Assembly: GCF_044324875.1 (NCBI RefSeq)
Contig: NZ_CP172185.1
Length of the DNA stretch: 64,000 nucleotides
Strand: one strand, 5' to 3'
From: Escherichia coli
Lineage (GTDB): Bacteria; Pseudomonadota; Gammaproteobacteria; Enterobacterales; Enterobacteriaceae
Shown: positions 1-64,000 of the stretch, one piece after another
Layout of the letters: every line of letters starts with the position of its first letter
How positions within the stretch are numbered: position 1 is the first letter of the stretch
Notes under the pieces: generated by a model
What the model was told of the DNA's origin: nothing
The model's database searches: none
The model's input: only the letters and a program-made list of their open reading frames with translations
Program-made: the position numbers and the translations under genes

Positions 1-1932
1 ACCGATACCGCGCCCCAGAGAAAGCAGAGCACCGCCCGGGGAAGTGAACGCAGCCAGCAGACCACCACGCAGCGTACCGAGTAGTCCGCGCACGCCACGA
101 AGCCGGACCGCAAGCCGTCCCGCACCGGTATCAAGACCGGCAAACAGCACACGCCAGCCGCCAATACCACTCATCGACCCACCGAGTACGCCGCGCAGCT
201 GCGTCAGTAACGGCAGCGCACGACCGAGGCCGGATGTGCCGGTCAGCAGGGAAAAGCCAAGACGCAGTTTTGCCAGCGGCCCCAGCAACACGCCGGTAGC
301 CAGTGACAGCGCCCCCGTGGCCGCAACCGCAGCCAGCAGTGCACCACCGGCAATCAGCAGTTGTTTTGTCAGTTCAGGGTGCGCCTGGGCCAGCGCGGTG
401 ACTTTCGCAATAACCCGGGTGAACGACTGCGTGACAGAACGCAGCGGCCCGTCAACGAGGTCAGCGACACGGATACGCAGCCCTTCCCATGCGCTGTTCA
501 GTGATTTCAGGTCGCCGTCCAGGTTGTCCGCCATGATTCTGGCGTTTTCTTCCAGTTCGCCGTTCGCTGCCTGAATCTCACGCGTCAGGCGCGGCAGGTT
601 TTTTTCGCCTGCCTGTTCAACCAGGCTCATCAGGGAGACATACGCCTCCTGCCCGGCAATATCTGAAAAGAACGAGACTTTTGCCGCGTTACCGTATTTA
701 CGGGTGGCCTGATACAGCTCATACAGGATATCTTCCATCGGGCGCATGTTCCCGTAAGCATCCTGCGTTTCCACGCCCAGCTGTTTCAGCGCCTTTGCTG
801 CCGCTTTAGGCGGGTTCACAAGGCGGGACAGACTGGAGCGCAGCGCCGTACCAGCATCACTGCCACGTATCCCCATCGACCCAAGCAACCCGGTCATGGC
901 TGCGGTCTGTTCAAGAGACAGACCGAGTGAGGCGGCGACCGGTCCCGTATATTTCATCGTCTCACCAAGCCCGCGCAGGTCGGTATTGGTGCGGGTGAAC
1001 GTTGCGGCCAGCGTGTCACCCACGCGGTTCATCTGGTCGGCAGACAACCCGAACTGCGTAAGGATATTTGAGCTGATATCGGCCGTCTGACCGAGGTCCA
1101 TGCCGCTGGCCGTTGCCAGATTCAGCACGCCGGGAAGAGCCGCCTGTATCGCCTGCGGCGTGAACCCCGCCATGGCAAGGAACGCCTGACCGCTGGCAGC
1201 ATCACCTGCGGTAAACTGCGTTTCGGAGCCGAGTTTAAGCGCCTGTTCGCGCAGCGCCTTAAACTGCGGACTGTTTTTGTCAATACGGGTCAGCGCCTGG
1301 ACGCGCGACATCTCCTTACCAAAACTGACCGCCGGTTGCAGGAAACGCCCGGCCGCATAGCCACCTGCCGCTGCCGTGCCGACTGCCGTAAATCCACCCG
1401 CTTTCAGTTTTCCCGCCATCTCCTGAGCGCGGAAATATTGCTGGCGTGCCTGCGTGACGCGTGCCAGAGTCTGCCGTTCACGTTCCAGCTGTTCGTTGTA
1501 TTGCTGTGTTCGCCGTATGGCCTGTTGAATGGTGTTGTCACTGCCGGAAAGCGCAATACCGTGACGCCGCAGCTCACCACCCAGTTCGCGCATTCGCTGA
1601 ACTTCACGCGCACGGACCTCATTGAGACGCTCAAGTTTGAGGCTCAAATCGTTCATCAGCTTTTTCTGTTTGTCAGACAGCACGGTTCCGGCGCGCTGAA
1701 TTTGCTGAAGTGCGCTTAACTGGCGTTGTGCCCGGGCAATGCCGTTTCCGGCCTTGTTTGCAGCCTCGCGGGCGCGATCAAATGAACGGGCGTGGCGTTC
1801 CAGGTTTTTGATCGCACCCTGCGTTCTCTGTATGGAGTCGCCAAGCTGGCCCATCATGCGACGGGCGTTTTCGGTGGGACGGGTCAGCCTGTCAACAGCG
1901 CTGAAGGCGACCCGTATATCAAGCGTTTTCAT
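1..1932 (-). CDS. P2-like phage tail tape measure protein (gpT-like), 3' end runs off the window
   Basis: ATG at 1932-1930 on the minus strand. Hand translation of 1621-1932 gives an uninterrupted, coiled-coil-like sequence (MKTLDIRVAFSAVDRLTRPTENARRMMGQLGDSIQ...). Position after E/E' matches P2 F-operon order. The plus-strand ORFs in the track here are antisense artefacts. Confidence 0.75.
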   Translation of the reverse strand, partial: MKTLDIRVAFSAVDRLTRPTENARRMMGQLGDSIQRTQGAIKNLERHARSFDRAREAANKAGNGIARAQRQLSALQQIQRAGTVLSDKQKKLMNDLSLKLERLNEVRAREVQRMRELGGELRRHGIALSGSDNTIQQAIRRTQQYNEQLERERQTLARVTQARQQYFRAQEMAGKLKAGGFTAVGTAAAGGYAAGRFLQPAVSFGKEMSRVQALTRIDKNSPQFKALREQALKLGSETQFTAGDAASGQAFLAMAGFTPQAIQAALPGVLNLATASGMDLGQTADISSNILTQFGLSADQMNRVGDTLAATFTRTNTDLRGLGETMKYTGPVAASLGLSLEQTAAMTGLLGSMGIRGSDAGTALRSSLSRLVNPPKAAAKALKQLGVETQDAYGNMRPMEDILYELYQATRKYGNAAKVSFFSDIAGQEAYVSLMSLVEQAGEKNLPRLTREIQAANGELEENARIMADNLDGDLKSLNSAWEGLRIRVADLVDGPLRSVTQSFTRVIAKVTALAQAHPELTKQLLIAGGALLAAVAATGALSLATGVLLGPLAKLRLGFSLLTGTSGLGRALPLLTQLRGVLGGSMSGIGGWRVLFAGLDTGAGRLAVRLRGVRGLLGTLRGGLLAAFTSPGGALLSLGRGIG

Positions 1933-2082
1933 GCTCTGCGTTCCCGCTGCGAAGGGCCGCCCGCTCACGCCAGGCGACCACCTCGCCGGGATCCATCAGG
2001 AAGATTTCAGCGGGAGACCAGTTGAAAATAACGGCGATATCCGCCACAAAGTCTTCAATATGCTCAAAGGGCACGACGGTTA

Positions 2083-2445
2083 TCAGCCTGCCGTCGCCGC
2101 CACGCTCTTCCCGCCAGAGTCCTGACCGGCCAAAAAATTAACCGCCACCCCGCACAGCTGAATAAAATCAGCGGACCCCATGCGCTTAAGCATAACCTCG
2201 TCCAGTCGCGGCGAAGTGACGCGCGGGAGTAACTCAAACATCGCGTCCGTTTTCATGTTCAGCACGTCAAGCAGTGACAGCCCGCGCAGTGAACCGGCCT
2301 GCTGTACAGCAGGCGTGATTTCCACATACGTGATTTTTTTGTTACCGAGCACAAGGGGTGTTTTCAGTGTCACGCCGCGCTCACTGGTCACGTCAGCCAC
2401 ATCAGCACCGTCAGTAACAGGGGCAACAACCGGATTTTCTTTCAT
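2083..2445 (-). CDS. P2-like tail assembly chaperone gpE; slippery TTTTTTG near the 3' end implies an E+E' frameshift product
   Basis: 120-aa ORF with GAGG ribosome-binding site before ATG 2445. Lies between the tube gene and the tape-measure gene. Heptamer TTTTTTG (minus-strand sense of 2131-2137) is 16 codons before the stop. Confidence 0.7.
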   Translation of the reverse strand: MKENPVVAPVTDGADVADVTSERGVTLKTPLVLGNKKITYVEITPAVQQAGSLRGLSLLDVLNMKTDAMFELLPRVTSPRLDEVMLKRMGSADFIQLCGVAVNFLAGQDSGGKSVAATAG

Positions 2446-2494
2446 GAATAAAACCTCAAATCAGGGGCGACGCCACGCGCCGCCGTGGAAAACA

Positions 2495-3013
2495 TTAACC
2501 ACCAAGACCAATCGCCGAGCGCACGCGGTCCGGGAAGACGCTTTTGCCGTCCTTGCGTTCGATGTGGTTCAGTAAATCAATCTCCAGCACCGGACGGTCG
2601 TTAATGCTGAGTTTGTAGTAGGTACTTTTGACCGCATAGGTGTGAGACGTGACCTCACCCTGTTTGGCCTCCCCGGTATCAATTTCCGTCACGCGACCGC
2701 GAAGCTCAATCTCGTACAGGTCACTCTGTTCTTCATCGTTGTAGTACTCACCGACAAAGCGCAGCAGCGTACCGTCAATCGTGCCGCCGTACTTGAGGAA
2801 CAGTTCGCGGGTCGGCCCGCCCATGGTGAAACTCGCATCCAGCGCGCCGTCATCCAGGCCAAGGTCGATATTTACTGCACCGGCCATACCACCACCGCGA
2901 TAGGCTTCCGTTTTACGGGTCAGTTTGGGGGGCGTGAAGCCGGTCACCCTGCCAATCTGGTTCACCCCGTCAGTAAACAGCGTGAACACCCTGAGATTTT
3001 TTGGTACGGCCAT
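2495..3013 (-). CDS. P2-like tail tube protein (gpFII-like)
   Basis: 172-aa ORF immediately downstream of the sheath gene; its ATG overlaps the sheath stop (TAATG). Size and position fit gpFII. Confidence 0.8.
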   Translation of the reverse strand: MAVPKNLRVFTLFTDGVNQIGRVTGFTPPKLTRKTEAYRGGGMAGAVNIDLGLDDGALDASFTMGGPTRELFLKYGGTIDGTLLRFVGEYYNDEEQSDLYEIELRGRVTEIDTGEAKQGEVTSHTYAVKSTYYKLSINDRPVLEIDLLNHIERKDGKSVFPDRVRSAIGLGG

Positions 3014-4296
3014 TAAGCACCTCCAAGCGTCGCAAATGCAGGACCAAAGAATTCATCAGTAAACGTCTGGTAAAGTTCCATATCCTCAAGCGGCGGAACG
3101 GGCGTGTACTTGTAGCGGATACGCACGCGTCCCTGACGAAGTTCCGTGGTGCTGTTATCCACCACGTCATACCAGCACTCCGCACCAACGAGACGTCCTG
3201 ACGTAACCAGCGCATCCAGTTTTGCGCGAATTGCGCTTAACACGTCTTTCACATTAGCAGGGGTCAGCGGGGCATCAATCGTTTCAAACTGCGCTTCCGC
3301 AACAGAATCAGCCAGCACCTGAGCGGTTCGCGTGTACACCTCAAAGATATACGCCTTCGTTTCCGGCGTACGGTTGCCCCAGAAGCGGAAACCGTTACGG
3401 CGAATGATGGTGGTGATTTCCTTGTTGTTGAGATTGTTGGCATCGCTGTCTTCGGACTGAAGGGACCAGAACACCCGGCTGGAAATACCCAGCACATTTC
3501 TTACCGGCACGTTGGACAGCGATTTATGCCAGCCCTGTTCGTGGTCAATACGTGCACGTAAACCGCAGGCGTACGCCGCAGCCGGGAAGACCTCATTAGC
3601 GCCGGATTTCGGGTTATAGGCGATGAAGTCAGGCCAGAGCAGCATAAGTTCGCGCTCGTTAAATCTGGCGCGGTAGCTGATTGCATCAGCGGGCTTCTTG
3701 CAGTTGTGACAGCCCGCGTAGACAAATGCGCGAAGTTTTTCTGCAATTACACACAGGGATTTTGTGACAGCTTCAGTATCCAGTCCGGGAGCTGCGATGA
3801 TGCGCGGACGGTAACCGATGGCATCATCCTGTTCAGCTATCAGAAGTGCATACATACCGGTATAATTACCGTCGCCATCCGTGCCACCAATGACATACTG
3901 GTCCTGCGTTTTGTGTGGGTATACAGGATGTGCATCTTCAGACTCATCAATACCAAAAAATGCCCTGTCTTCAGGATCCAGATGACCGAATGATGTAACT
4001 CCTGTATCCGGGGCGCCCTGAGAACTGGCATCAGGAACGCGCACCACAATCACCTTCGTGCTCACCTGGTCGGCGACAGCCTTAAGCGATTTGTAAAGCG
4101 TCCCCTTTGTGCCGGCCTTACCCAGCACATCACTGACGCGGGTCAGCAGTGTGGGTTTGTTCAGCGGGAACAGAGTTTCATCCGCGTCATCTGCCGTAGC
4201 CACAATACCAATAACACTGGAATCCACATCATTAATGGCGGTGGCAAGGCCGGTACTTTCCCTTACGCGCGCACCATGAAAGCGTGTTTCACTCAT
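3013..4296 (-). CDS. P2-like contractile tail sheath protein (gpFI-like)
   Basis: Track ORF 3013..4443; the likely true start is ATG 4296 (MSETRFHGARV...), preceded by AGGGTG. 427 aa with conserved sheath motifs (GFRFWGNRT, YTPVPPLE). Confidence 0.8.
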   Translation of the reverse strand: MSETRFHGARVRESTGLATAINDVDSSVIGIVATADDADETLFPLNKPTLLTRVSDVLGKAGTKGTLYKSLKAVADQVSTKVIVVRVPDASSQGAPDTGVTSFGHLDPEDRAFFGIDESEDAHPVYPHKTQDQYVIGGTDGDGNYTGMYALLIAEQDDAIGYRPRIIAAPGLDTEAVTKSLCVIAEKLRAFVYAGCHNCKKPADAISYRARFNERELMLLWPDFIAYNPKSGANEVFPAAAYACGLRARIDHEQGWHKSLSNVPVRNVLGISSRVFWSLQSEDSDANNLNNKEITTIIRRNGFRFWGNRTPETKAYIFEVYTRTAQVLADSVAEAQFETIDAPLTPANVKDVLSAIRAKLDALVTSGRLVGAECWYDVVDNSTTELRQGRVRIRYKYTPVPPLEDMELYQTFTDEFFGPAFATLGGA

Positions 4297-4369
4297 ATGT
4301 TTCACCCTTGTCTGGCTGGTTGATTTTGCGTAATCATTACCCACACACGCGGTAATCTCACCCCTTTGA

Positions 4370-4393
4370 TGTTGTCTCCTGACAGCGACAACA
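4370..4393. promoter_or_regulatory. Ogr/Delta-type late-promoter activator site (TGTTGTC-N10-GACAACA, containing TGT-N12-ACA)
   Basis: Perfect 7-bp inverted repeat with the P2 late-promoter TGT-N12-ACA geometry. Centred about 85 bp upstream of the FI ATG and about 77 bp upstream of the D ATG. Confidence 0.55.
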
Positions 4394-4457
4394 AAACAGC
4401 CATTCAACGCCGCTACGGTGCATGAAACCATTACAGAACGCACCAGGAGAGAACACC

Positions 4458-5549
4458 ATGAAAGAGCTGTCAGTTACCGTTCCGTCACCGGATATCGACA
4501 TCACCATCAACAACAACACACTGGCAAACCTCACAGAGCGACTCATGACGCTGACCCTGACGGATAACCGGGCCTTTGAGGCAGACCGCGTCACCCTCAC
4601 CCTTGACGATACGGACGGGCAGTTACAGTTGCCACCACGTGGCGCACGCCTGAGAGTGATGATTGGCTGGCGCGGGGAGGCGCTGGTTAACAAGGGTGTC
4701 TACATCGTTGATGAAGTGACGTGGGAAGGCCCGCCGGACAAACTGACCATCACCGCCAGCAGCGCCGATTTTCGCGAAGAGTTCAACGTGAAGCGTGAAG
4801 TCTCCTGGCACGACGTGACGGTAAAACAGGTTGTGTCAGCCATCGCGCACCGCTACGGCCTGAAAGCACAGATAAGCGATATCCTCATGGATATCGAAAT
4901 TGACCACGCAGACCAGACCGAAGAGAGTGATATATCCTTCCTGACCCGCATGGCTGAAATGCTGGGTGCGATTGCCACCGTAAAAAACGGCAGCCTGTTA
5001 TTCATTCTGCCGGGTGGCGGAACCGGGCCGGACGGAAAAGCCCTGCCTTCGTTCGCCATTACCCGCAGCAGCGGCGACAGTCACCGCTTTCGCATTGCTG
5101 ACCGTGATGCGTATACGGGGGTCCGGGCGCACTGGCTCGATCTGAAGTTCGGGCAAAAGAAAAAAGTGAACGTGAAGCGACGCAGGGAAGCCGGGAAACA
5201 GAAACAGGAGAAGAGCAGCAGCCGGGAAGGTGATTACATGGAAGGCGCGGAAGGTAACGTCTACGTTCTGCGCAGGACTTACCAGAATGAAGAAACCGCA
5301 CGACGTGCAGCAGCTGCAAAGTGGCAGGAACTACAGCGGGGCGCGGCATCATTCTCCATCACGCTGGCGCGCGGTCGTGCCGACCTGTACCCTGAAATGC
5401 ACGGCAGGGTAACAGGTTTTAAAAGCGAGGTGGACAATCAGGACTGGATTATTGCCAGGGTGGAGCACAGCATAGATGAAAGCGGCTTCACCACACAACT
5501 GGAGCTGGAAGCGAAAATCCCCGAATGGATAGCAGATTCAGGCGGATAA
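4458..5549 (+). CDS. P2-like tail protein D (gpD-like)
   Basis: Track ORF 4422..5549; the ATG at 4458 has an AGGAGA ribosome-binding site. Translation is gpD-like along its length (conserved SWHD, FLTR, DRxAYTGV, AKWxxLQRG, GFTTxLELE). Confidence 0.8.
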   Translation: MKELSVTVPSPDIDITINNNTLANLTERLMTLTLTDNRAFEADRVTLTLDDTDGQLQLPPRGARLRVMIGWRGEALVNKGVYIVDEVTWEGPPDKLTITASSADFREEFNVKREVSWHDVTVKQVVSAIAHRYGLKAQISDILMDIEIDHADQTEESDISFLTRMAEMLGAIATVKNGSLLFILPGGGTGPDGKALPSFAITRSSGDSHRFRIADRDAYTGVRAHWLDLKFGQKKKVNVKRRREAGKQKQEKSSSREGDYMEGAEGNVYVLRRTYQNEETARRAAAAKWQELQRGAASFSITLARGRADLYPEMHGRVTGFKSEVDNQDWIIARVEHSIDESGFTTQLELEAKIPEWIADSGG

Positions 5550-5592
5550 AATTAAAATGAGCCATCTCCACTCAGCCAGATAAGGAGAAGCC

Positions 5593-5844
5593 ATGTTCCG
5601 TTGTCCCCTGTGCGGTGCATCCGCACGTATCCGCACCAGTCGCAATGAAAATGATTCAGGCACAGTTCGCCTGAAGTACTACCAGTGCAATAACCTCGAA
5701 TGCGGGATCGGCTTTACCACACTGGAGGGTTTTAACAAATTCACATCAAAACGCGCCCCGTCGCCGCAGGGTACAGAGCGGATACCGTGGGAAGATTTTC
5801 CGGGATCTCACAGGGGGAATGCTCAGATGAATCTTGATATTTAA
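5593..5844 (+). CDS. ogr: Ogr-family zinc-finger late-gene transcription activator
   Basis: 83 aa. Begins MFRCPLCGASARIRTSRNE with CPLC...C(N)NLEC zinc-finger spacing. AAGGAGA ribosome-binding site. Confidence 0.85.
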   Translation: MFRCPLCGASARIRTSRNENDSGTVRLKYYQCNNLECGIGFTTLEGFNKFTSKRAPSPQGTERIPWEDFPGSHRGNAQMNLDI

Positions 5845-5990
5845 GAACAATAATCAGGTTGAGAGGACATCATAAGGCAAGTAGATTAACGGCAGATACT
5901 TTCCCGCAACCACGGGCAAGTATTTAATTATCCATGATGAAATATGACCTAAATTGTTTTTTGCCCGCCGGAAAGCGGGCATTTTTTTAT
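5845..5990 (+). repeat. Repeat unit A: sequence downstream of ogr ending in an intrinsic terminator (candidate phage right arm plus att core)
   Basis: Shares the core ggttgag...agtagattaac...ttatccatgat...gcccgcc-N-gcgggc-T7 with units B and C. Confidence 0.6.
5963..5988 (+). terminator. Intrinsic terminator, copy 1 (gcccgccggaaagcgggc + T7)
   Basis: GC stem-loop followed by a T-run on the plus strand. Confidence 0.75.
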
Positions 5991-6202
5991 TCTTTTGTGG
6001 TTATGGGGTCATCAGGAACCACGTGCAGATTATATTTTTGTTTTTTTGGCGTTCCTCCGGCAGCAACGAGTTCATCAATAAGACACTGACACGCCTGAAC
6101 ATCCCGGGCATGTCTTAGTTTCACCTTTATTGATTTAACCTTATCCTCACCGGAGGAGAAATGCAGTTCAATCTCAATATCGTTTCTTCGGAACAATCTC
6201 AT
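5987..6202 (-). CDS. Hypothetical small protein (71 aa) in an AT-rich islet
   Basis: ATG at 6202 preceded by a GGGGGG ribosome-binding site. AT-rich promoter-like sequence upstream, with TATAAT-like hexamers. No family recognised by eye. Confidence 0.45.
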   Translation of the reverse strand: MRLFRRNDIEIELHFSSGEDKVKSIKVKLRHARDVQACQCLIDELVAAGGTPKKQKYNLHVVPDDPITTKE

Positions 6203-6429
6203 ACGCCCCCCTGAATATATCAGAAATGCTAGTATCGAAAAATGAGAAAACAGTTAGACAGGAGAAACATATTAACACAAATCATTTATACCTATAGATG
6301 AAATTATAATTTCATTCATGAATATGATAGATAACTATATTGTGAACAAAATGAAAAATGGCTAAATTAAAAATGGGCATGGAGGAATGCCTCGTAATCA
6401 GTAATACATGATCCATACTTCCTTGTTTT

Positions 6430-6455
6430 GCCCGCCGGAAAGCGGGCATTTTTTT
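6430..6455 (+). terminator. Intrinsic terminator, copy 2 (hairpin identical to copy 1)
   Basis: gcccgccggaaagcgggc + T7. Together with copy 1 it forms a near-identical ~30-bp direct repeat flanking the AT-rich islet. Confidence 0.75.
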
Positions 6456-6657
6456 GGCGGTTACCATCGCCTCACCTTCCTGGTTCACACAAAGCAACCC
6501 TGATTTTCCATGAAAACTTCAGGGTTGAGCCAAAAGCACAAAGACAGTAGATTAACCAAGGGTACCCGCCACCTGCCAACAGGAACGGTATCCAGTACGT
6601 ATTAATGACTGACAATTCACATTGCTGTTTTGCCCGCCAGAAGGTGGGCATTTTTTT
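6456..6657 (+). repeat. Repeat unit B: paralogue of units A and C, ending in terminator copy 3
   Basis: Aligns by eye with unit C over about 200 bp. Contains a degenerate ogr 3'-end-like segment (ttcaca...gattttcc). Confidence 0.6.
6632..6657 (+). terminator. Intrinsic terminator, copy 3 (gcccgccagaaggtgggc + T7)
   Basis: GC stem-loop followed by a T-run. Confidence 0.7.
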
Positions 6658-6861
6658 GGCAGTTATCATGGACGCACCTTCATGACACATATTAAGCAGA
6701 CCTGATTTTTCCATGAAAAATTCATGGTTGAGACAAAAGCACAAAAACAGTAGATTAACCACGGGTGCCTGCCACCTGACAACAGGAAGGGGTGTCCATT
6801 ATCCATGATATACAAACGAAAAGTCTTGTCTTTTGCCCGCCGTTGCGCGGGCTTTTTTTTT
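6658..6861 (+). repeat. Repeat unit C: paralogue of units A and B, ending in terminator copy 4
   Basis: Same architecture as unit B. Confidence 0.6.
6835..6861 (+). terminator. Intrinsic terminator, copy 4 (gcccgccgttgcgcgggc + T9)
   Basis: GC stem-loop followed by a T-run. Confidence 0.7.
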
Positions 6862-6890
6862 GCCACCCTCACCAGTGAGGGTACCATCAT

Positions 6891-7112
6891 TCAGAGGCGC
6901 GTAAGCCACCCGGCGTTAACATCCTGCCCGTCAACCCTGACCGCAGAGTCTGAACGGCAGGCACCGGAAGCAGTACCAAAAACACCTCTGACAAGTTCCG
7001 CCACCTTCCCGATATCATCAGGCGCCACATTCCTCACCTCGACAGTGATCCGTGGCGTACCATCATCGTTAACAAGCGTGGCTTTAAGGCTGGTACGACG
7101 GGCAAATAACAT
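6891..7112 (-). CDS. Hypothetical small protein (73 aa)
   Basis: ATG at 7112 with an AGGGAGG ribosome-binding site about 9 nt upstream. GC-rich, between repeat unit C and the copA promoter. No family recognised. Confidence 0.45.
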   Translation of the reverse strand: MLFARRTSLKATLVNDDGTPRITVEVRNVAPDDIGKVAELVRGVFGTASGACRSDSAVRVDGQDVNAGWLTRL

Positions 7113-7172
7113 CAACACCCCCTCCCTTCGGTTCGTTGCACTGGCAGCACGATACCACCAGGAAAAAGAAAA

Positions 7173-7203
7173 GCCCACAACGTCAGGATTGCGGGCTTTT
7201 TTT
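7173..7203 (+). terminator. Intrinsic terminator, copy 5 (gcccacaacgtcaggattgcgggc + T7), related to copies 1-4
   Basis: Stem-loop followed by a T-run, directly upstream of the copA promoter. Confidence 0.65.
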
Positions 7204-7269
7204 CTTCAAAAATGGACACTACGTGGACACTGATTAAATAATCCTTTCTTAATCAGACTGTTAAAATGC

Positions 7270-7300
7270 TTGACCTTCCCCTTGCTGGAAGGTTTAACCT
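7270..7300 (+). promoter_or_regulatory. copA promoter with CueR (MerR-type) operator
   Basis: -35 TTGACC followed by the dyad CCTTCC-N7-GGAAGG within a long spacer, the known PcopA/CueR architecture. Confidence 0.8.
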
Positions 7301-7340
7301 TTATCACAGCCAGTCAAAACTGTCTTAAAAGGAGTGTTTT

Positions 7341-9845
7341 ATGTCACAAACTATCGACCTGACCCTGGACGGCCTGTCCTGCGGTCACTGCGTTAAACGC
7401 GTGAAAGAAAGTCTCGAACAGCGCCCGGATGTTGAGCAGGCGGATGTGTCTGTCACTGAAGCGCACGTTACCGGGACTGCCAGTGCAGAACAGCTGATCG
7501 AAACCATCAAACAAGCGGGTTATGACGCATCTGTAAGCCACCCAAAGGCTAAACCGCTGGCGGAGTCATCAATCCCGTCGGAAGCACTGACAGCGGTTTC
7601 TGAGGCGCTTCCGGCAGCGACCGCCGATGACGATGACAGCCAGCAGTTGCTGCTGAGCGGCATGAGCTGCGCCAGCTGTGTCACCCGCGTACAAAATGCG
7701 TTGCAAAGCGTACCGGGCGTCACTCAGGCACGGGTAAACCTGGCGGAGCGTACTGCGCTGGTGATGGGCAGTGCCTCCCCACAAGATTTAGTGCAGGCGG
7801 TGGAAAAAGCGGGCTACGGCGCGGAAGCGATTGAAGATGACGCTAAACGCCGCGAGCGCCAGCAGGAAACCGCCGTCGCTACGATGAAGCGCTTCCGCTG
7901 GCAGGCAATTGTCGCACTGGCGGTGGGTATCCCGGTGATGGTCTGGGGGATGATCGGCGATAACATGATGGTCACCGCTGACAACCGCAGCTTGTGGTTA
8001 GTTATCGGCCTGATAACCCTGGCAGTGATGGTTTTCGCCGGCGGCCATTTTTACCGTAGTGCATGGAAAAGCCTGCTGAACGGTGCAGCGACGATGGATA
8101 CGCTGGTGGCGCTGGGTACTGGCGTGGCGTGGCTCTATTCGATGAGCGTCAACCTGTGGCCGCAGTGGTTCCCGATGGAAGCGCGACATCTTTATTACGA
8201 AGCCAGCGCGATGATTATCGGTCTGATCAATCTCGGTCATATGCTGGAAGCGCGCGCACGTCAGCGTTCTTCAAAGGCGCTGGAGAAATTACTCGATTTA
8301 ACCCCACCGACGGCGCGCCTGGTCACCGACGAAGGTGAAAAAAGCGTGCCGCTGGCGGAAGTGCAGCCAGGTATGTTGCTGCGCCTGACGACCGGCGATC
8401 GCGTGCCGGTAGATGGCGAGATTACCCAGGGCGAAGCATGGCTGGATGAAGCGATGCTGACGGGCGAACCAATCCCGCAGCAAAAAGGCGAAGGCGATAG
8501 CGTCCATGCCGGGACAGTGGTACAGGACGGCAGTGTGCTGTTTCGTGCCAGTGCGGTCGGCAGCCATACTACGCTGTCACGAATCATTCGCATGGTGCGC
8601 CAGGCCCAGAGCAGCAAGCCTGAAATCGGCCAACTGGCGGATAAAATCTCCGCTGTGTTTGTGCCGGTGGTGGTAGTCATTGCGCTGATCAGTGCGGCAA
8701 TCTGGTATTTCTTTGGTCCGGCACCGCAGATTGTCTATACCCTGGTGATTGCCACCACGGTGCTGATTATCGCCTGTCCGTGTGCGCTGGGACTGGCGAC
8801 GCCGATGTCGATTATTTCGGGCGTCGGGCGGGCGGCTGAGTTTGGTGTGCTGGTGCGGGACGCCGACGCGCTGCAACGCGCCAGTACGCTCGACACCGTG
8901 GTGTTCGATAAAACCGGGACGCTGACCGAAGGGAAGCCGCAGGTTGTCGCAGTAAAAACATTTGCTGATGTTGATGAAGCGCAAGCATTGCGTCTGGCGG
9001 CGGCGCTGGAGCAAGGTTCCAGCCACCCGCTGGCACGGGCGATCCTCGATAAAGCAGGTGATATGCAGCTACCGCAGGTCAACGGTTTCCGCACATTGCG
9101 CGGGCTGGGTGTGAGCGGTGAAGCTGAAGGTCATGCGGTATTGCTGGGCAATCAGGCGCTGTTAAATGACCAGCAAGTTGATACTAAAGCGATTGAGGCA
9201 GATATTTCAGCTCAGGCATCGCAAGGTGCAACGCCTGTGCTGCTGGCGGTTGACGGGAAAGCGGTAGCCCTGCTGGCTGTACGCGATCCGTTGCGTAGTG
9301 ATAGCGTGGCGGCGCTGCAACGCCTGCATAAAGCGGGATATCGTCTGGTGATGTTGACCGGGGATAACCCAACCACCGCCAATGCGATCGCCAAAGAAGC
9401 AGGGATTGATGAGGTGATAGCCGGCGTGCTGCCGGACGGTAAAGCCGAAGCGATCAAACGTCTTCAAAGTGAAGGACGTCAGGTGGCAATGGTGGGCGAC
9501 GGCATTAACGATGCGCCAGCGCTGGCTCAGGCGGATGTCGGTATTGCGATGGGTGGCGGCAGTGATGTTGCCATTGAAACCGCGGCGATTACCCTGATGC
9601 GCCATAGCCTGATGGGTGTTGCAGATGCGCTCGCGATTTCCCGCGCAACGCTGCGCAATATGAAGCAGAACCTGCTCGGTGCGTTTATCTACAACAGCAT
9701 TGGTATTCCGGTCGCCGCCGGTATTTTGTGGCCGTTCACTGGAACACTGCTTAACCCGGTGGTTGCCGGAGCGGCAATGGCGCTCTCGTCGATTACCGTA
9801 GTGAGTAACGCCAACCGGTTACTGCGGTTTAAACCGAAAGAGTGA
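7341..9845 (+). CDS. copA: Cu(I)-translocating P-type ATPase
   Basis: 834 aa. Two N-terminal CxxC metal-binding domains, CPC motif, DKTGT phosphorylation site. Confidence 0.97.
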
Positions 9846-10273
9846 TTGGTATTTACTTAATGCGTTTGTGAGATCCAGTTCTTGTTGCGCTCCTTTTATG
9901 AGTCATGCCATATAAAGTGACTGGCGCAGGGAGCGCGCAGGGGGCGGCCAATCGCCGCCGCCCCCTGCCCCCCCGGGCTCTGGCGAACAAAATCGCCGCT
10001 GCGCGGTACCCTCAGCTTATCCCTTGCGGCTACCGGGTCGGGCGCGAGGTAACATCCCTGTAAAACGCGCCCTCAGCCCACATCCATGTGGGCTGCCCCG
10101 GCCTTCAGGGAACGCCTCGGCGATTTTGACGCCACCAACACCGGTGCAGTCTTTCGTTTCAAAGCAAAAACAATTTTTCGATCATATTTAAGCTACCACT
10201 GAACAAGCCTCATAACTCCATTTGCGCCATCCCTCCCCGCGCGCTAGCATGATATTTCACAAAGGGAGGTCGT

Positions 10274-11068
10274 ATGGATCTGTTGTACCGGGTAAAAACG
10301 CTTTGGGCCGCGCTGCGCGGTAATCATTACACCTGGCCTGCTATCGATATCTCTCTTCCCGGCAATCGCCATTTTCATCTGATTGGCAGTATTCATATGG
10401 GTAGCCACGATATGGCTCCCCTGCCCACCCGTTTGCTCAAAAAGCTCAAAAACGCCGATGCGCTGATCGTCGAGGCGGATGTTTCCACCAGCGATACGCC
10501 TTTTGCTAATTTGCCTGCCTGCGAGGCGCTGGAAGAGCGCATTAGCGAGGAGCAACTCCAAAATCTGCAGCACATTAGCCAGGAGATGGGCATTTCTACC
10601 TCACTCTTTTCTACCCAACCGCTGTGGCAAATCGCGATGGTTCTTCAGGCGACGCAGGCACAAAAACTGGGGCTGCGGGCAGAATACGGTATCGATTACC
10701 AGCTATTGCAGGCGGCGAAGCAACAACATAAACCCGTGATTGAACTGGAAGGGGCTGAAAACCAGATTGCCATGTTGCTCCAGCTCCCTGACAAAGGACT
10801 GGCGCTGCTGGACGATACGCTGACCCACTGGCACACCAATGCACGGTTGCTGCAACAAATGATGAGCTGGTGGCTGAATGCGCCGCCGCAAAATAATGAA
10901 ATAACGCTGCGTAATACGTTCAGTCAATCGCTGTACGATGTGCTGATGCATCAGCGAAATCTCGCCTGGCGGGACAAATTATGCGCCATGCCGCCGGGGC
11001 GCTATGTGGTCGCAGTCGGTGCACTACACCTGTATGGAGAAGGGAATTTGCCGCAGATGTTGCGCTAA
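10274..11068 (+). CDS. ybaP: TraB-family protein YbaP
   Basis: 264-aa ORF matching E. coli YbaP from memory. Confidence 0.9.
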   Translation: MDLLYRVKTLWAALRGNHYTWPAIDISLPGNRHFHLIGSIHMGSHDMAPLPTRLLKKLKNADALIVEADVSTSDTPFANLPACEALEERISEEQLQNLQHISQEMGISTSLFSTQPLWQIAMVLQATQAQKLGLRAEYGIDYQLLQAAKQQHKPVIELEGAENQIAMLLQLPDKGLALLDDTLTHWHTNARLLQQMMSWWLNAPPQNNEITLRNTFSQSLYDVLMHQRNLAWRDKLCAMPPGRYVVAVGALHLYGEGNLPQMLR

Positions 11069-11150
11069 AAAAATGGCCAATATCGCTATTGGCCCGTCAA
11101 AGAGGAATTTCATATTTTTATTATTATGCCGTCACTTTAAGCGACGGTGT
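11067..11150 (-). ncRNA. chiX: ChiX (SroB/MicM) small RNA
   Basis: Reverse complement reads ACACCGTCGCTTAAAGTGACGGCATAATAATAAAAA...GGCCAATAGCGATATTGGCCATTTTTTT, in the ybaP-ybaK intergenic region. Confidence 0.9.
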
Positions 11151-11256
11151 AACTCGATTGTCGCTCAATCTCACCATCCTGCCAATACTCTTAGGCAAGA
11201 TGACTCTTTTTTTTGGACCGCCATCAGGCGTATGCTTGCTTCGTTTTTTTGTTTAA

Positions 11257-11751
<495 letters not shown>

Positions 11752-11787
11752 GCATTGTGCCGGATGCGAACATCCGGCACTTTCGGA

Positions 11788-13440
11788 TTACTGCCAGCTC
11801 ACCTCACCTTTCGGTTCATAGACACTCACATCCAGCGGCGAGCTCTTCTGGATATACGCTTTCAGCACTTCGGCATCAATAAAGCCGGTATTCACATAGC
11901 CCGGTTTGTTATCAAGGCGCGGATAGCCATCACCGCCGGTGGCATTGAAGTTTAATGTCGCCATACGGTAAGTTTTCGCTGGATCGACCGGTTCGCCTTT
12001 GATTTTAAGGTCGTTCAGTTTGCCGTCTTTCGCCACAAAGCTAACGTTGGCAAATTGCGGGTAGGCACCTGAATCTGGCTTCATTTGTGCGACGGCGGTC
12101 AGGTAATCAATCACCTCTTTACCGGTCATGTCGGCATACACCACCACATTGCCGAATGGCTGCACTTTCAGCACGTTTTTATAGCTGATATCGCCTGCTT
12201 CGATAGAATCACGAATTCCGCCTCCACTCATCACCGCAAAGTCAGCACCAGTGCGATCCATTTGTGCTGCCAGAATTAACCGCCCCATATTGGTCTGTAC
12301 AAAACGCACTTTGTCACGATCGCCTTCCAGACGACCATTGGTTTCGCCTATTTTCACGTCCAGCTGCGCTTTGCCTTTGTTCTGGAACGGCGATAACAGC
12401 GAGATCATTTGCTGGTTTTCAGCGATTTCAGGAGTGTAAAGCACGCGCTCGCTTTTCCCGTCTTCCCAGGTAACTTTCTTCTTCAGGTTCACCGGAATCA
12501 GCTGGTAGTTAACCATTTTCATTTCGCCATTACGAAACTCAAAATCAGCCCGTCCCACGTATTTGCCCCACTCATGCGCCTGCACAATCCAGATGCCGTT
12601 TTGTTGATCCGGTTTGCATGGCGTACCCGGCACGTAATCGACCTGTTTTTTGTTTTCTGCCGCCATGCAGACCGGATCTTGCGAGTGACCACCGACGATC
12701 ATCGCCAGCGATCCGGCAGGCAGCGCGCGCGCCATCTCCACATCGCCCGGTGCGTTAGAGCCGTGCTCACCATTGTCGTAATGCCCCATATGGGTCGCCG
12801 CGATAATAATGTCTGGCTTTTCTGTCTGTTGCAGCTCCTGAATCACCAGCTTCGCTTCATCGGCGGGCTTACGGAACTCAATATCGGTGAAGTTTTCTGG
12901 GTTGCCTAACTTCGCTGTGTCATCCGTCGTCAGGCCAATAACGGCAATTTTCAGATCCTGACGCTTAAACAGCGCCCATGGTTTAAACAGGCGCTCGCCG
13001 GTACTTTTCTGGTAGATATTGGCAGAAAGTAACGGGAACTTTGCCCACTTTTCCTGCTGGCGTAATACGGTGAGCGGGTTATCAAATTCATGATTACCGA
13101 TTGCCATCGCATCGTAACCCACCAGATTCATGCCGCGAAAATCAGGTTCGGCATCCTGTAAGTCAGACTCGGGCACGCCAGTGTTAATGTCGCCACCGGA
13201 AAGTAGCAGCACGCTACCGCCTTCAGCCGCAACCTCTTTGCGGATACCATCCACCAGCGTTTTTTGCGCCGCCAGACCATATTCGCCATATTCATTGCGC
13301 CAAAAATGCCCATGATGATCATTGGTGTGCAGAACTGTAATTTTGTAGGTTTTATCCTGCTCATACGCCAGAGCAGTTTCACTCGCCAGTGTAAATGTGG
13401 TTAACAGTGCTAACGCCACGCCCCGCTGCAATAATTTCAT
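11788..13440 (-). CDS. ushA: UDP-sugar hydrolase / 5'-nucleotidase
   Basis: 550 aa with signal peptide and metallophosphatase motifs. Confidence 0.95.
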   Translation of the reverse strand: MKLLQRGVALALLTTFTLASETALAYEQDKTYKITVLHTNDHHGHFWRNEYGEYGLAAQKTLVDGIRKEVAAEGGSVLLLSGGDINTGVPESDLQDAEPDFRGMNLVGYDAMAIGNHEFDNPLTVLRQQEKWAKFPLLSANIYQKSTGERLFKPWALFKRQDLKIAVIGLTTDDTAKLGNPENFTDIEFRKPADEAKLVIQELQQTEKPDIIIAATHMGHYDNGEHGSNAPGDVEMARALPAGSLAMIVGGHSQDPVCMAAENKKQVDYVPGTPCKPDQQNGIWIVQAHEWGKYVGRADFEFRNGEMKMVNYQLIPVNLKKKVTWEDGKSERVLYTPEIAENQQMISLLSPFQNKGKAQLDVKIGETNGRLEGDRDKVRFVQTNMGRLILAAQMDRTGADFAVMSGGGIRDSIEAGDISYKNVLKVQPFGNVVVYADMTGKEVIDYLTAVAQMKPDSGAYPQFANVSFVAKDGKLNDLKIKGEPVDPAKTYRMATLNFNATGGDGYPRLDNKPGYVNTGFIDAEVLKAYIQKSSPLDVSVYEPKGEVSWQ

Positions 13441-13657
13441 ACTTCTCTCCCTGACCTGATTTCAACGTGTTGAAAAATAGTATGACGCGACATCATAGAC
13501 AAGTCTGCGTCCGGTGAAGATAAATCTGCATCCAGATTAGAAATTCTGTATTCAGCGTTGAGACTTCCTTCAGGCGACGCATACAGGTATGTTAGTCGGG
13601 TAATAATCACAAATAAGATCATTCTTTACATCGCAACCCTGAAAAAGTGACTTTCCT

Positions 13658-14878
13658 ATGGCAATGAGTGAACAAACCCAGCCTGTGGCGGGCGCGGCTG
13701 CGTCAACGACCAAGGCCCGAACATCGTTTGGTATTTTAGGTGCTATCAGCCTCTCACATCTGCTGAACGACATGATCCAATCGCTGATTCTGGCGATTTA
13801 TCCGCTGCTTCAGTCAGAATTTTCTCTGACATTTATGCAGATTGGCATGATAACCCTCACCTTCCAGCTCGCCTCTTCGCTACTGCAACCAGTGGTCGGC
13901 TACTGGACCGATAAATATCCGATGCCGTGGTCGTTGCCAATTGGCATGTGCTTTACCTTAAGTGGTCTGGTGCTGCTGGCGCTGGCGGGCAGTTTTGGCG
14001 CAGTTCTGCTGGCGGCGGCGCTGGTCGGTACCGGTTCATCGGTCTTTCATCCGGAATCTTCTCGCGTAGCCCGTATGGCTTCCGGCGGGCGGCATGGCCT
14101 GGCGCAATCTATCTTCCAGGTCGGCGGCAACTTTGGCAGTTCCCTGGGACCCTTGCTGGCGGCGGTGATTATCGCGCCTTATGGCAAAGGCAACGTTGCC
14201 TGGTTTGTGCTTGCGGCACTGCTGGCGATCGTGGTGTTGGCGCAAATCAGCCGTTGGTACTCGGCACAGCACCGAATGAATAAAGGAAAACCCAAAGCGA
14301 CGATTATCAATCCGCTGCCGCGCAACAAAGTGGTACTGGCGGTCAGCATTCTGTTAATCCTCATTTTCTCGAAATATTTCTATATGGCGAGCATCAGCAG
14401 CTATTACACCTTTTATCTGATGCAAAAATTCGGATTATCTATCCAGAATGCTCAGCTTCATCTGTTTGCCTTCCTGTTTGCCGTTGCGGCAGGTACGGTG
14501 ATCGGCGGGCCTGTAGGGGATAAAATTGGGCGAAAATATGTGATTTGGGGCTCTATCCTCGGCGTTGCGCCGTTTACGCTGATTTTACCCTACGCCAGCC
14601 TGCACTGGACGGGGGTTTTAACGGTGATTATTGGATTTATCCTCGCTTCGGCATTCTCTGCCATTCTGGTCTACGCTCAGGAGCTACTTCCGGGACGTAT
14701 CGGTATGGTTTCTGGACTCTTTTTCGGTTTTGCTTTTGGCATGGGAGGTCTGGGAGCGGCAGTTCTGGGGCTTATCGCCGATCACACCAGCATCGAGTTA
14801 GTCTATAAAATCTGTGCTTTCCTGCCACTATTGGGGATGTTGACCATATTCCTGCCTGATAACCGGCATAAAGACTGA
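13658..14878 (+). CDS. fsr: Fosmidomycin-resistance MFS transporter
   Basis: 406-aa polytopic membrane protein matching Fsr. Confidence 0.93.
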   Translation: MAMSEQTQPVAGAAASTTKARTSFGILGAISLSHLLNDMIQSLILAIYPLLQSEFSLTFMQIGMITLTFQLASSLLQPVVGYWTDKYPMPWSLPIGMCFTLSGLVLLALAGSFGAVLLAAALVGTGSSVFHPESSRVARMASGGRHGLAQSIFQVGGNFGSSLGPLLAAVIIAPYGKGNVAWFVLAALLAIVVLAQISRWYSAQHRMNKGKPKATIINPLPRNKVVLAVSILLILIFSKYFYMASISSYYTFYLMQKFGLSIQNAQLHLFAFLFAVAAGTVIGGPVGDKIGRKYVIWGSILGVAPFTLILPYASLHWTGVLTVIIGFILASAFSAILVYAQELLPGRIGMVSGLFFGFAFGMGGLGAAVLGLIADHTSIELVYKICAFLPLLGMLTIFLPDNRHKD

Positions 14879-15115
14879 TTTCATTGCAGCCAAAGGCAAA
14901 CTTTGGCTGCATCATTTTACAGTCGCCATAAGCCTTTCCTCTGTTAAACCGCCTTCAGTTTTCCGATCCGTGCTTTTTTTGCAGCTAATTCCATTTTTCT
15001 GCAAAATTCAACAATTATTCATAAACATCATCAATGAAATTGTCATAAACTATTACCTGTAATTTTGGTTTTCCCGGCCAAAAATGGACAATAACCACCA
15101 GGAAAAGGAGACGGA

Positions 15116-16792
15116 ATGCATCACGCCACCCCGCTTATCACCACCATTGTTGGCGGCCTTGTGCTCGCCTTTATCCTCGGCATGCTGGCCAATAAACTAC
15201 GTATTTCTCCTCTGGTGGGATATCTGTTAGCGGGTGTGCTGGCAGGACCATTCACTCCGGGCTTTGTTGCCGATACCAAGCTTGCGCCGGAACTGGCTGA
15301 ACTGGGCGTCATTCTGTTGATGTTTGGCGTGGGTCTGCACTTTTCGCTGAAGGATTTGATGGCGGTAAAGGCCATCGCCATTCCCGGCGCGATCGCCCAG
15401 ATAGCCGTGGCGACGCTGCTGGGTATGGCGCTCTCCGCCGTGCTGGGCTGGTCGTTAATGACCGGTATCGTGTTCGGCTTATGCCTTTCCACCGCCAGTA
15501 CCGTGGTGTTACTGCGCGCACTTGAAGAACGGCAATTAATAGACAGTCAGCGTGGGCAAATCGCCATCGGTTGGTTGATTGTGGAAGACCTGGTAATGGT
15601 TCTGACGCTGGTGTTGCTGCCCGCAGTTGCAGGAATGATGGAACAAGGCGATGTGGGCTTTGCCACTCTTGCTGTCGATATGGGGATCACCATCGGCAAG
15701 GTGATCGCATTTATCGCCATTATGATGCTGGTAGGTCGCCGTCTGGTGCCGTGGATTATGGCACGCAGCGCAGCAACCGGTTCCCGTGAGCTGTTTACCC
15801 TGTCGGTGCTGGCGCTGGCGTTAGGGATTGCCTTTGGTGCGGTGGAGCTGTTTGATGTCTCCTTTGCACTCGGTGCGTTCTTTGCCGGGATGGTACTGAA
15901 CGAGTCTGAACTGAGTCACCGTGCCGCCCACGATACGCTGCCATTGCGCGATGCGTTTGCGGTGCTGTTTTTTGTCTCCGTCGGGATGTTGTTTGATCCG
16001 TTAATTCTGATTCAGCAACCGCTGGCAGTGCTGGCGACGCTGGCGATTATTCTGTTTGGTAAGTCGTTAGCCGCTTTTTTCCTGGTGCGACTGTTTGGTC
16101 ACTCCCAACGTACGGCATTAACTATCGCCGCCAGCCTGGCGCAAATTGGTGAGTTCGCGTTTATCCTGGCGGGACTGGGCATGGCGCTGGATCTGTTGCC
16201 GCAAGCCGGGCAGAACCTGGTACTGGCAGGGGCGATTTTGTCGATTATGCTCAACCCGGTCCTGTTTGCGCTGCTGGAGAAATATCTGGCGAAGACCGAA
16301 ACGCTGGAAGAGCAGACGCTGGAAGAGGCTATCGAAGAAGAGAAGCAGATCCCAGTGGATATTTGCAACCATGCGCTACTGGTAGGTTACGGTCGTGTAG
16401 GCAGCCTGCTGGGGGAGAAATTGCTCGCCTCTGATATTCCGCTGGTGGTGATTGAGACGTCACGAACCCGTGTTGATGAACTGCGAGAGCGCGGGGTCCG
16501 CGCAGTATTGGGCAATGCAGCGAACGAAGAAATTATGCAACTGGCGCATCTGGAATGTGCTAAATGGCTGATCCTGACGATTCCCAACGGTTATGAAGCG
16601 GGCGAGATTGTGGCATCTGCCCGCGCGAAAAATCCGGATATTGAGATTATCGCCCGCGCCCATTATGACGATGAAGTGGCGTATATCACCGAACGTGGCG
16701 CGAATCAGGTAGTGATGGGTGAGCGTGAAATTGCTCGTACTATGCTAGAACTGCTGGAAACACCACCGGCGGGTGAAGTGGTGACGGGGTAA
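15116..16792 (+). CDS. ybaL: Cation:proton antiporter (CPA2 family) with C-terminal RCK domain
   Basis: 558 aa; membrane domain followed by a Rossmann GxGxxG segment. Confidence 0.93.
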   Translation: MHHATPLITTIVGGLVLAFILGMLANKLRISPLVGYLLAGVLAGPFTPGFVADTKLAPELAELGVILLMFGVGLHFSLKDLMAVKAIAIPGAIAQIAVATLLGMALSAVLGWSLMTGIVFGLCLSTASTVVLLRALEERQLIDSQRGQIAIGWLIVEDLVMVLTLVLLPAVAGMMEQGDVGFATLAVDMGITIGKVIAFIAIMMLVGRRLVPWIMARSAATGSRELFTLSVLALALGIAFGAVELFDVSFALGAFFAGMVLNESELSHRAAHDTLPLRDAFAVLFFVSVGMLFDPLILIQQPLAVLATLAIILFGKSLAAFFLVRLFGHSQRTALTIAASLAQIGEFAFILAGLGMALDLLPQAGQNLVLAGAILSIMLNPVLFALLEKYLAKTETLEEQTLEEAIEEEKQIPVDICNHALLVGYGRVGSLLGEKLLASDIPLVVIETSRTRVDELRERGVRAVLGNAANEEIMQLAHLECAKWLILTIPNGYEAGEIVASARAKNPDIEIIARAHYDDEVAYITERGANQVVMGEREIARTMLELLETPPAGEVVTG

Positions 16793-16799
16793 ACGGTGG

Positions 16800-16920
16800 T
16801 TGCCGGATGTAAAATATGAAAAATATGTAGGCATGATAAGACGCGCCAGCGTCGCATCAGGCATTGAGAGCAAAATGCCAGATGCGGCGTGAACGCCTTA
16901 TCTGGCCTACGAACCGACGA
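16800..16920. repeat. REP/BIME palindromic elements
   Basis: GCCGGATG...GCATCAGGC and GCCTTATCTGGCCTACG-type REP sequences between convergent ybaL and gsk. Confidence 0.7.
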
Positions 16921-16924
16921 TAAC

Positions 16925-18229
16925 TTAACGATCCCAGTAAGACTCTTCCAGGCTGTCTTCACGCTCCGGCAAGCCGCGCGTTAAACGAGGTGAATGCTGG
17001 TTCAGTACCTGATAGCTCACACGGTTAGCATATTTACACACCTGCGCTAACGATGAATAAGTTAACCAGGTGAATTTATGTTTGCTGGAGTTTGGTACGT
17101 TGCTACGGTGGTAGCTGTTGGCGGTAATATCATGCAGCAACGCTGCCAATGCGCCATCCCCTGCTCCGTTAGTGTTCATGATTTTTTCCGGCCCGCCCAT
17201 GTACGGCGCAATGTGCGAATAGACACGCAGCGGATTCTGGCAATCCTTGTGGCGCATGGCGCGGCTAAACTCATACTGGTTAAATTCCGCTATAGCGCCC
17301 GGCAGCAGTGGATGCTGGGTTTTACGTTTCGCTTCGTCTTCAGTAAAGCCCGCCATATACAAGCCGATTGGCCCGGCGGTGCACAGCACCAGATCAACCC
17401 AGTCCAGCGCCTTGTCAGATGCCAACAACGGATCGCTTTCTCCGGTCAACGCTTCGGCCTCATCTTCGTTCATCGCAAGGATAGAGACGTGATCTTTGAG
17501 GAATTGCTGCCACCACTGCGGATTCTCGGCAATGACAAACTTGGTGCCCAGCGTCAGCACCACCGGTACGTTATATTTCTTCGCGTACTCAATGGCTTTC
17601 ATGGTTGCTTCCGGCATGGGTTCACCCGGCTTGCAACGCACCAGATAAGAAGTGAGAACCAGTGCCGAGGCTCCGGCAATCACATCTTCCGGAATACTTT
17701 CAGCCCGCAGCTGGTTCATGTGGCCAGGGCTGATAGCAAAGGTACGTTCCCCGGACTCGCCAATCAGCGTAAAGCAACGACCTATCGGGCCATCCACGCC
17801 TTGTAGATAGTTAAGATCGGTACGGCTGGAGGTGTTACACAGGTAACGATAGGCATAGCTGCCAATTTCAATATTGCTGCACATGACGCCCAGCAGCACC
17901 TAACGGTCGTCCGCGAGCACCGAGTAGTTGTGCATGGTGTTACCAATAGTGCCACCCGCAAACTGATGGGTAATCAGGTTTTTCTGTTTTAGTTCCTGAT
18001 AAAGCGCTTCGGCTACGTCATCCTCAATCACCAGTGAATGCCCGGCGCTTAATCCATAACGCTCAATGAATTCATCATCCACTTTCGCTTCAATATCGAC
18101 CAGCGTTTGATCGATACCCACTACCCAGGCGGCGCTGGTTTCGTTTTCTGGCTGGAACTGCTGAAGCAGCGGATCGCGTGCATTTACAGGGAAGTAATGT
18201 TTGGATTTACGTTTACCGGGAAATTTCAT
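16925..18229 (-). pseudogene. gsk: Inosine-guanosine kinase interrupted by an in-frame TAG at codon 110
   Basis: Track ORFs 17900..18229 and 16925..17899 are contiguous in one frame, separated only by TAG (plus-strand cta at 17900-17902). 109 + 1 + 324 = 434 codons, the length of Gsk. Confidence 0.85.
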
Positions 18230-18380
18230 GGTTGTTTTTACGGGTGGTTAACTGAGCGGCGAATGTTAACACAATCTGACGGGAGCGCGCGAGACGCAGC
18301 CAGTTTCAATATCAGCAGGCGGGATCGCATTTTCATGGCAGTGGTTCCTTACAATGACGTAATTTGAAAGGAGTTTTTGC

Positions 18381-19340
18381 ATGAAGCCGGAAAACCAATT
18401 ACCCGTTCTGGACCTTATTTCTGCTGAAATGAAGACCGTTGTGAATACTCTTCAGCCGGATTTACCGCCCTGGCCCGCTACGGGAACGATTGCTGAGCAA
18501 CGACTGTATTACGCGCTTGAGCGCCGATTCTGGAATGCGGGCGCTCCAGAAATGGCAACCAGAGCTTACATGGTTCCAACAAAATATGGGCAGGTGGAAA
18601 CACGTCTCTTTTGTCCGCAGCCAGATAGTCCGGCGACGCTATTTTATTTGCATGGCGGCGGTTTTATTCTCGGCAATCTCGATACCCACGATCGCATCAT
18701 GCGCCTGCTGGCAAGCTACAGCCAATGTACGGTGATTGGCATTGATTACACCCTTTCACCTGAAGCGCGTTTTCCGCAAGCAATAGAGGAAATTGTGGCT
18801 GCCTGTTGTTATTTCCACCAGCAGGCGGAAGATTATCAAATCAATATGTCCCGCATTGGCTTTGCCGGTGATTCCGCAGGTGCCATGTTGGCGCTCGCCA
18901 GTGCGTTGTGGTTGCGTGATAAACAGATCGATTGCGGTAAAGTTGCGGGCGTTTTGCTGTGGTATGGGCTTTACGGATTACGGGATTCCGTGACTCGTCG
19001 TCTGTTGGGCGGTGTCTGGGATGGCTTAACGCAACGGGATTTACAGATGTATGAAGAGGCGTATTTAAGCAACGACGCGGACCGCGAGTCGCCGTATTAC
19101 TGCCTGTTTAATAATGATCTCACTCGCGAAGTCCCGCCCTGTTTTATTGCCGGGGCGGAGTTCGATCCGCTGCTGGATGACAGCCGTCTGCTTTACCAGA
19201 CGTTAGCGGCGCATCAGCAGCCCTGTGAGTTCAAACTCTACCCAGGCACGCTGCACGCCTTTTTGCATTATTCACGGATGATGAAAACCGCCGACGAGGC
19301 TCTTCGCGACGGCGCTCAATTCTTTACCGCTCAGCTTTAG
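18381..19340 (+). CDS. aes: Acetyl esterase
   Basis: 319 aa with HGGG and GDSAG motifs. Ends with TAG and overlaps the hemH 3' end by 4 nt. Confidence 0.95.
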
Positions 19341-20299
19341 CGATACGCGGCAACAAGATTAGCCATCATTTCAATATGTTCCGGCGTGGCATTAAGCGCC
19401 GGAATATATTCGTATTTTTTCCCGCCCGCACCGAGGAAGACCTCACGGTTTTGCTCGGCAATCTCTTCCAGCGTCTCCAGACAATCCGCAGCAAAGCCCG
19501 GGCACATCACCTGAATATGACCTACGCCTTTTTCTCCGAGCATTTTCAGCGTTTCGTCGGTATAAGGCATCAGCCAGGGTTCCCGCCCAAAGCGCGACTG
19601 AAAGGTCATCATCACTTTTTCCGGTGCCATCCCCAGTGCGGAAGCCAGTTCGCGAGTCGTTGTGCGGCAACGCTGTGGGTAATCATCACCTTCATCTGCA
19701 TAACGTTGAGGAATGCCGTGATAAGAGAGCAGCAGCAGATCCGGCTCGCCATGTTTGGCAAAAGAAGCGCGTACGCTGTTCGCCAGTGCATTAATGTAAT
19801 CGTGGTTATCGGCGTAATCACGAATAAACGATATCCCCGGAATGCTACGTTTGCGCGCCAGAATGCGTGCCAGTTCATCCCATACCGCACCGACCGTTGA
19901 ACAGGAGTATTGCGGATAAAGCGGCAGCACCACAATATGATCTACATGCTCTGCCAGGAGTTCATCTACGGCGCTTTCCAGTGATGGCGAGCCGTAGCTC
20001 ATTCCCAGCGCTACGGGCGTCTCCGGTAAACGTTGTGCCAGCGCCTGCTGTTGCTGGCGGCTGTAAACCATCAGCGGCGAGCCACCTTCCATCCAGACAG
20101 AGGCATACAGCTTCGCCACACGCGGCGAGCGCAGCGGCAAAATCACGCCGCGCAGCAACGGCCACCATAACAACCGTGAGGTATCAACCACGCGTCTGTC
20201 GCTTAAAAATTGTTTCAGATAGCGTTTTACCGCTTCAGGTGTGGGGGCATCGGGCGTACCCAGGTTTGCCAGCAGGATACCGGTTTTAGTCTGACGCAT
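19337..20299 (-). CDS. hemH: Ferrochelatase
   Basis: 320-aa ORF matching HemH. Confidence 0.95.
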
Positions 20300-20430
20300 T
20301 ACCGCCTCTTATCGATTCAACTTGTTGATAATTGTAGCGGAAAAGTGAAGAAGAAGAACTAATTGCTGTGAGAGGTATTGCCTGAGGAGGATGAGCAGAC
20401 CTGCCCGAAAGCAGATCTGCTGCGGCTTGA

Positions 20431-21147
<717 letters not shown>

Positions 21148-21255
21148 TCAAGAAAGGCACCTGGGGCTGAAACGGTTAATGGCGAGATAATTTGCGGAAA
21201 GTGCAGATAATGAAAAGAAAAATGCCGGATGACACGAAGGTCATCCGGCATGACA

Positions 21256-23130
21256 TCAGGAAACCAGCAGCTGGTTCATACGACGAATAAACAGGTTCGG
21301 ATCTTCCAGCGTGCCGCGTTCTGCCAGCAGCGCCTGATCCAGCAGCAGTTCTACCCACTCGCTGAACTTCGCTTCATCTTCAGTATCTGCCGCACGTTTC
21401 ACCAGTACGTGATCCGGGTTCAGTTCGAAGATGTATTTCACTTCTGGCACTTTCTGGCCCGCCGCAGCGAACAGTTTCGCCATCTGAGTGCTCATTTCGT
21501 CCGCGTCGGTAGAGACAATCGCTGGCGTATCGGTCAGACGGTGAGTCAGACGGACATCTTTCACGCGCTCGCCGAGCAGGGCTTTCACACGGTCGATGAA
21601 CGGAGTCAGGGCTTTCTCCGCTTCTTTCGCGCTCTCATCAACTTCGTCAGCCAGTTTTTCCAGCGACTCGTCAACTTTAGACACAGACTGGAACGGTTTA
21701 CCGTCGAACTCAGTCAGATAGTTCATCATCCACTCATCGATGCGGTCGGAAAGCAGCAGAACTTCGATGCCTTTCTTACGCAGCAGTTCCAGGTGCGGGC
21801 TGCTCTTCGCTGCCGCATAGCTGTCTGCGGTGATGTAGTAAATTTTCTCCTGCCCTTCTTTCATGCGGGAAACGTAGTCTTCCAGAGACACGGTCTGCGC
21901 AGAAGAATCGGTATGAGTAGACGCAAAACGCAGCAGTTTGGCGATCGCTTCCTGGTTAGCGAAATCTTCCGCCGGACCTTCTTTCAGTACCAGGCCAAAC
22001 TGTTGCCAGAAGGTCTGGTATTTTTCCGCGTCGTCTTTCGCCAGTTTTTCCAGCATTTGCAGCACACGCTTGGTCAGCGCATTGCGCAGGTTACGCGTTA
22101 CCGTGCTGTCCTGGAGGATTTCACGGGAAACGTTCAGCGGCAGATCGCTGGAGTCAATCAGACCACGCACGAAGCGCAGATAGTTCGGCATGAACTGTTC
22201 TGCGTCGTCCATGATGAACACACGCTGGACGTACAGTTTCAGGCCATGTTTATGATCGCGGTTCCACATATCCCACGGAGCCTGGGACGGAATGTACAGC
22301 AGGCTGGTGTACTCCTGCTTACCTTCAACACGGTTGTGGCTCCAGGTCAGCGGATCGTTAAAGTCGTGGGCGATGTGTTTGTAGAACTCTTTGTACTCTT
22401 CATCGGTGATTTCCGACTTGTTACGGGTCCACAGCGCCTGCGCTTTGTTGATTTTCTCCCAGGAGATAACGGTTTCGCCGTCTTTCTCTTCGCGTTTTTC
22501 GATCTCTACCGGCAGCGCGATATGGTCGGAATATTTGCTGATGATGGAACGCACACGCCAGTCATCGAGGAACTCGTCTTCGCCTTCACGCAGATGCAGG
22601 GTGATTTCAGTACCACGATCTTCTTTAGTGATGTCGGCAACGGTGTATTCACCTTCGCCAGCCGATTCCCAGAAGACGCCGTTTTCTGGTTTTTCGCCTG
22701 CCGCGCGAGTACGCACGGTCACTTTGTCAGCCACGATAAAAGCAGAGTAGAAACCAACACCAAACTGACCGATCAGCTGGCTGTCTTTCGCCTGGTCAGA
22801 ACCCAGGGATTCGAGGAATGATTTGGTGCCGGATTTAGCGATAGTCCCCAGATGGTCAATCACTTCGTCGCGGGTCATCCCCACGCCGTTATCGGAGATG
22901 GTCAGCGTGCGCTTGTCTTTATCGAAAGAGACACGAACGCGCAGTTCGCCATCACCTTCGTACAGGTCCGGGTTAGAGAGCGCGCGGAAACGCAGCTTGT
23001 CCGCCGCATCGGAGGCGTTAGAGATAAGCTCACGCAGGAAGATTTCTTTATTGGAATAGAGAGAATGGATCATCAGGTGCAGAAGCTGTTTCACTTCTGA
23101 CTGAAAACCACGAGTTTCTTGTCCTTTCAT
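21256..23130 (-). CDS. htpG: Hsp90-family chaperone
   Basis: 624-aa ORF matching HtpG. Confidence 0.97.
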
Positions 23131-23239
23131 GTAGGTCTACCTCAATAATGCCATTTTAAGGTTAAAAACAGGATGTGGGAGAGATGGGGACAAGGGAGAA
23201 TAATTTCAAGCGAGAGCAGGTGATCCTGCTCTCGTTTGC

Positions 23240-23844
23240 TTAAAAACGAATCTTATGACGCCCGGCAAGGGAGTGTGACAGCGTGGTGCCATCGACCATT
23301 TCCAGCTCGCCGCCAACCGGTACGCCATGAGCGATTCGGCTGGCTTCCACGTCATATTGCGCGCAAAGCTCGGCAATGTAGTTAGCGGTAGCTTCACCTT
23401 CAACCGTGGGGTTGGTGGCGAGGATCACTTCAGTGATTTTTTCCTCTGCCAGACGCTGTTCCAGACGATCAAGCCCGATATCATCCGGACCGATGCCGTC
23501 CAGCGGTGACAGGTGTCCCATCAACACAAAATAACGGCCTGAAAACTGCCCCGTCTGCTCAATGGCGTAGATGTCCGCCGGACTCTCCACCACGCAGATT
23601 TGACCGTTTTCCTGACGACGCGGATTCGAACAGATGTTACAGACTTCCTGTTCGGTGAAGGTGCGGCAATCGGCGCAGTGGCCGATTTCCGACATCGCCC
23701 GGGTGAGCGCCTGCGCCAGACGCATCCCGCCGCTACGATCGCGCTGAAGCAGCGTGAACGCCATACGCTGCGCCGACTTCGGGCCAACGCCCGGCAGACA
23801 GCGCAGTGCTTCCATAAGCTGTGTTAACAGCGGGCTGGTTTGCA

Positions 23845-23845
<1 letters not shown>
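23240..23845 (-). CDS. recR: Recombination protein RecR
   Basis: 201 aa with zinc-finger and Toprim motifs. Confidence 0.96.
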
Positions 23846-24189
<344 letters not shown>

Positions 24190-24226
24190 TCACGTTAAGG
24201 ATGACGAACGTAAGCTGTGCTTACGA

Positions 24227-26158
24227 TCAAATGGGGCGGATACTTTCTTCATCCAGCTCCGCATCGAAGAATCGACGCAGGGTCTGAATATTATTATCCG
24301 CAATAATGGACTCGCGCGCCTGCGCAAGTTTTTCTTCGTATATCGCCTGACGCCATTCCAGCGGCGTACGCACCGCGGGATTATCATCTTCAACGATAGT
24401 CAGTTCAACCGTTGAACCTTTTAACGTGCTCAACGCTTCAGCCAGTTTTTGCTGTGCGCCGCGGTTGTTCAAATGCCGCTGAGAGGAGCGCAAATGCAGA
24501 CATACTGCGTTGTCGCTCTCCTCTTTCCAGGCATTTAACGCCACCTGTTCGACCAGTTTTGGTAGCGAAAGTTGACTCACCTGAGCCGCCCACGGGTCGC
24601 GCTCAATGGCTTCTGCCGCCAGCTTCGCCGCCAGTTCCGGCGTTTTTTCATGTTCCAGCGCTTTTTTTAGCGCCTTCGGCGTGGCGACCACTTCTTTTTG
24701 CTGCATCACTGGAGTGGTAGCCTTCCAGCGATACGCTTCTTTTTTGGCTGGCGCTTTTTCCAGCGCCGATGGCACCGGACGCGCCTGAACGCGATCGGTG
24801 ACCGAAGCCAGTCTTTCCAGCGCAGCGTTATTCACCGGCCGCGCGCGGGTAGCGGCTGCCGGTTCACTCTTTTTTGCTTTGGTTGCTCCCTGCACGCGCT
24901 GCAACTGCTGGCGCGCCGCCAGCACCTGGCTGGTGGTTTCCGGGAGCGGTACAGTCGGTGCCTGCTGCGGCGCTGATTGCGGTTGTGGCGGCACCTGGGT
25001 TGGCGTCATTACTGCCGTTGGCGCAACGAGCGCAAAGGACTGGCGTGGCACTTCTGGCTCAGGCAGAGGCATACGCGGATGGAACGCCAGCGCGCGCAGC
25101 AGCGTCATCTCAACACCCATACGGCGGTCTGGCGCATACGGTAATTCTTTGCGACCAATCAACAGCGTCTGATAGTAAAGCTGAATATCCGTCGGCGGTA
25201 TGGTGCGCGCCAGTTCACGCATCCGCAGCTCAATGGCGGCCATGTCGTTGCCAAGAGCAGCAGGCGAAAGTTGTACCATCGCAATACGATGCAACAGACC
25301 GAGCATTTCCACCAGCAACGCTTCCCACTCGATACCACGGGCAGCAGCTTCATTAATTAGCGCCATTACGCGCTCGCCGTTGGCCTCGACCATCGCTTCA
25401 ACCAGCGATAACGCCTGATCGTCGTCAAGCGTACCCAGCATCGCACTGACCGCCTGGGTTGAAACCTGGCCGTCACCGCTGGCAATCGCCTGGTCGGTCA
25501 GACTTAAGGCATCTCGCAGGCTGCCTTCAGCGGCGCGTGCCAACAATTGCAGCGCCCGCGGCTCGTGAGCGATATGTTCTTCGTTGAGGATGTGCTCAAG
25601 CTGATGGCGAATTTGCTCGACATCCAGCGCCTTGAGATGAAATTGCAGACAGCGTGACAAAATCGTCACCGGCAATTTCTGCGGATCGGTCGTCGCCAGC
25701 AAAAACTTAACGTGCTCTGGCGGCTCTTCAAGGGTTTTTAACAGTGCGTTAAAGCTGTGACGCGACAGCATATGCACTTCGTCGATGAGATAAACTTTGA
25801 AACGACCACGCGCCGGAGCGTACTGGACGTTATCCAGCAGGTCGCGAGTGTCTTCAACTTTAGTGCGCGAGGCGGCGTCGATTTCAATCAGATCGACAAA
25901 GCGCCCCTGCTCGATTTCACGACAATTATCGCACACGCCGCACGGCGTCGCGGTAATGCCGGTTTCGCAGTTTAGCCCCTTCGCCAGCAGTCGGGCGATA
26001 GAGGTTTTTCCGACGCCACGGGTACCGGAAAAAAGATAAGCATGATGAATACGCCCTAACGACAAGCCGTTCGCCAGTGCGGTCAGCACATGTTCCTGGC
26101 CGACGACGTCAGCAAAGGTTTGTGGGCGCCATTTTCGGGCTAAGACCTGATAACTCAT
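24227..26158 (-). CDS. dnaX: DNA polymerase III tau subunit; gamma arises by programmed -1 frameshift
   Basis: 643 aa. A AAA AAG slippery heptamer (plus-strand cttttttg, 24869-24876) at codons encoding AKKSE. Confidence 0.97.
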   Translation of the reverse strand: MSYQVLARKWRPQTFADVVGQEHVLTALANGLSLGRIHHAYLFSGTRGVGKTSIARLLAKGLNCETGITATPCGVCDNCREIEQGRFVDLIEIDAASRTKVEDTRDLLDNVQYAPARGRFKVYLIDEVHMLSRHSFNALLKTLEEPPEHVKFLLATTDPQKLPVTILSRCLQFHLKALDVEQIRHQLEHILNEEHIAHEPRALQLLARAAEGSLRDALSLTDQAIASGDGQVSTQAVSAMLGTLDDDQALSLVEAMVEANGERVMALINEAAARGIEWEALLVEMLGLLHRIAMVQLSPAALGNDMAAIELRMRELARTIPPTDIQLYYQTLLIGRKELPYAPDRRMGVEMTLLRALAFHPRMPLPEPEVPRQSFALVAPTAVMTPTQVPPQPQSAPQQAPTVPLPETTSQVLAARQQLQRVQGATKAKKSEPAAATRARPVNNAALERLASVTDRVQARPVPSALEKAPAKKEAYRWKATTPVMQQKEVVATPKALKKALEHEKTPELAAKLAAEAIERDPWAAQVSQLSLPKLVEQVALNAWKEESDNAVCLHLRSSQRHLNNRGAQQKLAEALSTLKGSTVELTIVEDDNPAVRTPLEWRQAIYEEKLAQARESIIADNNIQTLRRFFDAELDEESIRPI

Positions 26159-26286
26159 TGGCAGGCTCTGAAACGCTGGAAGGTGGATTCACGAAGGGGT
26201 AATGCTAACACAGCCCCGTCAGAACGGCGAGGCTGAATGCACATCTTGTGCTGTCCGTAGCGTGGGCAGCACAAGACTGGCGATAA

Positions 26287-26838
26287 TTAATGGCCCGGGA
26301 ACGGGACAAGGCTGTAGCTGGTAATGCCCTGTTTTTCGAGACGCTGTTCGCCGCCGAGATCGAACAGGTTGATAATGAACGCAGCGTCAGCCACTTCACC
26401 ACCCAGACGACGGATCAGTTTAACGGTCGCTTCGATAGTGCCGCCGGTTGCCAGCAGATCGTCCACCACCAGAACTTTGTCGCCCGGTTTGATGGCATCA
26501 ACGTGGATTTCCAGCTGATCGGTGCCGTATTCCAGATCGTAAGTTTCACTGATGGTCTCACGCGGCAGTTTGCCCGGTTTACGGACCGGTACAAAGCCAA
26601 CGCCCAGACCCAGAGCTACCGGAGCGCCAAACAAGAAGCCACGCGCTTCGGTGCCGACAACTTTGGTAATGCCCGCATTTTTGTAACGCTCAACCAGCAA
26701 GTCGATGCTGAGAGCGTAAGCTTTCGGGTCTTCCAGTAAGCTGGTGACATCACGGAAAAGAATGCCGGGTTTTGGGTAGTCCTGAATGCTTTTGATGCTA
26801 TTTTTGAGATACTCAAGCTGCTGTGCAGTCGCGGTCAT
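26287..26838 (-). CDS. apt: Adenine phosphoribosyltransferase
   Basis: 183 aa from [12 protein letters not shown]. Confidence 0.96.
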
Positions 26839-26990
26839 AAGTGTATGCCTGCTTGTTACGGTGGTACTCACGGCGCGTTTTAAACGTATCAAAAGTAACA
26901 GTTGTTTAACCTTTGACCGCCTGCGCCTGTGCTCGAAAACGCCAGAATGTACTGGCTGTACGCAATAATTGCAACTGCGATTGTTGTGCT

Positions 26991-27368
26991 TCAGTGCTTT
27001 TCTTGCTTTTCATCAATCACCGGAATTCGCCACATATAAAAAAGCAAACAGGCGAGAATTACCAGCAACATGATGCGCACCCATGGCATCTGGACGAACC
27101 ACAGAGAAATTGCAAACGTGAGCAAAATAAGCAAAATCGCCCGCGGTTTGACGCCGCGCGGCATCGCATGATGTTTCTGCCAGAAACGTAGATAGCTGCC
27201 AAACCATGAGCGGTACAGCAACCAGGCGTGAAAGCGCGGGGAAGAACGGGCAAAGCACCAGGCCGCCAGCAGGATAAACGGCGTCGTCGGTAATACCGGT
27301 AATACCACGCCCAGCGTACCCAGCACTACCGCCAGCCAGCCAATGATGATTAAAATGATTCGTTGCAT
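26991..27368 (-). CDS. ybaN: DUF454 inner-membrane protein
   Basis: 125-aa ORF matching YbaN. Confidence 0.9.
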
Positions 27369-27437
27369 ATTGAGTGTTGTCAGCTTACAGAGTGGCTACC
27401 TTAGCATAACAATTATCATTTTCATTGAGGTCTTATC

Positions 27438-27965
27438 GTGAAAACCGCCCTGCTGCTGGAAAAACTGGAAGGACAGCTCGCCACGCTGCGCCAGCGTTGT
27501 GCCCCGGTAGCGCAATTTGCCACGCTAAGTGCGCGTTTTGACAGGCACCTTTTTCAAACCCGTGCGACAACACTACAGGCTTGTCTCGATGAGACGGGCG
27601 ATAATCTGGCTGCGCTTCGTCATGCCGTTGAGCAACAGCAACTGCCGCAAGTCGCCTGGCTGGCAGAACATCTGGCGGCGCAACTGGAAGCCATCGCGCG
27701 TGAAGCCACAGCCTGGTCGCTACGCGAGTGGGACAGCGCGCCACCAAAAATTGCCCGCTGGCAGCGTAAACGTATTCAGCATCAGGATTTTGAGCGGCGG
27801 CTACGTGAGATGGTAACCGAACGTCGAGCCCGCCTGGCGCGGGTGACCGATCTCGTGGAACAGCAAACGCTGCATCGTGAAGTGGAAGCCTATGAAGCGC
27901 GCCTGGCACGCTGCCGCCATGCGCTGGAAAAAATCGAAAACAGGTTAGCGCGTTTAACCCGCTAG
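27438..27965 (+). CDS. priC: Primosomal replication protein N''
   Basis: 175-aa ORF matching PriC. Confidence 0.93.
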
Positions 27966-27978
27966 CAATGGAGAGAGT

Positions 27979-28140
27979 ATGTCACTGGAAAATGCCCCTG
28001 ACGATGTCAAACTGGCTGTCGATTTGATTGTGCTGCTGGAAGAAAATCAGATCCCAGCGCGCACCGTGCTGCGCGCGCTGGATATTGTAAAACGCGATTA
28101 TGAAAAGAAATTAACGCGCGATGATGAGGCGGAAAAGTGA
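27979..28140 (+). CDS. ybaM: Small protein YbaM (DUF2496), 53 aa
   Basis: Below the track's size cutoff; atgtcactggaaaatgcccct... encodes [53 protein letters not shown]. Confidence 0.8.
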
Positions 28141-28184
28141 AAAATAAATGGGGCCGCTAAATGTCCCCTAAGATTGCGGGCAAA

Positions 28185-28295
28185 CGCAAAACTGCCTGAT
28201 GCGCTACGCTTATCAGGCCTACACCGCTCCTGCAATATATTGAATTCTTGCGGTTTCGTAGGCCGGATAAGGCGGTCACGCCGCATCCGGCATGA
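28185..28295. repeat. REP/BIME palindromic elements
   Basis: gcctgatgcgctacgcttatcaggcctac...gccggataaggcggtcacgccgcatccggc. Confidence 0.75.
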
Positions 28296-28351
28296 ACAAC
28301 GCGCACTTTGTCAGTAATCTCGGGGCAACTAAATGTCGCCCCCTTTGGTTA

Positions 28352-31300
28352 TTACCCAACCGCTGGTGTCGGATCGTCGCCTTTGTAGTCGCGTTTTACT
28401 TCCGTCACCTCATCGCCCTTCTCGTTGTGCAGATGCACTTCAAGCTGGTTAAAGGCAATGTTGATGTCGTTTTCACGGCACAGCTGATCGATAGTACGGT
28501 TCAGCTCATCGACAGTACGACTACGGTCACGCAGTTCACGCACATACAGACGCAGCTCATGATCCAACGTGCTGGCACCAAACGCCGTAAAGAAGACTTC
28601 CGGCATTGGTTCGTGCATCACCCTTGGGTGCTCAGTCGCCGCCTTCAGTAACACTTTACGCACTTTTTCCAGATCGGAGCCATAGGCCACGCCGAGACGG
28701 ATCACCAGACGCGTAGTTGTGTCAGTCAACGACCAGTTGATCAGACGCTCGGTAACAAACGCTTTATTCGGGATGATCACTTCTTTGCGATCGAAATCGG
28801 TAATCGTTGTCGCACGAATACGGATCTTACTTACCGTCCCCGAGAAGCTACCAATGGTTACCGTATCACCAATGCGTACCGGACGTTCGAACAGAATGAT
28901 CAAACCGGAGACGAAGTTACCGAAGATCTCTTGTAAACCAAAACCAAGACCTACGGATAATGCTGCCGCCAGCCACTGGAGTTTATCCCACGAGACGCCC
29001 AGCGATCCGAACACCGTCATCGCACCAACGGCAATAATGATGTAGTTAAGGATGGTAGTAATGGCATACGACGCGCCCTGGCGCATGTTCAGGCGCGAGA
29101 GCACCAACACTTCCAGCAAACCAGGCAGGTTGCGAATCAACGCCCAGGCTACCATTGAGGCGATAATCGCAAACAACAGACTGCCCATGGTGACGTTTTT
29201 CACCACCGCAGCGCCAGCTTCAGTGCCGTTGTAATGCCAGAGCGTGATGCTGTCGAGATAGCTGAACACGGTGATCAAATCGGACCAAATTGCCCAGAAC
29301 ATGACACCGAACAGCGCAAACATCAGCAACATGGTAATACGCAGCGTCTGCTGGTTAACCTGCTCCAGTGCAATGGTGGGTTCTTCCGGCGGTTCAGCAC
29401 CTTCCGCGCCCTCTTTCACCAGATTCTGCCGACGCGCCAGCGCACGACGCCAGGCGATACGCCGCGCCGCTACGCTTAAGCCACGCAGTACTGTCTGGTA
29501 CAGCAGGTTCCAGATGATCACCAAATAAACGGTTTCAATCCAACGCCCGGAGAGACGCAGCGTGGTGTAGAAATAACCCGTGGCGGTCAGCACCATCAAC
29601 GCAATCGGGATAATCGACAGCACGGTAATGGTGACCAGTCGCATGGTGTGCGACTCTTTATCACGCCAGCTTTCGCGGCACATCGGCCATACCAGGAAGG
29701 CAATCAGCAGCAGGTTGAAGAAAATCATCGCCTGCCCCAGCACATCATCCATCAGATGCAGCGGGGAAAGTTCTGCCACCACAGACCAGAAATGGATAGG
29801 CAGCAACGCGAGACTGATGCGGACAATTTGCCGACGCCAGTGGCTGGTCTGCTGTTCCGGCATACCAAAGTGACGCACGGCAACGCCGTTTTTCTCCAGT
29901 ACCTTCCAGCACAGGCCAAACACCAGCCAGAAAATCGCCAGTTTTTTACTGAACGACCATAGCAGTTCGCTGATGTTGAGCTGCATGGTCAACAGAATCA
30001 GGCCAACCGCGAGAATAATCAGGCACACCGGCAGCGCACGGATCAGGTCGATAAGGATCGCTTTTGGTGTGTTGAGCTGGCTGTCGTTACGCAGGGAACC
30101 CACAGCGGAAGCCAGTTTTTGTTGATACGCTTTCAGCCAGCCCAGACGCCAGTGGATCAGCCCGGCAATCAACAGCAGCGGCAAACCGGCGAGGAAAGCG
30201 ATAAAAACGGCAGGCCAGGCTTTTTCCCAGTTCACCGTGATTTTCATCGACTTAAATTCATCTTTCAGGCTTTGCGGGAACGCTTTGATCCAGTCCCAGT
30301 CCATTGGACGGTTACTGTTCACCCAAAAGATTTGCTGAGTCAGGATGGATTTCAGGTTTTTCGACACACTCATTAACTGCTGCTGGTTGATTTGCAGGTT
30401 AATGGCCATCATCAGCTGGTTACCCAACTGTTTGTTAAGCTGATCCAGCAATTCGCGACGCATATCAACTACTTGCAATAACGCATCGTGAACTTCGCTG
30501 TTGACTTCGTTGGTGTGACCTTCTTCCAGTTTGTTGACGAACGCATCGCTCTGGAAGAGTGCATCACGCTGCTGGTTAACTTCAAACTGTTCGAGACGCA
30601 AATCCGCGATGCGGTTGGTCATGTTTTCCAGTTCATCCGCCGAGGGCAGCGTTTGTTGTTGCTGGTAAAGGATACGAGACAACAGCAGGCTGCCCTTCAG
30701 GACGGCAATCTGCTCTTTAATATTGCGTTCCGATTGCAGCGCCCGCTCCAGCCAGTTTTTGACTTTAATGTTTTGCTGCATCAACTGATTACCGTTTTCA
30801 GTCGCGGTAATCAGACGCTGACTTAACTGCTGGTTAATTTCCAGTTCCTGCTTCACCAGCGGATTAGCCTGAATACGCGCGGCTTCATCCGGGGAGACGG
30901 CCTCCTGCGCCGTTTTTTCGGTTAAAGTCAGGCGCTTGCTGTTTACCGCTTCTTGCAACAGCTGCAACTGGTGCTCCAGACGGGCGCTGTTCGCCGTCAC
31001 GTAATCCCGTTGCTTTTGCAAGGTATCCTGTAAGACTGTGTTCCCTTCCAGGCTTTTACGCTGCTGGTCAATCTCCGCATTCAGCAACGCCTGCTGGGCC
31101 TGCATTAACACTTTCTGGCTGGGACGTAAGGCAGTCTCGCCGACATCAGTCCCATCCAGACGACTGCGAATTTGTTGCAGCTGCTGCGAAGCGTTATACA
31201 TCGCATTTTGCACGCGTTCGGGCTGCGTCTGTAACGAAACCAGCTGGCTGTTATAAGACGCCAGATCGTTTTGTGCGTTTTGCAAATCGTCCAGCGCCTG

Positions 31301-31714
31301 GGCAACGCGAGTTTCCAGCTGGCGCAACGAAAGTGTGCTCAGAATTTTGCGCGTTTCTTCGTCATTATCGACATCGCTAAGTGCAGTTAACGCCGCGGTC
31401 GCCTGGCGCATTTTTTCCGGCGCTTCAGCGACTTTTTGCCGTAGCTGAACTGTCTCTTCTTTTACGCGATCGATTTTATCGAGGGTAGCTAATGTATCTG
31501 TCAGATCCTGCTGCACCAGTTTGTCCTGAGCAGAAAGATCTTTTTGTTTATTCAGTGAGTCAAGTTGTGCCTGCAGGTCCGCTTTTGTCGGCAGATCACC
31601 ATTCGATGACGCCCGCGCAAACGCCGTGTTCTGGCATAACAAGACAAAAACAAAAGCAATAAATGCTGAAAAAACAAAATGCCGTGATCGTTTGTAATAC
31701 TGGAACATAGTCAT
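28352..31714 (-). CDS. mscK: Potassium-dependent mechanosensitive channel
   Basis: 1120 aa: signal peptide, long coiled-coil periplasmic domain, C-terminal MscS-like channel domain. Confidence 0.96.
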   Translation of the reverse strand: MTMFQYYKRSRHFVFSAFIAFVFVLLCQNTAFARASSNGDLPTKADLQAQLDSLNKQKDLSAQDKLVQQDLTDTLATLDKIDRVKEETVQLRQKVAEAPEKMRQATAALTALSDVDNDEETRKILSTLSLRQLETRVAQALDDLQNAQNDLASYNSQLVSLQTQPERVQNAMYNASQQLQQIRSRLDGTDVGETALRPSQKVLMQAQQALLNAEIDQQRKSLEGNTVLQDTLQKQRDYVTANSARLEHQLQLLQEAVNSKRLTLTEKTAQEAVSPDEAARIQANPLVKQELEINQQLSQRLITATENGNQLMQQNIKVKNWLERALQSERNIKEQIAVLKGSLLLSRILYQQQQTLPSADELENMTNRIADLRLEQFEVNQQRDALFQSDAFVNKLEEGHTNEVNSEVHDALLQVVDMRRELLDQLNKQLGNQLMMAINLQINQQQLMSVSKNLKSILTQQIFWVNSNRPMDWDWIKAFPQSLKDEFKSMKITVNWEKAWPAVFIAFLAGLPLLLIAGLIHWRLGWLKAYQQKLASAVGSLRNDSQLNTPKAILIDLIRALPVCLIILAVGLILLTMQLNISELLWSFSKKLAIFWLVFGLCWKVLEKNGVAVRHFGMPEQQTSHWRRQIVRISLALLPIHFWSVVAELSPLHLMDDVLGQAMIFFNLLLIAFLVWPMCRESWRDKESHTMRLVTITVLSIIPIALMVLTATGYFYTTLRLSGRWIETVYLVIIWNLLYQTVLRGLSVAARRIAWRRALARRQNLVKEGAEGAEPPEEPTIALEQVNQQTLRITMLLMFALFGVMFWAIWSDLITVFSYLDSITLWHYNGTEAGAAVVKNVTMGSLLFAIIASMVAWALIRNLPGLLEVLVLSRLNMRQGASYAITTILNYIIIAVGAMTVFGSLGVSWDKLQWLAAALSVGLGFGLQEIFGNFVSGLIILFERPVRIGDTVTIGSFSGTVSKIRIRATTITDFDRKEVIIPNKAFVTERLINWSLTDTTTRLVIRLGVAYGSDLEKVRKVLLKAATEHPRVMHEPMPEVFFTAFGASTLDHELRLYVRELRDRSRTVDELNRTIDQLCRENDINIAFNQLEVHLHNEKGDEVTEVKRDYKGDDPTPAVG

Positions 31715-31841
31715 GATGAATGAAGGTTTCTGAACCTGAAGAACGACCTGAAAAAGTCAAACCGCAAGAATATCACGACGCAGTGAACCAGAATAGCAAC
31801 GACGAAAATGTCCAGGAAAAATCCTGGAGTCAGATTCAGGG

Positions 31842-32489
31842 TTATTCGGTAATGGCAGGGTTACGAAGCGTGGGACATAGGAGATACATCTCCAGTAAGA
31901 TGGCGACGTAATCGCGGGCTTCTTTTTTAAGATCAAAAGATTGCGGGGCAAAGAGCCAGTTTTCCATCAGGCCGGAAATATAGCCGCGCATAATAATTGC
32001 TGCCCGACGCGTCATTAAATCCGCAGGCAACATTTTCGCTTCAATACAATGTTTTAACGTTTGTTCTATACGGTCATAACTTTCCAGACAGAGATTACGT
32101 TGTGCCTGTTGCACAACAGCCATTTCTCCGACAAATTCGCATTTGTGGAATATAATCTCCATCAATAATCGACGCCGTTCTTCTGTCACCGTGGATTCAA
32201 GAACATGAATTAATATCTCTCTTAATACTGAGAGTGGATCGCCAGGGAATTTTGCCTGATACTCAAGCTCTAGTTCACCAATATTGGATTCTGACAGTTC
32301 CCAGATCTCACTGAACAAATCCGACTTGTCTTTAAAATGCCAGTAGATTGCACCGCGCGTAACGCCAGCTGCTTTTGCAATCTCGCCCAGCGAGGTGGAT
32401 GATACCCCCTGCTGTGAGAAAAGACGTAGAGCCACATCGAGGATGTGTTGGCGCGTTTCTTGCGCTTCTTGTTTGGTTTTTCGTGCCAT
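31842..32489 (-). CDS. acrR: TetR-family repressor of acrAB
   Basis: 215-aa ORF, divergent from acrA. Confidence 0.96.
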
Positions 32490-32517
32490 ATGTTCGTGAA
32501 TTTACAGGCGTTAGATT

Positions 32518-32541
32518 TACATACATTTGTGAATGTATGTA
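32518..32541. promoter_or_regulatory. AcrR operator palindrome (TACATACATTTGTGAATGTATGTA)
   Basis: Perfect 24-bp inverted repeat in the acrR-acrA divergent region. Confidence 0.85.
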
Positions 32542-32630
32542 CCATAGCACGACGATAATATAAACGCAGCAATGGGTTTATTAACTTTTGACCATTGACC
32601 AATTTGAAATCGGACACTCGAGGTTTACAT

Positions 32631-33824
32631 ATGAACAAAAACAGAGGGTTTACGCCTCTGGCGGTCGTTCTGATGCTCTCAGGCAGCTTAGCCCTAACAG
32701 GATGTGACGACAAACAGGCCCAACAAGGTGGCCAGCAGATGCCCGCCGTTGGCGTAGTAACAGTCAAAACTGAACCTCTGCAGATCACAACCGAGCTTCC
32801 GGGTCGCACCAGTGCCTACCGGATCGCAGAAGTTCGTCCTCAAGTTAGCGGGATTATCCTGAAGCGTAATTTCAAAGAAGGTAGCGACATCGAAGCAGGT
32901 GTCTCTCTCTATCAGATTGATCCTGCGACCTATCAGGCGGCATACGACAGCGCGAAAGGCGATCTGGCGAAAGCCCAGGCTGCAGCCAATATCGCGCAAT
33001 TGACGGTGAATCGTTATCAGAAATTGCTCGGTACTCAGTACATCAGTAAGCAAGAGTACGATCAGGCTCTGGCTGATGCGCAACAGGCGAATGCTGCGGT
33101 CACTGCGGCGAAAGCTGCCGTTGAAACTGCGCGGATCAATCTGGCTTACACCAAAGTCACCTCTCCGATTAGCGGTCGCATTGGTAAGTCGAACGTGACA
33201 GAAGGCGCATTGGTACAGAACGGTCAGGCGACTGCGCTGGCAACCGTGCAGCAACTTGATCCGATCTACGTTGATGTGACCCAGTCCAGCAACGACTTCC
33301 TGCGCCTGAAACAGGAACTGGCAAATGGCACGCTGAAACAAGAGAACGGCAAAGCCAAAGTGTCGCTGATCACCAGTGACGGCATTAAGTTCCCGCAGGA
33401 CGGTACGCTGGAATTCTCTGACGTTACCGTTGATCAGACCACCGGGTCTATCACTCTACGCGCTATCTTCCCGAACCCGGATCACACTCTGCTGCCGGGT
33501 ATGTTCGTACGTGCACGTCTGGAAGAAGGGCTTAATCCAAACGCTATTTTAGTCCCGCAACAGGGCGTAACCCGTACGCCGCGTGGCGATGCCACCGTAC
33601 TGGTGGTTGGCGCGGATGACAAAGTGGAAACCCGTCCGATCGTTGCAAGCCAGGCTATCGGCGATAAGTGGCTGGTGACAGAAGGTCTGAAAGCAGGCGA
33701 TCGCGTAGTAATAAGTGGGCTGCAGAAAGTGCGTCCTGGTGTCCAGGTAAAAGCACAAGAAGTTACCGCTGATAATAACCAGCAAGCCGCAAGCGGTGCT
33801 CAGCCTGAACAGTCCAAGTCTTAA
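32631..33824 (+). CDS. acrA: Multidrug efflux periplasmic adaptor (lipoprotein)
   Basis: 397 aa from MNKNRGFTPLAVVLMLSGSLALTGC with a lipobox. Confidence 0.97.
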   Translation: MNKNRGFTPLAVVLMLSGSLALTGCDDKQAQQGGQQMPAVGVVTVKTEPLQITTELPGRTSAYRIAEVRPQVSGIILKRNFKEGSDIEAGVSLYQIDPATYQAAYDSAKGDLAKAQAAANIAQLTVNRYQKLLGTQYISKQEYDQALADAQQANAAVTAAKAAVETARINLAYTKVTSPISGRIGKSNVTEGALVQNGQATALATVQQLDPIYVDVTQSSNDFLRLKQELANGTLKQENGKAKVSLITSDGIKFPQDGTLEFSDVTVDQTTGSITLRAIFPNPDHTLLPGMFVRARLEEGLNPNAILVPQQGVTRTPRGDATVLVVGADDKVETRPIVASQAIGDKWLVTEGLKAGDRVVISGLQKVRPGVQVKAQEVTADNNQQAASGAQPEQSKS

Positions 33825-33843
33825 CTTAAACAGGAGCCGTTAA

Positions 33844-36996
<3,153 letters not shown>

Positions 36997-37014
36997 TACA
37001 ACGTGTAATCACTA

Positions 37015-37038
37015 AGGCCGCGCAAGCGGCCTTTTTTA
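37015..37038 (+). terminator. Intrinsic terminator after acrB
   Basis: aaggccgcgcaagcggcc + T6. Confidence 0.7.
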
Positions 37039-37541
37039 TGCATAACCGACGAACATTAAGGAGTCATTGAACCACCAACTCAGGATCTCATACGAAAACC
37101 AGTATTAACCTCGCATAAAATTCATAAAAAATACTGATTGTTAGTTAATTTATATTAAGTAGCGCTAATAGATTTAATAATCCATAATCATTTAGAGGCT
37201 ATTCTTAATTATTTGCGGTAATTCTTTATTCATTCCTCGGTTATTACGTCATATTCAGAGCAATCCTGGTATTAGTGTCACCAATTTCATCTGGCGATAA
37301 TCCTGAAATGTTATGAATAGTTCGAGCAGACTGCTTTTACCTGCTGCGGGTTAGTGCTAGTATGAAAAAATGAGTCCTGTCCCGCTTCCTTCCTAATTGT
37401 AATTTTTCGTAATAATGCGATGAAAACCTGCAAAGAGTGGCTTATAGTTAAGCTAACAAACGAGAGGGCAAGTCCAGGTCAGTAAGTTTTTTCCATCCCG
37501 AAAGGTGTCCGTTAGTTCAACCACTAAGAAGGGGACGCGTT

Positions 37542-37916
37542 ATGGATGAATACTCACCCAAAAGACATGATATCGCACAGCTTAAGTTTCTCTGTGAAAC
37601 CCTGTATCATGACTGTCTTGCAAACCTTGAAGAAAGCAATCATGGCTGGGTTAACGACCCAACCTCGGCGATCAACCTCCAGTTGAATGAACTGATTGAG
37701 CATATTGCGACCTTCGCACTTAATTACAAAATTAAGTATAATGAAGACAATAAGCTCATTGAGCAGATCGACGAATATCTGGATGACACCTTTATGTTGT
37801 TCAGCAGTTATGGTATTAATATGCAGGATCTTCAGAAATGGCGGAAGTCAGGTAATCGACTATTCCGTTGTTTTGTCAATGCGACGAAAGAGAATCCTGC
37901 GAGTTTATCTTGTTAG
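37542..37916 (+). CDS. tomB: Hha toxicity modulator TomB
   Basis: 124 aa, immediately upstream of hha. Confidence 0.93.
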
Positions 37917-37941
37917 AATTATTACAACCATGGGTAGAAGT

Positions 37942-38160
37942 ATGTCCGAAAAACCTTTAACAAAAACCGATTATTTAATGCGTTTACGTCGTTGCCAGAC
38001 AATTGACACGCTGGAGCGTGTTATCGAGAAAAATAAATACGAATTATCAGATAATGAACTGGCGGTATTTTACTCAGCCGCAGATCACCGCCTCGCCGAA
38101 TTGACCATGAATAAACTGTACGACAAGATCCCTTCCTCAGTATGGAAATTTATTCGCTAA
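37942..38160 (+). CDS. hha: Haemolysin expression modulator Hha (H-NS co-regulator)
   Basis: 72 aa, [27 protein letters not shown]... Confidence 0.95.
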
Positions 38161-38331
38161 TAAATAATTCGCCTTCGGAGCTATAACCGGCTGTTTATTA
38201 AGAATTTTATACTTTTTCGCCATGAAGACATACCCTATGTGATCTTTATCACACAGATGTAATGGGAACGTTCTCTTCACTGACTTTTCGTCTTACTGTG
38301 TTGCCGCATTTTCAGCAACCGGAGGTCAGTA

Positions 38332-38883
38332 ATGAGCACAGAAAAAGAAAAGATGATTGCTGGTGAGTTGTATCGCTCGGCAGATGAGACGTTATCTCGC
38401 GATCGCCTGCGCGCTCGTCAGCTTATTCTCCGATACAATCATTCCCTGGCGGAAGAGCACACATTACGCCAGCAAATTCTCACTGATTTATTCGGTCAGG
38501 TGACAGAGGCTTATATTGAGCCAACGTTTCGCTGTGATTATGGCTATAACATTTTTCTCGGCAATAATTTTTTCGCCAACTTCGATTGCGTGATGCTTGA
38601 TGTCTGCCCTATTCGCATCGGTGATAACTGTATGTTGGCACCAGGCGTTCATATCTACACGGCAACACATCCCATCGACCCTGTAGCACGTAATAGCGGT
38701 GCTGAACTGGGGAAACCCGTCACCATCGGTAATAACGTCTGGATTGGCGGACGCGCGGTCATTAACCCTGGTGTGACCATTGGTGATAACGTCGTGGTAG
38801 CCTCAGGTGCAGTTGTCACAAAAGATGTCCCGGACAACGTTGTCGTGGGCGGTAATCCAGCCAGAATAATTAAAAAATTGTAA
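38332..38883 (+). CDS. maa: Maltose O-acetyltransferase
   Basis: 183 aa with hexapeptide-repeat acetyltransferase signature. Confidence 0.95.
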
Positions 38884-38999
38884 TCGGTTTTTTCGCAACT
38901 GTTATGCAAAATTGTGGCAAATCTGTTACTTCCCCTCTACTATTCCCACGTTAAAATAGGGTGTTCCCTGGAAAGTTGCAGATACCACGAAGGCAAACG

Positions 39000-39470
39000 A
39001 TGACCGAAATACAACGCCTGCTGACCGAAACAATTGAGTCTCTAAATACCCGCGAAAAACGCGACAACAAACCCCGCTTTAGTATCAGTTTTATCCGTAA
39101 ACATCCGGGGCTGTTTATCGGTATGTACGTTGCTTTTTTTGCCACCCTGGCAGTGATGTTGCAGTCCGAAACGCTGTCAGGCTCTGTCTGGCTACTGGTT
39201 GTATTATTTATCCTGCTTAATGGTTTCTTCTTTTTCGATGTCTACCCACGCTACCGCTATGAAGATATCGACGTGCTGGATTTCCGCGTTTGCTATAACG
39301 GCGAATGGTACAACACGCGCTTTGTACCTGCCGCGCTGGTTGAAGCCATCTTGAACTCTCCGCGTGTCGCGGATGTTCATAAAGAACAACTGCAAAAAAT
39401 GATCGTCCGTAAAGGTGAACTGTCTTTTTACGATATTTTTACCCTCGCTCGCGCCGAATCAACATCTTAA
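39000..39470 (+). CDS. ylaC: Inner-membrane protein YlaC
   Basis: 156 aa from MTEIQRLL. Confidence 0.88.
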
Positions 39471-39627
39471 GTTAGGGTTACATACCAGGCGTAAAGCTCT
39501 GCGCCTGGTCAAATGACAACGTTCGTTTCCACCCATCCCTTCATGAAATCCCGGCTCTACCTCCTTATCTCCTGCCAGCCTTTTTCCACAATCGGATATA
39601 CTTTCTCTACACTGTGTTAATAAGGAT

Positions 39628-41184
39628 ATGCTGGTGAGAACACGACATCTGGTCGGCCTTATTTCGGGAGTGCTGATTCTTTCAGTATTGCTGCCTGTCG
39701 GCTTAAGCATCTGGCTGGCCCATCAGCAGGTAGAAACATCATTTATTGAAGAGCTGAATACGTATTCCTCCCGCGTCGCTATTCGGGCCAATAAGGTGGC
39801 GACACAAGGGAAAGATGCGCTGCAAGAGCTGGAAAGATGGCAAGGCGCTGCCTGTAGCGAAGCCCATCTCATGGAAATGCGTCGGGTATCTTACAGTTAT
39901 CGCTATATTCAGGAAGTGGTTTATATCGATAACAACGTTCCCCAGTGTTCGTCTCTGGAGCATGAAAGCCCGCCCGATACCTTCCCCGAGCCAGGTAAAA
40001 TTTCGAAAGATGGTTATCGTGTCTGGTTAACATCGCATAACGATTTAGGCATTATCCGTTACATGGTTGCCATGGGAATGGCACATTATGTCGTCATGAT
40101 CGACCCCGCTTCCTTTATTGATGTCATTCCCTATAGCTCATGGCAAATTGATGCCGCCATTATTGGTAATGCCCATAACGTTGTGATAACCAGCAGCGAT
40201 GAAATTGCTCAGGGAATTATTACCAGACTACAAAAAACACCCGGTGAGCATATCGAAAATAATGGAATCATTTACGATATCCTGCCCTTCCCGGAAATGA
40301 ATATTTCGATCATCACCTGGGCTTCAACGAAAATGTTGCAGAAAGGCTGGCATCGGCAAGTCTTTATTTGGTTACCGCTCGGGTTGGTGATTGGCCTACT
40401 GGCAGCAATGTTTGTGCTGCGTATTTTGCGCCGTATCCAGTCACCGCATCATCGGCTGCAGGATGCTATTGAAAATCGTGATATTTGCGTGCACTATCAG
40501 CCGATTGTCTCCTTAGCCAATGGCAAAATTGTCGGTGCTGAGGCACTGGCGCGCTGGCCGCAGACAGACGGTAGTTGGTTATCACCAGATAGTTTTATTC
40601 CGCTGGCACAGCAAACGAGCCTTTCTGAGCCATTGACGCTACTGATTATAAGAAGCGTCTTTGAAGATATGGGCGACTGGCTGCGTCAGCATCCGCAGCA
40701 GCATATTTCGATCAATCTTGAATCCACCGTGCTCACCTCGGAAAAAATCCCGCAATTGCTGCGTGAAATGATCAATCACTATCAGGTTAATCCCAGACAG
40801 ATCGCGCTTGAACTCACTGAACGCGAGTTTGCCGATCCGAAAACCAGCGCCCCGATAATTTCTCGCTACCGGGAGGCGGGCCATGAAATTTATCTTGATG
40901 ATTTTGGTACGGGGTATTCAAGTTTAAGTTATTTACAGGATCTGGATGTCGACATTCTGAAGATCGATAAATCTTTCGTTGATGCGCTGGAATATAAAAA
41001 TGTCACGCCGCATATCATCGAAATGGCAAAAACACTGAAACTGAAAATGGTAGCGGAGGGAATCGAAACCAGTAAGCAAGAAGAGTGGTTACGCCAGCAT
41101 GGCGTGCACTACGGTCAGGGCTGGCTCTACAGCAAGGCATTACCGAAAGAAGATTTCTTACGCTGGGCCGAGCAACATTTGTGA
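39628..41184 (+). CDS. pdeB: c-di-GMP phosphodiesterase (CSS-motif sensor plus EAL domain)
   Basis: About 518 aa; EAL-domain motifs in the C-terminal half. The start may be a few codons downstream. Confidence 0.9.
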   Translation: MLVRTRHLVGLISGVLILSVLLPVGLSIWLAHQQVETSFIEELNTYSSRVAIRANKVATQGKDALQELERWQGAACSEAHLMEMRRVSYSYRYIQEVVYIDNNVPQCSSLEHESPPDTFPEPGKISKDGYRVWLTSHNDLGIIRYMVAMGMAHYVVMIDPASFIDVIPYSSWQIDAAIIGNAHNVVITSSDEIAQGIITRLQKTPGEHIENNGIIYDILPFPEMNISIITWASTKMLQKGWHRQVFIWLPLGLVIGLLAAMFVLRILRRIQSPHHRLQDAIENRDICVHYQPIVSLANGKIVGAEALARWPQTDGSWLSPDSFIPLAQQTSLSEPLTLLIIRSVFEDMGDWLRQHPQQHISINLESTVLTSEKIPQLLREMINHYQVNPRQIALELTEREFADPKTSAPIISRYREAGHEIYLDDFGTGYSSLSYLQDLDVDILKIDKSFVDALEYKNVTPHIIEMAKTLKLKMVAEGIETSKQEEWLRQHGVHYGQGWLYSKALPKEDFLRWAEQHL

Positions 41185-41225
41185 ATTGTAGGGCTGACGG
41201 CACGCCGCACAGCCCGTCACGCTAC

Positions 41226-41579
41226 CTATTCGTCGATGATTGACTCGAATCCGCCATAAATCATTCGCTTACCATCAAACGGCATGGACTCGCCGAACTC
41301 TTTCATCCGTGGGTCCGACATCATCTTTTGATTAGCAGCGTCGCGGACCTCTTTTGAGGGGTATTCAATCCAGCTAAAGACAACCTCTTCATTCTCTTCA
41401 GCTTTTACCGCCATACGAAAATCGGTCACTTTGCCATCAGGTACATCGCTGGCCCAGCATTCGACAATACGAAGCGCGCCAAACTCTTTAAACAATGGCG
41501 CAGCCTTAGCAGCCATTTCCCGATAGGCATCCTTTTTATCGGCAGGAACGGCAACCACAAAACCATCAACATACTTCAT
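41226..41579 (-). CDS. ybaA: DUF1428 protein YbaA
   Basis: 117-aa ORF matching YbaA. Confidence 0.9.
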   Translation of the reverse strand: MKYVDGFVVAVPADKKDAYREMAAKAAPLFKEFGALRIVECWASDVPDGKVTDFRMAVKAEENEEVVFSWIEYPSKEVRDAANQKMMSDPRMKEFGESMPFDGKRMIYGGFESIIDE

Positions 41580-41689
41580 CAGACATACCTCCGAAGCGTA
41601 CTGCGCAGCCAGACAATTCTTGCGACGTCAGTTGTGGTTAAAGTTTAGCCATATTGGGATTTTTTGACGAAACGGGGGGAGGCAGAAAT

Positions 41690-41803
41690 GGGTGGGGGCC
41701 CTGCCAGCTACATCCCGGCACACGCGTCATCTGCCTTGGCTGCTTCCTTCCGGACCTGACCTGGTAAACAGAGTAGCGTTGCGGGAGAACCAACAGAGCC
41801 CCC
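41690..41803 (-). ncRNA. ffs: 4.5S RNA (SRP RNA)
   Basis: Reverse complement reads GGGGGCTCTGTTGGTTCTCCCGCAACGCTACTCTGTTTACCAGGTCAGGTCCGGAAGGAAGCAGCC...GGGCCCCCACC. Ends are accurate to about 1 nt. Confidence 0.95.
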
Positions 41804-41879
41804 ATTGAGAGCGTTGAGAACCAACGCGCAGGCGCATTATCACTGCTGCCCCGGCTAATTGCAACCCATTGCGTGCCGG

Positions 41880-42269
41880 ATGCTGGTTTCTTGCGCAATG
41901 CGACTTCACTCGGGCGTTTTTCCAGATTATGCTGAAAAATTACCTCAGGAAGAAAAGATGGAAAAAGAAGATTCATTTCCCCAACGCGTCTGGCAAATCG
42001 TCGCCGCTATTCCCGAAGGCTATGTCACCACTTACGGTGATGTGGCGAAACTGGCAGGATCGCCCCGCGCCGCGCGCCAGGTGGGCGGTGTGTTAAAGCG
42101 TCTCCCTGAAGGCAGCACCTTGCCCTGGCACCGGGTGGTTAATCGCCACGGCACAATTTCGCTAACCGGACCGGATTTACAGCGTCAACGACAGGCATTA
42201 CTGGCAGAAGGTGTGATGGTATCGGGAAGCGGGCAAATCGACTTGCAGCGTTATCGCTGGAACTACTAA
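41880..42269 (+). CDS. atl: Alkyltransferase-like DNA-binding protein
   Basis: 129 aa from ATG 41880; the track ORF begins 7 codons earlier. Confidence 0.9.
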   Translation: MLVSCAMRLHSGVFPDYAEKLPQEEKMEKEDSFPQRVWQIVAAIPEGYVTTYGDVAKLAGSPRAARQVGGVLKRLPEGSTLPWHRVVNRHGTISLTGPDLQRQRQALLAEGVMVSGSGQIDLQRYRWNY

Positions 42270-42291
42270 CCCTCTCCGGGCGGAGAGGGTT
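42268..42291. terminator. Bidirectional terminator hairpin between atl and ybaY
   Basis: aaccctctccgggcggagagggtt, a perfect palindrome between convergent genes. Confidence 0.6.
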
Positions 42292-42299
42292 AACTGCGC

Positions 42300-42872
42300 T
42301 TAATATTGCGTAGGAGCTGGAACTGCCGAAGACGGATTCACCTGAGTTGGTGAAGTTGAAGGTACGGTAGTCGTTGCGCCACCGCTGGCCTGAACCGGCA
42401 CGGCGGTTTGCTGCACCGGCACCAATGTCAGGTCGGCTTTAGTTCCGCCCTTGTTGATAACCGGCTGAACGGTATCGGTAATAAATACCAGTTTGTCATT
42501 CACGGTAATCGCCGCACTCAACAGAATACGCGCGTTCGGCTGAACATCTGCCGGGTTAAATGGCAGAACAAAGCTAAATGGTGACTGTTTACCTTCGGTA
42601 CGCACCGCTTTCTGCGCCAGCACTTTTGACGGTGCATCGGCTAACGACGCGTCAGAAAGTGTCACGGTCAGCACAGCATCAGGCGGCAGTGCGACTTTCT
42701 GACGGATCCAGACGGTACCGGAGACATTCGGTTGCTGGATAGCAGGTTGTTGTGTTGCTGAAATAGACGTATTTGCAGCCGGTGCTGGCGTCTGAATATC
42801 CGCGCTTTTATCTGCGCAAGCCGCCAACGCAATCGCAACCGCTAAACCACTGGCCATGTGCACGAGTTTCAT
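42300..42872 (-). CDS. ybaY: Lipoprotein YbaY
   Basis: 190 aa; signal peptide with lipobox (LAAC). Confidence 0.92.
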   Translation of the reverse strand: MKLVHMASGLAVAIALAACADKSADIQTPAPAANTSISATQQPAIQQPNVSGTVWIRQKVALPPDAVLTVTLSDASLADAPSKVLAQKAVRTEGKQSPFSFVLPFNPADVQPNARILLSAAITVNDKLVFITDTVQPVINKGGTKADLTLVPVQQTAVPVQASGGATTTVPSTSPTQVNPSSAVPAPTQY

Positions 42873-43088
42873 TCACTTCTCCTTATTATCAATGCACCAG
42901 CGGGCTAACTTTCCTCGCCGGAGAGTGGTTAACAAAATAGTAACGTCAACAAGTGTGGCACACATCACGCATTTCTGCCTGTAATTAGCCCGTAATTCAG
43001 ACCATTGCACCCATCGGACCAGTGGCAAATTTGCGTTATACTCAACTCACTTTGGCTTGCTGCGGCAGCTTTGTTACTGGAGAGTTAT

Positions 43089-43949
43089 ATGAGTCAGGCG
43101 CTAAAAAATTTACTGACATTGTTAAATCTGGAAAAAATTGAGGAAGGACTCTTTCGCGGCCAGAGTGAAGATTTAGGTTTACGCCAGGTGTTTGGCGGCC
43201 AGGTCGTGGGTCAGGCCTTGTATGCTGCAAAAGAGACCGTCCCTGAAGAGCGGCTGGTACATTCGTTTCACAGCTACTTTCTTCGCCCAGGCGATAGTAA
43301 GAAACCGATTATTTATGATGTCGAAACGCTGCGTGACGGTAACAGCTTCAGCGCCCGCCGGGTTGCTGCTATTCAAAACGGCAAACCGATTTTTTATATG
43401 ACTGCCTCTTTCCAGGCACCAGAAGCGGGTTTCGAACATCAAAAAACAATGCCGTCCGCGCCAGCGCCTGATGGCCTGCCTTCGGAAACGCAAATCGCCC
43501 AATCGCTGGCGCACCTGCTGCCGCCAGTGCTGAAAGATAAATTCATCTGCGATCGTCCGCTTGAAGTCCGTCCGGTGGAGTTTCATAACCCACTGAAAGG
43601 GCACGTCGCAGAACCGCATCGTCAGGTGTGGATCCGCGCAAATGGTAGCGTGCCGGATGATCTGCGCGTTCATCAGTATCTGCTCGGTTACGCTTCTGAT
43701 CTTAACTTCCTGCCGGTAGCTCTACAGCCGCACGGCATCGGTTTTCTCGAACCGGGGATTCAGATTGCCACCATTGACCATTCCATGTGGTTCCATCGCC
43801 CGTTTAATTTGAATGAATGGCTGCTGTATAGCGTGGAGAGCACCTCGGCGTCCAGCGCACGCGGCTTTGTGCGCGGTGAGTTTTATACCCAGGACGGCGT
43901 GCTGGTTGCCTCGACCGTTCAGGAAGGGGTGATGCGTAATCACAATTAA
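43089..43949 (+). CDS. tesB: Acyl-CoA thioesterase II
   Basis: 286 aa from [24 protein letters not shown]. Confidence 0.96.
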
Positions 43950-43988
43950 AAAAATAGCCGGAGGTGAAAACCGTCCGGCTGTTTTTTG
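43950..43988. terminator. Terminator hairpin between tesB and amtB
   Basis: agccggaggtgaaaaccgtccggct followed by gttttttg, preceded by an A-run. Confidence 0.65.
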
Positions 43989-43997
43989 CAGTGCTTG

Positions 43998-45284
43998 TTA
44001 CGCGTTATAGGCATTCTCGCCGTGGCTGTTGACGTCCAGCCCTTCTCGCTCTTGTTCTTCCGGCACACGCAGGCCAACCGTCAGATCCGCCAGTTTGTAG
44101 CCAATAAATGCCACCACACCGGACCAGACGATCGTAATGGCGATGCTTTCCAGCTGTACCAGCAACTGATGGCCCATCGTCACACCTTCAGCTAAGCCCA
44201 CGCCACCCAGCGAACTGGCGGCAAAAATCCCGGTCATGATACAGCCGACAATGCCACAAACGCCGTGCACACCGAAGACATCGCAGGGATCATCCACCCG
44301 CAGCAAGCGTTTGAGCATGGTAACGCCCCACAAGCCCGCTAGACCCGCTACCACGCCGATAATCAACGCGCCGCCAACCCCAATGTAGCCACAGGCTGGC
44401 GTCACGCCGACCAGACCGGCAATCGCGCCTGAACACGCTCCCAGCAGTGAAGGCTTACCACGCAGCGCCCATTCACCGAAGATCCAGCCAAGAATTGCCG
44501 CCGCCGTTGCGACCACAGTATTCACAAATGCCAGTGCTGCGATTTCATTCGCCGTGCCCGCTGACCCGGCGTTAAAGCCAAACCAACCGATATAGAGAAT
44601 GGCAGTCCCGGTGAAGACCATCGGCAGGTTGTGCGGTTTAAACGCCTCTTTGCCGAAGCCCACGCGTTTGCCTATCAGATATGCGCCCACCAGACCGGCG
44701 ATTGCGGCGTTAATGTGCACCACGGTGCCACCCGCGAAATCCAGTGCACCGTGAGAAGCCAGCAAACCGCCGCCCCAGACCATATGCGCAATCGGAATGT
44801 AAGAGAGCGTCAGCCATACCACCACGAAAATCAACACAGCTGAGAAGCGGATTCGTTCCGCCAGCGCCCCAACTATCAAGCCTACGGTAATGCAGGCAAA
44901 CGATCCCTGAAACGCTACGTGGATATACTGATAAATGCTGCCCATCACCGCCGTCAGTTCGATGTTTTTCAGCATCAACCAGTTAATGTTGCCGAAGAAG
45001 TTGTTTCCCTCACCAAACGCCAGCGAGTAACCGTAAACCACCCAGAGAATACAGACCAGTGCAAACGTCACCGTCACCTGCGTCAGCATCGACAGCACGT
45101 TTTTGCCGCGAATCAACCCACCGTAAAACAGGGCAATCCCCGGAATAGTCATAAACAGCACCAGCGCAGTACAAATCATCATAAACGCATTGTCGGCTTT
45201 ATCGGCCACCGCAGGTGCAGCCATTACCAGTCCCGGCAGCATCGCCAGTGAAGCAAGCCCAGTTTTTATCGTCGCTATCTTCAT
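43998..45284 (-). CDS. amtB: Ammonium transporter
   Basis: 428-aa ORF matching AmtB. Confidence 0.97.
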   Translation of the reverse strand: MKIATIKTGLASLAMLPGLVMAAPAVADKADNAFMMICTALVLFMTIPGIALFYGGLIRGKNVLSMLTQVTVTFALVCILWVVYGYSLAFGEGNNFFGNINWLMLKNIELTAVMGSIYQYIHVAFQGSFACITVGLIVGALAERIRFSAVLIFVVVWLTLSYIPIAHMVWGGGLLASHGALDFAGGTVVHINAAIAGLVGAYLIGKRVGFGKEAFKPHNLPMVFTGTAILYIGWFGFNAGSAGTANEIAALAFVNTVVATAAAILGWIFGEWALRGKPSLLGACSGAIAGLVGVTPACGYIGVGGALIIGVVAGLAGLWGVTMLKRLLRVDDPCDVFGVHGVCGIVGCIMTGIFAASSLGGVGLAEGVTMGHQLLVQLESIAITIVWSGVVAFIGYKLADLTVGLRVPEEQEREGLDVNSHGENAYNA

Positions 45285-45313
45285 TTTTCGTTCCTGTTGC
45301 TGTGTGCCAGAGA

Positions 45314-45652
45314 TTACAGCGCCGCTTCGTCGGCTTCGCCGGTACGAATACGAATGACGCGTTGCAATTCAGCGACGAAGATTTTGCCGTCGCCAATTTT
45401 TCCGGTGTAAGCCGCCTTACTGACGATATCGATCACTTCATCGAGTTGGTCATCAGCAATCGCCACATCAATTTTTACTTTTGGCAGGAAATTGACGCTG
45501 TATTCCGCCCCCCGGTACAGCTCGGCATGTCCTTTCTGACGCCCGAAACCTTTCACTTCGGTGACGGTCAGGCCCTGAATACCAATGGAAGATAACGCTT
45601 CACGAACGTCTTCCAGCTTGAATGGTTTGATTATCACGGTCACCAGCTTCAT
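45314..45652 (-). CDS. glnK: PII nitrogen regulatory protein GlnK
   Basis: 112 aa from MKLVTVIIKPFKLEDVREAL; co-operonic with amtB. Confidence 0.97.
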   Translation of the reverse strand: MKLVTVIIKPFKLEDVREALSSIGIQGLTVTEVKGFGRQKGHAELYRGAEYSVNFLPKVKIDVAIADDQLDEVIDIVSKAAYTGKIGDGKIFVAELQRVIRIRTGEADEAAL

Positions 45653-45832
45653 AGATCCCCTCCGGTCAGAATTCGGTAATGGTTCTGCTACACGAAGAAG
45701 GTATTGCAAGCGGTGTGCCAGAAATGAAAAACGAGAAAGAGAGCAGGAAGTTAAGAAGATTGAAAATGAAAACGCACTATGACAGTGCACAGTGCGTTAC
45801 ATTTTTGCACCAACGATGAAATATTGCGCTAT

Positions 45833-49379
<3,547 letters not shown>

Positions 49380-49408
49380 GCGTTGTGTCCTGACTTGATT
49401 CTGGATAT

Positions 49409-49867
49409 TTATTCGATGGGTAAAGAAGTGGTGTATTTAATCTGTTCCATCGCGAAGCTGGAAGTGACGTCCGACAGCCCCGGCACGCTGTTTACCAGAC
49501 GCTTATAAAACTCGTCGTAGCGTTTCATGTCGGCAACCTGGACGCGCATCAGATAATCGTATTCACCAGCCATGCGCCAGAACCCCAGCACTTCTGGCAT
49601 TTCGGTAACCACCGTGACAAAGCGGCAATACCATTCGCTGCTGTGATGTTGCGTTTTTATCAGCACAAAGGCGGTCAGGCCGAGGCCTATTTTTTCCGGA
49701 TCCAGCAGGGCGACTTTGCCGATAAGGATACCGTCGTCCTCCAGCCGTTTCAGACGCTTCCAGCACGGGGTGGTTGTCAGATTAACGGCTTCAGCCAGTG
49801 CCTGCAAAGAGAGGGTGCAATCCTGCTGTAGTAAGGCCAGCAGCTTACGGTCAATTTTATCTAACAT
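49409..49867 (-). CDS. decR: Lrp/AsnC-family transcriptional regulator
   Basis: 152 aa from [16 protein letters not shown]; the track ORF carries a long spurious 5' extension. Confidence 0.92.
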
Positions 49868-50019
49868 AGCCCTTCCACAGAGAATTTTTTTCTCTTTTAA
49901 TTCTATTTTAAAGGTGAAATCGCGACAATTTATTCTGTGCGGTTTAAACACCACGGCACAAAATGACAAATTCAACGCAAAAAAAACCGGGCAATTGCCC
50001 GGTGCTGGAAGGGATCTCG

Positions 50020-50838
50020 TTATTCGGGGGAATAAGGTAGATGTGGATAGTCCAGCCAGTGCGTCAAATAGTGAGAGACAGCCTGATTTCGGCAATGTCC
50101 AATCACCGGTAAATGCGGGAGTTCCGCGCGCAGTTGCGGCATCGCATTGCCCATAATAAAGCCGCTACCGACGCTGCCTAACATTTCGCGATCGTTCATC
50201 GCATCACCAAAGGCCATGCAATCGCGCAACGATAAACCTAAATGTTGGGTCAGCACCGTCAATGCAGCGCCTTTATTGCAGCCCACCGGCAGCACTTCGA
50301 GGCAATCCGTGGCGGAAAAACACAAATGTGCACGCTCGCCTAATGCTTCGTGTAGCTGGATCTGCAAGCGTGTAAGATCGTCGTGATCGCCACAGAAGCA
50401 GATCTTGGTGACGCTGCCGAGTGGCATTTTTTTGACATCGATTATCTGATAACGAAAACCGCTATAGACAAATGCCTGCAACAACGCAGGGTTCTCTTTC
50501 CCGGTAAACCAACCATCGTCATTGAAGATATGCATGCTGGCTCGGGTATCCCATTGCTGATACAGCACCAGCTCCGCGACATCCGCAGGTAAATCATCAC
50601 GATGTAAAAGTTCACCTTCCAGAGAATGCACGCGCGTTCCGTTGCCAGTAATCAAATATGCATCCAGCGATAGCGCCCCGAGAATATGCTGCATCTCCAG
50701 CGCATGACGCCCCGTGGCAAAAGTGAGGGTAATGTCGCGTTCACGCAGTCGCGCCAAAGTAGAGAGGGTTTTCTCACCTAAATGATGGTCAGGCATCAAT
50801 AAAGTGCCATCCATATCAAATGCTGCCAGACGAGCCAT
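50020..50838 (-). CDS. cof: HMP-PP phosphatase (HAD family)
   Basis: 272 aa from [14 protein letters not shown]. Confidence 0.94.
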
Positions 50839-50937
50839 TTCTTTCTCCACTCTGTGACACGGTTAATGGTGATTGAGTATCACCTGATATATACGGAAGT
50901 AATAGTGAATAGTTAAATAATATTGTTCCGGGTTTAT

Positions 50938-52638
50938 ATGCGACTGCTCAACCGTCTTAACCAGTATCAACGTCTGTGGCAACCTTCCGCCGGAAAGCCG
51001 CAAACCGTCACCGTCAGCGAACTGGCCGAACGCTGTTTTTGCAGCGAACGCCATGTTCGTACGCTGTTGCGTCAGGCACAGGAGGCGGGATGGCTGGAGT
51101 GGCAGGCGCAGTCAGGACGCGGAAAGCGCGGACAATTACGCTTTCTGGTCACGCCAGAATCGCTACGCAATGCGATGATGGAACAGGCGCTGGAAACCGG
51201 AAAGCAGCAAGATGTGCTGGAGCTGGCGCAACTGGCCCCAGGTGAGCTGCGCACTCTGTTACAGCCGTTTATGGGCGGACAATGGCAAAACGATACGCCC
51301 ACGTTGCGTATTCCCTACTATCGCCCGCTCGAACCGCTACAACCGGGCTTTTTGCCCGGCCGTGCCGAGCAGCATCTCGCCGGACAGATATTTTCCGGCC
51401 TGACCCGCTTCGATAATAATACCCAGCGCCCGATTGGCGATTTAGCGCATCACTGGGAAACCTCTACTGACGGGTTACGCTGGGACTTTTATCTTCGTTC
51501 AACCCTACACTGGCATAACGGCGATGCAGTAAAAGCCTCACACTTACACCAGCGATTATTGATGCTGTTACAACTGCCAGCACTGGATCAATTATTTATT
51601 AGCGTGAAGCGTATTGAAGTCACCCATCCGCAGTGTCTGACCTTCTTTTTACATCGCCCCGATTACTGGCTTGCGCACCGGCTGGCGAGCTATTGCAGCC
51701 ATCTGGCGCATCCGCAATTCCCCCTGATCGGCACTGGTCCTTTTCGCTTAACACAATTCACAGCGGAACTGGTGCGCCTGGAGAGTCATGATTATTACCA
51801 TTTACGTCATCCGCTGCTTAAAGCGGTTGAGTACTGGATAACTCCGCCGCTTTTCGAAAAAGATTTGGGAACCAGTTGTCGGCATCCCGTGCAAATCACT
51901 ATCGGCAAACCGGAGGAGCTGCAACGGGTCAGCCAGGTCAGTAGTGGCATCAGTTTAGGTTTTTGCTATTTAACGTTGCGCAAAAGTCCCCGACTGTCCC
52001 TCTGGCAGGCGCGAAAAGTGATCTCCATTATTCATCAATCCGGTTTATTACAAACGTTAGAAGTCGGAGAAAACCTGATCACCGCCAGTCATGCATTACT
52101 GCCAGGCTGGACTATTCCGCAATGGCAAGTACCGGATGAGGTCAAACTACCGAAAACCTTGACACTGGTTTATCACCTACCGATAGAACTTCATACCATG
52201 GCAGAACGTCTACAGGCGACACTGGCAGCGGAAGGCTGTGAACTCACAATTATTTTTCATAACGCAAAAAACTGGGACGACACGACCCTACTGGCACACG
52301 CAGACCTCATGATGGGCGACAGATTAATTGGCGAAGCACCGGAATATACCCTGGAGCAATGGCTGCGTTGCGATCCACTATGGCCACATGTTTTCGACGC
52401 TCCAGCATATGCACATTTGCAATCGACACTGGACGCGGTGCAAGTAATGCCTGATGAGGAAAACCGATTTAATGCCCTGAAAGCGGTTTTTAGCCAGTTA
52501 ATGGCAGACGCGACGCTGACGCCGCTATTCAACTATCACTATCGCATTAGTGCCCCTCCCGGCGTGAACGGTGTGCGACTGACACCGCGCGGCTGGTTTG
52601 AATTTACCGAAGCCTGGCTTCCCGCGTCGTCGCAATGA
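50938..52638 (+). CDS. ybaE: Solute-binding-protein-like protein YbaE
   Basis: 566 aa from MRLLNRLNQYQRLW. Confidence 0.9.
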   Translation: MRLLNRLNQYQRLWQPSAGKPQTVTVSELAERCFCSERHVRTLLRQAQEAGWLEWQAQSGRGKRGQLRFLVTPESLRNAMMEQALETGKQQDVLELAQLAPGELRTLLQPFMGGQWQNDTPTLRIPYYRPLEPLQPGFLPGRAEQHLAGQIFSGLTRFDNNTQRPIGDLAHHWETSTDGLRWDFYLRSTLHWHNGDAVKASHLHQRLLMLLQLPALDQLFISVKRIEVTHPQCLTFFLHRPDYWLAHRLASYCSHLAHPQFPLIGTGPFRLTQFTAELVRLESHDYYHLRHPLLKAVEYWITPPLFEKDLGTSCRHPVQITIGKPEELQRVSQVSSGISLGFCYLTLRKSPRLSLWQARKVISIIHQSGLLQTLEVGENLITASHALLPGWTIPQWQVPDEVKLPKTLTLVYHLPIELHTMAERLQATLAAEGCELTIIFHNAKNWDDTTLLAHADLMMGDRLIGEAPEYTLEQWLRCDPLWPHVFDAPAYAHLQSTLDAVQVMPDEENRFNALKAVFSQLMADATLTPLFNYHYRISAPPGVNGVRLTPRGWFEFTEAWLPASSQ

Positions 52639-52702
52639 ATAGCTGGTCCGGGTTAATCGCAGGCGTTACCATAACGCTTTTATTGTTCAAGCAGGATTAT
52701 CT

Positions 52703-53398
52703 ATGAAACGTGCTGTCGTTGTGTTCAGTGGAGGCCAGGATTCCACCACCTGTCTGGTGCAGGCATTACAACAATATGATGAAGTCCATTGCGTGACGTT
52801 CGATTACGGTCAGCGACATCGCGCAGAAATCGACGTGGCACGCGAACTGGCGCTGAAACTGGGGGCACGCGCGCATAAGGTTCTTGATGTAACGCTGCTC
52901 AACGAGCTGGCGGTCAGCAGCCTGACGCGTGACAGCATTCCGGTGCCTGATTATGAACCTGAAGCTGATGGCATCCCGAATACGTTTGTCCCAGGGCGTA
53001 ATATTTTGTTCCTGACACTGGCGGCAATATATGCGTATCAGGTAAAAGCAGAAGCCGTAATTACTGGCGTCTGCGAAACGGATTTCTCCGGCTACCCGGA
53101 TTGCCGCGATGAGTTTGTGAAAGCACTAAACCATGCCGTCAGTTTGGGCATGGCGAAAGATATTCGTTTTGAAACGCCGCTGATGTGGATTGATAAAGCG
53201 GAAACCTGGGCGCTGGCAGATTATTACGGCAAACTGGATTTAGTCCGTAACGAAACGTTGACCTGCTATAACGGCATTAAAGGCGACGGTTGCGGTCATT
53301 GTGCGGCATGTAATTTACGCGCCAACGGTTTGAATCATTATCTGGTCGATAAACCGACGGTGATGGCAGCGATGAAGCAGAAAACCGGGTTGAGGTAA
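52703..53398 (+). CDS. queC: 7-cyano-7-deazaguanine synthase
   Basis: 231 aa with [11 protein letters not shown]-loop and a C-terminal zinc cysteine cluster. Confidence 0.96.
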
Positions 53399-53449
53399 TT
53401 ATTCCGGGTGTCGCCGGATGCGGCTTGAGCATCCGGCACCACAAAACGT
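53399..53449. repeat. REP-like palindrome between queC and fadM
   Basis: gccggatgcggcttgagcatccggca. Confidence 0.6.
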
Positions 53450-53848
53450 TTACTTAACCATCTGCTCGAGCTTTTCGCGCAATTCCCCTTCCAGAGCTAA
53501 TGCTTTCTGCGTTTTAAGATCAATACAAACAAACGTAATAAGCGCATCCGCTACCACCTGCCCTTCCGGCTCCAGTGTAATGACCTGGCTTAAGATGCCG
53601 CTTTTACCGTTTAATTGCTGCAACTGACTGGTAATGGTTAACAGGTCGCTTAATACCGCCGGGCGACGATAGTTAATATTGATATTGACCACGACGAAGG
53701 CGATGTTATGGGCCGTCATCCACTGAAAACTGTCGCTATTTTCCAACCCATCCCAGCGGGCTTCTTCGAGAAACTCCAGATAGCGGGCGTTATTAACGTG
53801 CTGGTAAACATCGAGATGATATCCACGAACTTTGATTTGTGTTTGCAT
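53450..53848 (-). CDS. fadM: Long-chain acyl-CoA thioesterase III
   Basis: 132-aa ORF matching FadM. Confidence 0.94.
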   Translation of the reverse strand: MQTQIKVRGYHLDVYQHVNNARYLEFLEEARWDGLENSDSFQWMTAHNIAFVVVNININYRRPAVLSDLLTITSQLQQLNGKSGILSQVITLEPEGQVVADALITFVCIDLKTQKALALEGELREKLEQMVK

Positions 53849-54092
53849 AGCGCAATAACCTTACGTTGTTTTTATAAAAACTGTTATAAGTGCAAAATGG
53901 CATCTGAATCGATCGCAGTTTGGCATTCGAATCGATCATGATTTGGCATCCATCTCCGATCACAGTTTGGCATCACAATCGATCACGATTTGGCATGCTT
54001 CCGATCATTGATTGGCATCCTGCCAGTCACTCCGGGAATTAACTCTTTTCACCACAGTCTCCATTGCCGTGTTTAAACCAGTGGAGACGTCA

Positions 54093-55658
54093 ATGTCCAG
54101 AAAGAGAAAATCCAGGAGCACTATGGAAACCTGTTTTAAGATCCTTCAGCTCAAGTTCGACAAGAAGCTGACTAACCGTTGTATCGGACTGACGTTACAC
54201 ATCAGCGCCTCAACCGTTTTTGAGGTTCTTGCCCGCTTCAAAGCCTCTTCTCTGTCATGGCCATTACCTGCTGATATATCCCATGACACGCTGGAGAAAC
54301 TCATTTTTCCGCCCAAAGACACCTTTGCATCAGAGCTTGTAATGCCTGACATGTTGTACTTCGATACGGAAATGAGAAAACCAGGTGTGACGCGGCAACT
54401 GTTGTGGATGGAATACAAGGCACAGGCGGGTAACAAAGCGATGGGATACTCGCACTTCTGCCGTTGCTACCGGGAGTGGAAAAAAACGCGACGTCTCTCC
54501 ATGCGCCAGGAGCATCGTGCCGGCGAAAAGCTTTTTATCGACTTCTGTGGTCCTACGGTTCCTGTTATTAATCCGGACACCGGTGAGATACGCCGCGTGG
54601 CAATCTTCGTGGCCGTAATGGGGGCGTCCAACTATACCTACGTTGAAGCGTGCGAAGGTCAGGACATGATGTCATGGTTAAATGCCCACAGCCGTTGCCT
54701 GACCTTCCTGGGCGGCGTACCGAAGCTGCTCATCCCCGATAACCTCAGAAGCGCAGTGAAAAAGGCCGATCGATATGAGCCTGTCATCAACGACAGTTAT
54801 CAGGCACTGGCTGAGCACTATGGCACGGTTATCATCCCGGCCCGACCACGCAAACCTAAAGATAAACCAAAAGCAGAAAACGGCGTCCTCATCGTTGAAC
54901 GATGGCTTCTTGCCCGCATCCGTAATGAAACCTTCCACACGCTCAGGGCGCTGAATGCGCGCCTTAGGGAGTTACTGACAGACATGAATAACCGGCCAAT
55001 GAAGGGGTACGGCAATCAAACCCGTGCAGAACGCTTCCGCATACTGGATGCGCCAGCACTCTCTCCGCTGCCTCTGGCACCTTATGAATACACGGAATAC
55101 AAAGCTGTGAAGGTTGGCCCTGACTACCACGTTGAATATGCCCGTCACTGGTACTCCGTTCCACACGAACTGGTCGGTCAGCGTCTGTCACTGAAGGCGG
55201 GGCAGTCGGTGGTACAGCTCTGGCACAAGGGGCAGTGTGTGGCGCAACATCCGCGCAGCACACATGAATATAAACACACAACCAATCCGCTTCACATGCC
55301 AGAGCGCCACCGGCAGCACGGGACATGGACACCGGAACGCCTGATCGAGCAGGGAAAACGTACGGGCCCGTCCACAGGCCGGGTGGTTGAATCCATGCTG
55401 AAGGCAAAACCCCATCCGGAACTGGCTTATCGTGCAGTTCTGGGGCTGCTGGCACTTCAGAAAAAATACGGCCCGGAACGGCTGGAAAAGGCCTGTTACG
55501 TTGCCCTGCACTATAACGCCCCTGACAGACGCTTTATCGACAATCTGCTGCGTCACCATCGGGAGAACCTGGAGCTTCCATTATCCCGCCAGGGCGAACA
55601 ACATCCGGCATATGCTTCAGAGCATGAAAACCTGCGTGGTCCGGGCTACTACCACTGA
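54093..55658 (+). CDS. istA: IS21-family transposase IstA
   Basis: About 521 aa from ATG 54093. N-terminal HTH followed by an integrase-like catalytic core. Confidence 0.85.
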   Translation: MSRKRKSRSTMETCFKILQLKFDKKLTNRCIGLTLHISASTVFEVLARFKASSLSWPLPADISHDTLEKLIFPPKDTFASELVMPDMLYFDTEMRKPGVTRQLLWMEYKAQAGNKAMGYSHFCRCYREWKKTRRLSMRQEHRAGEKLFIDFCGPTVPVINPDTGEIRRVAIFVAVMGASNYTYVEACEGQDMMSWLNAHSRCLTFLGGVPKLLIPDNLRSAVKKADRYEPVINDSYQALAEHYGTVIIPARPRKPKDKPKAENGVLIVERWLLARIRNETFHTLRALNARLRELLTDMNNRPMKGYGNQTRAERFRILDAPALSPLPLAPYEYTEYKAVKVGPDYHVEYARHWYSVPHELVGQRLSLKAGQSVVQLWHKGQCVAQHPRSTHEYKHTTNPLHMPERHRQHGTWTPERLIEQGKRTGPSTGRVVESMLKAKPHPELAYRAVLGLLALQKKYGPERLEKACYVALHYNAPDRRFIDNLLRHHRENLELPLSRQGEQHPAYASEHENLRGPGYYH

Positions 55659-55674
55659 CAGAAGGAACAACAGT

Positions 55675-56430
55675 ATGAGTGATAACCTGTTAAACAAACT
55701 GACCCAACTGAAACTCCCGGCGATGGCCGGGAGCCTGATACGGCAGCGGGAAACGCCTCAGACCTACGACGAACTGTCGTTCGAGGAAAGGCTGACGCTG
55801 CTGGTTGATGACGAGCTTCTGAGCAGGGAAAACAGCCGTGTGGCACGGTTGAGAAAAAATGCCGGCCTGAAATACCAGGCAACACCGGAAGGGCTGCGCT
55901 ATCCGGCCTCAAGAGGTCTGCGGGCTGAACAGATGAGAGAACTGCTGAACGGCCACTACATAACCCACAGGAAAAACCTGCTGATAACCGGTCCGACAGG
56001 ATGTGGCAAGAGCTGGATAGCCAATGCGCTGGGCGAACAGGCATGTCGACAGAAACACAGCGTCCGGTACTGTAGAACCGGGCGATTACTGGAACAACTG
56101 GCTCAGGGACGTGTTGATGGCAGCTGGCTGAAATATCTGAAACAGTTGCAAAAAATACAGGTTCTAATCCTGGACGATCTGGGGCTGGAACAGTTAAGTA
56201 ACGCCCAGTGTAATGACCTTCTGGAGCTCATAGAGGATCGTTACGGACAAAGCAGCACGATAGTGGTAAGCCAGTTCCCGGTAGATAAATGGCATGGTCT
56301 GATGGAGAACCCAACAACAGCAGATGCCATCCTGGACAGACTGGTACATAACTCACACCGAGTGGTCCTTCAGGGAGAGTCACTGAGGAAAAATCCCCCG
56401 GTAGTGGAAAGCAGCGAAAAAACGCGTTAA
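55675..56430 (+). CDS. istB: IS21-family ATP-binding helper protein IstB
   Basis: 251 aa from MSDNLLNKLTQLKLP. Walker A (GPTGCGKS) and Walker B (ILDDLG). Starts 17 nt after the istA stop. Confidence 0.88.
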   Translation: MSDNLLNKLTQLKLPAMAGSLIRQRETPQTYDELSFEERLTLLVDDELLSRENSRVARLRKNAGLKYQATPEGLRYPASRGLRAEQMRELLNGHYITHRKNLLITGPTGCGKSWIANALGEQACRQKHSVRYCRTGRLLEQLAQGRVDGSWLKYLKQLQKIQVLILDDLGLEQLSNAQCNDLLELIEDRYGQSSTIVVSQFPVDKWHGLMENPTTADAILDRLVHNSHRVVLQGESLRKNPPVVESSEKTR

Positions 56431-56545
56431 AAAGCGGTAGAAAAAGTTAAGTTCCCGGTTGATCGAATGGATGCGAATCGCTGATCGGACTTCGATGCCA
56501 ATCCGTGATCGAATAGAGCGGAATACGCAATAAGTACAGAGGTCA

Positions 56546-58991
<2,446 letters not shown>

Positions 58992-59182
58992 GGTGTAACA
59001 ACACTCCGCTGTAGATGACTGTGTACCTCACGCAACGTATCGATGCGCGCAAAGGCCTATTGTGACAAGAAACGGGGGCAATTGTCAGCCCACAAGACGC
59101 AGAAAGTCACCGAATACAAATAAAAAAGGCACATCAGTAGATGCGCCCTTGAACTTCGTCACATCCCCACTGGGGACAACGC

Positions 59183-59455
59183 TTAGTTTACCGCGTCTTT
59201 CAGTGCTTTACCTGCACGGAAGCTCGGTACTTTAGCGGCAGCGATGGTGATCTCTTTACCGGTCTGCGGGTTGCGGCCAGTACGGGCAGCACGCTCTTTA
59301 ACGGCAAAAGTACCAAAACCTACCAGTGCTACATCATCCCCTTCTTTCAGAGATTCAGTTACGGAAGCAATAATAGCATCTAACGCACGGCCAGCCGCAG
59401 CTTTAGAGATATCAGCCCCTGCAGCAATCTTGTCGATCAATTGAGATTTATTCAC
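59183..59455 (-). CDS. hupB: DNA-binding protein HU-beta
   Basis: 90 aa, [27 protein letters not shown]... Confidence 0.98.
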
Positions 59456-59663
59456 TCTTCTCTTCCTCTTTATAATTTATATCGCACTTGAATCCTTCAA
59501 GGTACGAACGCGCAGCAGTTATATCAGGCCAGCCATCCCCTTACAACACCCCTTAATAAGGGCAAGCCCGATCCGCCATCTAACTTAGCGAGACAAAAAA
59601 AGGCTGGCAAGCCCGAATTAGCCTGCCAGCCCTGTTTTTATTAGTGCATTTTGCGCGAGGTCA

Positions 59664-62018
59664 CTATTTTGCAGTCACAACCTGCATGCCAGACGGTTCA
59701 TTTTGCAGCGCCAGAGTCAGAACTTCCTCAATGCGCTTCACAGGATGAATGTCCAGATCGGCAATTACGTTGTCAGGAATCTCTTCCAGATCGCGTTTAT
59801 TTTCGAACGGAATTAGCACTGTTTTAATCCCGCCGCGATGCGCTGCCAGTAGTTTTTCTTTCAAACCACCGATCGGCAGTACCTGACCACGCAGAGTGAT
59901 CTCACCGGTCATTGCCACATCGGCACGAACCGGGTTACCGGTCAGGCAAGAAACCAGCGCGGTGCACATAGCAATACCGGCACTCGGACCATCTTTCGGC
60001 GTCGCACCTTCCGGTACGTGGACGTGGATGTCGCGTTTTTCGTAAAAATCAGGGTTGATCCCCAGTTTTTCCGCACGCGCACGAACCACCGTTAACGCCG
60101 CCTGAATGGACTCCTGCATCACTTCGCCAAGCGATCCGGTATAGGTCAGTTTGCCTTTCCCCGGAACACATGCGGTTTCAATGGTCAGCAAGTCACCGCC
60201 CACTTCCGTCCACGCCAGACCAGTTACCTGACCGACACGGTTTTCGTTATCAGCGCGTCCATAGTCGAAACGCTGAACACCGAGGTAGTCATGCAGGTTA
60301 TCACCGTTAATTTCGATATGTTTTAATGACTTATCGAGCAGTAACTGCTTAACCGCTTTGCGACACAGTTTGGAGATTTCACGCTCCAGACCACGCACGC
60401 CCGCCTCACGGGTGTAATAACGAATAATGCCGATAATGGCGCTATCGTCGACGGTCAGCTCACCTTTTTTCAGTGCATTACGTTCAATCTGCTTCGGCAG
60501 CAGGTGACGTTTGGCGATGTTCAGTTTTTCATCTTCGGTATAACCGGAGAGGCGAATCACTTCCATACGATCCAGCAGCGGTGCCGGAATGTTCATGGAG
60601 TTCGACGTCGCGACAAACATCACGTCGCTGAGATCGTAATCCACTTCCAGGTAGTGGTCGCTGAACGCTACGTTCTGCTCTGGATCCAGCACTTCAAGCA
60701 GTGCGGAGGCCGGATCGCCACGCATGTCAGAAGACATTTTGTCGATCTCATCGAGCAGGAACAGCGGGTTTTTCACGCCCACTTTCGCCATTTTCTGGAT
60801 CAGTTTACCCGGCATAGAACCGATGTAAGTACGGCGGTGACCACGGATTTCCGCTTCATCACGCACGCCGCCCAGCGCCATACGGACATATTTACGCCCG
60901 GTGGCTTTGGCGATGGACTGACCAAGAGAGGTTTTACCTACCCCCGGCGGCCCTACCAGGCAGAGGATCGGTCCTTTGATTTTGTTGACACGGCTTTGAA
61001 CCGCAAGATACTCAAGGATACGATCTTTCACGCGCTCCAGACCATAATGGTCGGTATCAAGGATTTCCTGCGCCTGACGCAGGTCTTTTTTGACCTTGCT
61101 GCGCGCATTCCACGGCACCTGTACCATCCAGTCGATATAACCACGCACTACGGTCGCTTCTGCCGACATCGGAGACATCATTTTCAGCTTCTGCAACTCT
61201 GCTTCCGCTTTCTCTTTTGCCTCTTTCGGCATTTTCGCCGCGTCAATTTTGCGCTTCAGGGCTTCGTTTTCGTCCGGCGCGTCGTCCATTTCACCGAGTT
61301 CTTTCTGAATAGCTTTCATTTGCTCGTTCAGATAGTACTCACGCTGGGATTTCTCCATCTGCTTTTTAACGCGGTTGCGAATGCGTTTCTCAACCTGCAG
61401 CAGATCGATTTCCGATTCCATCATTGCCATCAGATATTCCAGACGTTCGTTAACGTCGGACATCTCCAGAACGGACTGTTTGTCAGCCAGTTTCAGCGGC
61501 ATATGTGCAGCAATGGTATCCGCCAGACGCGCCGGGTCGTCGATGCTATTCAGCGACGTCAGCACTTCTGGTGGGATTTTTTTGTTCAGCTTGATGTAGC
61601 CTTCGAACTGGCTGATTGCAGTACGCACCAGCACTTCCTGTTCCCGCTCATCAATGGTCGGCGACTCCAGATACTCCGCCTTCGCAGAAAAGTGTTCGCC
61701 ATTGTCAGAGAGCGCAGAAATACGCGCGCGCTGTAACCCCTCGACCAGCACTTTGACGGTGCCGTCAGGCAGTTTCAGCATCTGCAATATAGAGGCCACG
61801 GTCCCGACGGTGAAAAGATCGTTTACACCCGGCTCATCCGTTGAAGCTTCTTTCTGCGCGACCAGCATAATTTTTTTATCATGGTCCATCGCCGCTTCCA
61901 GACAACGGATAGATTTTTCCCGCCCGACAAATAAGGGGATGACCATGTGCGGATAAACCACCACATCGCGCAGCGGCAATACGGGGATTTCAATGCGTTC
62001 AGAACGCTCAGGATTCAT
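59664..62018 (-). CDS. lon: ATP-dependent Lon protease
   Basis: 784 aa from [18 protein letters not shown]; the track ORF has a 15-codon 5' extension. Confidence 0.98.
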
Positions 62019-62205
62019 AGAGCTCTCTCTTAGTTTAATTTCCGCCAGGTAATCAGATGACACGACTGTGCTTCACGCCATCTATTAACATGTACGTCAG
62101 TATATGGGGATGTTTCCCCCACATTCAACGCCGAGAATAGAGGAAAAATTAAAGGGGAGATAAAATCCCCCCTTTTTGGTTAACTAATTGTATGGGAATG
62201 GTTAA

Positions 62206-63480
62206 TTATTCACCAGATGCCTGTTGCGCTTCCGGCTTGCCATAAATCAGCAACGGCTTGCTTTGACCATCAATTACCGATTCGTCGATAACCACTTTTT
62301 CGACGTCTTCCATGGACGGCAGATCGTACATGGTATCGAGCAGTGCGGCTTCTACGATGGAACGCAGGCCACGGGCACCGGTTTTACGCGCCATCGCTTT
62401 CTTAGCGATAGCATCCAGCGCCTCGTCACGGAATTCCAGATCCACGCCTTCCAGATTAAACAGCGCCTGATACTGCTTGGTCAGGGCGTTTTTCGGCTCT
62501 TTGAGGATCTGAATCAGAGCTTCTTCGCTCAGTTCATTCAACGTTGCTACAACCGGCAGACGACCAATGAACTCAGGGATCAGACCAAACTTGATCAGAT
62601 CTTCCGGTTCAACCTGCGCCAGCAGCTCGCCTTCGCTTGCTTTGTCGGACTTCGCTTTTACCGTCGCGCCAAAACCAATGCCGGAGCCGGTTTCTACACG
62701 ATGGGAAATGACTTTATCCAGACCAGCGAACGCACCACCACAAATAAACAGGATCTTAGAGGTATCTACCTGCAAGAACTCTTGCTGCGGGTGTTTACGC
62801 CCGCCCTGCGGTGGAACGGCGGCAACCGTACCTTCAATCAGTTTCAACAGTGCCTGCTGTACGCCTTCACCGGAAACGTCTCGGGTAATGGACGGGTTGT
62901 CTGACTTACGAGAAATCTTGTCGATTTCATCGATGTAGACAATCCCGCGCTGCGCTTTCTGTACGTCGTAATCGCACTTTTGCAACAGCTTCTGAATGAT
63001 GTTTTCAACGTCTTCGCCCACATAACCGGCTTCGGTCAGCGTGGTTGCGTCGGCCATGGTGAACGGGACGTCCAGCAGGCGCGCCAGCGTTTCAGCCAGC
63101 AGCGTTTTACCGGAACCGGTCGGACCGATCAGCAGAATGTTACTTTTGCCCAACTCGACACCATTGCTGGTATCGCCGTTGCGCAGACGTTTGTAATGGT
63201 TGTATACCGCGACCGCCAGCACTTTTTTCGCCTGTTCCTGGCCGATAACGTAATCGTCCAGGTGGTTACGAATTTCATGCGGCGTCGGTAGCGCACTGCG
63301 TTCACGATGCGGTGCAACTTCTTTAATCTCTTCGCGAATGATGTCGTTACATAAATCAACACATTCGTCGCAGATATACACGGATGGACCGGCAATCAGC
63401 TTGCGCACTTCATGCTGGCTTTTGCCGCAAAAAGAGCAATACAGCAATTTGCCTGAGCCATCTTTGCGTTTATCTGTCAT
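62206..63480 (-). CDS. clpX: ATP-dependent Clp protease ATP-binding subunit ClpX
   Basis: 424 aa with N-terminal zinc finger (CSFCGKS...CDEC) and AAA+ module. Confidence 0.98.
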
Positions 63481-63605
63481 GGGTCAAAACCTCTTCTTTG
63501 TTCTTTGTGCCGCACACGACGACGCAAATGCCATTCTCAGGCGCAAGCCGCTTACAGCGTTGTGCCGCCCTGGATAAGTATAGCGGCACAGTTGCGCCTC
63601 TGGCA

Positions 63606-64000
63606 TCAATTACGATGGGTCAGAATCGAATCGACCAGACCGTATTCCACCGCTTCAGGGGCGGAAAGGAAGCGATCGCGCTCGGTATCACGTTCAATCT
63701 GTTCTAATGATTGACCCGTATGAAGCGCCATAAGTTCATTCATGCGCCCTTTAACTTTCAGAATTTCACGGGCATGAATTTCGATATCGGTCGCCTGGCC
63801 CTGGTAGCCGCCCAACGGCTGGTGAATCATCACGCGCGAATTCGGCAGGCAGAAACGTTTACCTTTTGCCCCTGCAGTCAGCAAGAAAGCGCCCATCGAA
63901 GCCGCCTGGCCCATACAGATGGTGCTGACATCAGGCTTGATAAACTGCATGGTGTCATAGATAGACATCCCGGCAGTGATCACCCCGCCAGGGGAGTTAA
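63606..64000 (-). CDS. clpP: ClpP protease subunit, 3' portion only (5' end beyond the window)
   Basis: C-terminal ClpP sequence (...[74 protein letters not shown]); the reading frame continues past position 64000. Confidence 0.95.

Follow-up and report, generated by a model that had tools for sequence, protein, structure and literature searches.

TRIP1e, a strain-variable additional copy of the TRIP1/RRS repeat, lies between copA and ybaP in an Escherichia coli genome

The 428-bp spacer between copA and ybaP in this Escherichia coli genome contains TRIP1e, an already published member of the TRIP1 family of structured repeats, which are also known as replication risk sequences (RRS). The assignment is based on locus, length, identity and family membership. 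Taken as a whole, the best explanation (probability of about 0.85) is that the element is a strain-variable extra TRIP1/RRS copy that most likely acts at the DNA level. By itself, TRIP1e at copA–ybaP represents ordinary variation between strains rather than a new element. It also offers a natural experiment: among complete E. coli genomes, about 6% have one more full-length RRS, in what appears to be the gap-forming orientation. Features of the region are listed in Table 1; the window refers to the whole 64-kb stretch of DNA that was analyzed.

Table 1. Features of the copA–ybaP region, with positions in the window.
Feature	Position	Strand	Remarks	Basis
copA (Cu+ P-type ATPase), 834 aa	7341–9845	+		ORF list, annotation of the identical allele in CFSAN018748, alignments
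Left flank of spacer, 34 bp	9846–9879		AT-rich (35% GC), allele-specific	Alignments
TRIP1e repeat, additional RRS copy	9880–10155	− (G4 strand)		Similarity boundaries
Terminal stem GCGCTCC/GGAGCGC	9887–9936	−	Encloses an AAGGAG Shine-Dalgarno-like sequence	Folds
Perfect 12-bp GC hairpin	9937–9968		First palindrome of the preliminary description
G-quadruplex (G4) motif GGGGGGGCAGGGGGCGGCGG	9955–9974	−		Regex scan
TwoAYGGAY-like domain	9990–10129	−		Rfam RF01731, compensatory pairs
Hairpin GGGCGCG...CGCGCCC	10040–10072	−	Inner loop ACAGGGAUGU (10052–10061)
Hairpin CAGCCCAC-AUGGAU-GUGGGCUG	10074–10095	−	Second palindrome of the preliminary description	Loop AUGGAU on the minus strand
Right flank of spacer, 46 bp	10156–10201		AT-rich (30% GC), allele-specific	Alignments
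Conserved ybaP upstream region	10202–10273	+		94.4% identity to K-12 over 72 bp
ybaP (TraB/GumN family), 264 aa	10274–11068	+

Identity of the spacer element

A preliminary description of this spacer (9846–10273) had reported that it lacks the ybaQ gene expected from the K-12 map, has no open reading frame (ORF) of 60 aa or more and contains two GC-rich palindromes. Each of these observations was borne out. The largest ORFs touching the 428-bp spacer are 55, 52 and 45 aa long. The first hairpin has perfect 12-nt arms (9937–9948 and 9957–9968) around an 8-nt loop, and then comes a run of seven C (9968–9974), whereas the second has perfect 10-nt arms (10074–10083 and 10086–10095). Neither palindrome was matched in any of 100 shuffles of the window, so they are not expected by chance. 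In K-12 MG1655, the copA–ybaP interval is 794 bp long and indeed contains ybaQ (b0483) together with three REP units. A TBLASTN search with YbaQ gave no match at E≤10 in the whole window, and the best TBLASTN match inside the spacer (E=0.36 over 21 aa) was noise. When the spacer was compared with the K-12 interval by BLASTN, only the last 72 bp before ybaP could be aligned, with no trace of ybaQ. On the other side, homology of copA to the K-12 allele stops within the last two codons. The region 10202–10273 is common to the E. coli alleles examined, and Citrobacter shares only its ybaP-adjacent part. Downstream of ybaP are sroB/ChiX (11067–11150, minus strand; 81 bits), which lies outside the spacer and was the sole Rfam family to pass its threshold, ybaK and ushA.

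As the preliminary description had supposed, the palindromes belong to a repeat element, and this structured GC-rich repeat is present in other intergenic regions too. We searched the spacer by megablast against 5426 complete E. coli genomes. The full 428 bp was found in 346 of them (343 at ≥99% identity), and the central ∼270 bp had 90–96% matches in essentially every genome, at a median of four places per genome. These other sites are the aqpZ–lysO and dusC–yohP intergenic regions, whose copies are 90–96% identical to the element over ∼270 nt. Compared with K-12, the element is 93.7% identical to TRIP1a and 92.3% identical to TRIP1c over 271 nt. An alignment of six copies gave sharp boundaries at ∼9880 and ∼10155.

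The TRIP1 repeats are those of Rudd (1999). Among them, TRIP1e was described as a 265-bp repeat, 94% identical to TRIP1a (84–94% across the family), located between copA and ybaP, at 38 bp from the former and 124 bp from the latter, with CP057178.1:1232542-1232806 as its reference record (Li et al., 2024; Genes 15:236, PMC10888264). It was found in 232 of 6725 genomes (3.4%), always in a single orientation, and recombination between TRIP1e and other TRIP1 copies was documented in the same study (PMC10888264). The element in the window has the same locus and the same copA and ybaP offsets (a spacer of 428 bp as compared with 38+265+124=427). By those offsets it occupies 9884–10149, which gives 265–266 bp, and it resembles the published element in GC content (64–65% here, ∼65% in the comparison), in identity to TRIP1a (∼94%) and in its orientation, which is the same in all carriers. 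Its frequency among complete genomes is 6.4% here, as against 3.4% of 6725 in Li et al. That RRS and TRIP1 are the same repeat was stated previously (PMC11194060), TRIP1a being RRS-lysO and TRIP1c being RRS-dusC (Pham et al., 2023/2024). Thus, the element, which the preliminary description had not recognized, is the published TRIP1e/RRS repeat. The text of Li et al. (PMC10888264) does not cover the absence of ybaQ and REPs, the G4/RRS function or the TwoAYGGAY/CsrA-like hairpins discussed below.

Two other classes of repeat were considered and rejected. REP/BIME elements are likewise intergenic, GC-rich, palindromic and multi-copy; however, their units are ∼35 bp long and occur in hundreds per genome, whereas TRIP1 is ∼270 bp long and has 1–5 copies per genome. 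No REP consensus was found in the element, and the three REPs of K-12 align to gaps in the window. A MITE does not fit either, as the ends of the element are not inverted repeats and its flanks share nothing with each other or with those of other copies. The left flank (9846–9879) has no relation to the K-12 interval or to the flanks of other TRIP1 copies, and the right flank is equally unrelated to K-12.

Two additional copies deserve mention. On a 2.8-kb MAG contig (L041), a TRIP1e copy 98% identical to that of the window has the copA flank on one side and is joined on the other side to the flank of a TRIP1b (putP–efeU type) copy; this junction reflects either a TRIP1-mediated rearrangement or an assembly chimera. 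In Escherichia whittamii, a putative TRIP1b copy (L098, 8449–8740), so called from its sequence type and not from annotated flanks, has its third arm enlarged by ∼75 nt of additional, inserted GC-rich sequence.

Folding, probable replication orientation and predicted action

Read along the minus strand, the element consists of an outer stem, the AUGGAU hairpin, the ACAGGGAUGU hairpin, a third arm containing AAGGGAUAAG, the 12-bp GC hairpin and a terminal stem. The outer stem (9988–10003 with 10113–10128) encloses the two hairpins and the third arm. Predicted RNA folds had z-scores of about −5 on both strands relative to shuffles, and single-stranded DNA (ssDNA) folds had z-scores of −6.9 on the G4 strand and −6.2 on the C strand. 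An alignment of 23 copies, taken from Escherichia species, Pseudocitrobacter, Kluyvera and another enterobacterium, showed compensatory changes in 13 of 69 consensus pairs. In the terminal stem, pairs 319–324/363–368 (alignment positions) showed compensatory changes in three TRIP1b copies, and the GC hairpin carried a double compensatory change (CGGC/GCCG to AGGA/TCCT) in the dusC–yohP copies.

When only pairs predicted on both strands were counted (49 pairs), G:T cells exceeded A:C cells by 17 to 2 on the G4 strand; the raw count of 111 to 2 is biased because the structure was predicted on one strand. This modest imbalance is consistent with selection for the structure on the G4 strand, either as ssDNA or as RNA. 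It was rejected as proof of an RNA, as G:T pairs in ssDNA explain it equally well. The AUGGAU hairpin was invariant in 23 of 23 aligned copies, most of which were retrieved with a pattern requiring that loop. Because the retrieval pattern demanded those loops, their invariance is not an independent test, and we discarded it as a sign of loop-specific selection, most copies from outside E. coli having been retrieved in this way. At the minus-strand end of the repeat (9880–9905), the AAGGAG sequence is enclosed within a stem. Most other copies have an ATG 8–9 nt after AAGGAG that opens short, non-conserved ORFs of 5–27 codons (for example, MMNQHITTS and MLNTHIELKIPL, each followed by a stop, and MMKLNKRF...). 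The window copy has no such ATG. A small gene at this place was rejected and the ORFs were treated as chance, because the window lacks the start codon and the peptides are not conserved.

The G4 motif of the window, GGGGGGGCAGGGGGCGGCGG, corresponds to the published RRS G4 sequence of K-12, GGGGGTGCAGGGGGCGGCGG (PMC11194060), with one T-to-G change that produces a run of seven G. A regex scan found no such motif on the plus strand of the element. In K-12, the G4 lies on the plus strand at lysO in the right replichore and on the minus strand at dusC in the left replichore, that is, on the template of the lagging strand at both RRS, as published (PMC11194060). Window positions 7269–64000 are collinear with K-12 from 511 kb to 457 kb in reverse (56 kb), apart from one IS insertion, and the net GC skew of the window plus strand is negative but weak. 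Given the reversed collinearity, the minus strand of the window corresponds to the K-12 plus strand in the right replichore. We therefore infer, from synteny and a weak skew in a window that contains neither oriC nor dif, that the clockwise fork should use the G4 (minus) strand as its template for lagging-strand synthesis, as happens at RRS-lysO. In its identity (90–94%), in its G4 motif on one strand only, which is the putative lagging-strand template, and in its strong ssDNA fold on both strands, TRIP1e resembles RRS-lysO and RRS-dusC. It differs from them in being confined to a minority of strains, and its gap activity is an extrapolation from theirs. Moreover, its site is ∼400 kb closer to the origin than RRS-lysO and is not at the flank of the Ter macrodomain, and it thus bears on the claim that the position of RRS relative to the Ter macrodomain matters.

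Previous experiments indicate what such a copy may do. Ectopic RRS copies in the gap-triggering orientation each gave a RecA/SSB-loaded lagging-strand gap of ∼2 kb (Pham et al.). According to a 2026 preprint, the G4 strand blocks lagging-strand synthesis in vitro when it is the template of the lagging strand, and the C strand also blocks in this role, although less efficiently (∼66% of encounters). As ectopic copies in this orientation give gaps, the activity of TRIP1e is most likely exerted at the DNA level. In the mechanism that we propose, the G4 strand of TRIP1e would fold once unwound, and the folded strand would block Okazaki-fragment synthesis and leave a transient post-replication gap. 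By analogy with the other RRS copies, TRIP1e is expected to trigger such lagging-strand gaps at copA–ybaP. As an extra homologous repeat, it could also support rearrangement of the chromosome. That ybaQ, the orphan HigA antitoxin gene, is missing would be a by-product of the allele and not the function of the element.

Strains without TRIP1e are the large majority, and any function at the copA–ybaP site must therefore be dispensable. With regard to orientation, TRIP1a and TRIP1c were found in both orientations at the same loci (O157:H7, E69 and SCPM-O-B-8794), with opposite orientations in different strains both at aqpZ–lysO (L003/L006) and at dusC–yohP (L007/L046). The share of reversed copies was previously reported as 27% for TRIP1a and 49% for TRIP1c (Li et al.; PMC10888264). 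The presence of both orientations in natural strains implies that RRS orientation is not strictly constrained in nature, and the reversed copies bear on the published claim that it matters. In the O157:H7 aqpZ–lysO copy, the adjacent flanks differ as well and the aqpZ terminator hairpin is absent.

Alleles and history of the copA–ybaP interval

ybaQ was present in 4834 of the 5426 complete E. coli genomes (∼89%) and TRIP1e in 347 (∼6%, or 6.4%). We classified the alleles in an evenly spaced sample of 59 chromosomes. The most frequent class contained ybaQ with 1–5 REPs (592–996 bp; 40 chromosomes), followed by ybaQ with an annotated RelE/ParE-family (HigB-like) toxin gene (869 bp; 12 chromosomes), the TRIP1e allele (428 bp; 4 chromosomes) and an internal deletion of ybaQ (171 bp; 3 chromosomes). 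Thus, copA–ybaP is a small hotspot of alternative cassettes, including a higBA remnant with REPs, a ybaQ deletion and an RRS. The toxin gene stands beside ybaQ in about a fifth of the sampled genomes, and in ABU 83972, the sole strain examined in this respect, it is frameshifted (L145, 1135–1436). The short 171-bp allele was considered as an empty ancestor and rejected: in strain MS1737 it keeps the 3′ end of ybaQ and a K-12-type copA end, and actually derives by internal deletion from a ybaQ allele.

YbaQ is a HigA antitoxin, whose homologs in Kosakonia and Escherichia albertii directly follow HigB-like toxin genes at unrelated loci, and whose Citrobacter homolog is an orphan at a different site. 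The copA–ybaP spacers of Citrobacter (153 bp) and Pseudocitrobacter (90 bp) contain neither ybaQ nor the repeat. On the basis of the HigB-linked homologs and the empty outgroup spacers, ybaQ at copA–ybaP is an accessory higBA remnant; the K-12 gene is an orphan antitoxin left from such a module, and ybaQ and TRIP1e are both derived states at this interval. The preliminary description had suggested that ybaQ was deleted or replaced by a palindromic repeat. It was right that the gene is gone and that a repeat is present, but the direction of the event is not established, because the outgroup spacers are short, relatives of YbaQ are linked to HigB, a residual higB persists and the codons at the copA end point elsewhere. 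Deletion of ybaQ is just one possible history, as the gene is accessory and Citrobacter and Pseudocitrobacter have neither insert. As to which allele is older, the signals are mixed. The last two copA codons are AAA GAG in the window, as in Citrobacter, and AAG GAA in ybaQ alleles, which hints that TRIP1e may not simply have replaced the interior of a ybaQ allele. At the right junction, ∼20 bp of the window allele resemble the K-12 type.

This history raises the possibility that the element is a functionless passenger, that is, a structured repeat brought in by recombination or horizontal import of a divergent copA–ybaP allele and kept by linkage. In favor of a passenger, the allele has a low frequency (6.4%) and varies little (343 of the 346 full-length copies at ≥99% identity, as noted above), there are at least four alternative alleles at the interval, outgroup genera lack either insert, and copA is more diverged from K-12 (96.9% identity) than the ybaP side (98.2%). 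On the other hand, the element retains 90–96% identity to copies elsewhere with compensatory changes in its stems, its G4 motif is intact, and RRS copies triggered gaps at every ectopic site tested. The last point also means that a DNA-level effect of TRIP1e is to be expected whether or not it is selected. We consider the passenger hypothesis somewhat unlikely.

Transcript-level readings and other features of the window

The minus strand of the element shows a likeness to the TwoAYGGAY RNA (RF01731, clan CL00106; Weinberg et al., 2010), in which two hairpins with loops of the AYGGAY type are surrounded by a closing stem. The full-length match on this strand scored 31.5 bits (E=0.049), and other TRIP1 copies scored similarly (30.6 bits for K-12 TRIP1a and 31 bits for Pseudocitrobacter). 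All of these values are below the gathering threshold of 43 bits. The first loop, AUGGAU, fits the motif, and the second, AGGGAU, has a purine at position 2; a third arm, the G4 hairpin and the terminal stem lie beyond the RNA model. The whole 64-kb window contains only two ACANGGAYGT sites, which are 28 nt apart on the same strand, each within one of these hairpin loops. The two loops, ACAUGGAUGU and ACAGGGAUGU, are close to the SELEX consensus of CsrA, ruACArGGAugu (quoted in PMC5694010), with GGA in the loop, and TwoAYGGAY was previously proposed to be a CsrA-binding sRNA (PMC4333381). The TRIP1/RRS papers checked (Li et al., 2024; Pham et al.; the 2026 preprint) do not mention CsrA, nor do they report that the G4 strand resembles TwoAYGGAY and CsrA sites.

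It is conceivable that a transcript of the G4 strand adopts the TwoAYGGAY-like fold and uses both loops as CsrA sites, thereby titrating or recruiting CsrA. The Rfam match and the loop sequences speak for such a role, as does the fact that the two-hairpin pattern also retrieved Csr/Rsm-like arrays and genuine TwoAYGGAY RNAs in other bacteria. However, the match is below threshold, and a scan of 9700–10400 detected no sigma-70-like promoter, nor did it place any terminator-like site in the spacer. Furthermore, both neighboring genes run antisense to the G4 strand, at this locus as well as at K-12 TRIP1a. Read-through transcripts would accordingly have the loops of the C strand (AUCCAU), in which there is no GGA. 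The CsrA CLIP-seq table of Potts et al. (2017) has no flag for ybjE or dusC and gives no significant expression change for either. The element thus lacks the hallmarks of a Csr/Rsm sponge sRNA that were looked for, namely a promoter and terminator in the spacer and CLIP-seq flags at ybjE and dusC. We regard an RNA role as quite improbable in comparison with the DNA-level action of an RRS copy.

We scanned one genome per species with a two-loop pattern and obtained at least 120 loci. Among the matches listed were the genuine TwoAYGGAY RNAs (89.8 and 75.5 bits), in Lachnospiraceae, the Csr/Rsm-like arrays, which are tandem, and many gammaproteobacterial copies with long, variable closing stems. 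It is tempting to speculate, although we think it unlikely, that the enterobacterial RRS/TRIP1 elements are one branch of a much wider TwoAYGGAY class, characterized by a conserved pair of hairpins whose loops fit the CsrA consensus and which sit within a long closing stem. If so, either RRS would have an unrecognized RNA or CsrA-linked role on the G4 strand, or the motifs called TwoAYGGAY RNA, from Clostridia to Gammaproteobacteria, would be DNA-level, structure-forming replication elements.

Several observations were made among the matches listed. A core of two hairpins with ACAxGGAyGU loops was seen in Reinekea, Saccharospirillum, Nitrincola, Marinobacter, Pseudoxanthomonas and Stenotrophomonas (loci L128, with two copies, L129, L050, L051, L039, L056, L118, L017, L020, L043, L059 and L064). 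The stem enclosing this core is near-perfect and 17–47 bp long, and its sequence is wholly different between copies, even within a genome. Several of these copies are located at contig ends. In Pseudocitrobacter, the strand opposite the RRS copy carries another two-hairpin unit at a distance of ∼80 bp (L042, 2218–2281, plus strand; L117, 5670–5733, plus strand), which scores 49.2 bits, above the TwoAYGGAY gathering threshold. Another enterobacterium (L092, 1594–1657, minus strand) has such a unit ∼175 bp from its RRS copy, also on the opposite strand.

The element might alternatively terminate transcription between copA and ybaP or act there as an insulator, in place of the K-12 REP/BIME array. 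The element begins 34 bp after the copA stop codon, its plus-strand RNA would form very stable GC hairpins, and K-12 has its three REPs in the equivalent position; but no hairpin is followed by a U-run, the terminator scan was empty in the spacer, and at other loci the element is found in either orientation, which together make this function very doubtful. Finally, the heavy decay of ybaQ put forward in the preliminary description has the position of the spacer alone in its favor and is refuted by TBLASTN and BLASTN of the spacer, which gave neither protein- nor DNA-level similarity to ybaQ, in contrast to the true deletion allele of MS1737.

Elsewhere in the window, positions 1–7268 belong to a P2-like prophage integrated between glsA and copA, of which they cover the right part, with tape measure, sheath, tube, gpD and ogr. 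K-12 synteny is restored 72 bp before the copA ATG. Of the 5426 genomes, only 28 had at least 80% of the sequence at 1–7268. Strain LH50-c has the same prophage together with a ybaQ allele containing IS1397, which indicates that the prophage and TRIP1e are independent. Compared with K-12, the window also has a 2.65-kb insertion between fadM and ybaV (53878–56529), which contains two ORFs (548 and 332 aa) that, judged from their translations, are putative IS21-family IstA and IstB.

What the first reader, a model, noticed from the sequence alone, without database searches (positions are those of the whole stretch)
17897..17905. Premature amber codon in gsk (inosine-guanosine kinase)
gsk is the only conserved housekeeping gene in the window that is broken, and it is broken by a single in-frame TAG at codon 110; both flanking segments remain fully open in the same frame. 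From memory the wild-type residue is serine (DDRSVLLG), so this would be a one-base change. TAG is used as a normal stop nearby (aes ends in TAG), so nothing suggests genome-wide recoding. The result would be a truncated 109-aa product unless an amber suppressor is present. It could be a recent loss-of-function mutation affecting purine salvage, a marker of a laboratory strain, or a sequencing error.
Basis: partly seen in the sequence, partly recalled or inferred. Interest (0 to 1): 0.5.

Follow-up and report, generated by a model that had tools for sequence, protein, structure and literature searches.

The report
Recent nonsense mutation inactivating gsk
A single C-to-A base change has put a stop codon at position 110 of the non-essential purine-salvage gene gsk in this E. 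coli strain; this is an ordinary, recent gene knockout of a kind seen at many positions of the gene in public genomes.

Summary
It results from one change, TCG(Ser) to TAG, at window base 17901. Apart from the stop, the encoded protein is identical to the protein of K-12 and strain 042. All 44 other genes shared with K-12 are intact, and TAG is a normal stop for 6 of the 45.

A sequencing error is unlikely. A contig assembled separately by Logan from a public run is 100% identical over 7.3 kb, TAG included.

The same change also occurs on two other E. coli backgrounds. One of them differs from a complete wild-type genome by this one base in 16.8 kb. So the change arose at least three times.

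That recurrence is not special. Control codon W277 is also a true stop on three backgrounds, and Q173* marks another clone.

No complete RefSeq E. coli genome among the 5,232 that the probe matched (of 5,426) carries the allele.

Best reading: a recent, spontaneous, nearly neutral loss of inosine-guanosine kinase. Suppression cannot be excluded from the window. Interest is low.

The parts
16925..18229 (-). gsk (inosine-guanosine kinase), now a pseudogene: 434 codons with an in-frame amber codon at codon 110
   Evidence: Synteny aes-gsk-ybaL as in 042 and K-12. The restored protein matches solved structures 6vwo/6vwp over residues 1-434.
17900..17902 (-). Premature TAG at codon 110. The mutated base is window 17901: C to A on the coding strand, G to T on the + strand.
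   Evidence: Wild type is TCG in 042, NR3736 and CFSAN004176.
17903..18229 (-). N-terminal fragment, residues 1-109, the only product expected from the normal start
   Evidence: Matches positions 1-109 of NCBIfam PRK15074, inosine/guanosine kinase. It lacks the region matched by Pfam PfkB, residues 138-293 and 347-414.
16925..17899 (-). Untranslated remainder, codons 111-434 plus the normal stop, still open in frame. Gene callers report a 319-aa ORF from Met116.
   Evidence: Matches positions 111-434 of PRK15074. The 319-aa gene call is seen in public contigs. No GGAG, GAGG or AGGA motif lies upstream of GTG111 or ATG116 (sequence).

Best explanation
A spontaneous C:G to A:T transversion changed Ser110 (TCG) of gsk to an amber stop. 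Translation from the normal start ends after 109 residues.

By my reading of the conserved ribokinase-family motifs (inference from family knowledge, not tested here), this fragment keeps the N-terminal nucleoside-binding motifs, VVGIDQ and GGTIGN. It lacks the ATP-binding part and the catalytic GAGD motif near residue 355. The strain therefore has no inosine-guanosine kinase.

gsk is its own transcription unit and converges on ybaL, so no downstream gene is affected.

Guanosine and inosine can still be salvaged by the established alternative route: purine nucleoside phosphorylase (DeoD) followed by the phosphoribosyltransferases Gpt and Hpt. The loss should therefore cost little.

Shown here: the stop, the single-base origin, the unchanged rest of the protein, and the intact neighbouring genes. 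Inferred: the event is recent, activity is lost, and the effect on fitness is close to neutral.
For: - Single-base origin, with all other differences from 042 synonymous. The only amino-acid difference from K-12 is the stop.
- The two fragments cover Gsk model positions 1-109 and 111-434. The Pfam PfkB matches lie wholly downstream of the stop.
- TAG ends six other genes in the window, so TAG is read as stop here.
- A Logan-assembled contig (L005, SRR31072984) is 100% identical to the window over 7,351 nt, TAG included.
- The same allele arose elsewhere from wild-type relatives. L013 differs from complete genome NR3736 by this one base in 16,814 nt. L003 differs from CFSAN004176 at 6 of 7,351 nt, one of them this base. 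That clone turns up in many samples, so gsk-null E. coli persist in nature.
- gsk deletion strains are viable and accumulate guanosine (PMC11186194, citing Matsui et al. 2001). The DeoD route is described in PMC13328217 and PMC10311079.
- Truncations at other gsk codons are equally common in public data.
Against: - Raw reads were not available. L005 may come from the same isolate as the window, so it rules out an assembly artefact better than a base-calling error.
- A suppressor tRNA elsewhere in the genome cannot be excluded (one search covers only the window).
- No close wild-type relative of the window's own lineage was found. The best is 98.9-99.0% over 20 kb, so the age of the mutation in this lineage is not bounded directly.
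- Loss of enzyme activity is inferred, not measured.
Confidence: 0.85

Rival explanations
1. Sequencing or assembly error: the real genome has TCG at codon 110.
For: A single-base difference is the commonest kind of error. None of the 5,232 complete RefSeq E. coli genomes that the probe matched has the TAG 50-mer.
Against: The Logan assembly of run SRR31072984, listed for two samples, gives an identical 7,351-nt contig with TAG. The window shows none of the signs of a noisy assembly: all 44 other shared genes are intact. By contrast, L012, L014, L017, L018 and L021 have several split genes in the same region. The identical substitution is present in separate clones and data sets.
Confidence: 0.04
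2. The amber codon is bypassed, so the gene still works. This could be through a suppressor tRNA, through programmed read-through, or through re-initiation at the adjacent GTG111 or at ATG116, giving two fragments that reassemble.
For: The downstream frame is fully open and has no amino-acid change. The stop is immediately followed by GTG (TAG-GTG).
Against: An open, unchanged downstream frame is equally expected for a very recent mutation. The stop is not conserved: no complete genome has it, and the closest relatives of the other carriers have TCG. TAG is a normal terminator in the window. No tRNA gene lies in the window. No Shine-Dalgarno-like motif precedes GTG111 or ATG116. Natural E. coli isolates rarely carry amber suppressors (general knowledge).
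Confidence: 0.03
3. Loss of gsk is selected for, not neutral. It might avoid the drain on ATP and PRPP caused by nucleoside salvage, or give resistance to a toxic nucleoside analogue. S110* would then be one of many convergent knockouts.
For: S110* arose at least three times. W277* arose three times, Q173* marks another clone, and L019 has a 23-bp deletion at nt 313-335. One S110* clone is seen in many samples. Uncontrolled Gsk activity harms growth during starvation (PMC10311079).
Against: The collection holds an enormous number of E. coli assemblies, so repeated hits at any nonsense-accessible codon of a dispensable gene are expected under mutation and drift alone. No comparison with other genes was made. 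The allele is absent from 5,232 complete genomes, from the species representatives and from the JGI metagenomes, so it has not spread widely.
Confidence: 0.1
4. Codon 110 is a mutational hotspot.
For: The identical C to A change sits on three haplotypes. Their nearest distinguishing SNPs (gene nt 267, 300, 351) leave at most about 50-150 nt that could have been shared by recombination.
Against: Control codon W277 also shows three independent true stops. Nine of ten control truncation products are on record, with 1-146 contigs each against 58 for S110*. No repeat tract or known hypermutable motif lies at the site. The change breaks, rather than completes, the short palindrome ACCG-TT-CGGT.
Confidence: 0.05

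Closest known systems
E. coli inosine-guanosine kinase Gsk (b0477; NCBIfam PRK15074; PDB 6vwo/6vwp; PfkB/ribokinase family)
   Same: Same locus and synteny (aes-gsk-ybaL). The protein sequence is identical to K-12 and 042 at every residue except 110.
   Different: The reading frame is interrupted at codon 110, so the full-length enzyme is not expected to be made.
Laboratory gsk null mutants and deletions (classical purine-salvage genetics; gsk knockouts used for guanosine production)
   Same: The expected phenotype is the same: viable, no direct phosphorylation of guanosine or inosine, and guanosine accumulation (PMC11186194).
   Different: This is a natural point-nonsense allele in a non-K-12 strain related to phylogroup D genomes. 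It is not an engineered deletion.
Other natural gsk truncation alleles in public assemblies (Q173*, W277*, a 23-bp deletion)
   Same: Single events that cut the same gene in otherwise wild-type clones.
   Different: A different codon. S110* is found on three backgrounds; the window's own background has no close complete-genome relative.

Membership tests
Inosine-guanosine kinase Gsk (NCBIfam PRK15074) | Sequence matches the family model over its whole length | tested here: met
   The two fragments match model positions 1-109 (204 bits) and 111-434 (689 bits). The restored protein matches PDB 6vwo over 1-434 at E = 1e-301.
Inosine-guanosine kinase Gsk (NCBIfam PRK15074) | Uninterrupted reading frame of about 434 codons | tested here: not met
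   In-frame TAG at codon 110.
Inosine-guanosine kinase Gsk (NCBIfam PRK15074) | Conserved position between aes and ybaL | tested here: met
Inosine-guanosine kinase Gsk (NCBIfam PRK15074) | ATP-dependent phosphorylation of guanosine and inosine | not testable with these tools
   Needs an enzyme assay. Predicted to be absent.
Recent nonsense pseudogene | Stop codon at a position that is a sense codon in orthologues | tested here: met
   TCG in 042, K-12, NR3736 and CFSAN004176. None of the 5,232 complete genomes that the probe matched has the TAG 50-mer.
Recent nonsense pseudogene | No further disabling changes and no amino-acid changes downstream (a sign of recency) | tested here: met
   Zero other amino-acid differences from K-12 and 042, and no indels.
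Recent nonsense pseudogene | The stop codon has its standard meaning in this genome | tested here: met
   TAG terminates lon, mdlA, ybaA, tomB, priC and aes at the same positions as in K-12.
Recent nonsense pseudogene | No suppressor tRNA in the genome | not testable with these tools
   The window has no tRNA gene. The rest of the genome is not available.
Programmed stop-codon read-through or recoding | The stop codon is conserved among orthologues | tested here: not met
   It is absent from the complete E. coli genomes searched, from the GTDB species representatives and from the JGI metagenomes. Where present, it is a derived state within a clone.
Mutational hotspot or contingency locus | More recurrence than at comparable control sites, or a hypermutable repeat at the site | tested here: not met
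   Control codon W277 shows three independent true stops, and Q173* one clone. Contig counts for S110* fall within the range of the controls. No repeat at the site.

The most novel reading that the evidence does not exclude
Loss of gsk is repeatedly favoured in natural E. coli populations. Possible reasons are that direct nucleoside phosphorylation drains ATP and PRPP in nucleoside-rich gut conditions, or that it activates toxic nucleoside analogues. S110* in this strain would then be one of many convergent adaptive knockouts rather than neutral decay. An even less likely variant is that the TAG-GTG junction allows termination and re-initiation, and the two fragments reassemble into an active split kinase.
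Probability: 0.1. Interest if true: 0.4.

Novelty: new member of a known kind. Interest (0 to 1): 0.1.

Why it matters
The practical points are small. The gene should be annotated as a pseudogene in this strain. The strain is predicted to lack direct guanosine and inosine phosphorylation, which matters if it is used for purine-metabolism or stringent-response work, since Gsk is a ppGpp target. The S110* allele can serve as a lineage marker. The broader point is methodological: in very large sequence collections, the same nonsense mutation recurring on several backgrounds is expected and should not be read as a hotspot or as selection without control sites.

Tried and rejected
1. **Shigella-type genome decay.** I suspected this because no complete E. 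coli genome is closer than about 99%. I rejected it: all 44 other shared genes are intact, and only one IS lies in 64 kb.

2. **First probe for the allele.** A 61-nt probe overlapped haplotype-specific SNPs at gene nt 300 and 351, so it could not detect the other TAG haplotypes. I repeated the search with a 50-nt probe free of those SNPs. A carrier with an extra SNP inside the probe would still be missed.

3. **Contigs ending at codon 110.** Public contigs L006-L011 looked at first like extra carriers. They are only contigs cut at that point, picked up because the look-up is by exact product. The same happens at the control sites.

4. **The 319-aa fragment.** Not all carriers of this product have the TAG. 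L012, L014, L017, L018 and L021 are frameshifts in error-rich assemblies. L019 has a 23-bp deletion.

5. **Hotspot idea.** Rejected after the control sites.

6. **Collection scans.** Exact 24-mer scans of the GTDB representatives and the JGI metagenomes found nothing. The source organism of the window was not identified this way.

7. **Literature.** Searches for natural gsk nonsense alleles or gsk pseudogenes found nothing specific. The only hit was an incidental G202S change in an evolved laboratory line.

Full report
**Observation.** gsk lies on the minus strand at 16925-18229. The '+' strand reads cta at 17900-17902, which is TAG in frame at codon 110. This leaves a 109-aa ORF from the normal start, and the remaining 324 sense codons stay open in the same frame.

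Aligned with gsk of E. coli 042, there are six nucleotide differences. Five are synonymous. The sixth is TCG to TAG at gene nt 329, window 17901. Against K-12 the only amino-acid difference is the stop.

**Context in the window.** From clpP to copA the window is colinear with K-12 (positions about 457,000-511,450), in reverse orientation. Of the 45 shared genes that could be compared end to end, 44 are intact, and gsk is the only one with an internal stop.

Stop-codon use among these genes is TAA 28, TGA 11, TAG 6. aes does end in TAG, so TAG has its normal meaning. The window holds no tRNA gene.

gsk converges on ybaL, so the stop cannot have polar effects on another gene.

**Effect on the protein.** The restored protein matches the solved E. 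coli Gsk structures 6vwo/6vwp over residues 1-434. The two fragments match positions 1-109 and 111-434 of the NCBIfam Gsk model. The Pfam PfkB matches lie at residues 138-293 and 347-414, all after the stop.

From what is known of the ribokinase family, the N-terminal 109 residues hold nucleoside-binding motifs. The ATP site and the catalytic GAGD motif lie in the C-terminal part. Neither piece should work alone (inference).

No Shine-Dalgarno-like motif precedes GTG111 or ATG116. The 319-aa ORF that gene callers report is therefore probably not expressed.

**Is the stop real?** The exact 109-aa product is on record on 58 contigs. One of them, L005 (Logan assembly of run SRR31072984, listed for two samples), is 100% identical to the window over 7,351 nt and has the TAG. 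This may be the same isolate, so it argues mainly against an assembly or polishing artefact. The window also lacks the scattered frameshifts seen in noisy assemblies of the same region.

**The same allele elsewhere.** TAG110 sits on three gsk haplotypes that differ from each other at about 20 sites:

- W: the window and L005.
- A: L002, L004, L013 and L016.
- B: L003.

The nearest distinguishing SNPs are at gene nt 267, 300 and 351. That leaves only about 50-150 nt that could have been shared by recombination.

Haplotype A (L013, GCA_045619065.1) differs from the complete genome NR3736 by exactly one base in 16,814 nt, and that base is the C to A change. Haplotype B differs from the Shiga-toxin-producing E. 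coli (STEC) genome CFSAN004176 at 6 of 7,351 nt, one of them the same change. The mutation therefore arose at least three times, each time within an otherwise wild-type clone.

Clone A appears in isolate assemblies, sequencing runs and a gut metagenome. gsk-null E. coli therefore persist in nature.

The allele is still rare:

- None of the 5,232 complete RefSeq E. coli genomes that the probe matched (of 5,426 in the collection) has the TAG 50-mer.
- A 24-mer carrying the TAG found nothing in the GTDB species representatives or in the JGI metagenomes.

**Is the recurrence unusual?** gsk has 158 possible single-base nonsense changes at 125 codons. I looked up the N-terminal products for ten control sites. 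Nine are on record, with 1-146 contigs each, against 58 for S110*.

Many of these records are only contigs that end at that point. I therefore read the DNA for two controls:

- Q173* is a true TAG in a clone seen many times.
- W277* is a true stop on three different haplotypes (TGA, TAG, TGA).

A 23-bp deletion at nt 313-335 in L019 is a further independent knockout. Three origins of S110* are thus what a dispensable gene shows in a collection of this size. They are not evidence for a hotspot.

**Interpretation.** This is a recent, spontaneous nonsense mutation that removes inosine-guanosine kinase.

- gsk deletions are viable and accumulate guanosine (PMC11186194).
- Nucleosides can still be salvaged through DeoD and the phosphoribosyltransferases (PMC13328217; PMC10311079). 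apt in the window is intact.
- Gsk is a ppGpp target that limits salvage during starvation (PMC10311079). Its loss could subtly alter nucleotide balance, but nothing here shows selection.

Still open are a suppressor tRNA elsewhere in the genome, the raw-read support, and whether gsk loss is ever advantageous.

**Lineage.** The window is not a K-12, B, C or Nissle derivative; those strains carry the wild-type codon. Its nearest complete genomes are 98.9-99.0% identical over 20 kb, and its gsk is closest (99.5%) to 042-like genomes. I did not identify the strain.

**Verdict.** It is an ordinary pseudogenising point mutation, a new member of a known kind, and of low interest.

Noticed in passing
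window 1-7268: DNA absent from K-12, inserted in the copA-glsA intergenic region; homology to K-12 resumes at 7269, 71 nt upstream of the copA start. It carries P2-like prophage late genes: tail sheath (about 3013-4200, minus strand), the adjacent 172-aa protein (2495-3013), a gpD-like tail protein (4422-5549) and an Ogr-like zinc-finger regulator (5593-5844). The window starts inside the element, so its other end and attachment site were not seen.
   Followed up: partly
window 53878-56529: IS21-family element (istA at 54012-55658; istB helper ATPase within 55432-56430), inserted between fadM and ybaV. It has a 4-bp target duplication corresponding to K-12 464373-464376. It is the only IS in the window.
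   Followed up: partly
window 9846-10273: ybaQ, which lies between ybaP and copA in K-12, is absent here, as it is in the haplotype-A genome L013. Other E. coli loci (L012, L014) have an HTH_3 gene at this spot, so the gene is variably present.
   Followed up: no
window 27438-28140: priC (93.6% identical to K-12) and ybaM (95.7%) are much more divergent than their neighbours ybaN and apt (about 99%). This suggests a locally recombined or fast-evolving segment.
   Followed up: no
window 10000-30000: No complete RefSeq E. coli genome among 5,426 is closer than 98.9-99.0% over these 20 kb. The window's lineage therefore has no close complete-genome relative. The best hits are related to phylogroup D strains (042, O166:H15).
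   Followed up: partly
L019 9679-10960 (Logan ERR9385067): An independent gsk knockout: a 23-bp deletion of gene nt 313-335 that removes codon 110 and shifts the frame.
   Followed up: no
L012, L017, L018, L021 (gsk nt 326-329); L014: These assemblies carry a one-base insertion at or next to the TT at gene nt 327-328 (codons 109-110), plus several other split genes (dnaX, htpG, adk, hemH). This is typical of homopolymer errors in noisy assemblies, and it yields the same 319-aa gene call as the true TAG allele.
   Followed up: partly
L024 1-864 (E. coli NR3736): acrR, the repressor of the AcrAB efflux pump, is interrupted by an IS200/IS605-family element in the closest wild-type relative of TAG haplotype A.
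   Followed up: no

Follow-up and report, generated by a model that had tools for sequence, protein, structure and literature searches.

Does dnaX in this strain of Escherichia coli carry an intact programmed -1 frameshift site, at which the gamma subunit would be produced alongside tau, or is the run of A residues in the gene merely part of its coding sequence? The question arises from a stretch of 64,000 nucleotides (in the following referred to as the window), in which an initial annotation had reported the tau/gamma site of dnaX as intact, mainly as an internal control for the reading and its coordinates. The window is part of a non-K-12 E. coli chromosome and runs in the opposite direction to the K-12 coordinates. 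The evidence assembled below points to the canonical cassette for programmed -1 ribosomal frameshifting in E. coli dnaX, a reading to which we assign a probability of about 97%.

The dnaX gene and its slippery heptamer

The 0-frame coding sequence of dnaX extends from position 26158 to 24227 on the minus strand and specifies tau, a protein of 643 amino acids with a predicted mass of 71.1 kDa. This assignment relies on the list of open reading frames, on Pfam, on a PDB match and on comparison with K-12, as well as on the gene order htpG-recR-ybaB-dnaX-apt-ybaN-priC, which is the same in CFT073 and K-12 and places htpG, recR and ybaB downstream and apt, ybaN and priC upstream of dnaX. Pfam assigns residues 20–358 to the clamp-loader core (AAA+ core and lid, residues 20–230; gamma/tau domain III, residues 232–358), residues 417–498 to the DnaB-binding domain IV of tau and residues 500–640 to the alpha-binding domain V. 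A PDB search using the DnaX sequence matched E. coli tau over its full length and also a chain of 431 residues (entry 8giy). The gene differs from its K-12 counterpart in 39 out of 1932 nucleotides, resulting in two amino acid exchanges (P377L and M578T), and from that of CFT073 in 15 nucleotides.

The slippery heptamer A AAA AAG is located on the minus strand at positions 24869 to 24875 and is composed of the last base of the Ala428 codon and the codons for Lys429 and Lys430, as judged from sequence and phase. Around the site the coding (minus) strand reads GTGCAGGGAGCAACCAAAGCAAAAAAGAGTGAACCGGCAGCCGCTACCCGCGCGCGGCCGGTGAATAAC; in the 0 frame the heptamer reads QGATKAKKSEPAAA and the translated context is QQLQRVQGATKAKKSEPAAATRARPVNNAALERLASV. 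The latter includes the residues AKKSE, and the earlier statement that the heptamer sits at the codons for these residues is borne out by the order GCA (428), AAA (429), AAG (430) and AGT (431). The coordinates that had been given, 24869–24876, are exactly those of the plus-strand 8-mer cttttttg, whereas the heptamer itself occupies 24875 to 24869 and position 24876 is the C of the GCA codon. Relative to the gene start the heptamer comprises nucleotides 1284–1290, an offset of 2 mod 3 that corresponds to the X XXY YYZ phase.

Read in the -1 frame from position 24875, the sequence is AAA AAA GAG TGA, i.e. Lys-Lys-Glu followed by a stop. This TGA (24866 to 24864, minus strand) is reached one codon (GAG, Glu431) past the slip and coincides with the end of the gamma coding sequence of K-12. 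The gamma coding span (24864 to 26158, minus strand) is composed of codons 1–430 in frame 0, the -1 slip at 24869 and GAG TGA, and yields a predicted protein of 431 amino acids and 47.6 kDa, which ends in TKAKKE and gains a single unique residue, Glu, by the shift. In K-12, gamma is annotated as a two-piece CDS (YP_009518751.1) with the same start and an equal span of 1295 nt, the last base of which is equivalent to position 24864 of the window. The frameshift site, at codon 430 of 643, is thus situated about two-thirds along dnaX, where the clamp-loader core gives way to the tau-specific domains, and according to the Pfam limits a truncation at residue 430 costs gamma nearly all of domain IV and the whole of domain V. 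The RefSeq record of CFT073 lists the frameshifting element as a feature and contains no separate gamma CDS.

The bare heptamer was rejected as evidence: AAAAAAG occurs 24 times on the two strands of the window, as compared to 13.3 ± 3.6 times in shuffled sequences. Three copies reside on the coding strand of dnaX. Two of these, at 24745 to 24739 and 24667 to 24661, were discarded as candidates, being in the phase AAA AAA G and not X XXY YYZ; the shift-prone phase is restricted to the copy at 24875 to 24869. The abundance of the motif is what speaks for an incidental Lys-Lys codon pair, at which no recoding occurs and tau is the only product, and the sequences flanking the heptamer bear directly on this alternative.

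Stimulatory elements and their conservation

The heptamer is embedded in a 65-nt element (24830 to 24894, minus strand), which was detected by cmscan as the DnaX ribosomal frameshifting element of Rfam (RF00382). The match scores 96.8 bits, compared to a gathering score of 35, and has an E-value of 5.8e-20. Since the model is matched over its full length (positions 1–65 of 65) with this score and E-value, the composite element is far beyond chance. On its 5' side it contains the Shine-Dalgarno (SD)-like sequence AGGGAG (24886 to 24891, minus strand), which is invariant in the Rfam consensus and separated from the heptamer by a spacer of 10 nt (24885 to 24876). A stimulatory role of this sequence is known from the literature.

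On the 3' side, a stem-loop is predicted at positions 24863 to 24834 (minus strand), as had been anticipated together with the nearby -1 stop codon in the initial annotation. It starts 5 nt downstream of the heptamer, following AGUGA. Its lower stem comprises 6 bp and is separated by a bulged A from an upper stem of 5 bp, which itself has a bulged C and carries a loop of 5 nt. The minimum free energy (MFE) structure of the 31-nt stretch from 24863 to 24833 has an energy of -18.7 kcal/mol and is identical to the Rfam structure line. Because the region is G+C-rich, this energy is only moderately more favourable than that of composition-matched sequences (z of -1.8 relative to dinucleotide shuffles; 8 to 13 out of 200 shuffles were equally stable). 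Folding energy alone is therefore weak evidence, and conservation and covariation were used instead.

Within E. coli the element hardly varies. Its 65 nt are identical in K-12 and CFT073, and 171 nt around the site were matched in 5424 of 5426 complete E. coli genomes, with at least 99% identity in 5323 of them. Every row among the matches listed carries the RefSeq label 'DnaX frameshifting element'. The K-12 element shares all of its features with the site described here, i.e. the 65 nt, Lys429-Lys430, AGGGAG at -10, the hairpin and a gamma of 431 residues ending in KKE; the difference is one of strain background only, the 39 nucleotide exchanges being located elsewhere in the gene. As judged from this identity, the cassette is an already known and ordinary one.

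To assess conservation across species, one genome per species from 100,044 species was scanned with the pattern AGGGAG-N10-AAAAAAGAGTGA, which fixes the SD-like sequence, the spacer length, the heptamer and AGTGA (containing the -1 stop) but places no constraint on the hairpin. At least 120 loci matched, and at least 77 of these are dnaX loci of Enterobacterales, an identity that was confirmed by tblastn where the flanking sequence sufficed. They derive from Citrobacter, Enterobacter, Kosakonia, Pluralibacter, Kluyvera, Buttiauxella, Serratia, Pantoea, Erwinia, Mixta and others. From the scan, 41 distinct dnaX sequences were aligned with the window. When the Rfam structure was imposed on this alignment, 87.7% of the pair cells were standard pairs, as compared to 29–52% when the 3' partners were slid by 1–3 columns. 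Of the 41 sequences, 40 retain the hairpin, with compensatory changes: in 29 sequences the stem is closed by A-U and in 12 by G-C, and pair 36–57 is changed from G-C to A-U in Mixta. This covariation is to be read with the caveat that the stretch also encodes protein in tau, and the 12 closing G-C pairs largely belong to one clade (Pantoea, Erwinia, Mixta, Buttiauxella) and so represent few independent events. Predicted MFEs range from -18 to -30 kcal/mol, and the hairpin has the same design and the same distance from the heptamer in all but one sequence.

The exception is Candidatus Pantoea persica, the sole recovered dnaX locus in which the standard hairpin is broken, by a deletion (GCCGGCAGCGTCGGC); the SD-like element, the heptamer and the -1 stop are retained. 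The attempt to describe the upper stem by one consensus structure also failed, as two registers are used in different genera. The E. coli-type register (pairs 41–51, 42–50 and 43–49, with the bulged C) fits about 20 sequences and the Enterobacter/Pantoea-type register (41–52 and 42–51) about 20–23; common to both are the lower 8 pairs only. Overall, the cross-genus alignment lends independent support to the published hairpin as a predicted structure and adds nothing new conceptually.

The scan also returned at least 35 loci in Collinsella and at least 8 scattered ones that are not dnaX. The latter look like chance matches. The Collinsella loci (among them L035, positions 9769 to 9796 on the minus strand, as well as L003, L004 and L013) contain AGGGAG-N10-A AAA AAG AG TGA, 28 nt in length, at codons 2–10 of the gene for a primary sigma factor (rpoD/sigA-like), in X XXY YYZ phase and with an immediate -1 stop. 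No dnaX-type hairpin was found at these rpoD/sigA-like loci, and the pattern probably arose once, by chance, in an ancestor from which many species bins of close relatives have inherited it.

Taken together, these data leave the proposal of an incidental codon pair without recoding hardly any credit. Of the copies in dnaX, only the heptamer at 24875 to 24869 has the phase required for a shift, and it is accompanied by both stimulators and by a -1 stop that follows at once. The element is identical to the characterised one of K-12; it does not vary within E. coli and is retained in Enterobacterales, in spite of variation in the surrounding linker of tau.

Other known or possible recoding sites and features in the window

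A second heptamer in dnaX merits separate consideration. At nucleotide 1491 of the gene (window position 24668) the strain carries a synonymous G-to-A exchange (CTG to CTA, Leu497), which is absent from K-12 and CFT073 and creates an in-phase A AAA AAA at 24668 to 24662 (minus strand, codons 497–499). A -1 shift at this position would yield a protein of 503 amino acids ending in KKSAGT. With an 89-nt BLAST query, the exact 89-mer with the A allele was detected in no more than 325 of 5424 complete E. coli genomes. A 61-nt query remained unmatched, probably due to masking of the A run, which left no 28-nt seed. Neither an upstream SD-like element nor a dnaX-type hairpin at the right distance was found for this heptamer, and in E. 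coli A AAA AAG reportedly induces shifting far more readily than A AAA AAA. Hence we regard it as very unlikely, though slightly less so than the alternatives for gamma discussed here, that low-level -1 shifting at 24668 to 24662 gives rise to a third DnaX product of 503 residues from this minority allele. If it did, the product would keep the DnaB-binding domain IV and lack the alpha-binding domain V.

Another slippery heptamer, the known -1 site C CCA AAG, is present intact in copA at 7541 to 7547 (plus strand), in phase at codons 67–69 counted from the ATG at 7341. Here the -1 frame reads CCC AAA GGC TAA, with the stop at 7550 to 7552, and yields the copper chaperone CopA(Z) of 70 amino acids; position 7552 is also where the two-piece CopA(Z) CDS of K-12 (YP_009518752.1) ends. 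E. coli copA resembles dnaX in that its X XXY YYZ heptamer also ends in AAG and a stop is reached soon after the -1 shift, leading to a truncated N-terminal product with a function of its own, but the gene, the heptamer, the stimulators and the product are different. Next to copA, the tail-gene end of a P2-like prophage (1 to about 7268) encodes the tape measure protein, gpE/E', tail tube, sheath, gpD and ogr. This prophage is absent from K-12 at copA, and at least 80% of the stretch is covered in only 28 of 5426 E. coli genomes. Its E ORF (2445 to 2083, minus strand) contains an in-phase T TTT TTG at 2137 to 2131, from which the -1 frame opens into the E' ORF. We take this to be the frameshift that is conserved in the tail chaperones of P2-like phages; the window would then contain a third recoding site.

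In comparison to K-12, the window further contains a 2.65-kb insertion between ybaV and fadM, an IS21-family element (istA/istB, ISSso4-like) at about 53878 to 56529. It is 99.5–99.9% identical to IS21-family elements annotated as istA/istB, which occupy as many as 24 sites in a single genome of other E. coli. Two short stretches could not be aligned to K-12: at 9842 to 10201 about 360 bp are present in place of about 727 bp including ybaQ, and at 20377 to 20429 a short stretch of the intergenic region between adk and hemH differs in length. Four RNAs were detected with Rfam above their gathering scores, namely sraA (62090 to 62185, plus strand, 106.7 bits), sroB (11067 to 11150, minus strand, 81.1 bits), naRNA4 (16830 to 16907, minus strand, 74.7 bits) and the 4.5S RNA of the signal recognition particle, ffs (41699 to 41795, minus strand, 68.1 bits). 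K-12 annotates ChiX at the position corresponding to sroB. All four are expected in this part of the E. coli chromosome.

Proposed mechanism and competing routes to gamma

For the dnaX cassette, the following sequence of events can be proposed. A ribosome arriving at A AAA AAG would hold tRNA-Lys on both AAA and AAG, while the stem-loop 5 nt downstream would hinder translocation and the anti-SD sequence of its 16S rRNA would pair with AGGGAG 10 nt upstream. Both tRNA-Lys would then move back by one base and pair with AAA AAA, and the shifted ribosome would add Glu at GAG and terminate at TGA, releasing gamma with 431 residues. Ribosomes that do not shift would continue and produce tau with 643 residues. 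Gamma would keep the clamp-loader domains I–III and lack the DnaB-binding domain IV and the polymerase-alpha-binding domain V; it should therefore be able to load clamps and unable to tether DnaB or the polymerase core.

This scheme follows published work on the K-12 cassette. The weak pairing of AAG with the sole tRNA-Lys of E. coli (anticodon mnm5s2UUU) makes A AAA AAG a particularly slippery sequence in this species. The stem-loop hinders translocation, during which both tRNAs slip, and a slower route involving one tRNA operates under aminoacyl-tRNA limitation. The efficiency of the K-12 shift is about 50%, with reporters yielding 45–70%; it varies with the ribosome load of the reporter (about 70% versus 45%) and amounts to about 40% when the SD-like element is inactivated. 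On the basis of this literature on the identical sequence, we infer that frameshifting in the present strain would occur at roughly 50% through two-tRNA slippage during translocation, and identity to the K-12 cassette suggests that gamma would be made at about a 1:1 ratio with tau. The -1 frameshift of IS911, an IS3-family transposase gene, exhibits the same spatial arrangement according to the literature. In this case, the shift fuses two ORFs to give a longer transposase, whereas the shift in dnaX truncates the protein one codon on; the genes and the structures are unrelated.

Gamma could alternatively originate during transcription, if RNA polymerase slipped on the run of A residues. There is precedent for this route in dnaX of Thermus thermophilus, where the gene likewise gives rise to tau and gamma at about 1:1, and the site in the window does contain a homopolymeric run of six A residues. 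However, unlike the E. coli gene, Thermus dnaX possesses a longer A run and its host has two tRNA-Lys species, and efficient bacterial cases of transcriptional slippage have been described at runs of about 9 A or T. The conserved SD-like element at fixed spacing and the conserved hairpin are stimulators directed at the ribosome, and the identical K-12 cassette shifts in purified translation systems supplied with defined mRNA. We consider a transcriptional origin of gamma in this strain as close to negligible. Proteolysis of tau, which generates gamma in Caulobacter crescentus and would leave the cassette here as a vestige, is equally implausible, as the origin of gamma by frameshifting is established for E. 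coli with an identical cassette and a vestigial element would not remain invariant over more than 5,000 genomes.

Programmed -1 ribosomal frameshifting thus remains the favoured reading of the site, and none of the observations speaks against it. The heptamer is unmutated and in phase and the 65 nt are those of K-12, in agreement with the initial annotation, which had aptly treated the site as an internal control: strand, codon phase and coordinates of the reading are sound to within one base. The significance of the finding is that of a control only. For annotation, pipelines that emit a single dnaX CDS miss gamma; as for the organism, the strain carries an unaltered tau/gamma recoding signal.

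Follow-up and report, generated by a model that had tools for sequence, protein, structure and literature searches.

Organisation of the acrB-tomB gap and of the promoter and leader of the tomB-hha operon in Escherichia coli

The tomB-hha gene pair of Escherichia coli lies downstream of acrB and is separated from it by a long AT-rich gap. The question raised by this locus is whether the gap is transcribed as a long regulated leader of the pair or is DNA lying upstream of a promoter. The locus was analysed in a stretch of 64,000 nucleotides of the E. coli contig NZ_CP172185.1 (assembly GCF_044324875.1), called the window hereafter, and the features found in it are collected in Table 1. An earlier note on this DNA, made from the letters alone, had described a tomB of 124 aa, an hha of 72 aa, 25 nt between them and about 545 bp of AT-rich DNA in front of them, and all these coordinates and lengths were correct, the acrB-tomB gap (36997-37541) being exactly 545 bp. 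The naming of the pair as Hha and TomB, an H-NS-modulating pair, was likewise borne out by the Pfam matches, which covered the two family profiles almost completely or completely, and by identity to the K-12 proteins. The tomB gene directly precedes hha in the same orientation and is separated from it by a short junction, which is the arrangement of an operon; across the 80 related loci compared, this junction was 23-28 nt long throughout. The upstream neighbour carries the annotation acrB in all E. coli genomes that matched, and we take its product to be the RND efflux permease. Of 5426 complete E. coli genomes, 5424 carried the locus, with 98-100% identity within the species; it is the standard, well-studied tomB-hha operon of the E. 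coli chromosome, and as such already known. Hha is a global co-silencer that acts with H-NS on horizontally acquired and virulence genes, and the wiring of its own operon is of interest for the Cpx envelope stress response, sigma-S holoenzyme binding, autorepression by Hha/H-NS, and the action of RNase E and a small RNA at the hha ribosome-binding site (RBS).

Table 1. Genes and non-coding features of the acrB-tomB-hha region, in window coordinates.
Feature	Position	Strand	Description and source
acrB	33847..36996	+	ORF of 1049 aa; Pfam ACR_tran, E = 0
acrB intrinsic terminator	37014..37039	+	Hairpin 37014-37033 with 8-bp GC-rich stem and 4-nt loop, followed by T-run; terminator scan
72-bp Escherichia-specific insert	37045..37116		Directly 3' of terminator; GC 0.43
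AT-rich spacer upstream of promoter	37117..37395		GC 0.337
Conservation island	37117..37156	+	Column identity 0.57-0.69; aligns with Salmonella minor start site at -430 (~37138)
Conservation island (37254-37270) and equivalent of Salmonella -267 start site	37254..37308	+	Alignment
CpxR-type direct repeat GTAAT-TTTTC-GTAAT, GTAATTTTTCGTAAT	37399..37413	+	Match to GTAAW-N5-GTAAW
tomB-hha promoter	37420..37448	+	-35 ATGAAA (37420-37425), 17-nt spacer, -10 TATAGT (37443-37448); promoter scan
Transcription start site (A)	37455	+	K-12 +1, 53 reads
5' leader	37455..37541	+	87 nt; CCATCCC 37493-37499, Shine-Dalgarno AAGGGGA 37529-37535
tomB (ybaJ)	37542..37916	+	Hha toxicity modulator, 124 aa; Pfam YbaJ/PF10757, E = 1e-65, profile positions 1-117 of 118; PDB YmoB 2MN2, E = 2e-50 (2.3e-50 before rounding)
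Internal hha start site within tomB	37827	+	115 nt before hha ATG; K-12 start site
25-nt spacer with hha RBS and second hha start site (37926)	37917..37941	+	AATTATTACAACCATGGGTAGAAGT; K-12 start site with 16-nt UTR
hha	37942..38160	+	72 aa; Pfam HHA/PF05321, E = 8e-40 (8.2e-40 before rounding), 135 bits with cutoff 25, profile positions 1-57 of 57

The position of the transcription start decides how much of the gap can be leader. In K-12, the tomB start site was mapped with 53 reads and gives a 5'UTR of 87 nt (PMC3415461, supplementary file 2), and the K-12 sequence from -50 to +1 was found at 37405-37455 of the window with 0 mismatches. The hexamers of this promoter are identical to those given for tomB-hha by genomic SELEX (PMC3946193, Shimada 2014). 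Both hexamers were kept among 79 sequences while the spacer between them was variable, and the identity of the promoter across genera was 0.76. The major tomB start site of Salmonella has an 89-nt UTR and 87 reads (PMC3293720, Table S1) and aligns to base 37455 of the window, and the start site of Klebsiella, with a 97-nt UTR, comes from this same promoter (PMC3415461). In functional work, a fragment from -198 to -1 was sufficient for promoter activity as well as for repression by Hha, and Hha bound its own promoter in vivo (PMC2408971). In Salmonella, only the construct with the proximal promoter was active and the one placed further upstream in the AT-rich part was silent (PMC5133643). The start-site maps together with the sufficiency of the -198 to -1 fragment therefore indicate that about 400 of the 545 bp are promoter-upstream DNA, and the "long leader" of the earlier note shrinks to the 87-nt 5'UTR that begins at the mapped K-12 +1. 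The same note had taken the upstream region to be regulated, and this part stands, with CpxR, H-NS/Hha and the sigma-S holoenzyme as documented regulators, all acting on DNA. For the last of these, a ChIP peak labelled tomB was reported at 479920-480115 (PMC4447067). The numbering of U00096.2 differs from that of U00096.3 by an offset of 776 (tomB at 479558-479932 and 480334-480708, respectively), and after conversion from U00096.2 the peak falls on about 37359-37554 of the window. A placement of this peak in the hha-maa gap was considered and rejected, because in U00096.2 numbering it sits on the tomB promoter.

The possibility that the gap of about 500 bp is wholly transcribed as a long cis-regulatory 5' leader of tomB-hha, such as a riboswitch, thermosensor, attenuator or leader peptide, was weighed against these maps. 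A long gap was present in every genus examined, two upstream start sites seen by dRNA-seq in Salmonella (-267 and -430) coincide with the islands at 37254-37270 and 37117-37156, and in Yersinia a further start site lies more distally, at -188 (PMC13353760). Against this, the dominant start sites of E. coli, Klebsiella and Salmonella lie at -87, -97 and -89, respectively; the upstream Salmonella sites had 1 read in wild type, none were listed for E. coli or Klebsiella (PMC3415461), and the Salmonella construct over an upstream predicted promoter was inactive (PMC5133643). A permissive Rfam scan of 36500-38700 returned sub-threshold matches on the terminator hairpin only, the best with 22.8 bits against a gathering threshold of 66.8. 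Among 802 small ORFs on both strands of 77 gaps, no conserved one was found, the ORFs of the window being common to 1-4 related loci at most. The spacer also evolves at about the rate of four-fold degenerate sites, and the mapped leader folds no better than its shuffles. The start-site maps already refute this idea for the most part, and a leader running through the whole gap is very improbable. A 21-codon ORF over the promoter (37421-37486) was rejected likewise; it starts upstream of +1, is without a Shine-Dalgarno sequence and occurs only in loci that have this promoter DNA in common.

The earlier note had proposed to look in its leader for conserved structured elements or small ORFs, and none were detected by Rfam, folding, covariation or ORF comparison. 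The identity of the 87-nt leader across genera was 0.67, and the motif CCATCCC within it was near-invariant. The stability of the folded leader was equal to that of shuffled sequences (z = 0.00), and RNAalifold on 43 genera or species gave a consensus of -5.6 kcal/mol with 9 pairs, which were a 4-bp UCCC:GGGG helix and a 5-bp helix within the coding start only; no conserved RNA structure was thus found in the leader. The CCAUCCC of the leader RNA complements GGGAUG, the Shine-Dalgarno region of tomB, and the corresponding CAUCCC:GGGAUG anti-Shine-Dalgarno helix could pair in 96% of the cells compared, both sides being nearly invariant. This helix showed zero covariation and all 10 departures from it were uncompensated, which leans against pairing. 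Sequestration of the Shine-Dalgarno was measured as its ensemble unpaired probability relative to shuffled upstream sequence, and in 74 distinct leaders it was 0.333 against 0.368 (z = -0.18), showing no sequestration in this set.

The minor start sites known from Salmonella were placed on the window by alignment. The site P249 at -430 was covered by 1 wild-type read and by 3 reads from the ppGpp0 strain, and P248 at -267, which is repressed by ppGpp, had 1 and 17 reads (PMC3293720, Table S1). The promoters of the -267 and -430 sites coincide with the two best-conserved islands of the spacer (identity up to 0.65-0.69). No start site equivalent to that in 37117-37156 was present in the E. coli K-12 data set of Kim 2012 (PMC3415461), and the -10 element of the Salmonella -267 site (TATTGT) is not aligned in E. 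coli, where activity in the window is at most putative. Rare, longer tomB transcripts may arise from these upstream sites. An extended reading holds that the spacer is a selected H-NS/Hha platform, that its islands are stress-specific promoters which would fire when ppGpp or H-NS/Hha is lacking and yield leaders of 270-400 nt, and that CCAUCCC is a cis anti-Shine-Dalgarno or a regulator-binding element that would set the TomB:Hha ratio; we regard this as decidedly doubtful.

The consensus of CpxR is GTAAA-N5-GTAAA. A repeat of this type, as is characteristic of the CpxR regulon, was found upstream of the tomB promoter, and it is the single match to GTAAW-N5-GTAAW in the whole 64-kb window. It was exact in 66 of 79 sequences and carried GTGAT as the second half-site in 12 others. 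The box begins 56 nt upstream of +1, a distance that is nearly invariant across genera. A CpxR motif trained on RegulonDB sites has been used in work on Yersinia, where the ymoBA promoter fragment bound CpxR~P in EMSA and reporter assays were positive (PMC13353760). In E. coli, RegulonDB counts both tomB and hha among the CpxR targets and the CpxR iModulon includes tomB, while tomB is absent from the direct CpxR targets by ChIP-exo (PMC7657598). From the repeat, its position and these records, we infer that the GTAAT repeat is a CpxR site in E. coli.

Upstream of this compact module, the gap begins with the acrB intrinsic terminator, which was its most conserved non-coding block (identity to the window of 0.89 among 76 Enterobacteriaceae loci) and leaves about 505 bp of the gap on its 3' side. 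The 72-bp insert that follows was gapped in about 90% of non-Escherichia loci, varied more among E. coli genomes than the DNA around it, with an identity of mostly 95%, and holds four of the eight differences between the window and K-12 in the gap. A repeat or mobile origin of the insert was rejected, as it is single copy per E. coli genome. The stretch from the terminator to the CpxR-type box is about 360 bp long and its sequence conservation was undetectable. The GC content of the whole gap was 0.382, that of the window being 0.523 and that of acrB 0.535. The earlier note had left its leader to be judged by conservation across strains. Within E. coli this was uninformative, the strains being 98-100% identical; across genera the terminator, the promoter and the 87-nt UTR were conserved and the spacer sequence was not.

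What has stayed constant in the spacer is its length and composition, and the long gap is no chance peculiarity of this strain. The gap measured 435-559 bp in 76 of the 80 Enterobacteriaceae species loci, these being the ones with the acrB end on the contig, and the GC content of the spacer equivalent was 0.31-0.40 in 72 of 72 loci, against 0.53-0.60 for acrB. The tomB-acrB spacer is marked 'HNS' by Shimada 2014 (PMC3946193). The high-affinity H-NS 10-mer motif TCGATAAATT was not enriched in the gap, where one match with 2 mismatches was found, overlapping the CpxR-type box. The 10-11-bp periodicity of AA/TT in the spacer exceeded that of shuffles only slightly (mean z 0.49; p = 0.04 for the window), and A/T tracts were modestly enriched (5.3 against 4.2 in shuffles). 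The evidence on H-NS occupancy of the spacer consists of one table entry and the base composition.

These features have to be set against the view that the spacer is functionless neutral filler, which arrived with the AT-rich tomB-hha cassette or accumulated beside it and is tolerated between terminator and promoter. Such a view is in line with an identity across 72 other Enterobacteriaceae of 0.46 in the spacer as compared with 0.48 at four-fold degenerate sites in tomB, with frequent indels, including the Escherichia-only insert, with the sufficiency of the proximal 198 bp for activity and Hha repression, with the lack of enrichment of the H-NS motif in the gap, and with the Erwiniaceae, where the promoter is directly 3' of a different gene without such a spacer. 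Neutral DNA would be expected to drift to the genomic composition and to be deleted, so the constant length and low GC, kept in all of more than 70 species, argue against filler; the A/T tracts, the islands of 0.65-0.69 identity and the published H-NS mark (PMC3946193) point the same way. We consider neutral filler unlikely. The AT-rich spacer is probably an H-NS/Hha binding platform with weak secondary promoter-like islands, and we infer that it works through H-NS/Hha occupancy. As a separate observation, repression by Hha needs only the proximal 198 bp, so the distal part of the spacer may be functionless.

A further view is that the spacer hides an unannotated gene, for a small protein or small RNA on either strand, or a decayed third gene of the operon. 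Its best argument comes from Erwinia and Pantoea, which carry a conserved 117-aa ORF directly upstream of the tomB promoter with its stop codon inside the TGTAAT half-site, the two orthologues being 47% identical (E = 1e-32). The family of this protein was confined to Erwiniaceae (37 matches), and a tblastn search with the protein, covering the whole window and 78 Enterobacteriaceae spacers, had 0.24 as its best E. None of the 7 small ORFs of at least 12 aa in the window was common beyond 1-4 related loci, the spacer had no Rfam match, the gap of K-12 MG1655 carries no annotated feature, and the K-12 data set has no start site in the spacer on either strand (PMC3415461). A hidden gene is exceedingly improbable on these counts. 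A pseudogene remnant of the Erwiniaceae gene was rejected separately, the similarity being not significant.

Within the operon, hha has start sites of its own. The internal K-12 site inside tomB had 12 reads (PMC3415461) and its promoter sequence matched 37777-37827 of the window with 1 substitution, and the sequence of the K-12 site with the 16-nt UTR was found exactly at 37876-37926. RNase E cleaves in a region covering tomB's 3' end as well as the 5' end of hha (PMC4191395), and the prophage small RNA HnrS pairs with the hha RBS (bioRxiv 10.1101/2025.11.27.690950).

These results together make it very probable that the locus is a standard operon in which a terminator, an AT-rich spacer, a compact promoter module and an 87-nt leader follow one another. 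Sequence together with published data establishes where transcription starts and from which promoter, that the fragment from -198 to -1 suffices, that Hha represses its own operon, that tomB and hha have been assigned to the CpxR regulon in published lists and that CpxR~P binds the homologous promoter fragment of Yersinia. In this arrangement, transcription of acrAB ends at the acrB intrinsic terminator. The spacer of about 360 bp upstream of the promoter, AT-rich, poorly conserved and Escherichia-only in 72 bp, most likely provides low-specificity binding DNA for H-NS/Hha, through which Hha would exert negative feedback on its own operon. The conserved promoter module, with the CpxR-type repeat, the two hexamers and the +1, is followed by an unstructured leader with a strong Shine-Dalgarno at its end. 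For hha there are in addition two weak promoters inside the operon (37827 and 37926), and the hha RBS in the 25-nt junction is the site of action of RNase E and, in EHEC/EPEC, of HnrS. A large intergenic gap should thus not be taken for a leader, as here it holds an 87-nt UTR and the remainder is AT-rich promoter-upstream DNA. Earlier publications on the identical K-12 sequence already describe the wiring of tomB-hha, and the present analysis has little import beyond correct annotation. The comparative points are mildly new, namely the spacer length and AT content kept without its sequence, the position of the box, the Escherichia insert and the Erwiniaceae gene in place of the spacer.

The closest known system is tomB-hha of E. 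coli K-12 (b0461-b0460, formerly ybaJ-hha), which has the same order acrA-acrB-tomB-hha-maa-ylaC-pdeB, the same 25-nt junction, identical TomB and Hha proteins and the identical sequence from -50 to +1. The comparison with K-12, suggested in the earlier note, showed an equal 545-bp gap with 8 substitutions and 0 indels; over 1164 bp there were 13 single-base differences, the other 5 lying in tomB-hha and being synonymous or in the junction, and the structure was the same. In Salmonella Typhimurium, tomB-hha has been reported to form a type II toxin-antitoxin system with the promoter p922; it has the same major promoter and start site, and differs in being without the Escherichia insert (gap of about 497 bp) and in having two further start sites that are very weak. 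Binding of TomB to the proximal promoter was reported in Salmonella (PMC5133643), and tomB is reported to depend on rpoS in Salmonella and not in E. coli (PMC4447067). In Yersinia, ymoB-ymoA is the orthologous pair and YmoA acts with H-NS; the CpxR motif precedes the proximal start site (TSS2) by 56 bp, the distance also found for the box in the window, and two start sites were mapped at -188 and -106 (PMC13353760), compared with the one at -87 in E. coli. The Erwiniaceae tomB-hha has the TGTAATTTTTAGTAA box, the promoter and the pair with a short junction as in the window, and differs in not being 3' of acrB and in carrying the Erwiniaceae-only 117-aa gene, which ends inside the box, in the place of the spacer.

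At the protein level, toxin-antitoxin systems whose antitoxin inactivates the toxin by chemical means form the class called 'type VII'. Hha/TomB is an oxygen-dependent system of this kind, and the window would encode the same one as judged from its translations, with Hha carrying Cys18 (...RLRRC18QT...). Hha is reported to be toxic on over-expression and TomB to neutralise it via oxidation of Cys18 (PMC5155140, PMC5133643), a reaction that TomB/YmoB promotes (PMC5155140). Hha binds the N-terminal domain of H-NS and enhances silencing, as known for the identical K-12 protein (e.g. PMC3686432).

The genes downstream of acrB constitute the known tomB-hha operon, and both its layout and its sequence are essentially identical to those of E. 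coli K-12 MG1655. The acrB-tomB gap of K-12 has the identical size and contains no annotated feature; the window differs from it there by 8 substitutions and 0 indels, and the TomB and Hha proteins of the two are identical. Bases 36900-38300 were matched at 98-100% identity in 5424 of the 5426 complete E. coli genomes. The tomB and hha coordinates, sizes, 25-nt junction and 545-bp gap reported in the earlier note were all exact, and its gene identities and the fact of regulation were correct. The GC content was 0.382 in the gap and 0.337 in 37117-37395; the window as a whole has 0.523 and acrB 0.535. One complete E. coli genome, that of strain Br_112_kylling (NZ_CP182371.1; L082, locus positions 4007-4039), has lost the acrB C-terminus, the entire gap, tomB and the hha start by deletion. 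In its annotation acrB is a pseudogene and hha encodes 60 aa; the strain is a natural example of AcrB and TomB loss.

Features of the acrB-tomB-hha region (window positions unless a locus is named; identity is to the window across the aligned loci)
Feature	Position	Size	Remark
acrB	33847..36996		
acrB-tomB gap	36997-37541	545 bp	
Canonical intrinsic terminator after acrB	37014-37033		followed by a T-run
acrB terminator, aligned segment	37014-37036		identity 0.89
Escherichia-specific insert	37045-37116		gapped in ~90% of other loci
AT-rich spacer	37117-37390		identity 0.46
Promoter module	37391-37455		identity 0.76
Leader	37456-37541		identity 0.67
tomB	37542..37916	124 aa	Pfam YbaJ, 1e-65
tomB-hha junction	37917-37941	25 nt	
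hha	37942..38160	72 aa	Pfam HHA, 8e-40
ORF upstream of tomB, Erwinia amylovora	L083 2004-2357	117 aa	
ORF upstream of tomB, Pantoea sp.	L084 2001-2354	117 aa	

The promoter scan returned ATGAAA-17-TATAGT at 37420-37448. The same hexamers were given as the constitutive tomB-hha promoter by Shimada et al., with the tomB-acrB spacer marked as an H-NS site (PMC3946193). In K-12, 53 reads define the tomB start mapped by Kim et al. (PMC3415461 supplement), which gives a 5'UTR of 87 nt. Their -50 to +1 sequence, TTTCGTAATAATGCGATGAAAACCTGCAAAGAGTGGCTTATAGTTAAGCTA, was found with 0 mismatches at window 37405-37455, which places the tomB +1 at the A at 37455. This promoter gives a 97-nt UTR in Klebsiella (151 reads; PMC3415461 supplement) and is the major start site in Salmonella, where the UTR is 89 nt (87 reads; PMC3293720 Table S1) and the site aligns to window 37455. 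Furthermore, Garcia-Contreras et al. showed that -198 to -1 is an active promoter under Hha repression and that Hha binds to its own promoter in vivo (PMC2408971); their forward primer matches window 37343-37362. Of three promoters predicted in Salmonella, the proximal one alone is active (PMC5133643), and the tomB/hha transcript was taken as -89 to +662 in the RNase E assays of Clarke et al. (PMC4191395). The mapped start sites and the reporter work together indicated that the transcribed leader is 87 nt and not about 500 nt, and the long leader read by the earlier note into the whole AT-rich gap was not borne out. Two upstream tomB starts are recorded in Salmonella dRNA-seq, at -267 (1 read in wild type, 17 in the ppGpp0 strain) and at -430 (1 and 3 reads, respectively; PMC3293720 Table S1). 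Their window equivalents, ~37295-37308 and ~37138, coincide with two islands of 0.65-0.69 identity in the spacer (37254-37270 and 37117-37156). Because upstream tomB starts are given for neither E. coli nor Klebsiella (PMC3415461 supplement), long-leader transcripts are at most minor, condition-dependent species.

The conservation of the gap was monitored in 80 loci, one per species, from ~20 Enterobacteriaceae genera with TomB identity of 89-100%. The gap measures 435-559 bp in 76 of the 80 (those with the acrB end on the contig), and the tomB-hha junction 23-28 nt. The 76 loci having enough upstream sequence were aligned to the window as reference and identity was scored per segment. The identity of the spacer was close to that of tomB four-fold degenerate sites (0.48, a noisy benchmark of only ~38 sites), and thus its sequence evolves at an approximately neutral rate. 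The equivalent spacer nevertheless had a GC content of 0.31-0.40 in 72 of 72 measured loci, against 0.53-0.60 in their acrB 3' parts. The best-supported reading is that the spacer is AT-rich promoter-upstream DNA available to H-NS/Hha occupancy, which would add to the negative feedback that Hha is documented to exert on its own operon (PMC3946193, PMC2408971). Support for such occupancy is indirect: the high-affinity H-NS 10-mer is not enriched in the gap, AA/TT helical periodicity exceeds that of shuffles only slightly (window p = 0.04; mean z 0.49 in 77 species loci plus the window, 78 sequences), A/T tracts are modestly enriched (5.3 vs 4.2), and the proximal 198 bp are enough for Hha repression (PMC2408971). 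Given these weaknesses, neutral filler is kept as an unlikely alternative, against which the strict retention of the spacer's length and AT content speaks. The 72-bp Escherichia insert, directly 3' of the acrB terminator, is present in one copy in E. coli, is more polymorphic than its flanks (mostly 95% identity) and carries 4 of the 8 window/K-12 gap differences.

Conserved structured elements and small ORFs, the check proposed in the earlier note, were sought in the gap and leader by Rfam, folding, RNAalifold and ORF comparison, and all were negative. The best Rfam match (22.8 bits, gathering score 66.8; none near threshold) was located on the terminator, the 87-nt leader with the tomB start folded at -22.6 kcal/mol, equal to shuffles (z = 0.00), and the RNAalifold consensus of 43 sequences consisted solely of a UCCC:GGGG helix of 4 bp plus a short coding-start helix (total -5.6 kcal/mol). 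None of the small ORFs in the gap was conserved across genera. A near-invariant CCATCCC at 37493-37499 is complementary to GGGAUG, the sequence of the Shine-Dalgarno region in most genera; this helix showed no covariation, with 10 of 10 departing cells uncompensated, and the Shine-Dalgarno was no less accessible in 74 distinct leaders than with shuffled upstream sequence (0.333 vs 0.368, z = -0.18). A real regulatory role of CCAUCCC and of the kept length and AT content of the spacer is unlikely, and would be of modest interest if true.

Several features of hha are already known: the two internal starts of Kim et al. (PMC3415461 supplement), which map from K-12 to window 37827 and 37926; direct-entry RNase E cleavage where the tomB 3' end meets the hha 5' end (PMC4191395); pairing of the EHEC/EPEC prophage sRNA HnrS with the hha ribosome-binding site (bioRxiv 10.1101/2025.11.27.690950); and Cys18, present in the window translation, whose oxidation is promoted by TomB/YmoB (PMC5155140). 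The best promoter-like match of the region (10/12), TTCGCA-18-TATAAT at 37713-37742 (+) inside tomB, corresponds in position to the mapped Klebsiella internal hha start (170-nt UTR), whereas the E. coli starts are mapped elsewhere. Like the acrB-tomB gap, the hha-maa gap (38161-38331, 171 bp) is rich in AT (GC 0.40), and a hairpin resembling a terminator lies within it at 38234-38257 (- strand); in Salmonella dRNA-seq, ybaJ-hha and the next gene are annotated as a single operon, SL1344_0467-0465 (PMC3293720). Hha is at least 90% identical to that of the window at all loci except Enterobacter sp. EA-1 (L060, hha at ~3400), where a 56%-identical Hha, which may be a paralogue replacement, is encoded downstream of a 92%-identical tomB. 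Database proteins of ~200-205 aa carrying YbaJ (TomB) and HHA domains together (P0005, P0008, P0010, P0026, P0027, P0046, P0048, P0077 and others) appear to be TomB-Hha fusions; unlike these, tomB and hha of the window are in different reading frames, and the apparent fusions may be frameshift/deletion variants or gene-calling artefacts.

Across 79 sequences the promoter module reads AATTGTAATTTTTCGTAATA...(G/A)TGAAA...TTATAGTTA, with both hexamers conserved and a variable spacer between them. It includes GTAAT-TTTTC-GTAAT at 37399-37413, the sole GTAAW-N5-GTAAW match within the 64-kb window, which begins 56 nt upstream of +1. The direct repeat is exact in 66 of the 79 sequences, and 12 (the Citrobacter freundii group and one Kosakonia) carry GTAAT-N5-GTGAT. 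The CpxR consensus is GTAAA-N5-GTAAA, and by its sequence the repeat fits as a candidate CpxR site. The literature agrees in part with CpxR control: RegulonDB includes both tomB and hha in its CpxR list, tomB belongs to the CpxR iModulon, and tomB is absent from the direct CpxR targets by ChIP-exo (PMC7657598). A sigma-S holoenzyme ChIP peak named tomB (479920-480115, U00096.2; PMC4447067) converts to window 37359-37554, which is the tomB promoter.

In Erwinia and Pantoea, tomB-hha does not adjoin acrB, and a conserved 117-aa ORF belonging to no Pfam or NCBIfam family lies directly upstream of tomB, its stop codon forming part of the CpxR-type box (half-site TGTAAT). The idea that this gene left the enterobacterial spacer behind as a remnant was unsupported, as the family was found in Erwiniaceae only (37 database matches) and a tblastn search of 78 spacers plus the entire window with the protein gave a best E of 0.24. 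The ymoB promoter of Yersinia pseudotuberculosis has a CpxR motif 56 bp upstream of its proximal start site; the promoter fragment is shifted by CpxR~P, and promoter activity rises when CpxR is activated (PMC13353760).

Follow-up and report, generated by a model that had tools for sequence, protein, structure and literature searches.

An ISSso4-type IS21-family insertion sequence with multi-unit terminal arrays in the fadM-ybaV spacer of Escherichia coli

In a 64,000-nucleotide stretch of Escherichia coli DNA (contig NZ_CP172185.1; hereafter the window), some 2.6 kb of sequence bordered by tandem repeats separates fadM from ybaV, which raises the question of what this DNA is, what its repeats are for and how its presence affects the two neighboring genes. 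We interpret it, with high confidence, as a complete and presumably active insertion sequence (IS) of the ISSso4 type that recently entered the spacer, duplicated the pentanucleotide ATAAG and likely uncoupled fadM. The element itself is a known, widespread and already catalogued IS, copies of which are routinely annotated by PGAP. Its insertion at this site is a strain-specific marker that probably changes one gene.

The element, its genes and its name

The termini of the element read TGCAAAATGG...GGAATACGCA, with ATAAG on both flanks (Table 1). The first-pass annotation had described an IS21-family element encoding IstA and IstB, with TG...CA ends and a 5-bp ATAAG direct repeat, at positions 53886-56534; this description holds and the span is real, except that these coordinates include both copies of the duplication, the element proper covering 53891-56529. 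IstA scored 284.6 bits against the NF033546 profile (transpos_IS21; cutoff 160) and harbors the Pfam domains rve and Mu-transpos_C_2, while IstB scored 257.8 bits against NF038214 (IS21_help_AAA; cutoff 200), both above the curated cutoffs. The open reading frames and translations bore out the announced lengths (about 521 residues for IstA and 251 for IstB) as well as the Walker A (GPTGCGKS) and Walker B (LILDD) motifs of IstB. The istB gene lies directly 3' of istA, after a gap of 16 nt. A second in-frame istA start codon with its own Shine-Dalgarno sequence is found at 54123; it would yield a 511-residue protein and is the start chosen by PGAP. No RNA family was detected in or beside the element with Rfam. 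The two protein profiles, the TG...CA ends with 23-bp repeats, the short duplication and the mobility documented below identify an IS21-family insertion sequence with intact IstA and IstB.

Table 1. Features of the element and of its surroundings (coordinates in the window)
Feature	Coordinates	Strand	Remarks
fadM (long-chain acyl-CoA thioesterase)	53450..53848	-	Intact 132-aa ORF; annotated fadM in empty-site genomes
Left target-site duplication ATAAG	53886..53890	.	Single copy in empty-site genomes
Complete ISSso4-type IS21-family insertion sequence	53891..56529	+	2,639 bp, 5'-TG...CA-3'
Left terminal array, units L1-L6	53891..54029	+	Six ~23-bp units (half-sites TTGGCAT, CGATCA); inferred IstA binding sites
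Conserved box CCGGGAATTAACTCTTTTC	54032..54050	+	Just inside L6, inverted copy inside R3; inverted repeats kept in relatives
istA (transposase)	54093..55658	+	521 aa from ATG 54093; ORF list, profile search
istB (AAA+ helper ATPase)	55675..56430	+	251 aa; profile search, translation
Right-end copy of the conserved CCGGGAA..TTAAC box	56440..56458	-	
Right terminal array, units R3-R1	56460..56529	-	Three units, in register with L1-L3
Right target-site duplication ATAAG	56530..56534	.	
Hairpin downstream of ybaV	56538..56562	-	Perfect 10-bp stem, terminator-like; overlaps the FadR-operator match
Predicted FadR operator AACTGGTATGACCTCTT	56547..56563	+	Two mismatches to the consensus
ybaV (helix-hairpin-helix protein)	56598..56969	-	Intact 123-aa ORF; 3' end faces the right end of the element

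ISSso4 is on record from Shigella sonnei genomes and from plasmids of E. coli, among them pCT. At the DNA level, our element shows 96.3% identity to a copy on S. sonnei pFORC11.1 (98 nucleotide differences), both genes of which are labeled ISSso4 by PGAP. The two share nearly the same length (2,638 bp in S. sonnei vs 2,639 bp), gene order, termini and layout of six left and three right units. The name ISSso4 calls for at least 95% nucleotide identity to the ISfinder reference. For isoforms, ISfinder uses a level of roughly 98% amino-acid identity, and the values for IstA (97.5%) and IstB (97.2%) fall slightly below it. PGAP names our IstB "ISSso4 family" and our IstA only generically "IS21 family". 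Whether the IstA/IstB pair has an ISfinder counterpart, on which the first-pass annotation had made its identification depend, was judged through these labels rather than the ISfinder reference: the PGAP name of IstB and the ISSso4-annotated copy indicate that it does. We accordingly treat the element as a probable ISSso4 isoform, a name resting on PGAP labels and on the S. sonnei copy.

The insertion site and its neighbors

When the element and one ATAAG are removed in silico, a 199-bp junction is obtained that is 100% identical to that of many E. coli genomes. This reconstructed empty site was present in 5,423 of the 5,426 complete E. coli genomes, many of them matching at 100% identity, and the occupied site in none (0/5,426). 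Comparison with uninterrupted fadM-ybaV junctions, proposed in the first-pass annotation, hence gave exact restoration, and ATAAG is single-copy there as had been anticipated. Among sequenced E. coli, the insertion in this spacer is private to the source strain.

The FadR operator consensus is a 17-bp palindrome, aaCTGGTCnGACC(T/A)Gtt, and in fad promoters the sites bound by FadR usually overlap with the -10/+1 region (PMC9329746). The match listed in Table 1 is the sole one in the 64-kb window, with 0 expected by chance. Since the element stops 42 bp upstream of the fadM start codon on its left side and 12 bp downstream of this match on its right, fadM is probably uncoupled from its operator and promoter, from which 2.6 kb of oppositely transcribed DNA would now separate it. 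Judged from this arrangement, the most likely outcome is lowered fadM expression and loss of FadR control. The ybaV gene, with respect to its own direction of transcription, is situated upstream of the insertion and is unlikely to be affected. The earlier suggestion that the insertion separates both genes from their regulatory regions therefore stands for fadM, split from the FadR-operator match, and probably not for ybaV. FadM is a FadR-regulated thioesterase that clears stalled β-oxidation intermediates. With its gene probably severed from the operator, this strain may show altered fadM expression and grow differently on certain unsaturated fatty acids.

It is also conceivable, if unlikely, that fadM is activated or left unchanged, either by an outward promoter in the left end of the element, which may be weak and non-consensus, or by read-through from the native promoter. 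Creation of hybrid promoters is documented for the IS21 family (PMC9330008), and the plus strand of the repeat units contains TTGGCA, which is close to the consensus -35 hexamer. However, the known outward -35 of IS21 resides in the right end, which here points away from fadM, and no sigma-70-like promoter was predicted at the left junction on either strand. Scans for consensus sigma-70 promoters across the element, its junctions and an empty-site genome returned no site for istA, for fadM or for a hybrid promoter. Read-through from the native promoter would have to cross five terminator-like hairpins, all of them within the element and on the fadM-sense strand. The 2.6 kb of untranslated antisense RNA thus produced would in addition be exposed to Rho termination, which counts against this route.

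Terminal arrays and mobility

The left array comprises five strong units and a degenerate L6 (TTGGCAT...CAGTCA), with a period of 23 according to TRF. The motif GGCAT-N5-7-CGATC occurs six times in the window, every time inside the ends of the element, against a chance expectation of 0.65; none of 100 shuffles reached six. The period and this enrichment sustain the initial description of about six ~23-bp left-end repeats. The right end, initially credited with two inverted copies, turned out to contain three units in register with L1-L3, the outer half-site of R1 being degenerate. In IS21, the ends carry direct repeats 23 bp apart, two of which are needed per end, and insertions produce 5-bp duplications (PMC10122671); the tandem 23-bp units of the element fit this multi-repeat, transposase-binding type of end (PMC10122671).

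The layout of six left and three right units is kept in relatives down to 79% identity, and half-sites are better conserved than linkers across species of five genera (94.4% vs 83.3%, p=0.001). In E. coli and Shigella elements L6 reads CAGTCA for CGATCA, and one whole unit is gone in Rahnella. Within the ISSso4 clade, repeat number changes by whole units. A scan of species-representative genomes with the exact 36-nt left tip gave no match; a degenerate two-unit pattern then hit Klebsiella indica, Serratia sp. DD3 and Rahnella, at five loci in total. A Pectobacterium relative that seemed about 290 bp longer was set aside, its surplus consisting of assembly-gap Ns.

GATC sequences occur in the left array at element positions 21, 44, 68, 91 and 113, and in the right array 66, 44 and 20 nt from the tip. 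Eight of the 13 GATCs of the element thus fall within the ~210 bp of its termini, inside repeat units. Because units contain Dam GATC sites and the surplus units L3-L6 separate the core sites of the transpososome from istA, the arrays might act as a methylation-sensitive operator that couples end synapsis or the expression of transposase to passage of the replication fork, as known from IS10 and IS50, a mode of control not described for the IS21 family. We consider this reading improbable; a literature search for a link between Dam methylation and IS21-family elements found nothing relevant.

Could the element instead be a dead relic, its left array being decaying or expanding junk rather than a set of functional protein-binding sites? 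The degenerate L6 and the unit missing in Rahnella are compatible with this, as is the fact that IS5376 needs just two units per end in vitro. Against it, both open reading frames are intact, and 100% identical copies are spread over many different sites, on chromosomes and plasmids of E. coli as well as in E. fergusonii and Salmonella, with a separate duplication at each. Full copies were found in 225 of the 5,426 complete E. coli genomes, in up to 23 places per genome, and 21 of 23 surveyed copies were bordered by their own target duplication. Drift of a useless array also fits poorly with half-sites that outlast their linkers over five genera. Moreover, three to seven left units, of entirely different motifs, persist in relatives whose IstA identity is 48% at most, which favors selection acting on the array as such. 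Altogether, the relic explanation appears improbable.

The duplications of 21 other copies range from 4 to 7 bp, within the short span of about 4-8 bp expected of the IS21 family. No obvious target consensus emerged among 22 duplications, which, like their flanks, average ~47-51% AT. This variability in length matters for IS-calling tools that assume one fixed value.

A repeated IS contig misplaced in the spacer during assembly is very improbable. The site is occupied in no other complete E. coli genome and IS copies do collapse in assemblies, as illustrated by a stand-alone 2,636-bp contig of strain ESDR8 that consists of just this element. Nevertheless, a misjoin would not leave behind a target duplication whose length suits the family, and here the duplication is perfect, stems from a single-copy sequence in empty sites and leaves, upon removal, a junction at 100% identity.

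Lastly, a CRISPR-like or iteron-like feature independent of transposition, superficially evoked by the regular spacing, conserved core and variable linkers, can be practically dismissed, in line with the first-pass annotation, which had noted the resemblance and preferred IS21-type sites: each unit spans 23 bp, with linkers of only 5-8 bp, where CRISPR arrays have repeats of ~23-47 bp and unique spacers of similar length, and cas genes are usually close by; the period of 23 is exactly the IS21-family spacing; no cas or replication genes are present among the open reading frames; and the array belongs to a terminal inverted repeat, is mirrored by inverted units at the opposite end and accompanies the element to every site.

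Proposed mechanism and comparison with known systems

For an active ISSso4-type element, a transposition scheme can be drawn by analogy with the cryo-EM structures of IS5376. IstA would be a DDE transposase with N-terminal helix-turn-helix (HTH) domains, an rve core and a Mu-type β-barrel, binding the 23-bp-spaced units at both ends. A tetramer seated on the two outermost units of each end would bring about synapsis and cutting at the terminal CA. The AAA+ ATPase IstB would capture and bend target DNA, a bending by IstB that has been described (PMC11208146), and activate strand transfer. The inner units L3-L6 and R3 are probable accessory IstA sites that may help recruit or sequester the transposase. 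They may also occlude a weak istA promoter region, as IstA binding in IS21 ends occludes promoter elements there (PMC10122671).

The element resembles phage Mu and Tn7 in the several transposase-binding repeats of its ends, unequal in number from one end to the other, and in the pairing of a DDE transposase featuring tandem HTH domains and a β-barrel with an AAA+ target-selecting partner (PMC10122671). It differs from them as a simple two-gene IS with no known accessory enhancer, host-factor site or target-immunity function.

With IS21 and IS5376, the element shares the istA-istB operon, TG...CA ends, 23-bp-spaced repeats, short duplications and an AAA+ helper. The paired in-frame istA starts resemble the transposase/cointegrase pair of IS21, whose two forms differ by 8 residues. 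IS21 has an outward -35 in its right end, whereas the sigma-70 scan of the native ends of our element gave no promoter-like site at either end. IstA is also longer (511-521 residues vs about 400 in IS5376), and six left and three right units contrast with the two per end (L1/L2 and R1/R2) drawn for the prototypes, including IS5376. Duplications of 4-7 bp, compared with the fixed 5 bp of IS21 and IS5376, might reflect a looser target stagger than in the structural model.

The size of IstA places the element alongside a subgroup of long-IstA relatives, namely ISPpu7, ISPre4-like elements, ISAs29, IS408 and ISEc12, whose IstA proteins (~505-518 residues) align over their full length at 42-48% identity; the plasmid collection yielded no intermediate relatives, at protein identities from about 80% down to 48%. 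Members of this subgroup likewise display period-23 left arrays (three to seven units), with left units outnumbering right ones, while their unit motifs are unrelated to those of the element, for example ATTCCACG...TCCGGACA in ISPpu7. The left end had initially been called unusually repeat-rich. This is correct against the textbook IS21 and IS5376 and incorrect within the element's own subgroup, where four to seven left units are usual, and we dropped the description in view of the comparable arrays of ISPpu7, IS408, ISAs29, ISEc12 and a P. rhodesiae element. As far as these sequences indicate, a multi-unit left array is normal for long-IstA members of the IS21 family.

Element and insertion site

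The spacer between fadM and ybaV carries a complete IS21-family element, whose genes and boundaries had been correctly drawn in the first-pass annotation, as judged from the open reading frames, the profile scores, the Pfam domains and the presence of ATAAG on both sides. IstA scored 284.6 bits against the NCBIfam model 'IS21 family transposase' (cutoff 160) and combines an rve core with a Mu-transposase C-terminal beta-barrel according to Pfam, and IstB scored 257.8 bits against 'IS21-like element helper ATPase IstB' (cutoff 200).

Features of the fadM-ybaV region (window coordinates)
Feature	Coordinates	Strand	Remarks
fadM	53450-53848	minus	
Left target-site duplication	53886-53890		ATAAG; read from sequence
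Element	53891-56529	plus	2,639 bp; begins TGCAAAATGG, ends GGAATACGCA; read from sequence
istA	54093-55658	plus	521 aa; ORF scan
istB	55675-56430	plus	251 aa; motifs GPTGCGKS and LILDD; ORF scan
Right target-site duplication	56530-56534		ATAAG; read from sequence
Perfect 10-bp-stem hairpin	56538-56562		just downstream of ybaV; overlaps FadR-operator match
FadR-operator match	56547-56563		AACTGGTATGACCTCTT; 12 bp beyond right duplication
ybaV	56598-56969	minus	

Two in-frame ATGs ten codons apart (54093 and 54123), each preceded by a Shine-Dalgarno sequence, could open istA, and both are kept in all relatives (Shigella, Pectobacterium, Klebsiella indica, Serratia and Rahnella). The second, chosen by PGAP in identical copies, yields 511 aa; only this shorter form is annotated. 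The double start recalls, by analogy, the transposase/cointegrase pair of IS21, which differs by eight N-terminal residues. Two copies in Serratia sp. DD3 share the same ~1.34 kb insertion inside istA (~6111-7453 in L021, ~1369-2711 in L023), probably a nested mobile element, which begins directly after codon 4 of the long form.

An empty site was reconstructed by deleting the element and one ATAAG, and the resulting 199-bp junction was searched in 5,426 complete E. coli genomes. As anticipated from the sequence, the uninterrupted junction is restored: it is present in 5,423 of the 5,426 genomes, many at 100% identity, and always lies between fadM and ybaV in the matching genomes. When the element with 500 bp of flank on each side was used as the query, none of the 5,426 reached the 80% coverage threshold. 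The insertion is thus derived, precise and private to the strain among complete genomes. Misassembly is very unlikely, as it would not leave a sequence that other genomes hold in single copy perfectly duplicated.

The element itself is widespread: many chromosomes and plasmids of E. coli, largely those of poultry and environmental isolates, match it at 100%, and E. fergusonii and Salmonella plasmids do so at 99.7-100%. Full-length copies occur in 225 of the 5,426 complete E. coli genomes, with as many as 23 places in a single genome, and in a large assembly collection 12,539 indexed blocks contain the identical IstB. Any match at all was found in 1,778 genomes, only 225 of which hold a near-complete copy; many E. 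coli genome and plasmid records contain fragments such as positions 1-1295, and several plasmids only the last 33 bp, which suggests that truncation is frequent or that the remnants are old. In E. coli ESDR8, a stand-alone contig of 2,636 bp (NZ_JBXSPU010000008.1) equals the element minus 3 bp; it is either a product of repeat collapse during assembly or the IS in circular form.

PGAP names IstB 'IS21-like element ISSso4 family helper ATPase', and a 2,638-bp copy on an S. sonnei plasmid, both genes of which bear the ISSso4 name, is 96.3% identical (IstA 97.5%, IstB 97.2% at the protein level). ISSso4 is an ISfinder entry known from S. sonnei and from E. coli plasmids such as pCT. From the PGAP labels and the similarity to the S. 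sonnei copy, we call the element a probable ISSso4 isoform. The first-pass finding of an IS21-family element was correct and is well described, and the insertion sequence is an already known one with the usual behavior of its kind.

Terminal repeat arrays

The left end has a period of 23 (Tandem Repeats Finder). Anchoring on the GATC core places units at element positions 21, 44, 68, 91 and 113, with a sixth near 135 whose core is degraded to CAGTCA (L1-L6, numbered inward from the tip). Each unit joins half-sites TTGGCAT and CGATCA across 5-7 variable bases. The same anchoring identifies three units at the right end (R1-R3; 20, 44 and 66 inward from the tip), where two inverted copies had initially been counted, an undercount. 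R1 is degenerate in its outer half-site. A conserved box, CCGGGAA(n)TTAAC, follows both arrays. All six occurrences of the motif GGCAT-N5-7-CGATC in the 64-kb window fall within the element's ends; 0.65 would be expected by chance, and none of 100 shuffles reached six.

The layout of six left and three right units is the same in the S. sonnei copy and is kept in relatives from Pectobacterium (~82% identity), Klebsiella indica (79%) and Serratia sp. DD3 (80-86%), in all three of which L6 fully matches the motif. The Rahnella woolbedingensis relative (L024, 354-600) lacks exactly one 24-bp unit, L3, so that repeat number shifts by whole units within the clade. Across five genera, half-site columns are 94.4% pairwise identical versus 83.3% for linker columns (Mann-Whitney p = 0.001), the pattern that protein-binding sites would show. 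In published work, an IS21 end consists of several direct repeats ('usually at least two') at 23-bp spacing; in vitro each end needs two, the HTH domains of IstA bind R1 and R2, and promoter elements within the ends are occluded by IstA binding (PMC10122671, PMC11208146). Both the conservation and this literature uphold the first-pass reading of the left array as multiple transposase-binding sites, and we regard its units as putative IstA sites. A CRISPR-like array was rejected, the units being read as IstA sites and a 23-bp spacing being typical of IS21 ends.

The clade is isolated by protein, its next relatives showing at most 48% IstA identity; their left ends also bear period-23 arrays, with 5 units in ISPpu7, 4-5 in both the P. 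rhodesiae element and ISAs29, about 7 in IS408 and 3-4 in ISEc12. The left end is therefore unusually repeat-rich when set against textbook IS21 examples, but six units are normal within the long-IstA subgroup (3 to ~7), of which a repeat-rich left end is a conserved trait.

Each strong repeat unit (window 53891-54007 and 56460-56529) has a Dam site, GATC. The terminal arrays (~210 bp of termini) hold 8 of the element's 13 GATC sites, a density of ~38 per kb versus 4 per kb in the window. Units of ISEc12 and IS408 also contain GATC, whereas those of ISPpu7 do not. A literature search on the IS21 family and Dam methylation found no link.

Elsewhere in the window, a ~200-bp tandem duplication (6424-6791; two copies, 80-89% identical) lies upstream of an 834-aa ORF (7341-9845); each copy starts at a GC hairpin and T run that resemble a terminator, and no Rfam family matches the duplication.

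Probable consequences for fadM and ybaV

The left end of the element lies 42 bp upstream of the fadM ATG, and istAB run opposite to both neighbors. Beyond the right duplication, AACTGGTATGACCTCTT differs by two mismatches from the FadR palindrome, aaCTGGTCnGACC(T/A)Gtt (PMC9329746), and is the sole such match in the window, where none is expected by chance. It overlaps the hairpin downstream of ybaV, so that one sequence may serve as both ybaV terminator and fadM operator. Because fadM is repressed by FadR, whose sites in fad promoters usually overlap the -10/+1 region (PMC9329746), the element would lie within the fadM promoter or else within the first bases of its transcript; with either placement, the fadM coding sequence now lies 2.6 kb from the putative operator.

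No sigma-70-like promoter was predicted, either within the element or at the junctions. The outward -35 known from IS21 belongs to the right end, and in this insertion that end points away from fadM. Five terminator-like hairpins inside the element are all on the fadM-sense strand, antisense to istAB (window 54884-55880, minus), the six such sites in the scanned region not being significantly above shuffles (mean 3.1). With moderate confidence, we infer that fadM expression would be reduced and FadR-independent. ybaV should be unaffected, since the insertion lies downstream of it in the direction of its own transcription and it retains the hairpin. What is locally new is only the private insertion site and the likely uncoupling of fadM from FadR.

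Transposition and target duplications

By analogy with IS5376, the structural (cryo-EM) model of the family, and with the prototype IS21, an IstA tetramer would bind the two outermost units at either end and then synapse the ends, the target DNA would be bent by an IstB decamer, and strand transfer would then proceed with a short stagger. The inner units (L3-L6 and R3) sit between the core sites and istA and might, more tentatively, be accessory sites that recruit or sequester transposase or allow autoregulation. The promoter scan of the element located no istA promoter.

We surveyed 23 E. coli/Shigella copies at different sites (L001, L002, L004-L013, L025-L034 and the window copy), all with unambiguous TG...CA boundaries. 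Two oppositely oriented copies, L026 and L029 (GCA_027278235.1, contig JAPWXX010000001.1, ~0.97 and ~1.38 Mb), lack a duplication of their own; their flanks, CACAGG and GTCATT, are reciprocally swapped, which indicates a ~413 kb inversion via recombination between them. Target duplications measured 4 bp (n=1), 5 bp (n=7), 6 bp (n=8) or 7 bp (n=5), and the K. indica relative adds one more of 5 bp. This 4-7 bp range differs from the uniform 5 bp of IS5376 in vitro, whose model assumes a fixed 5 bp.
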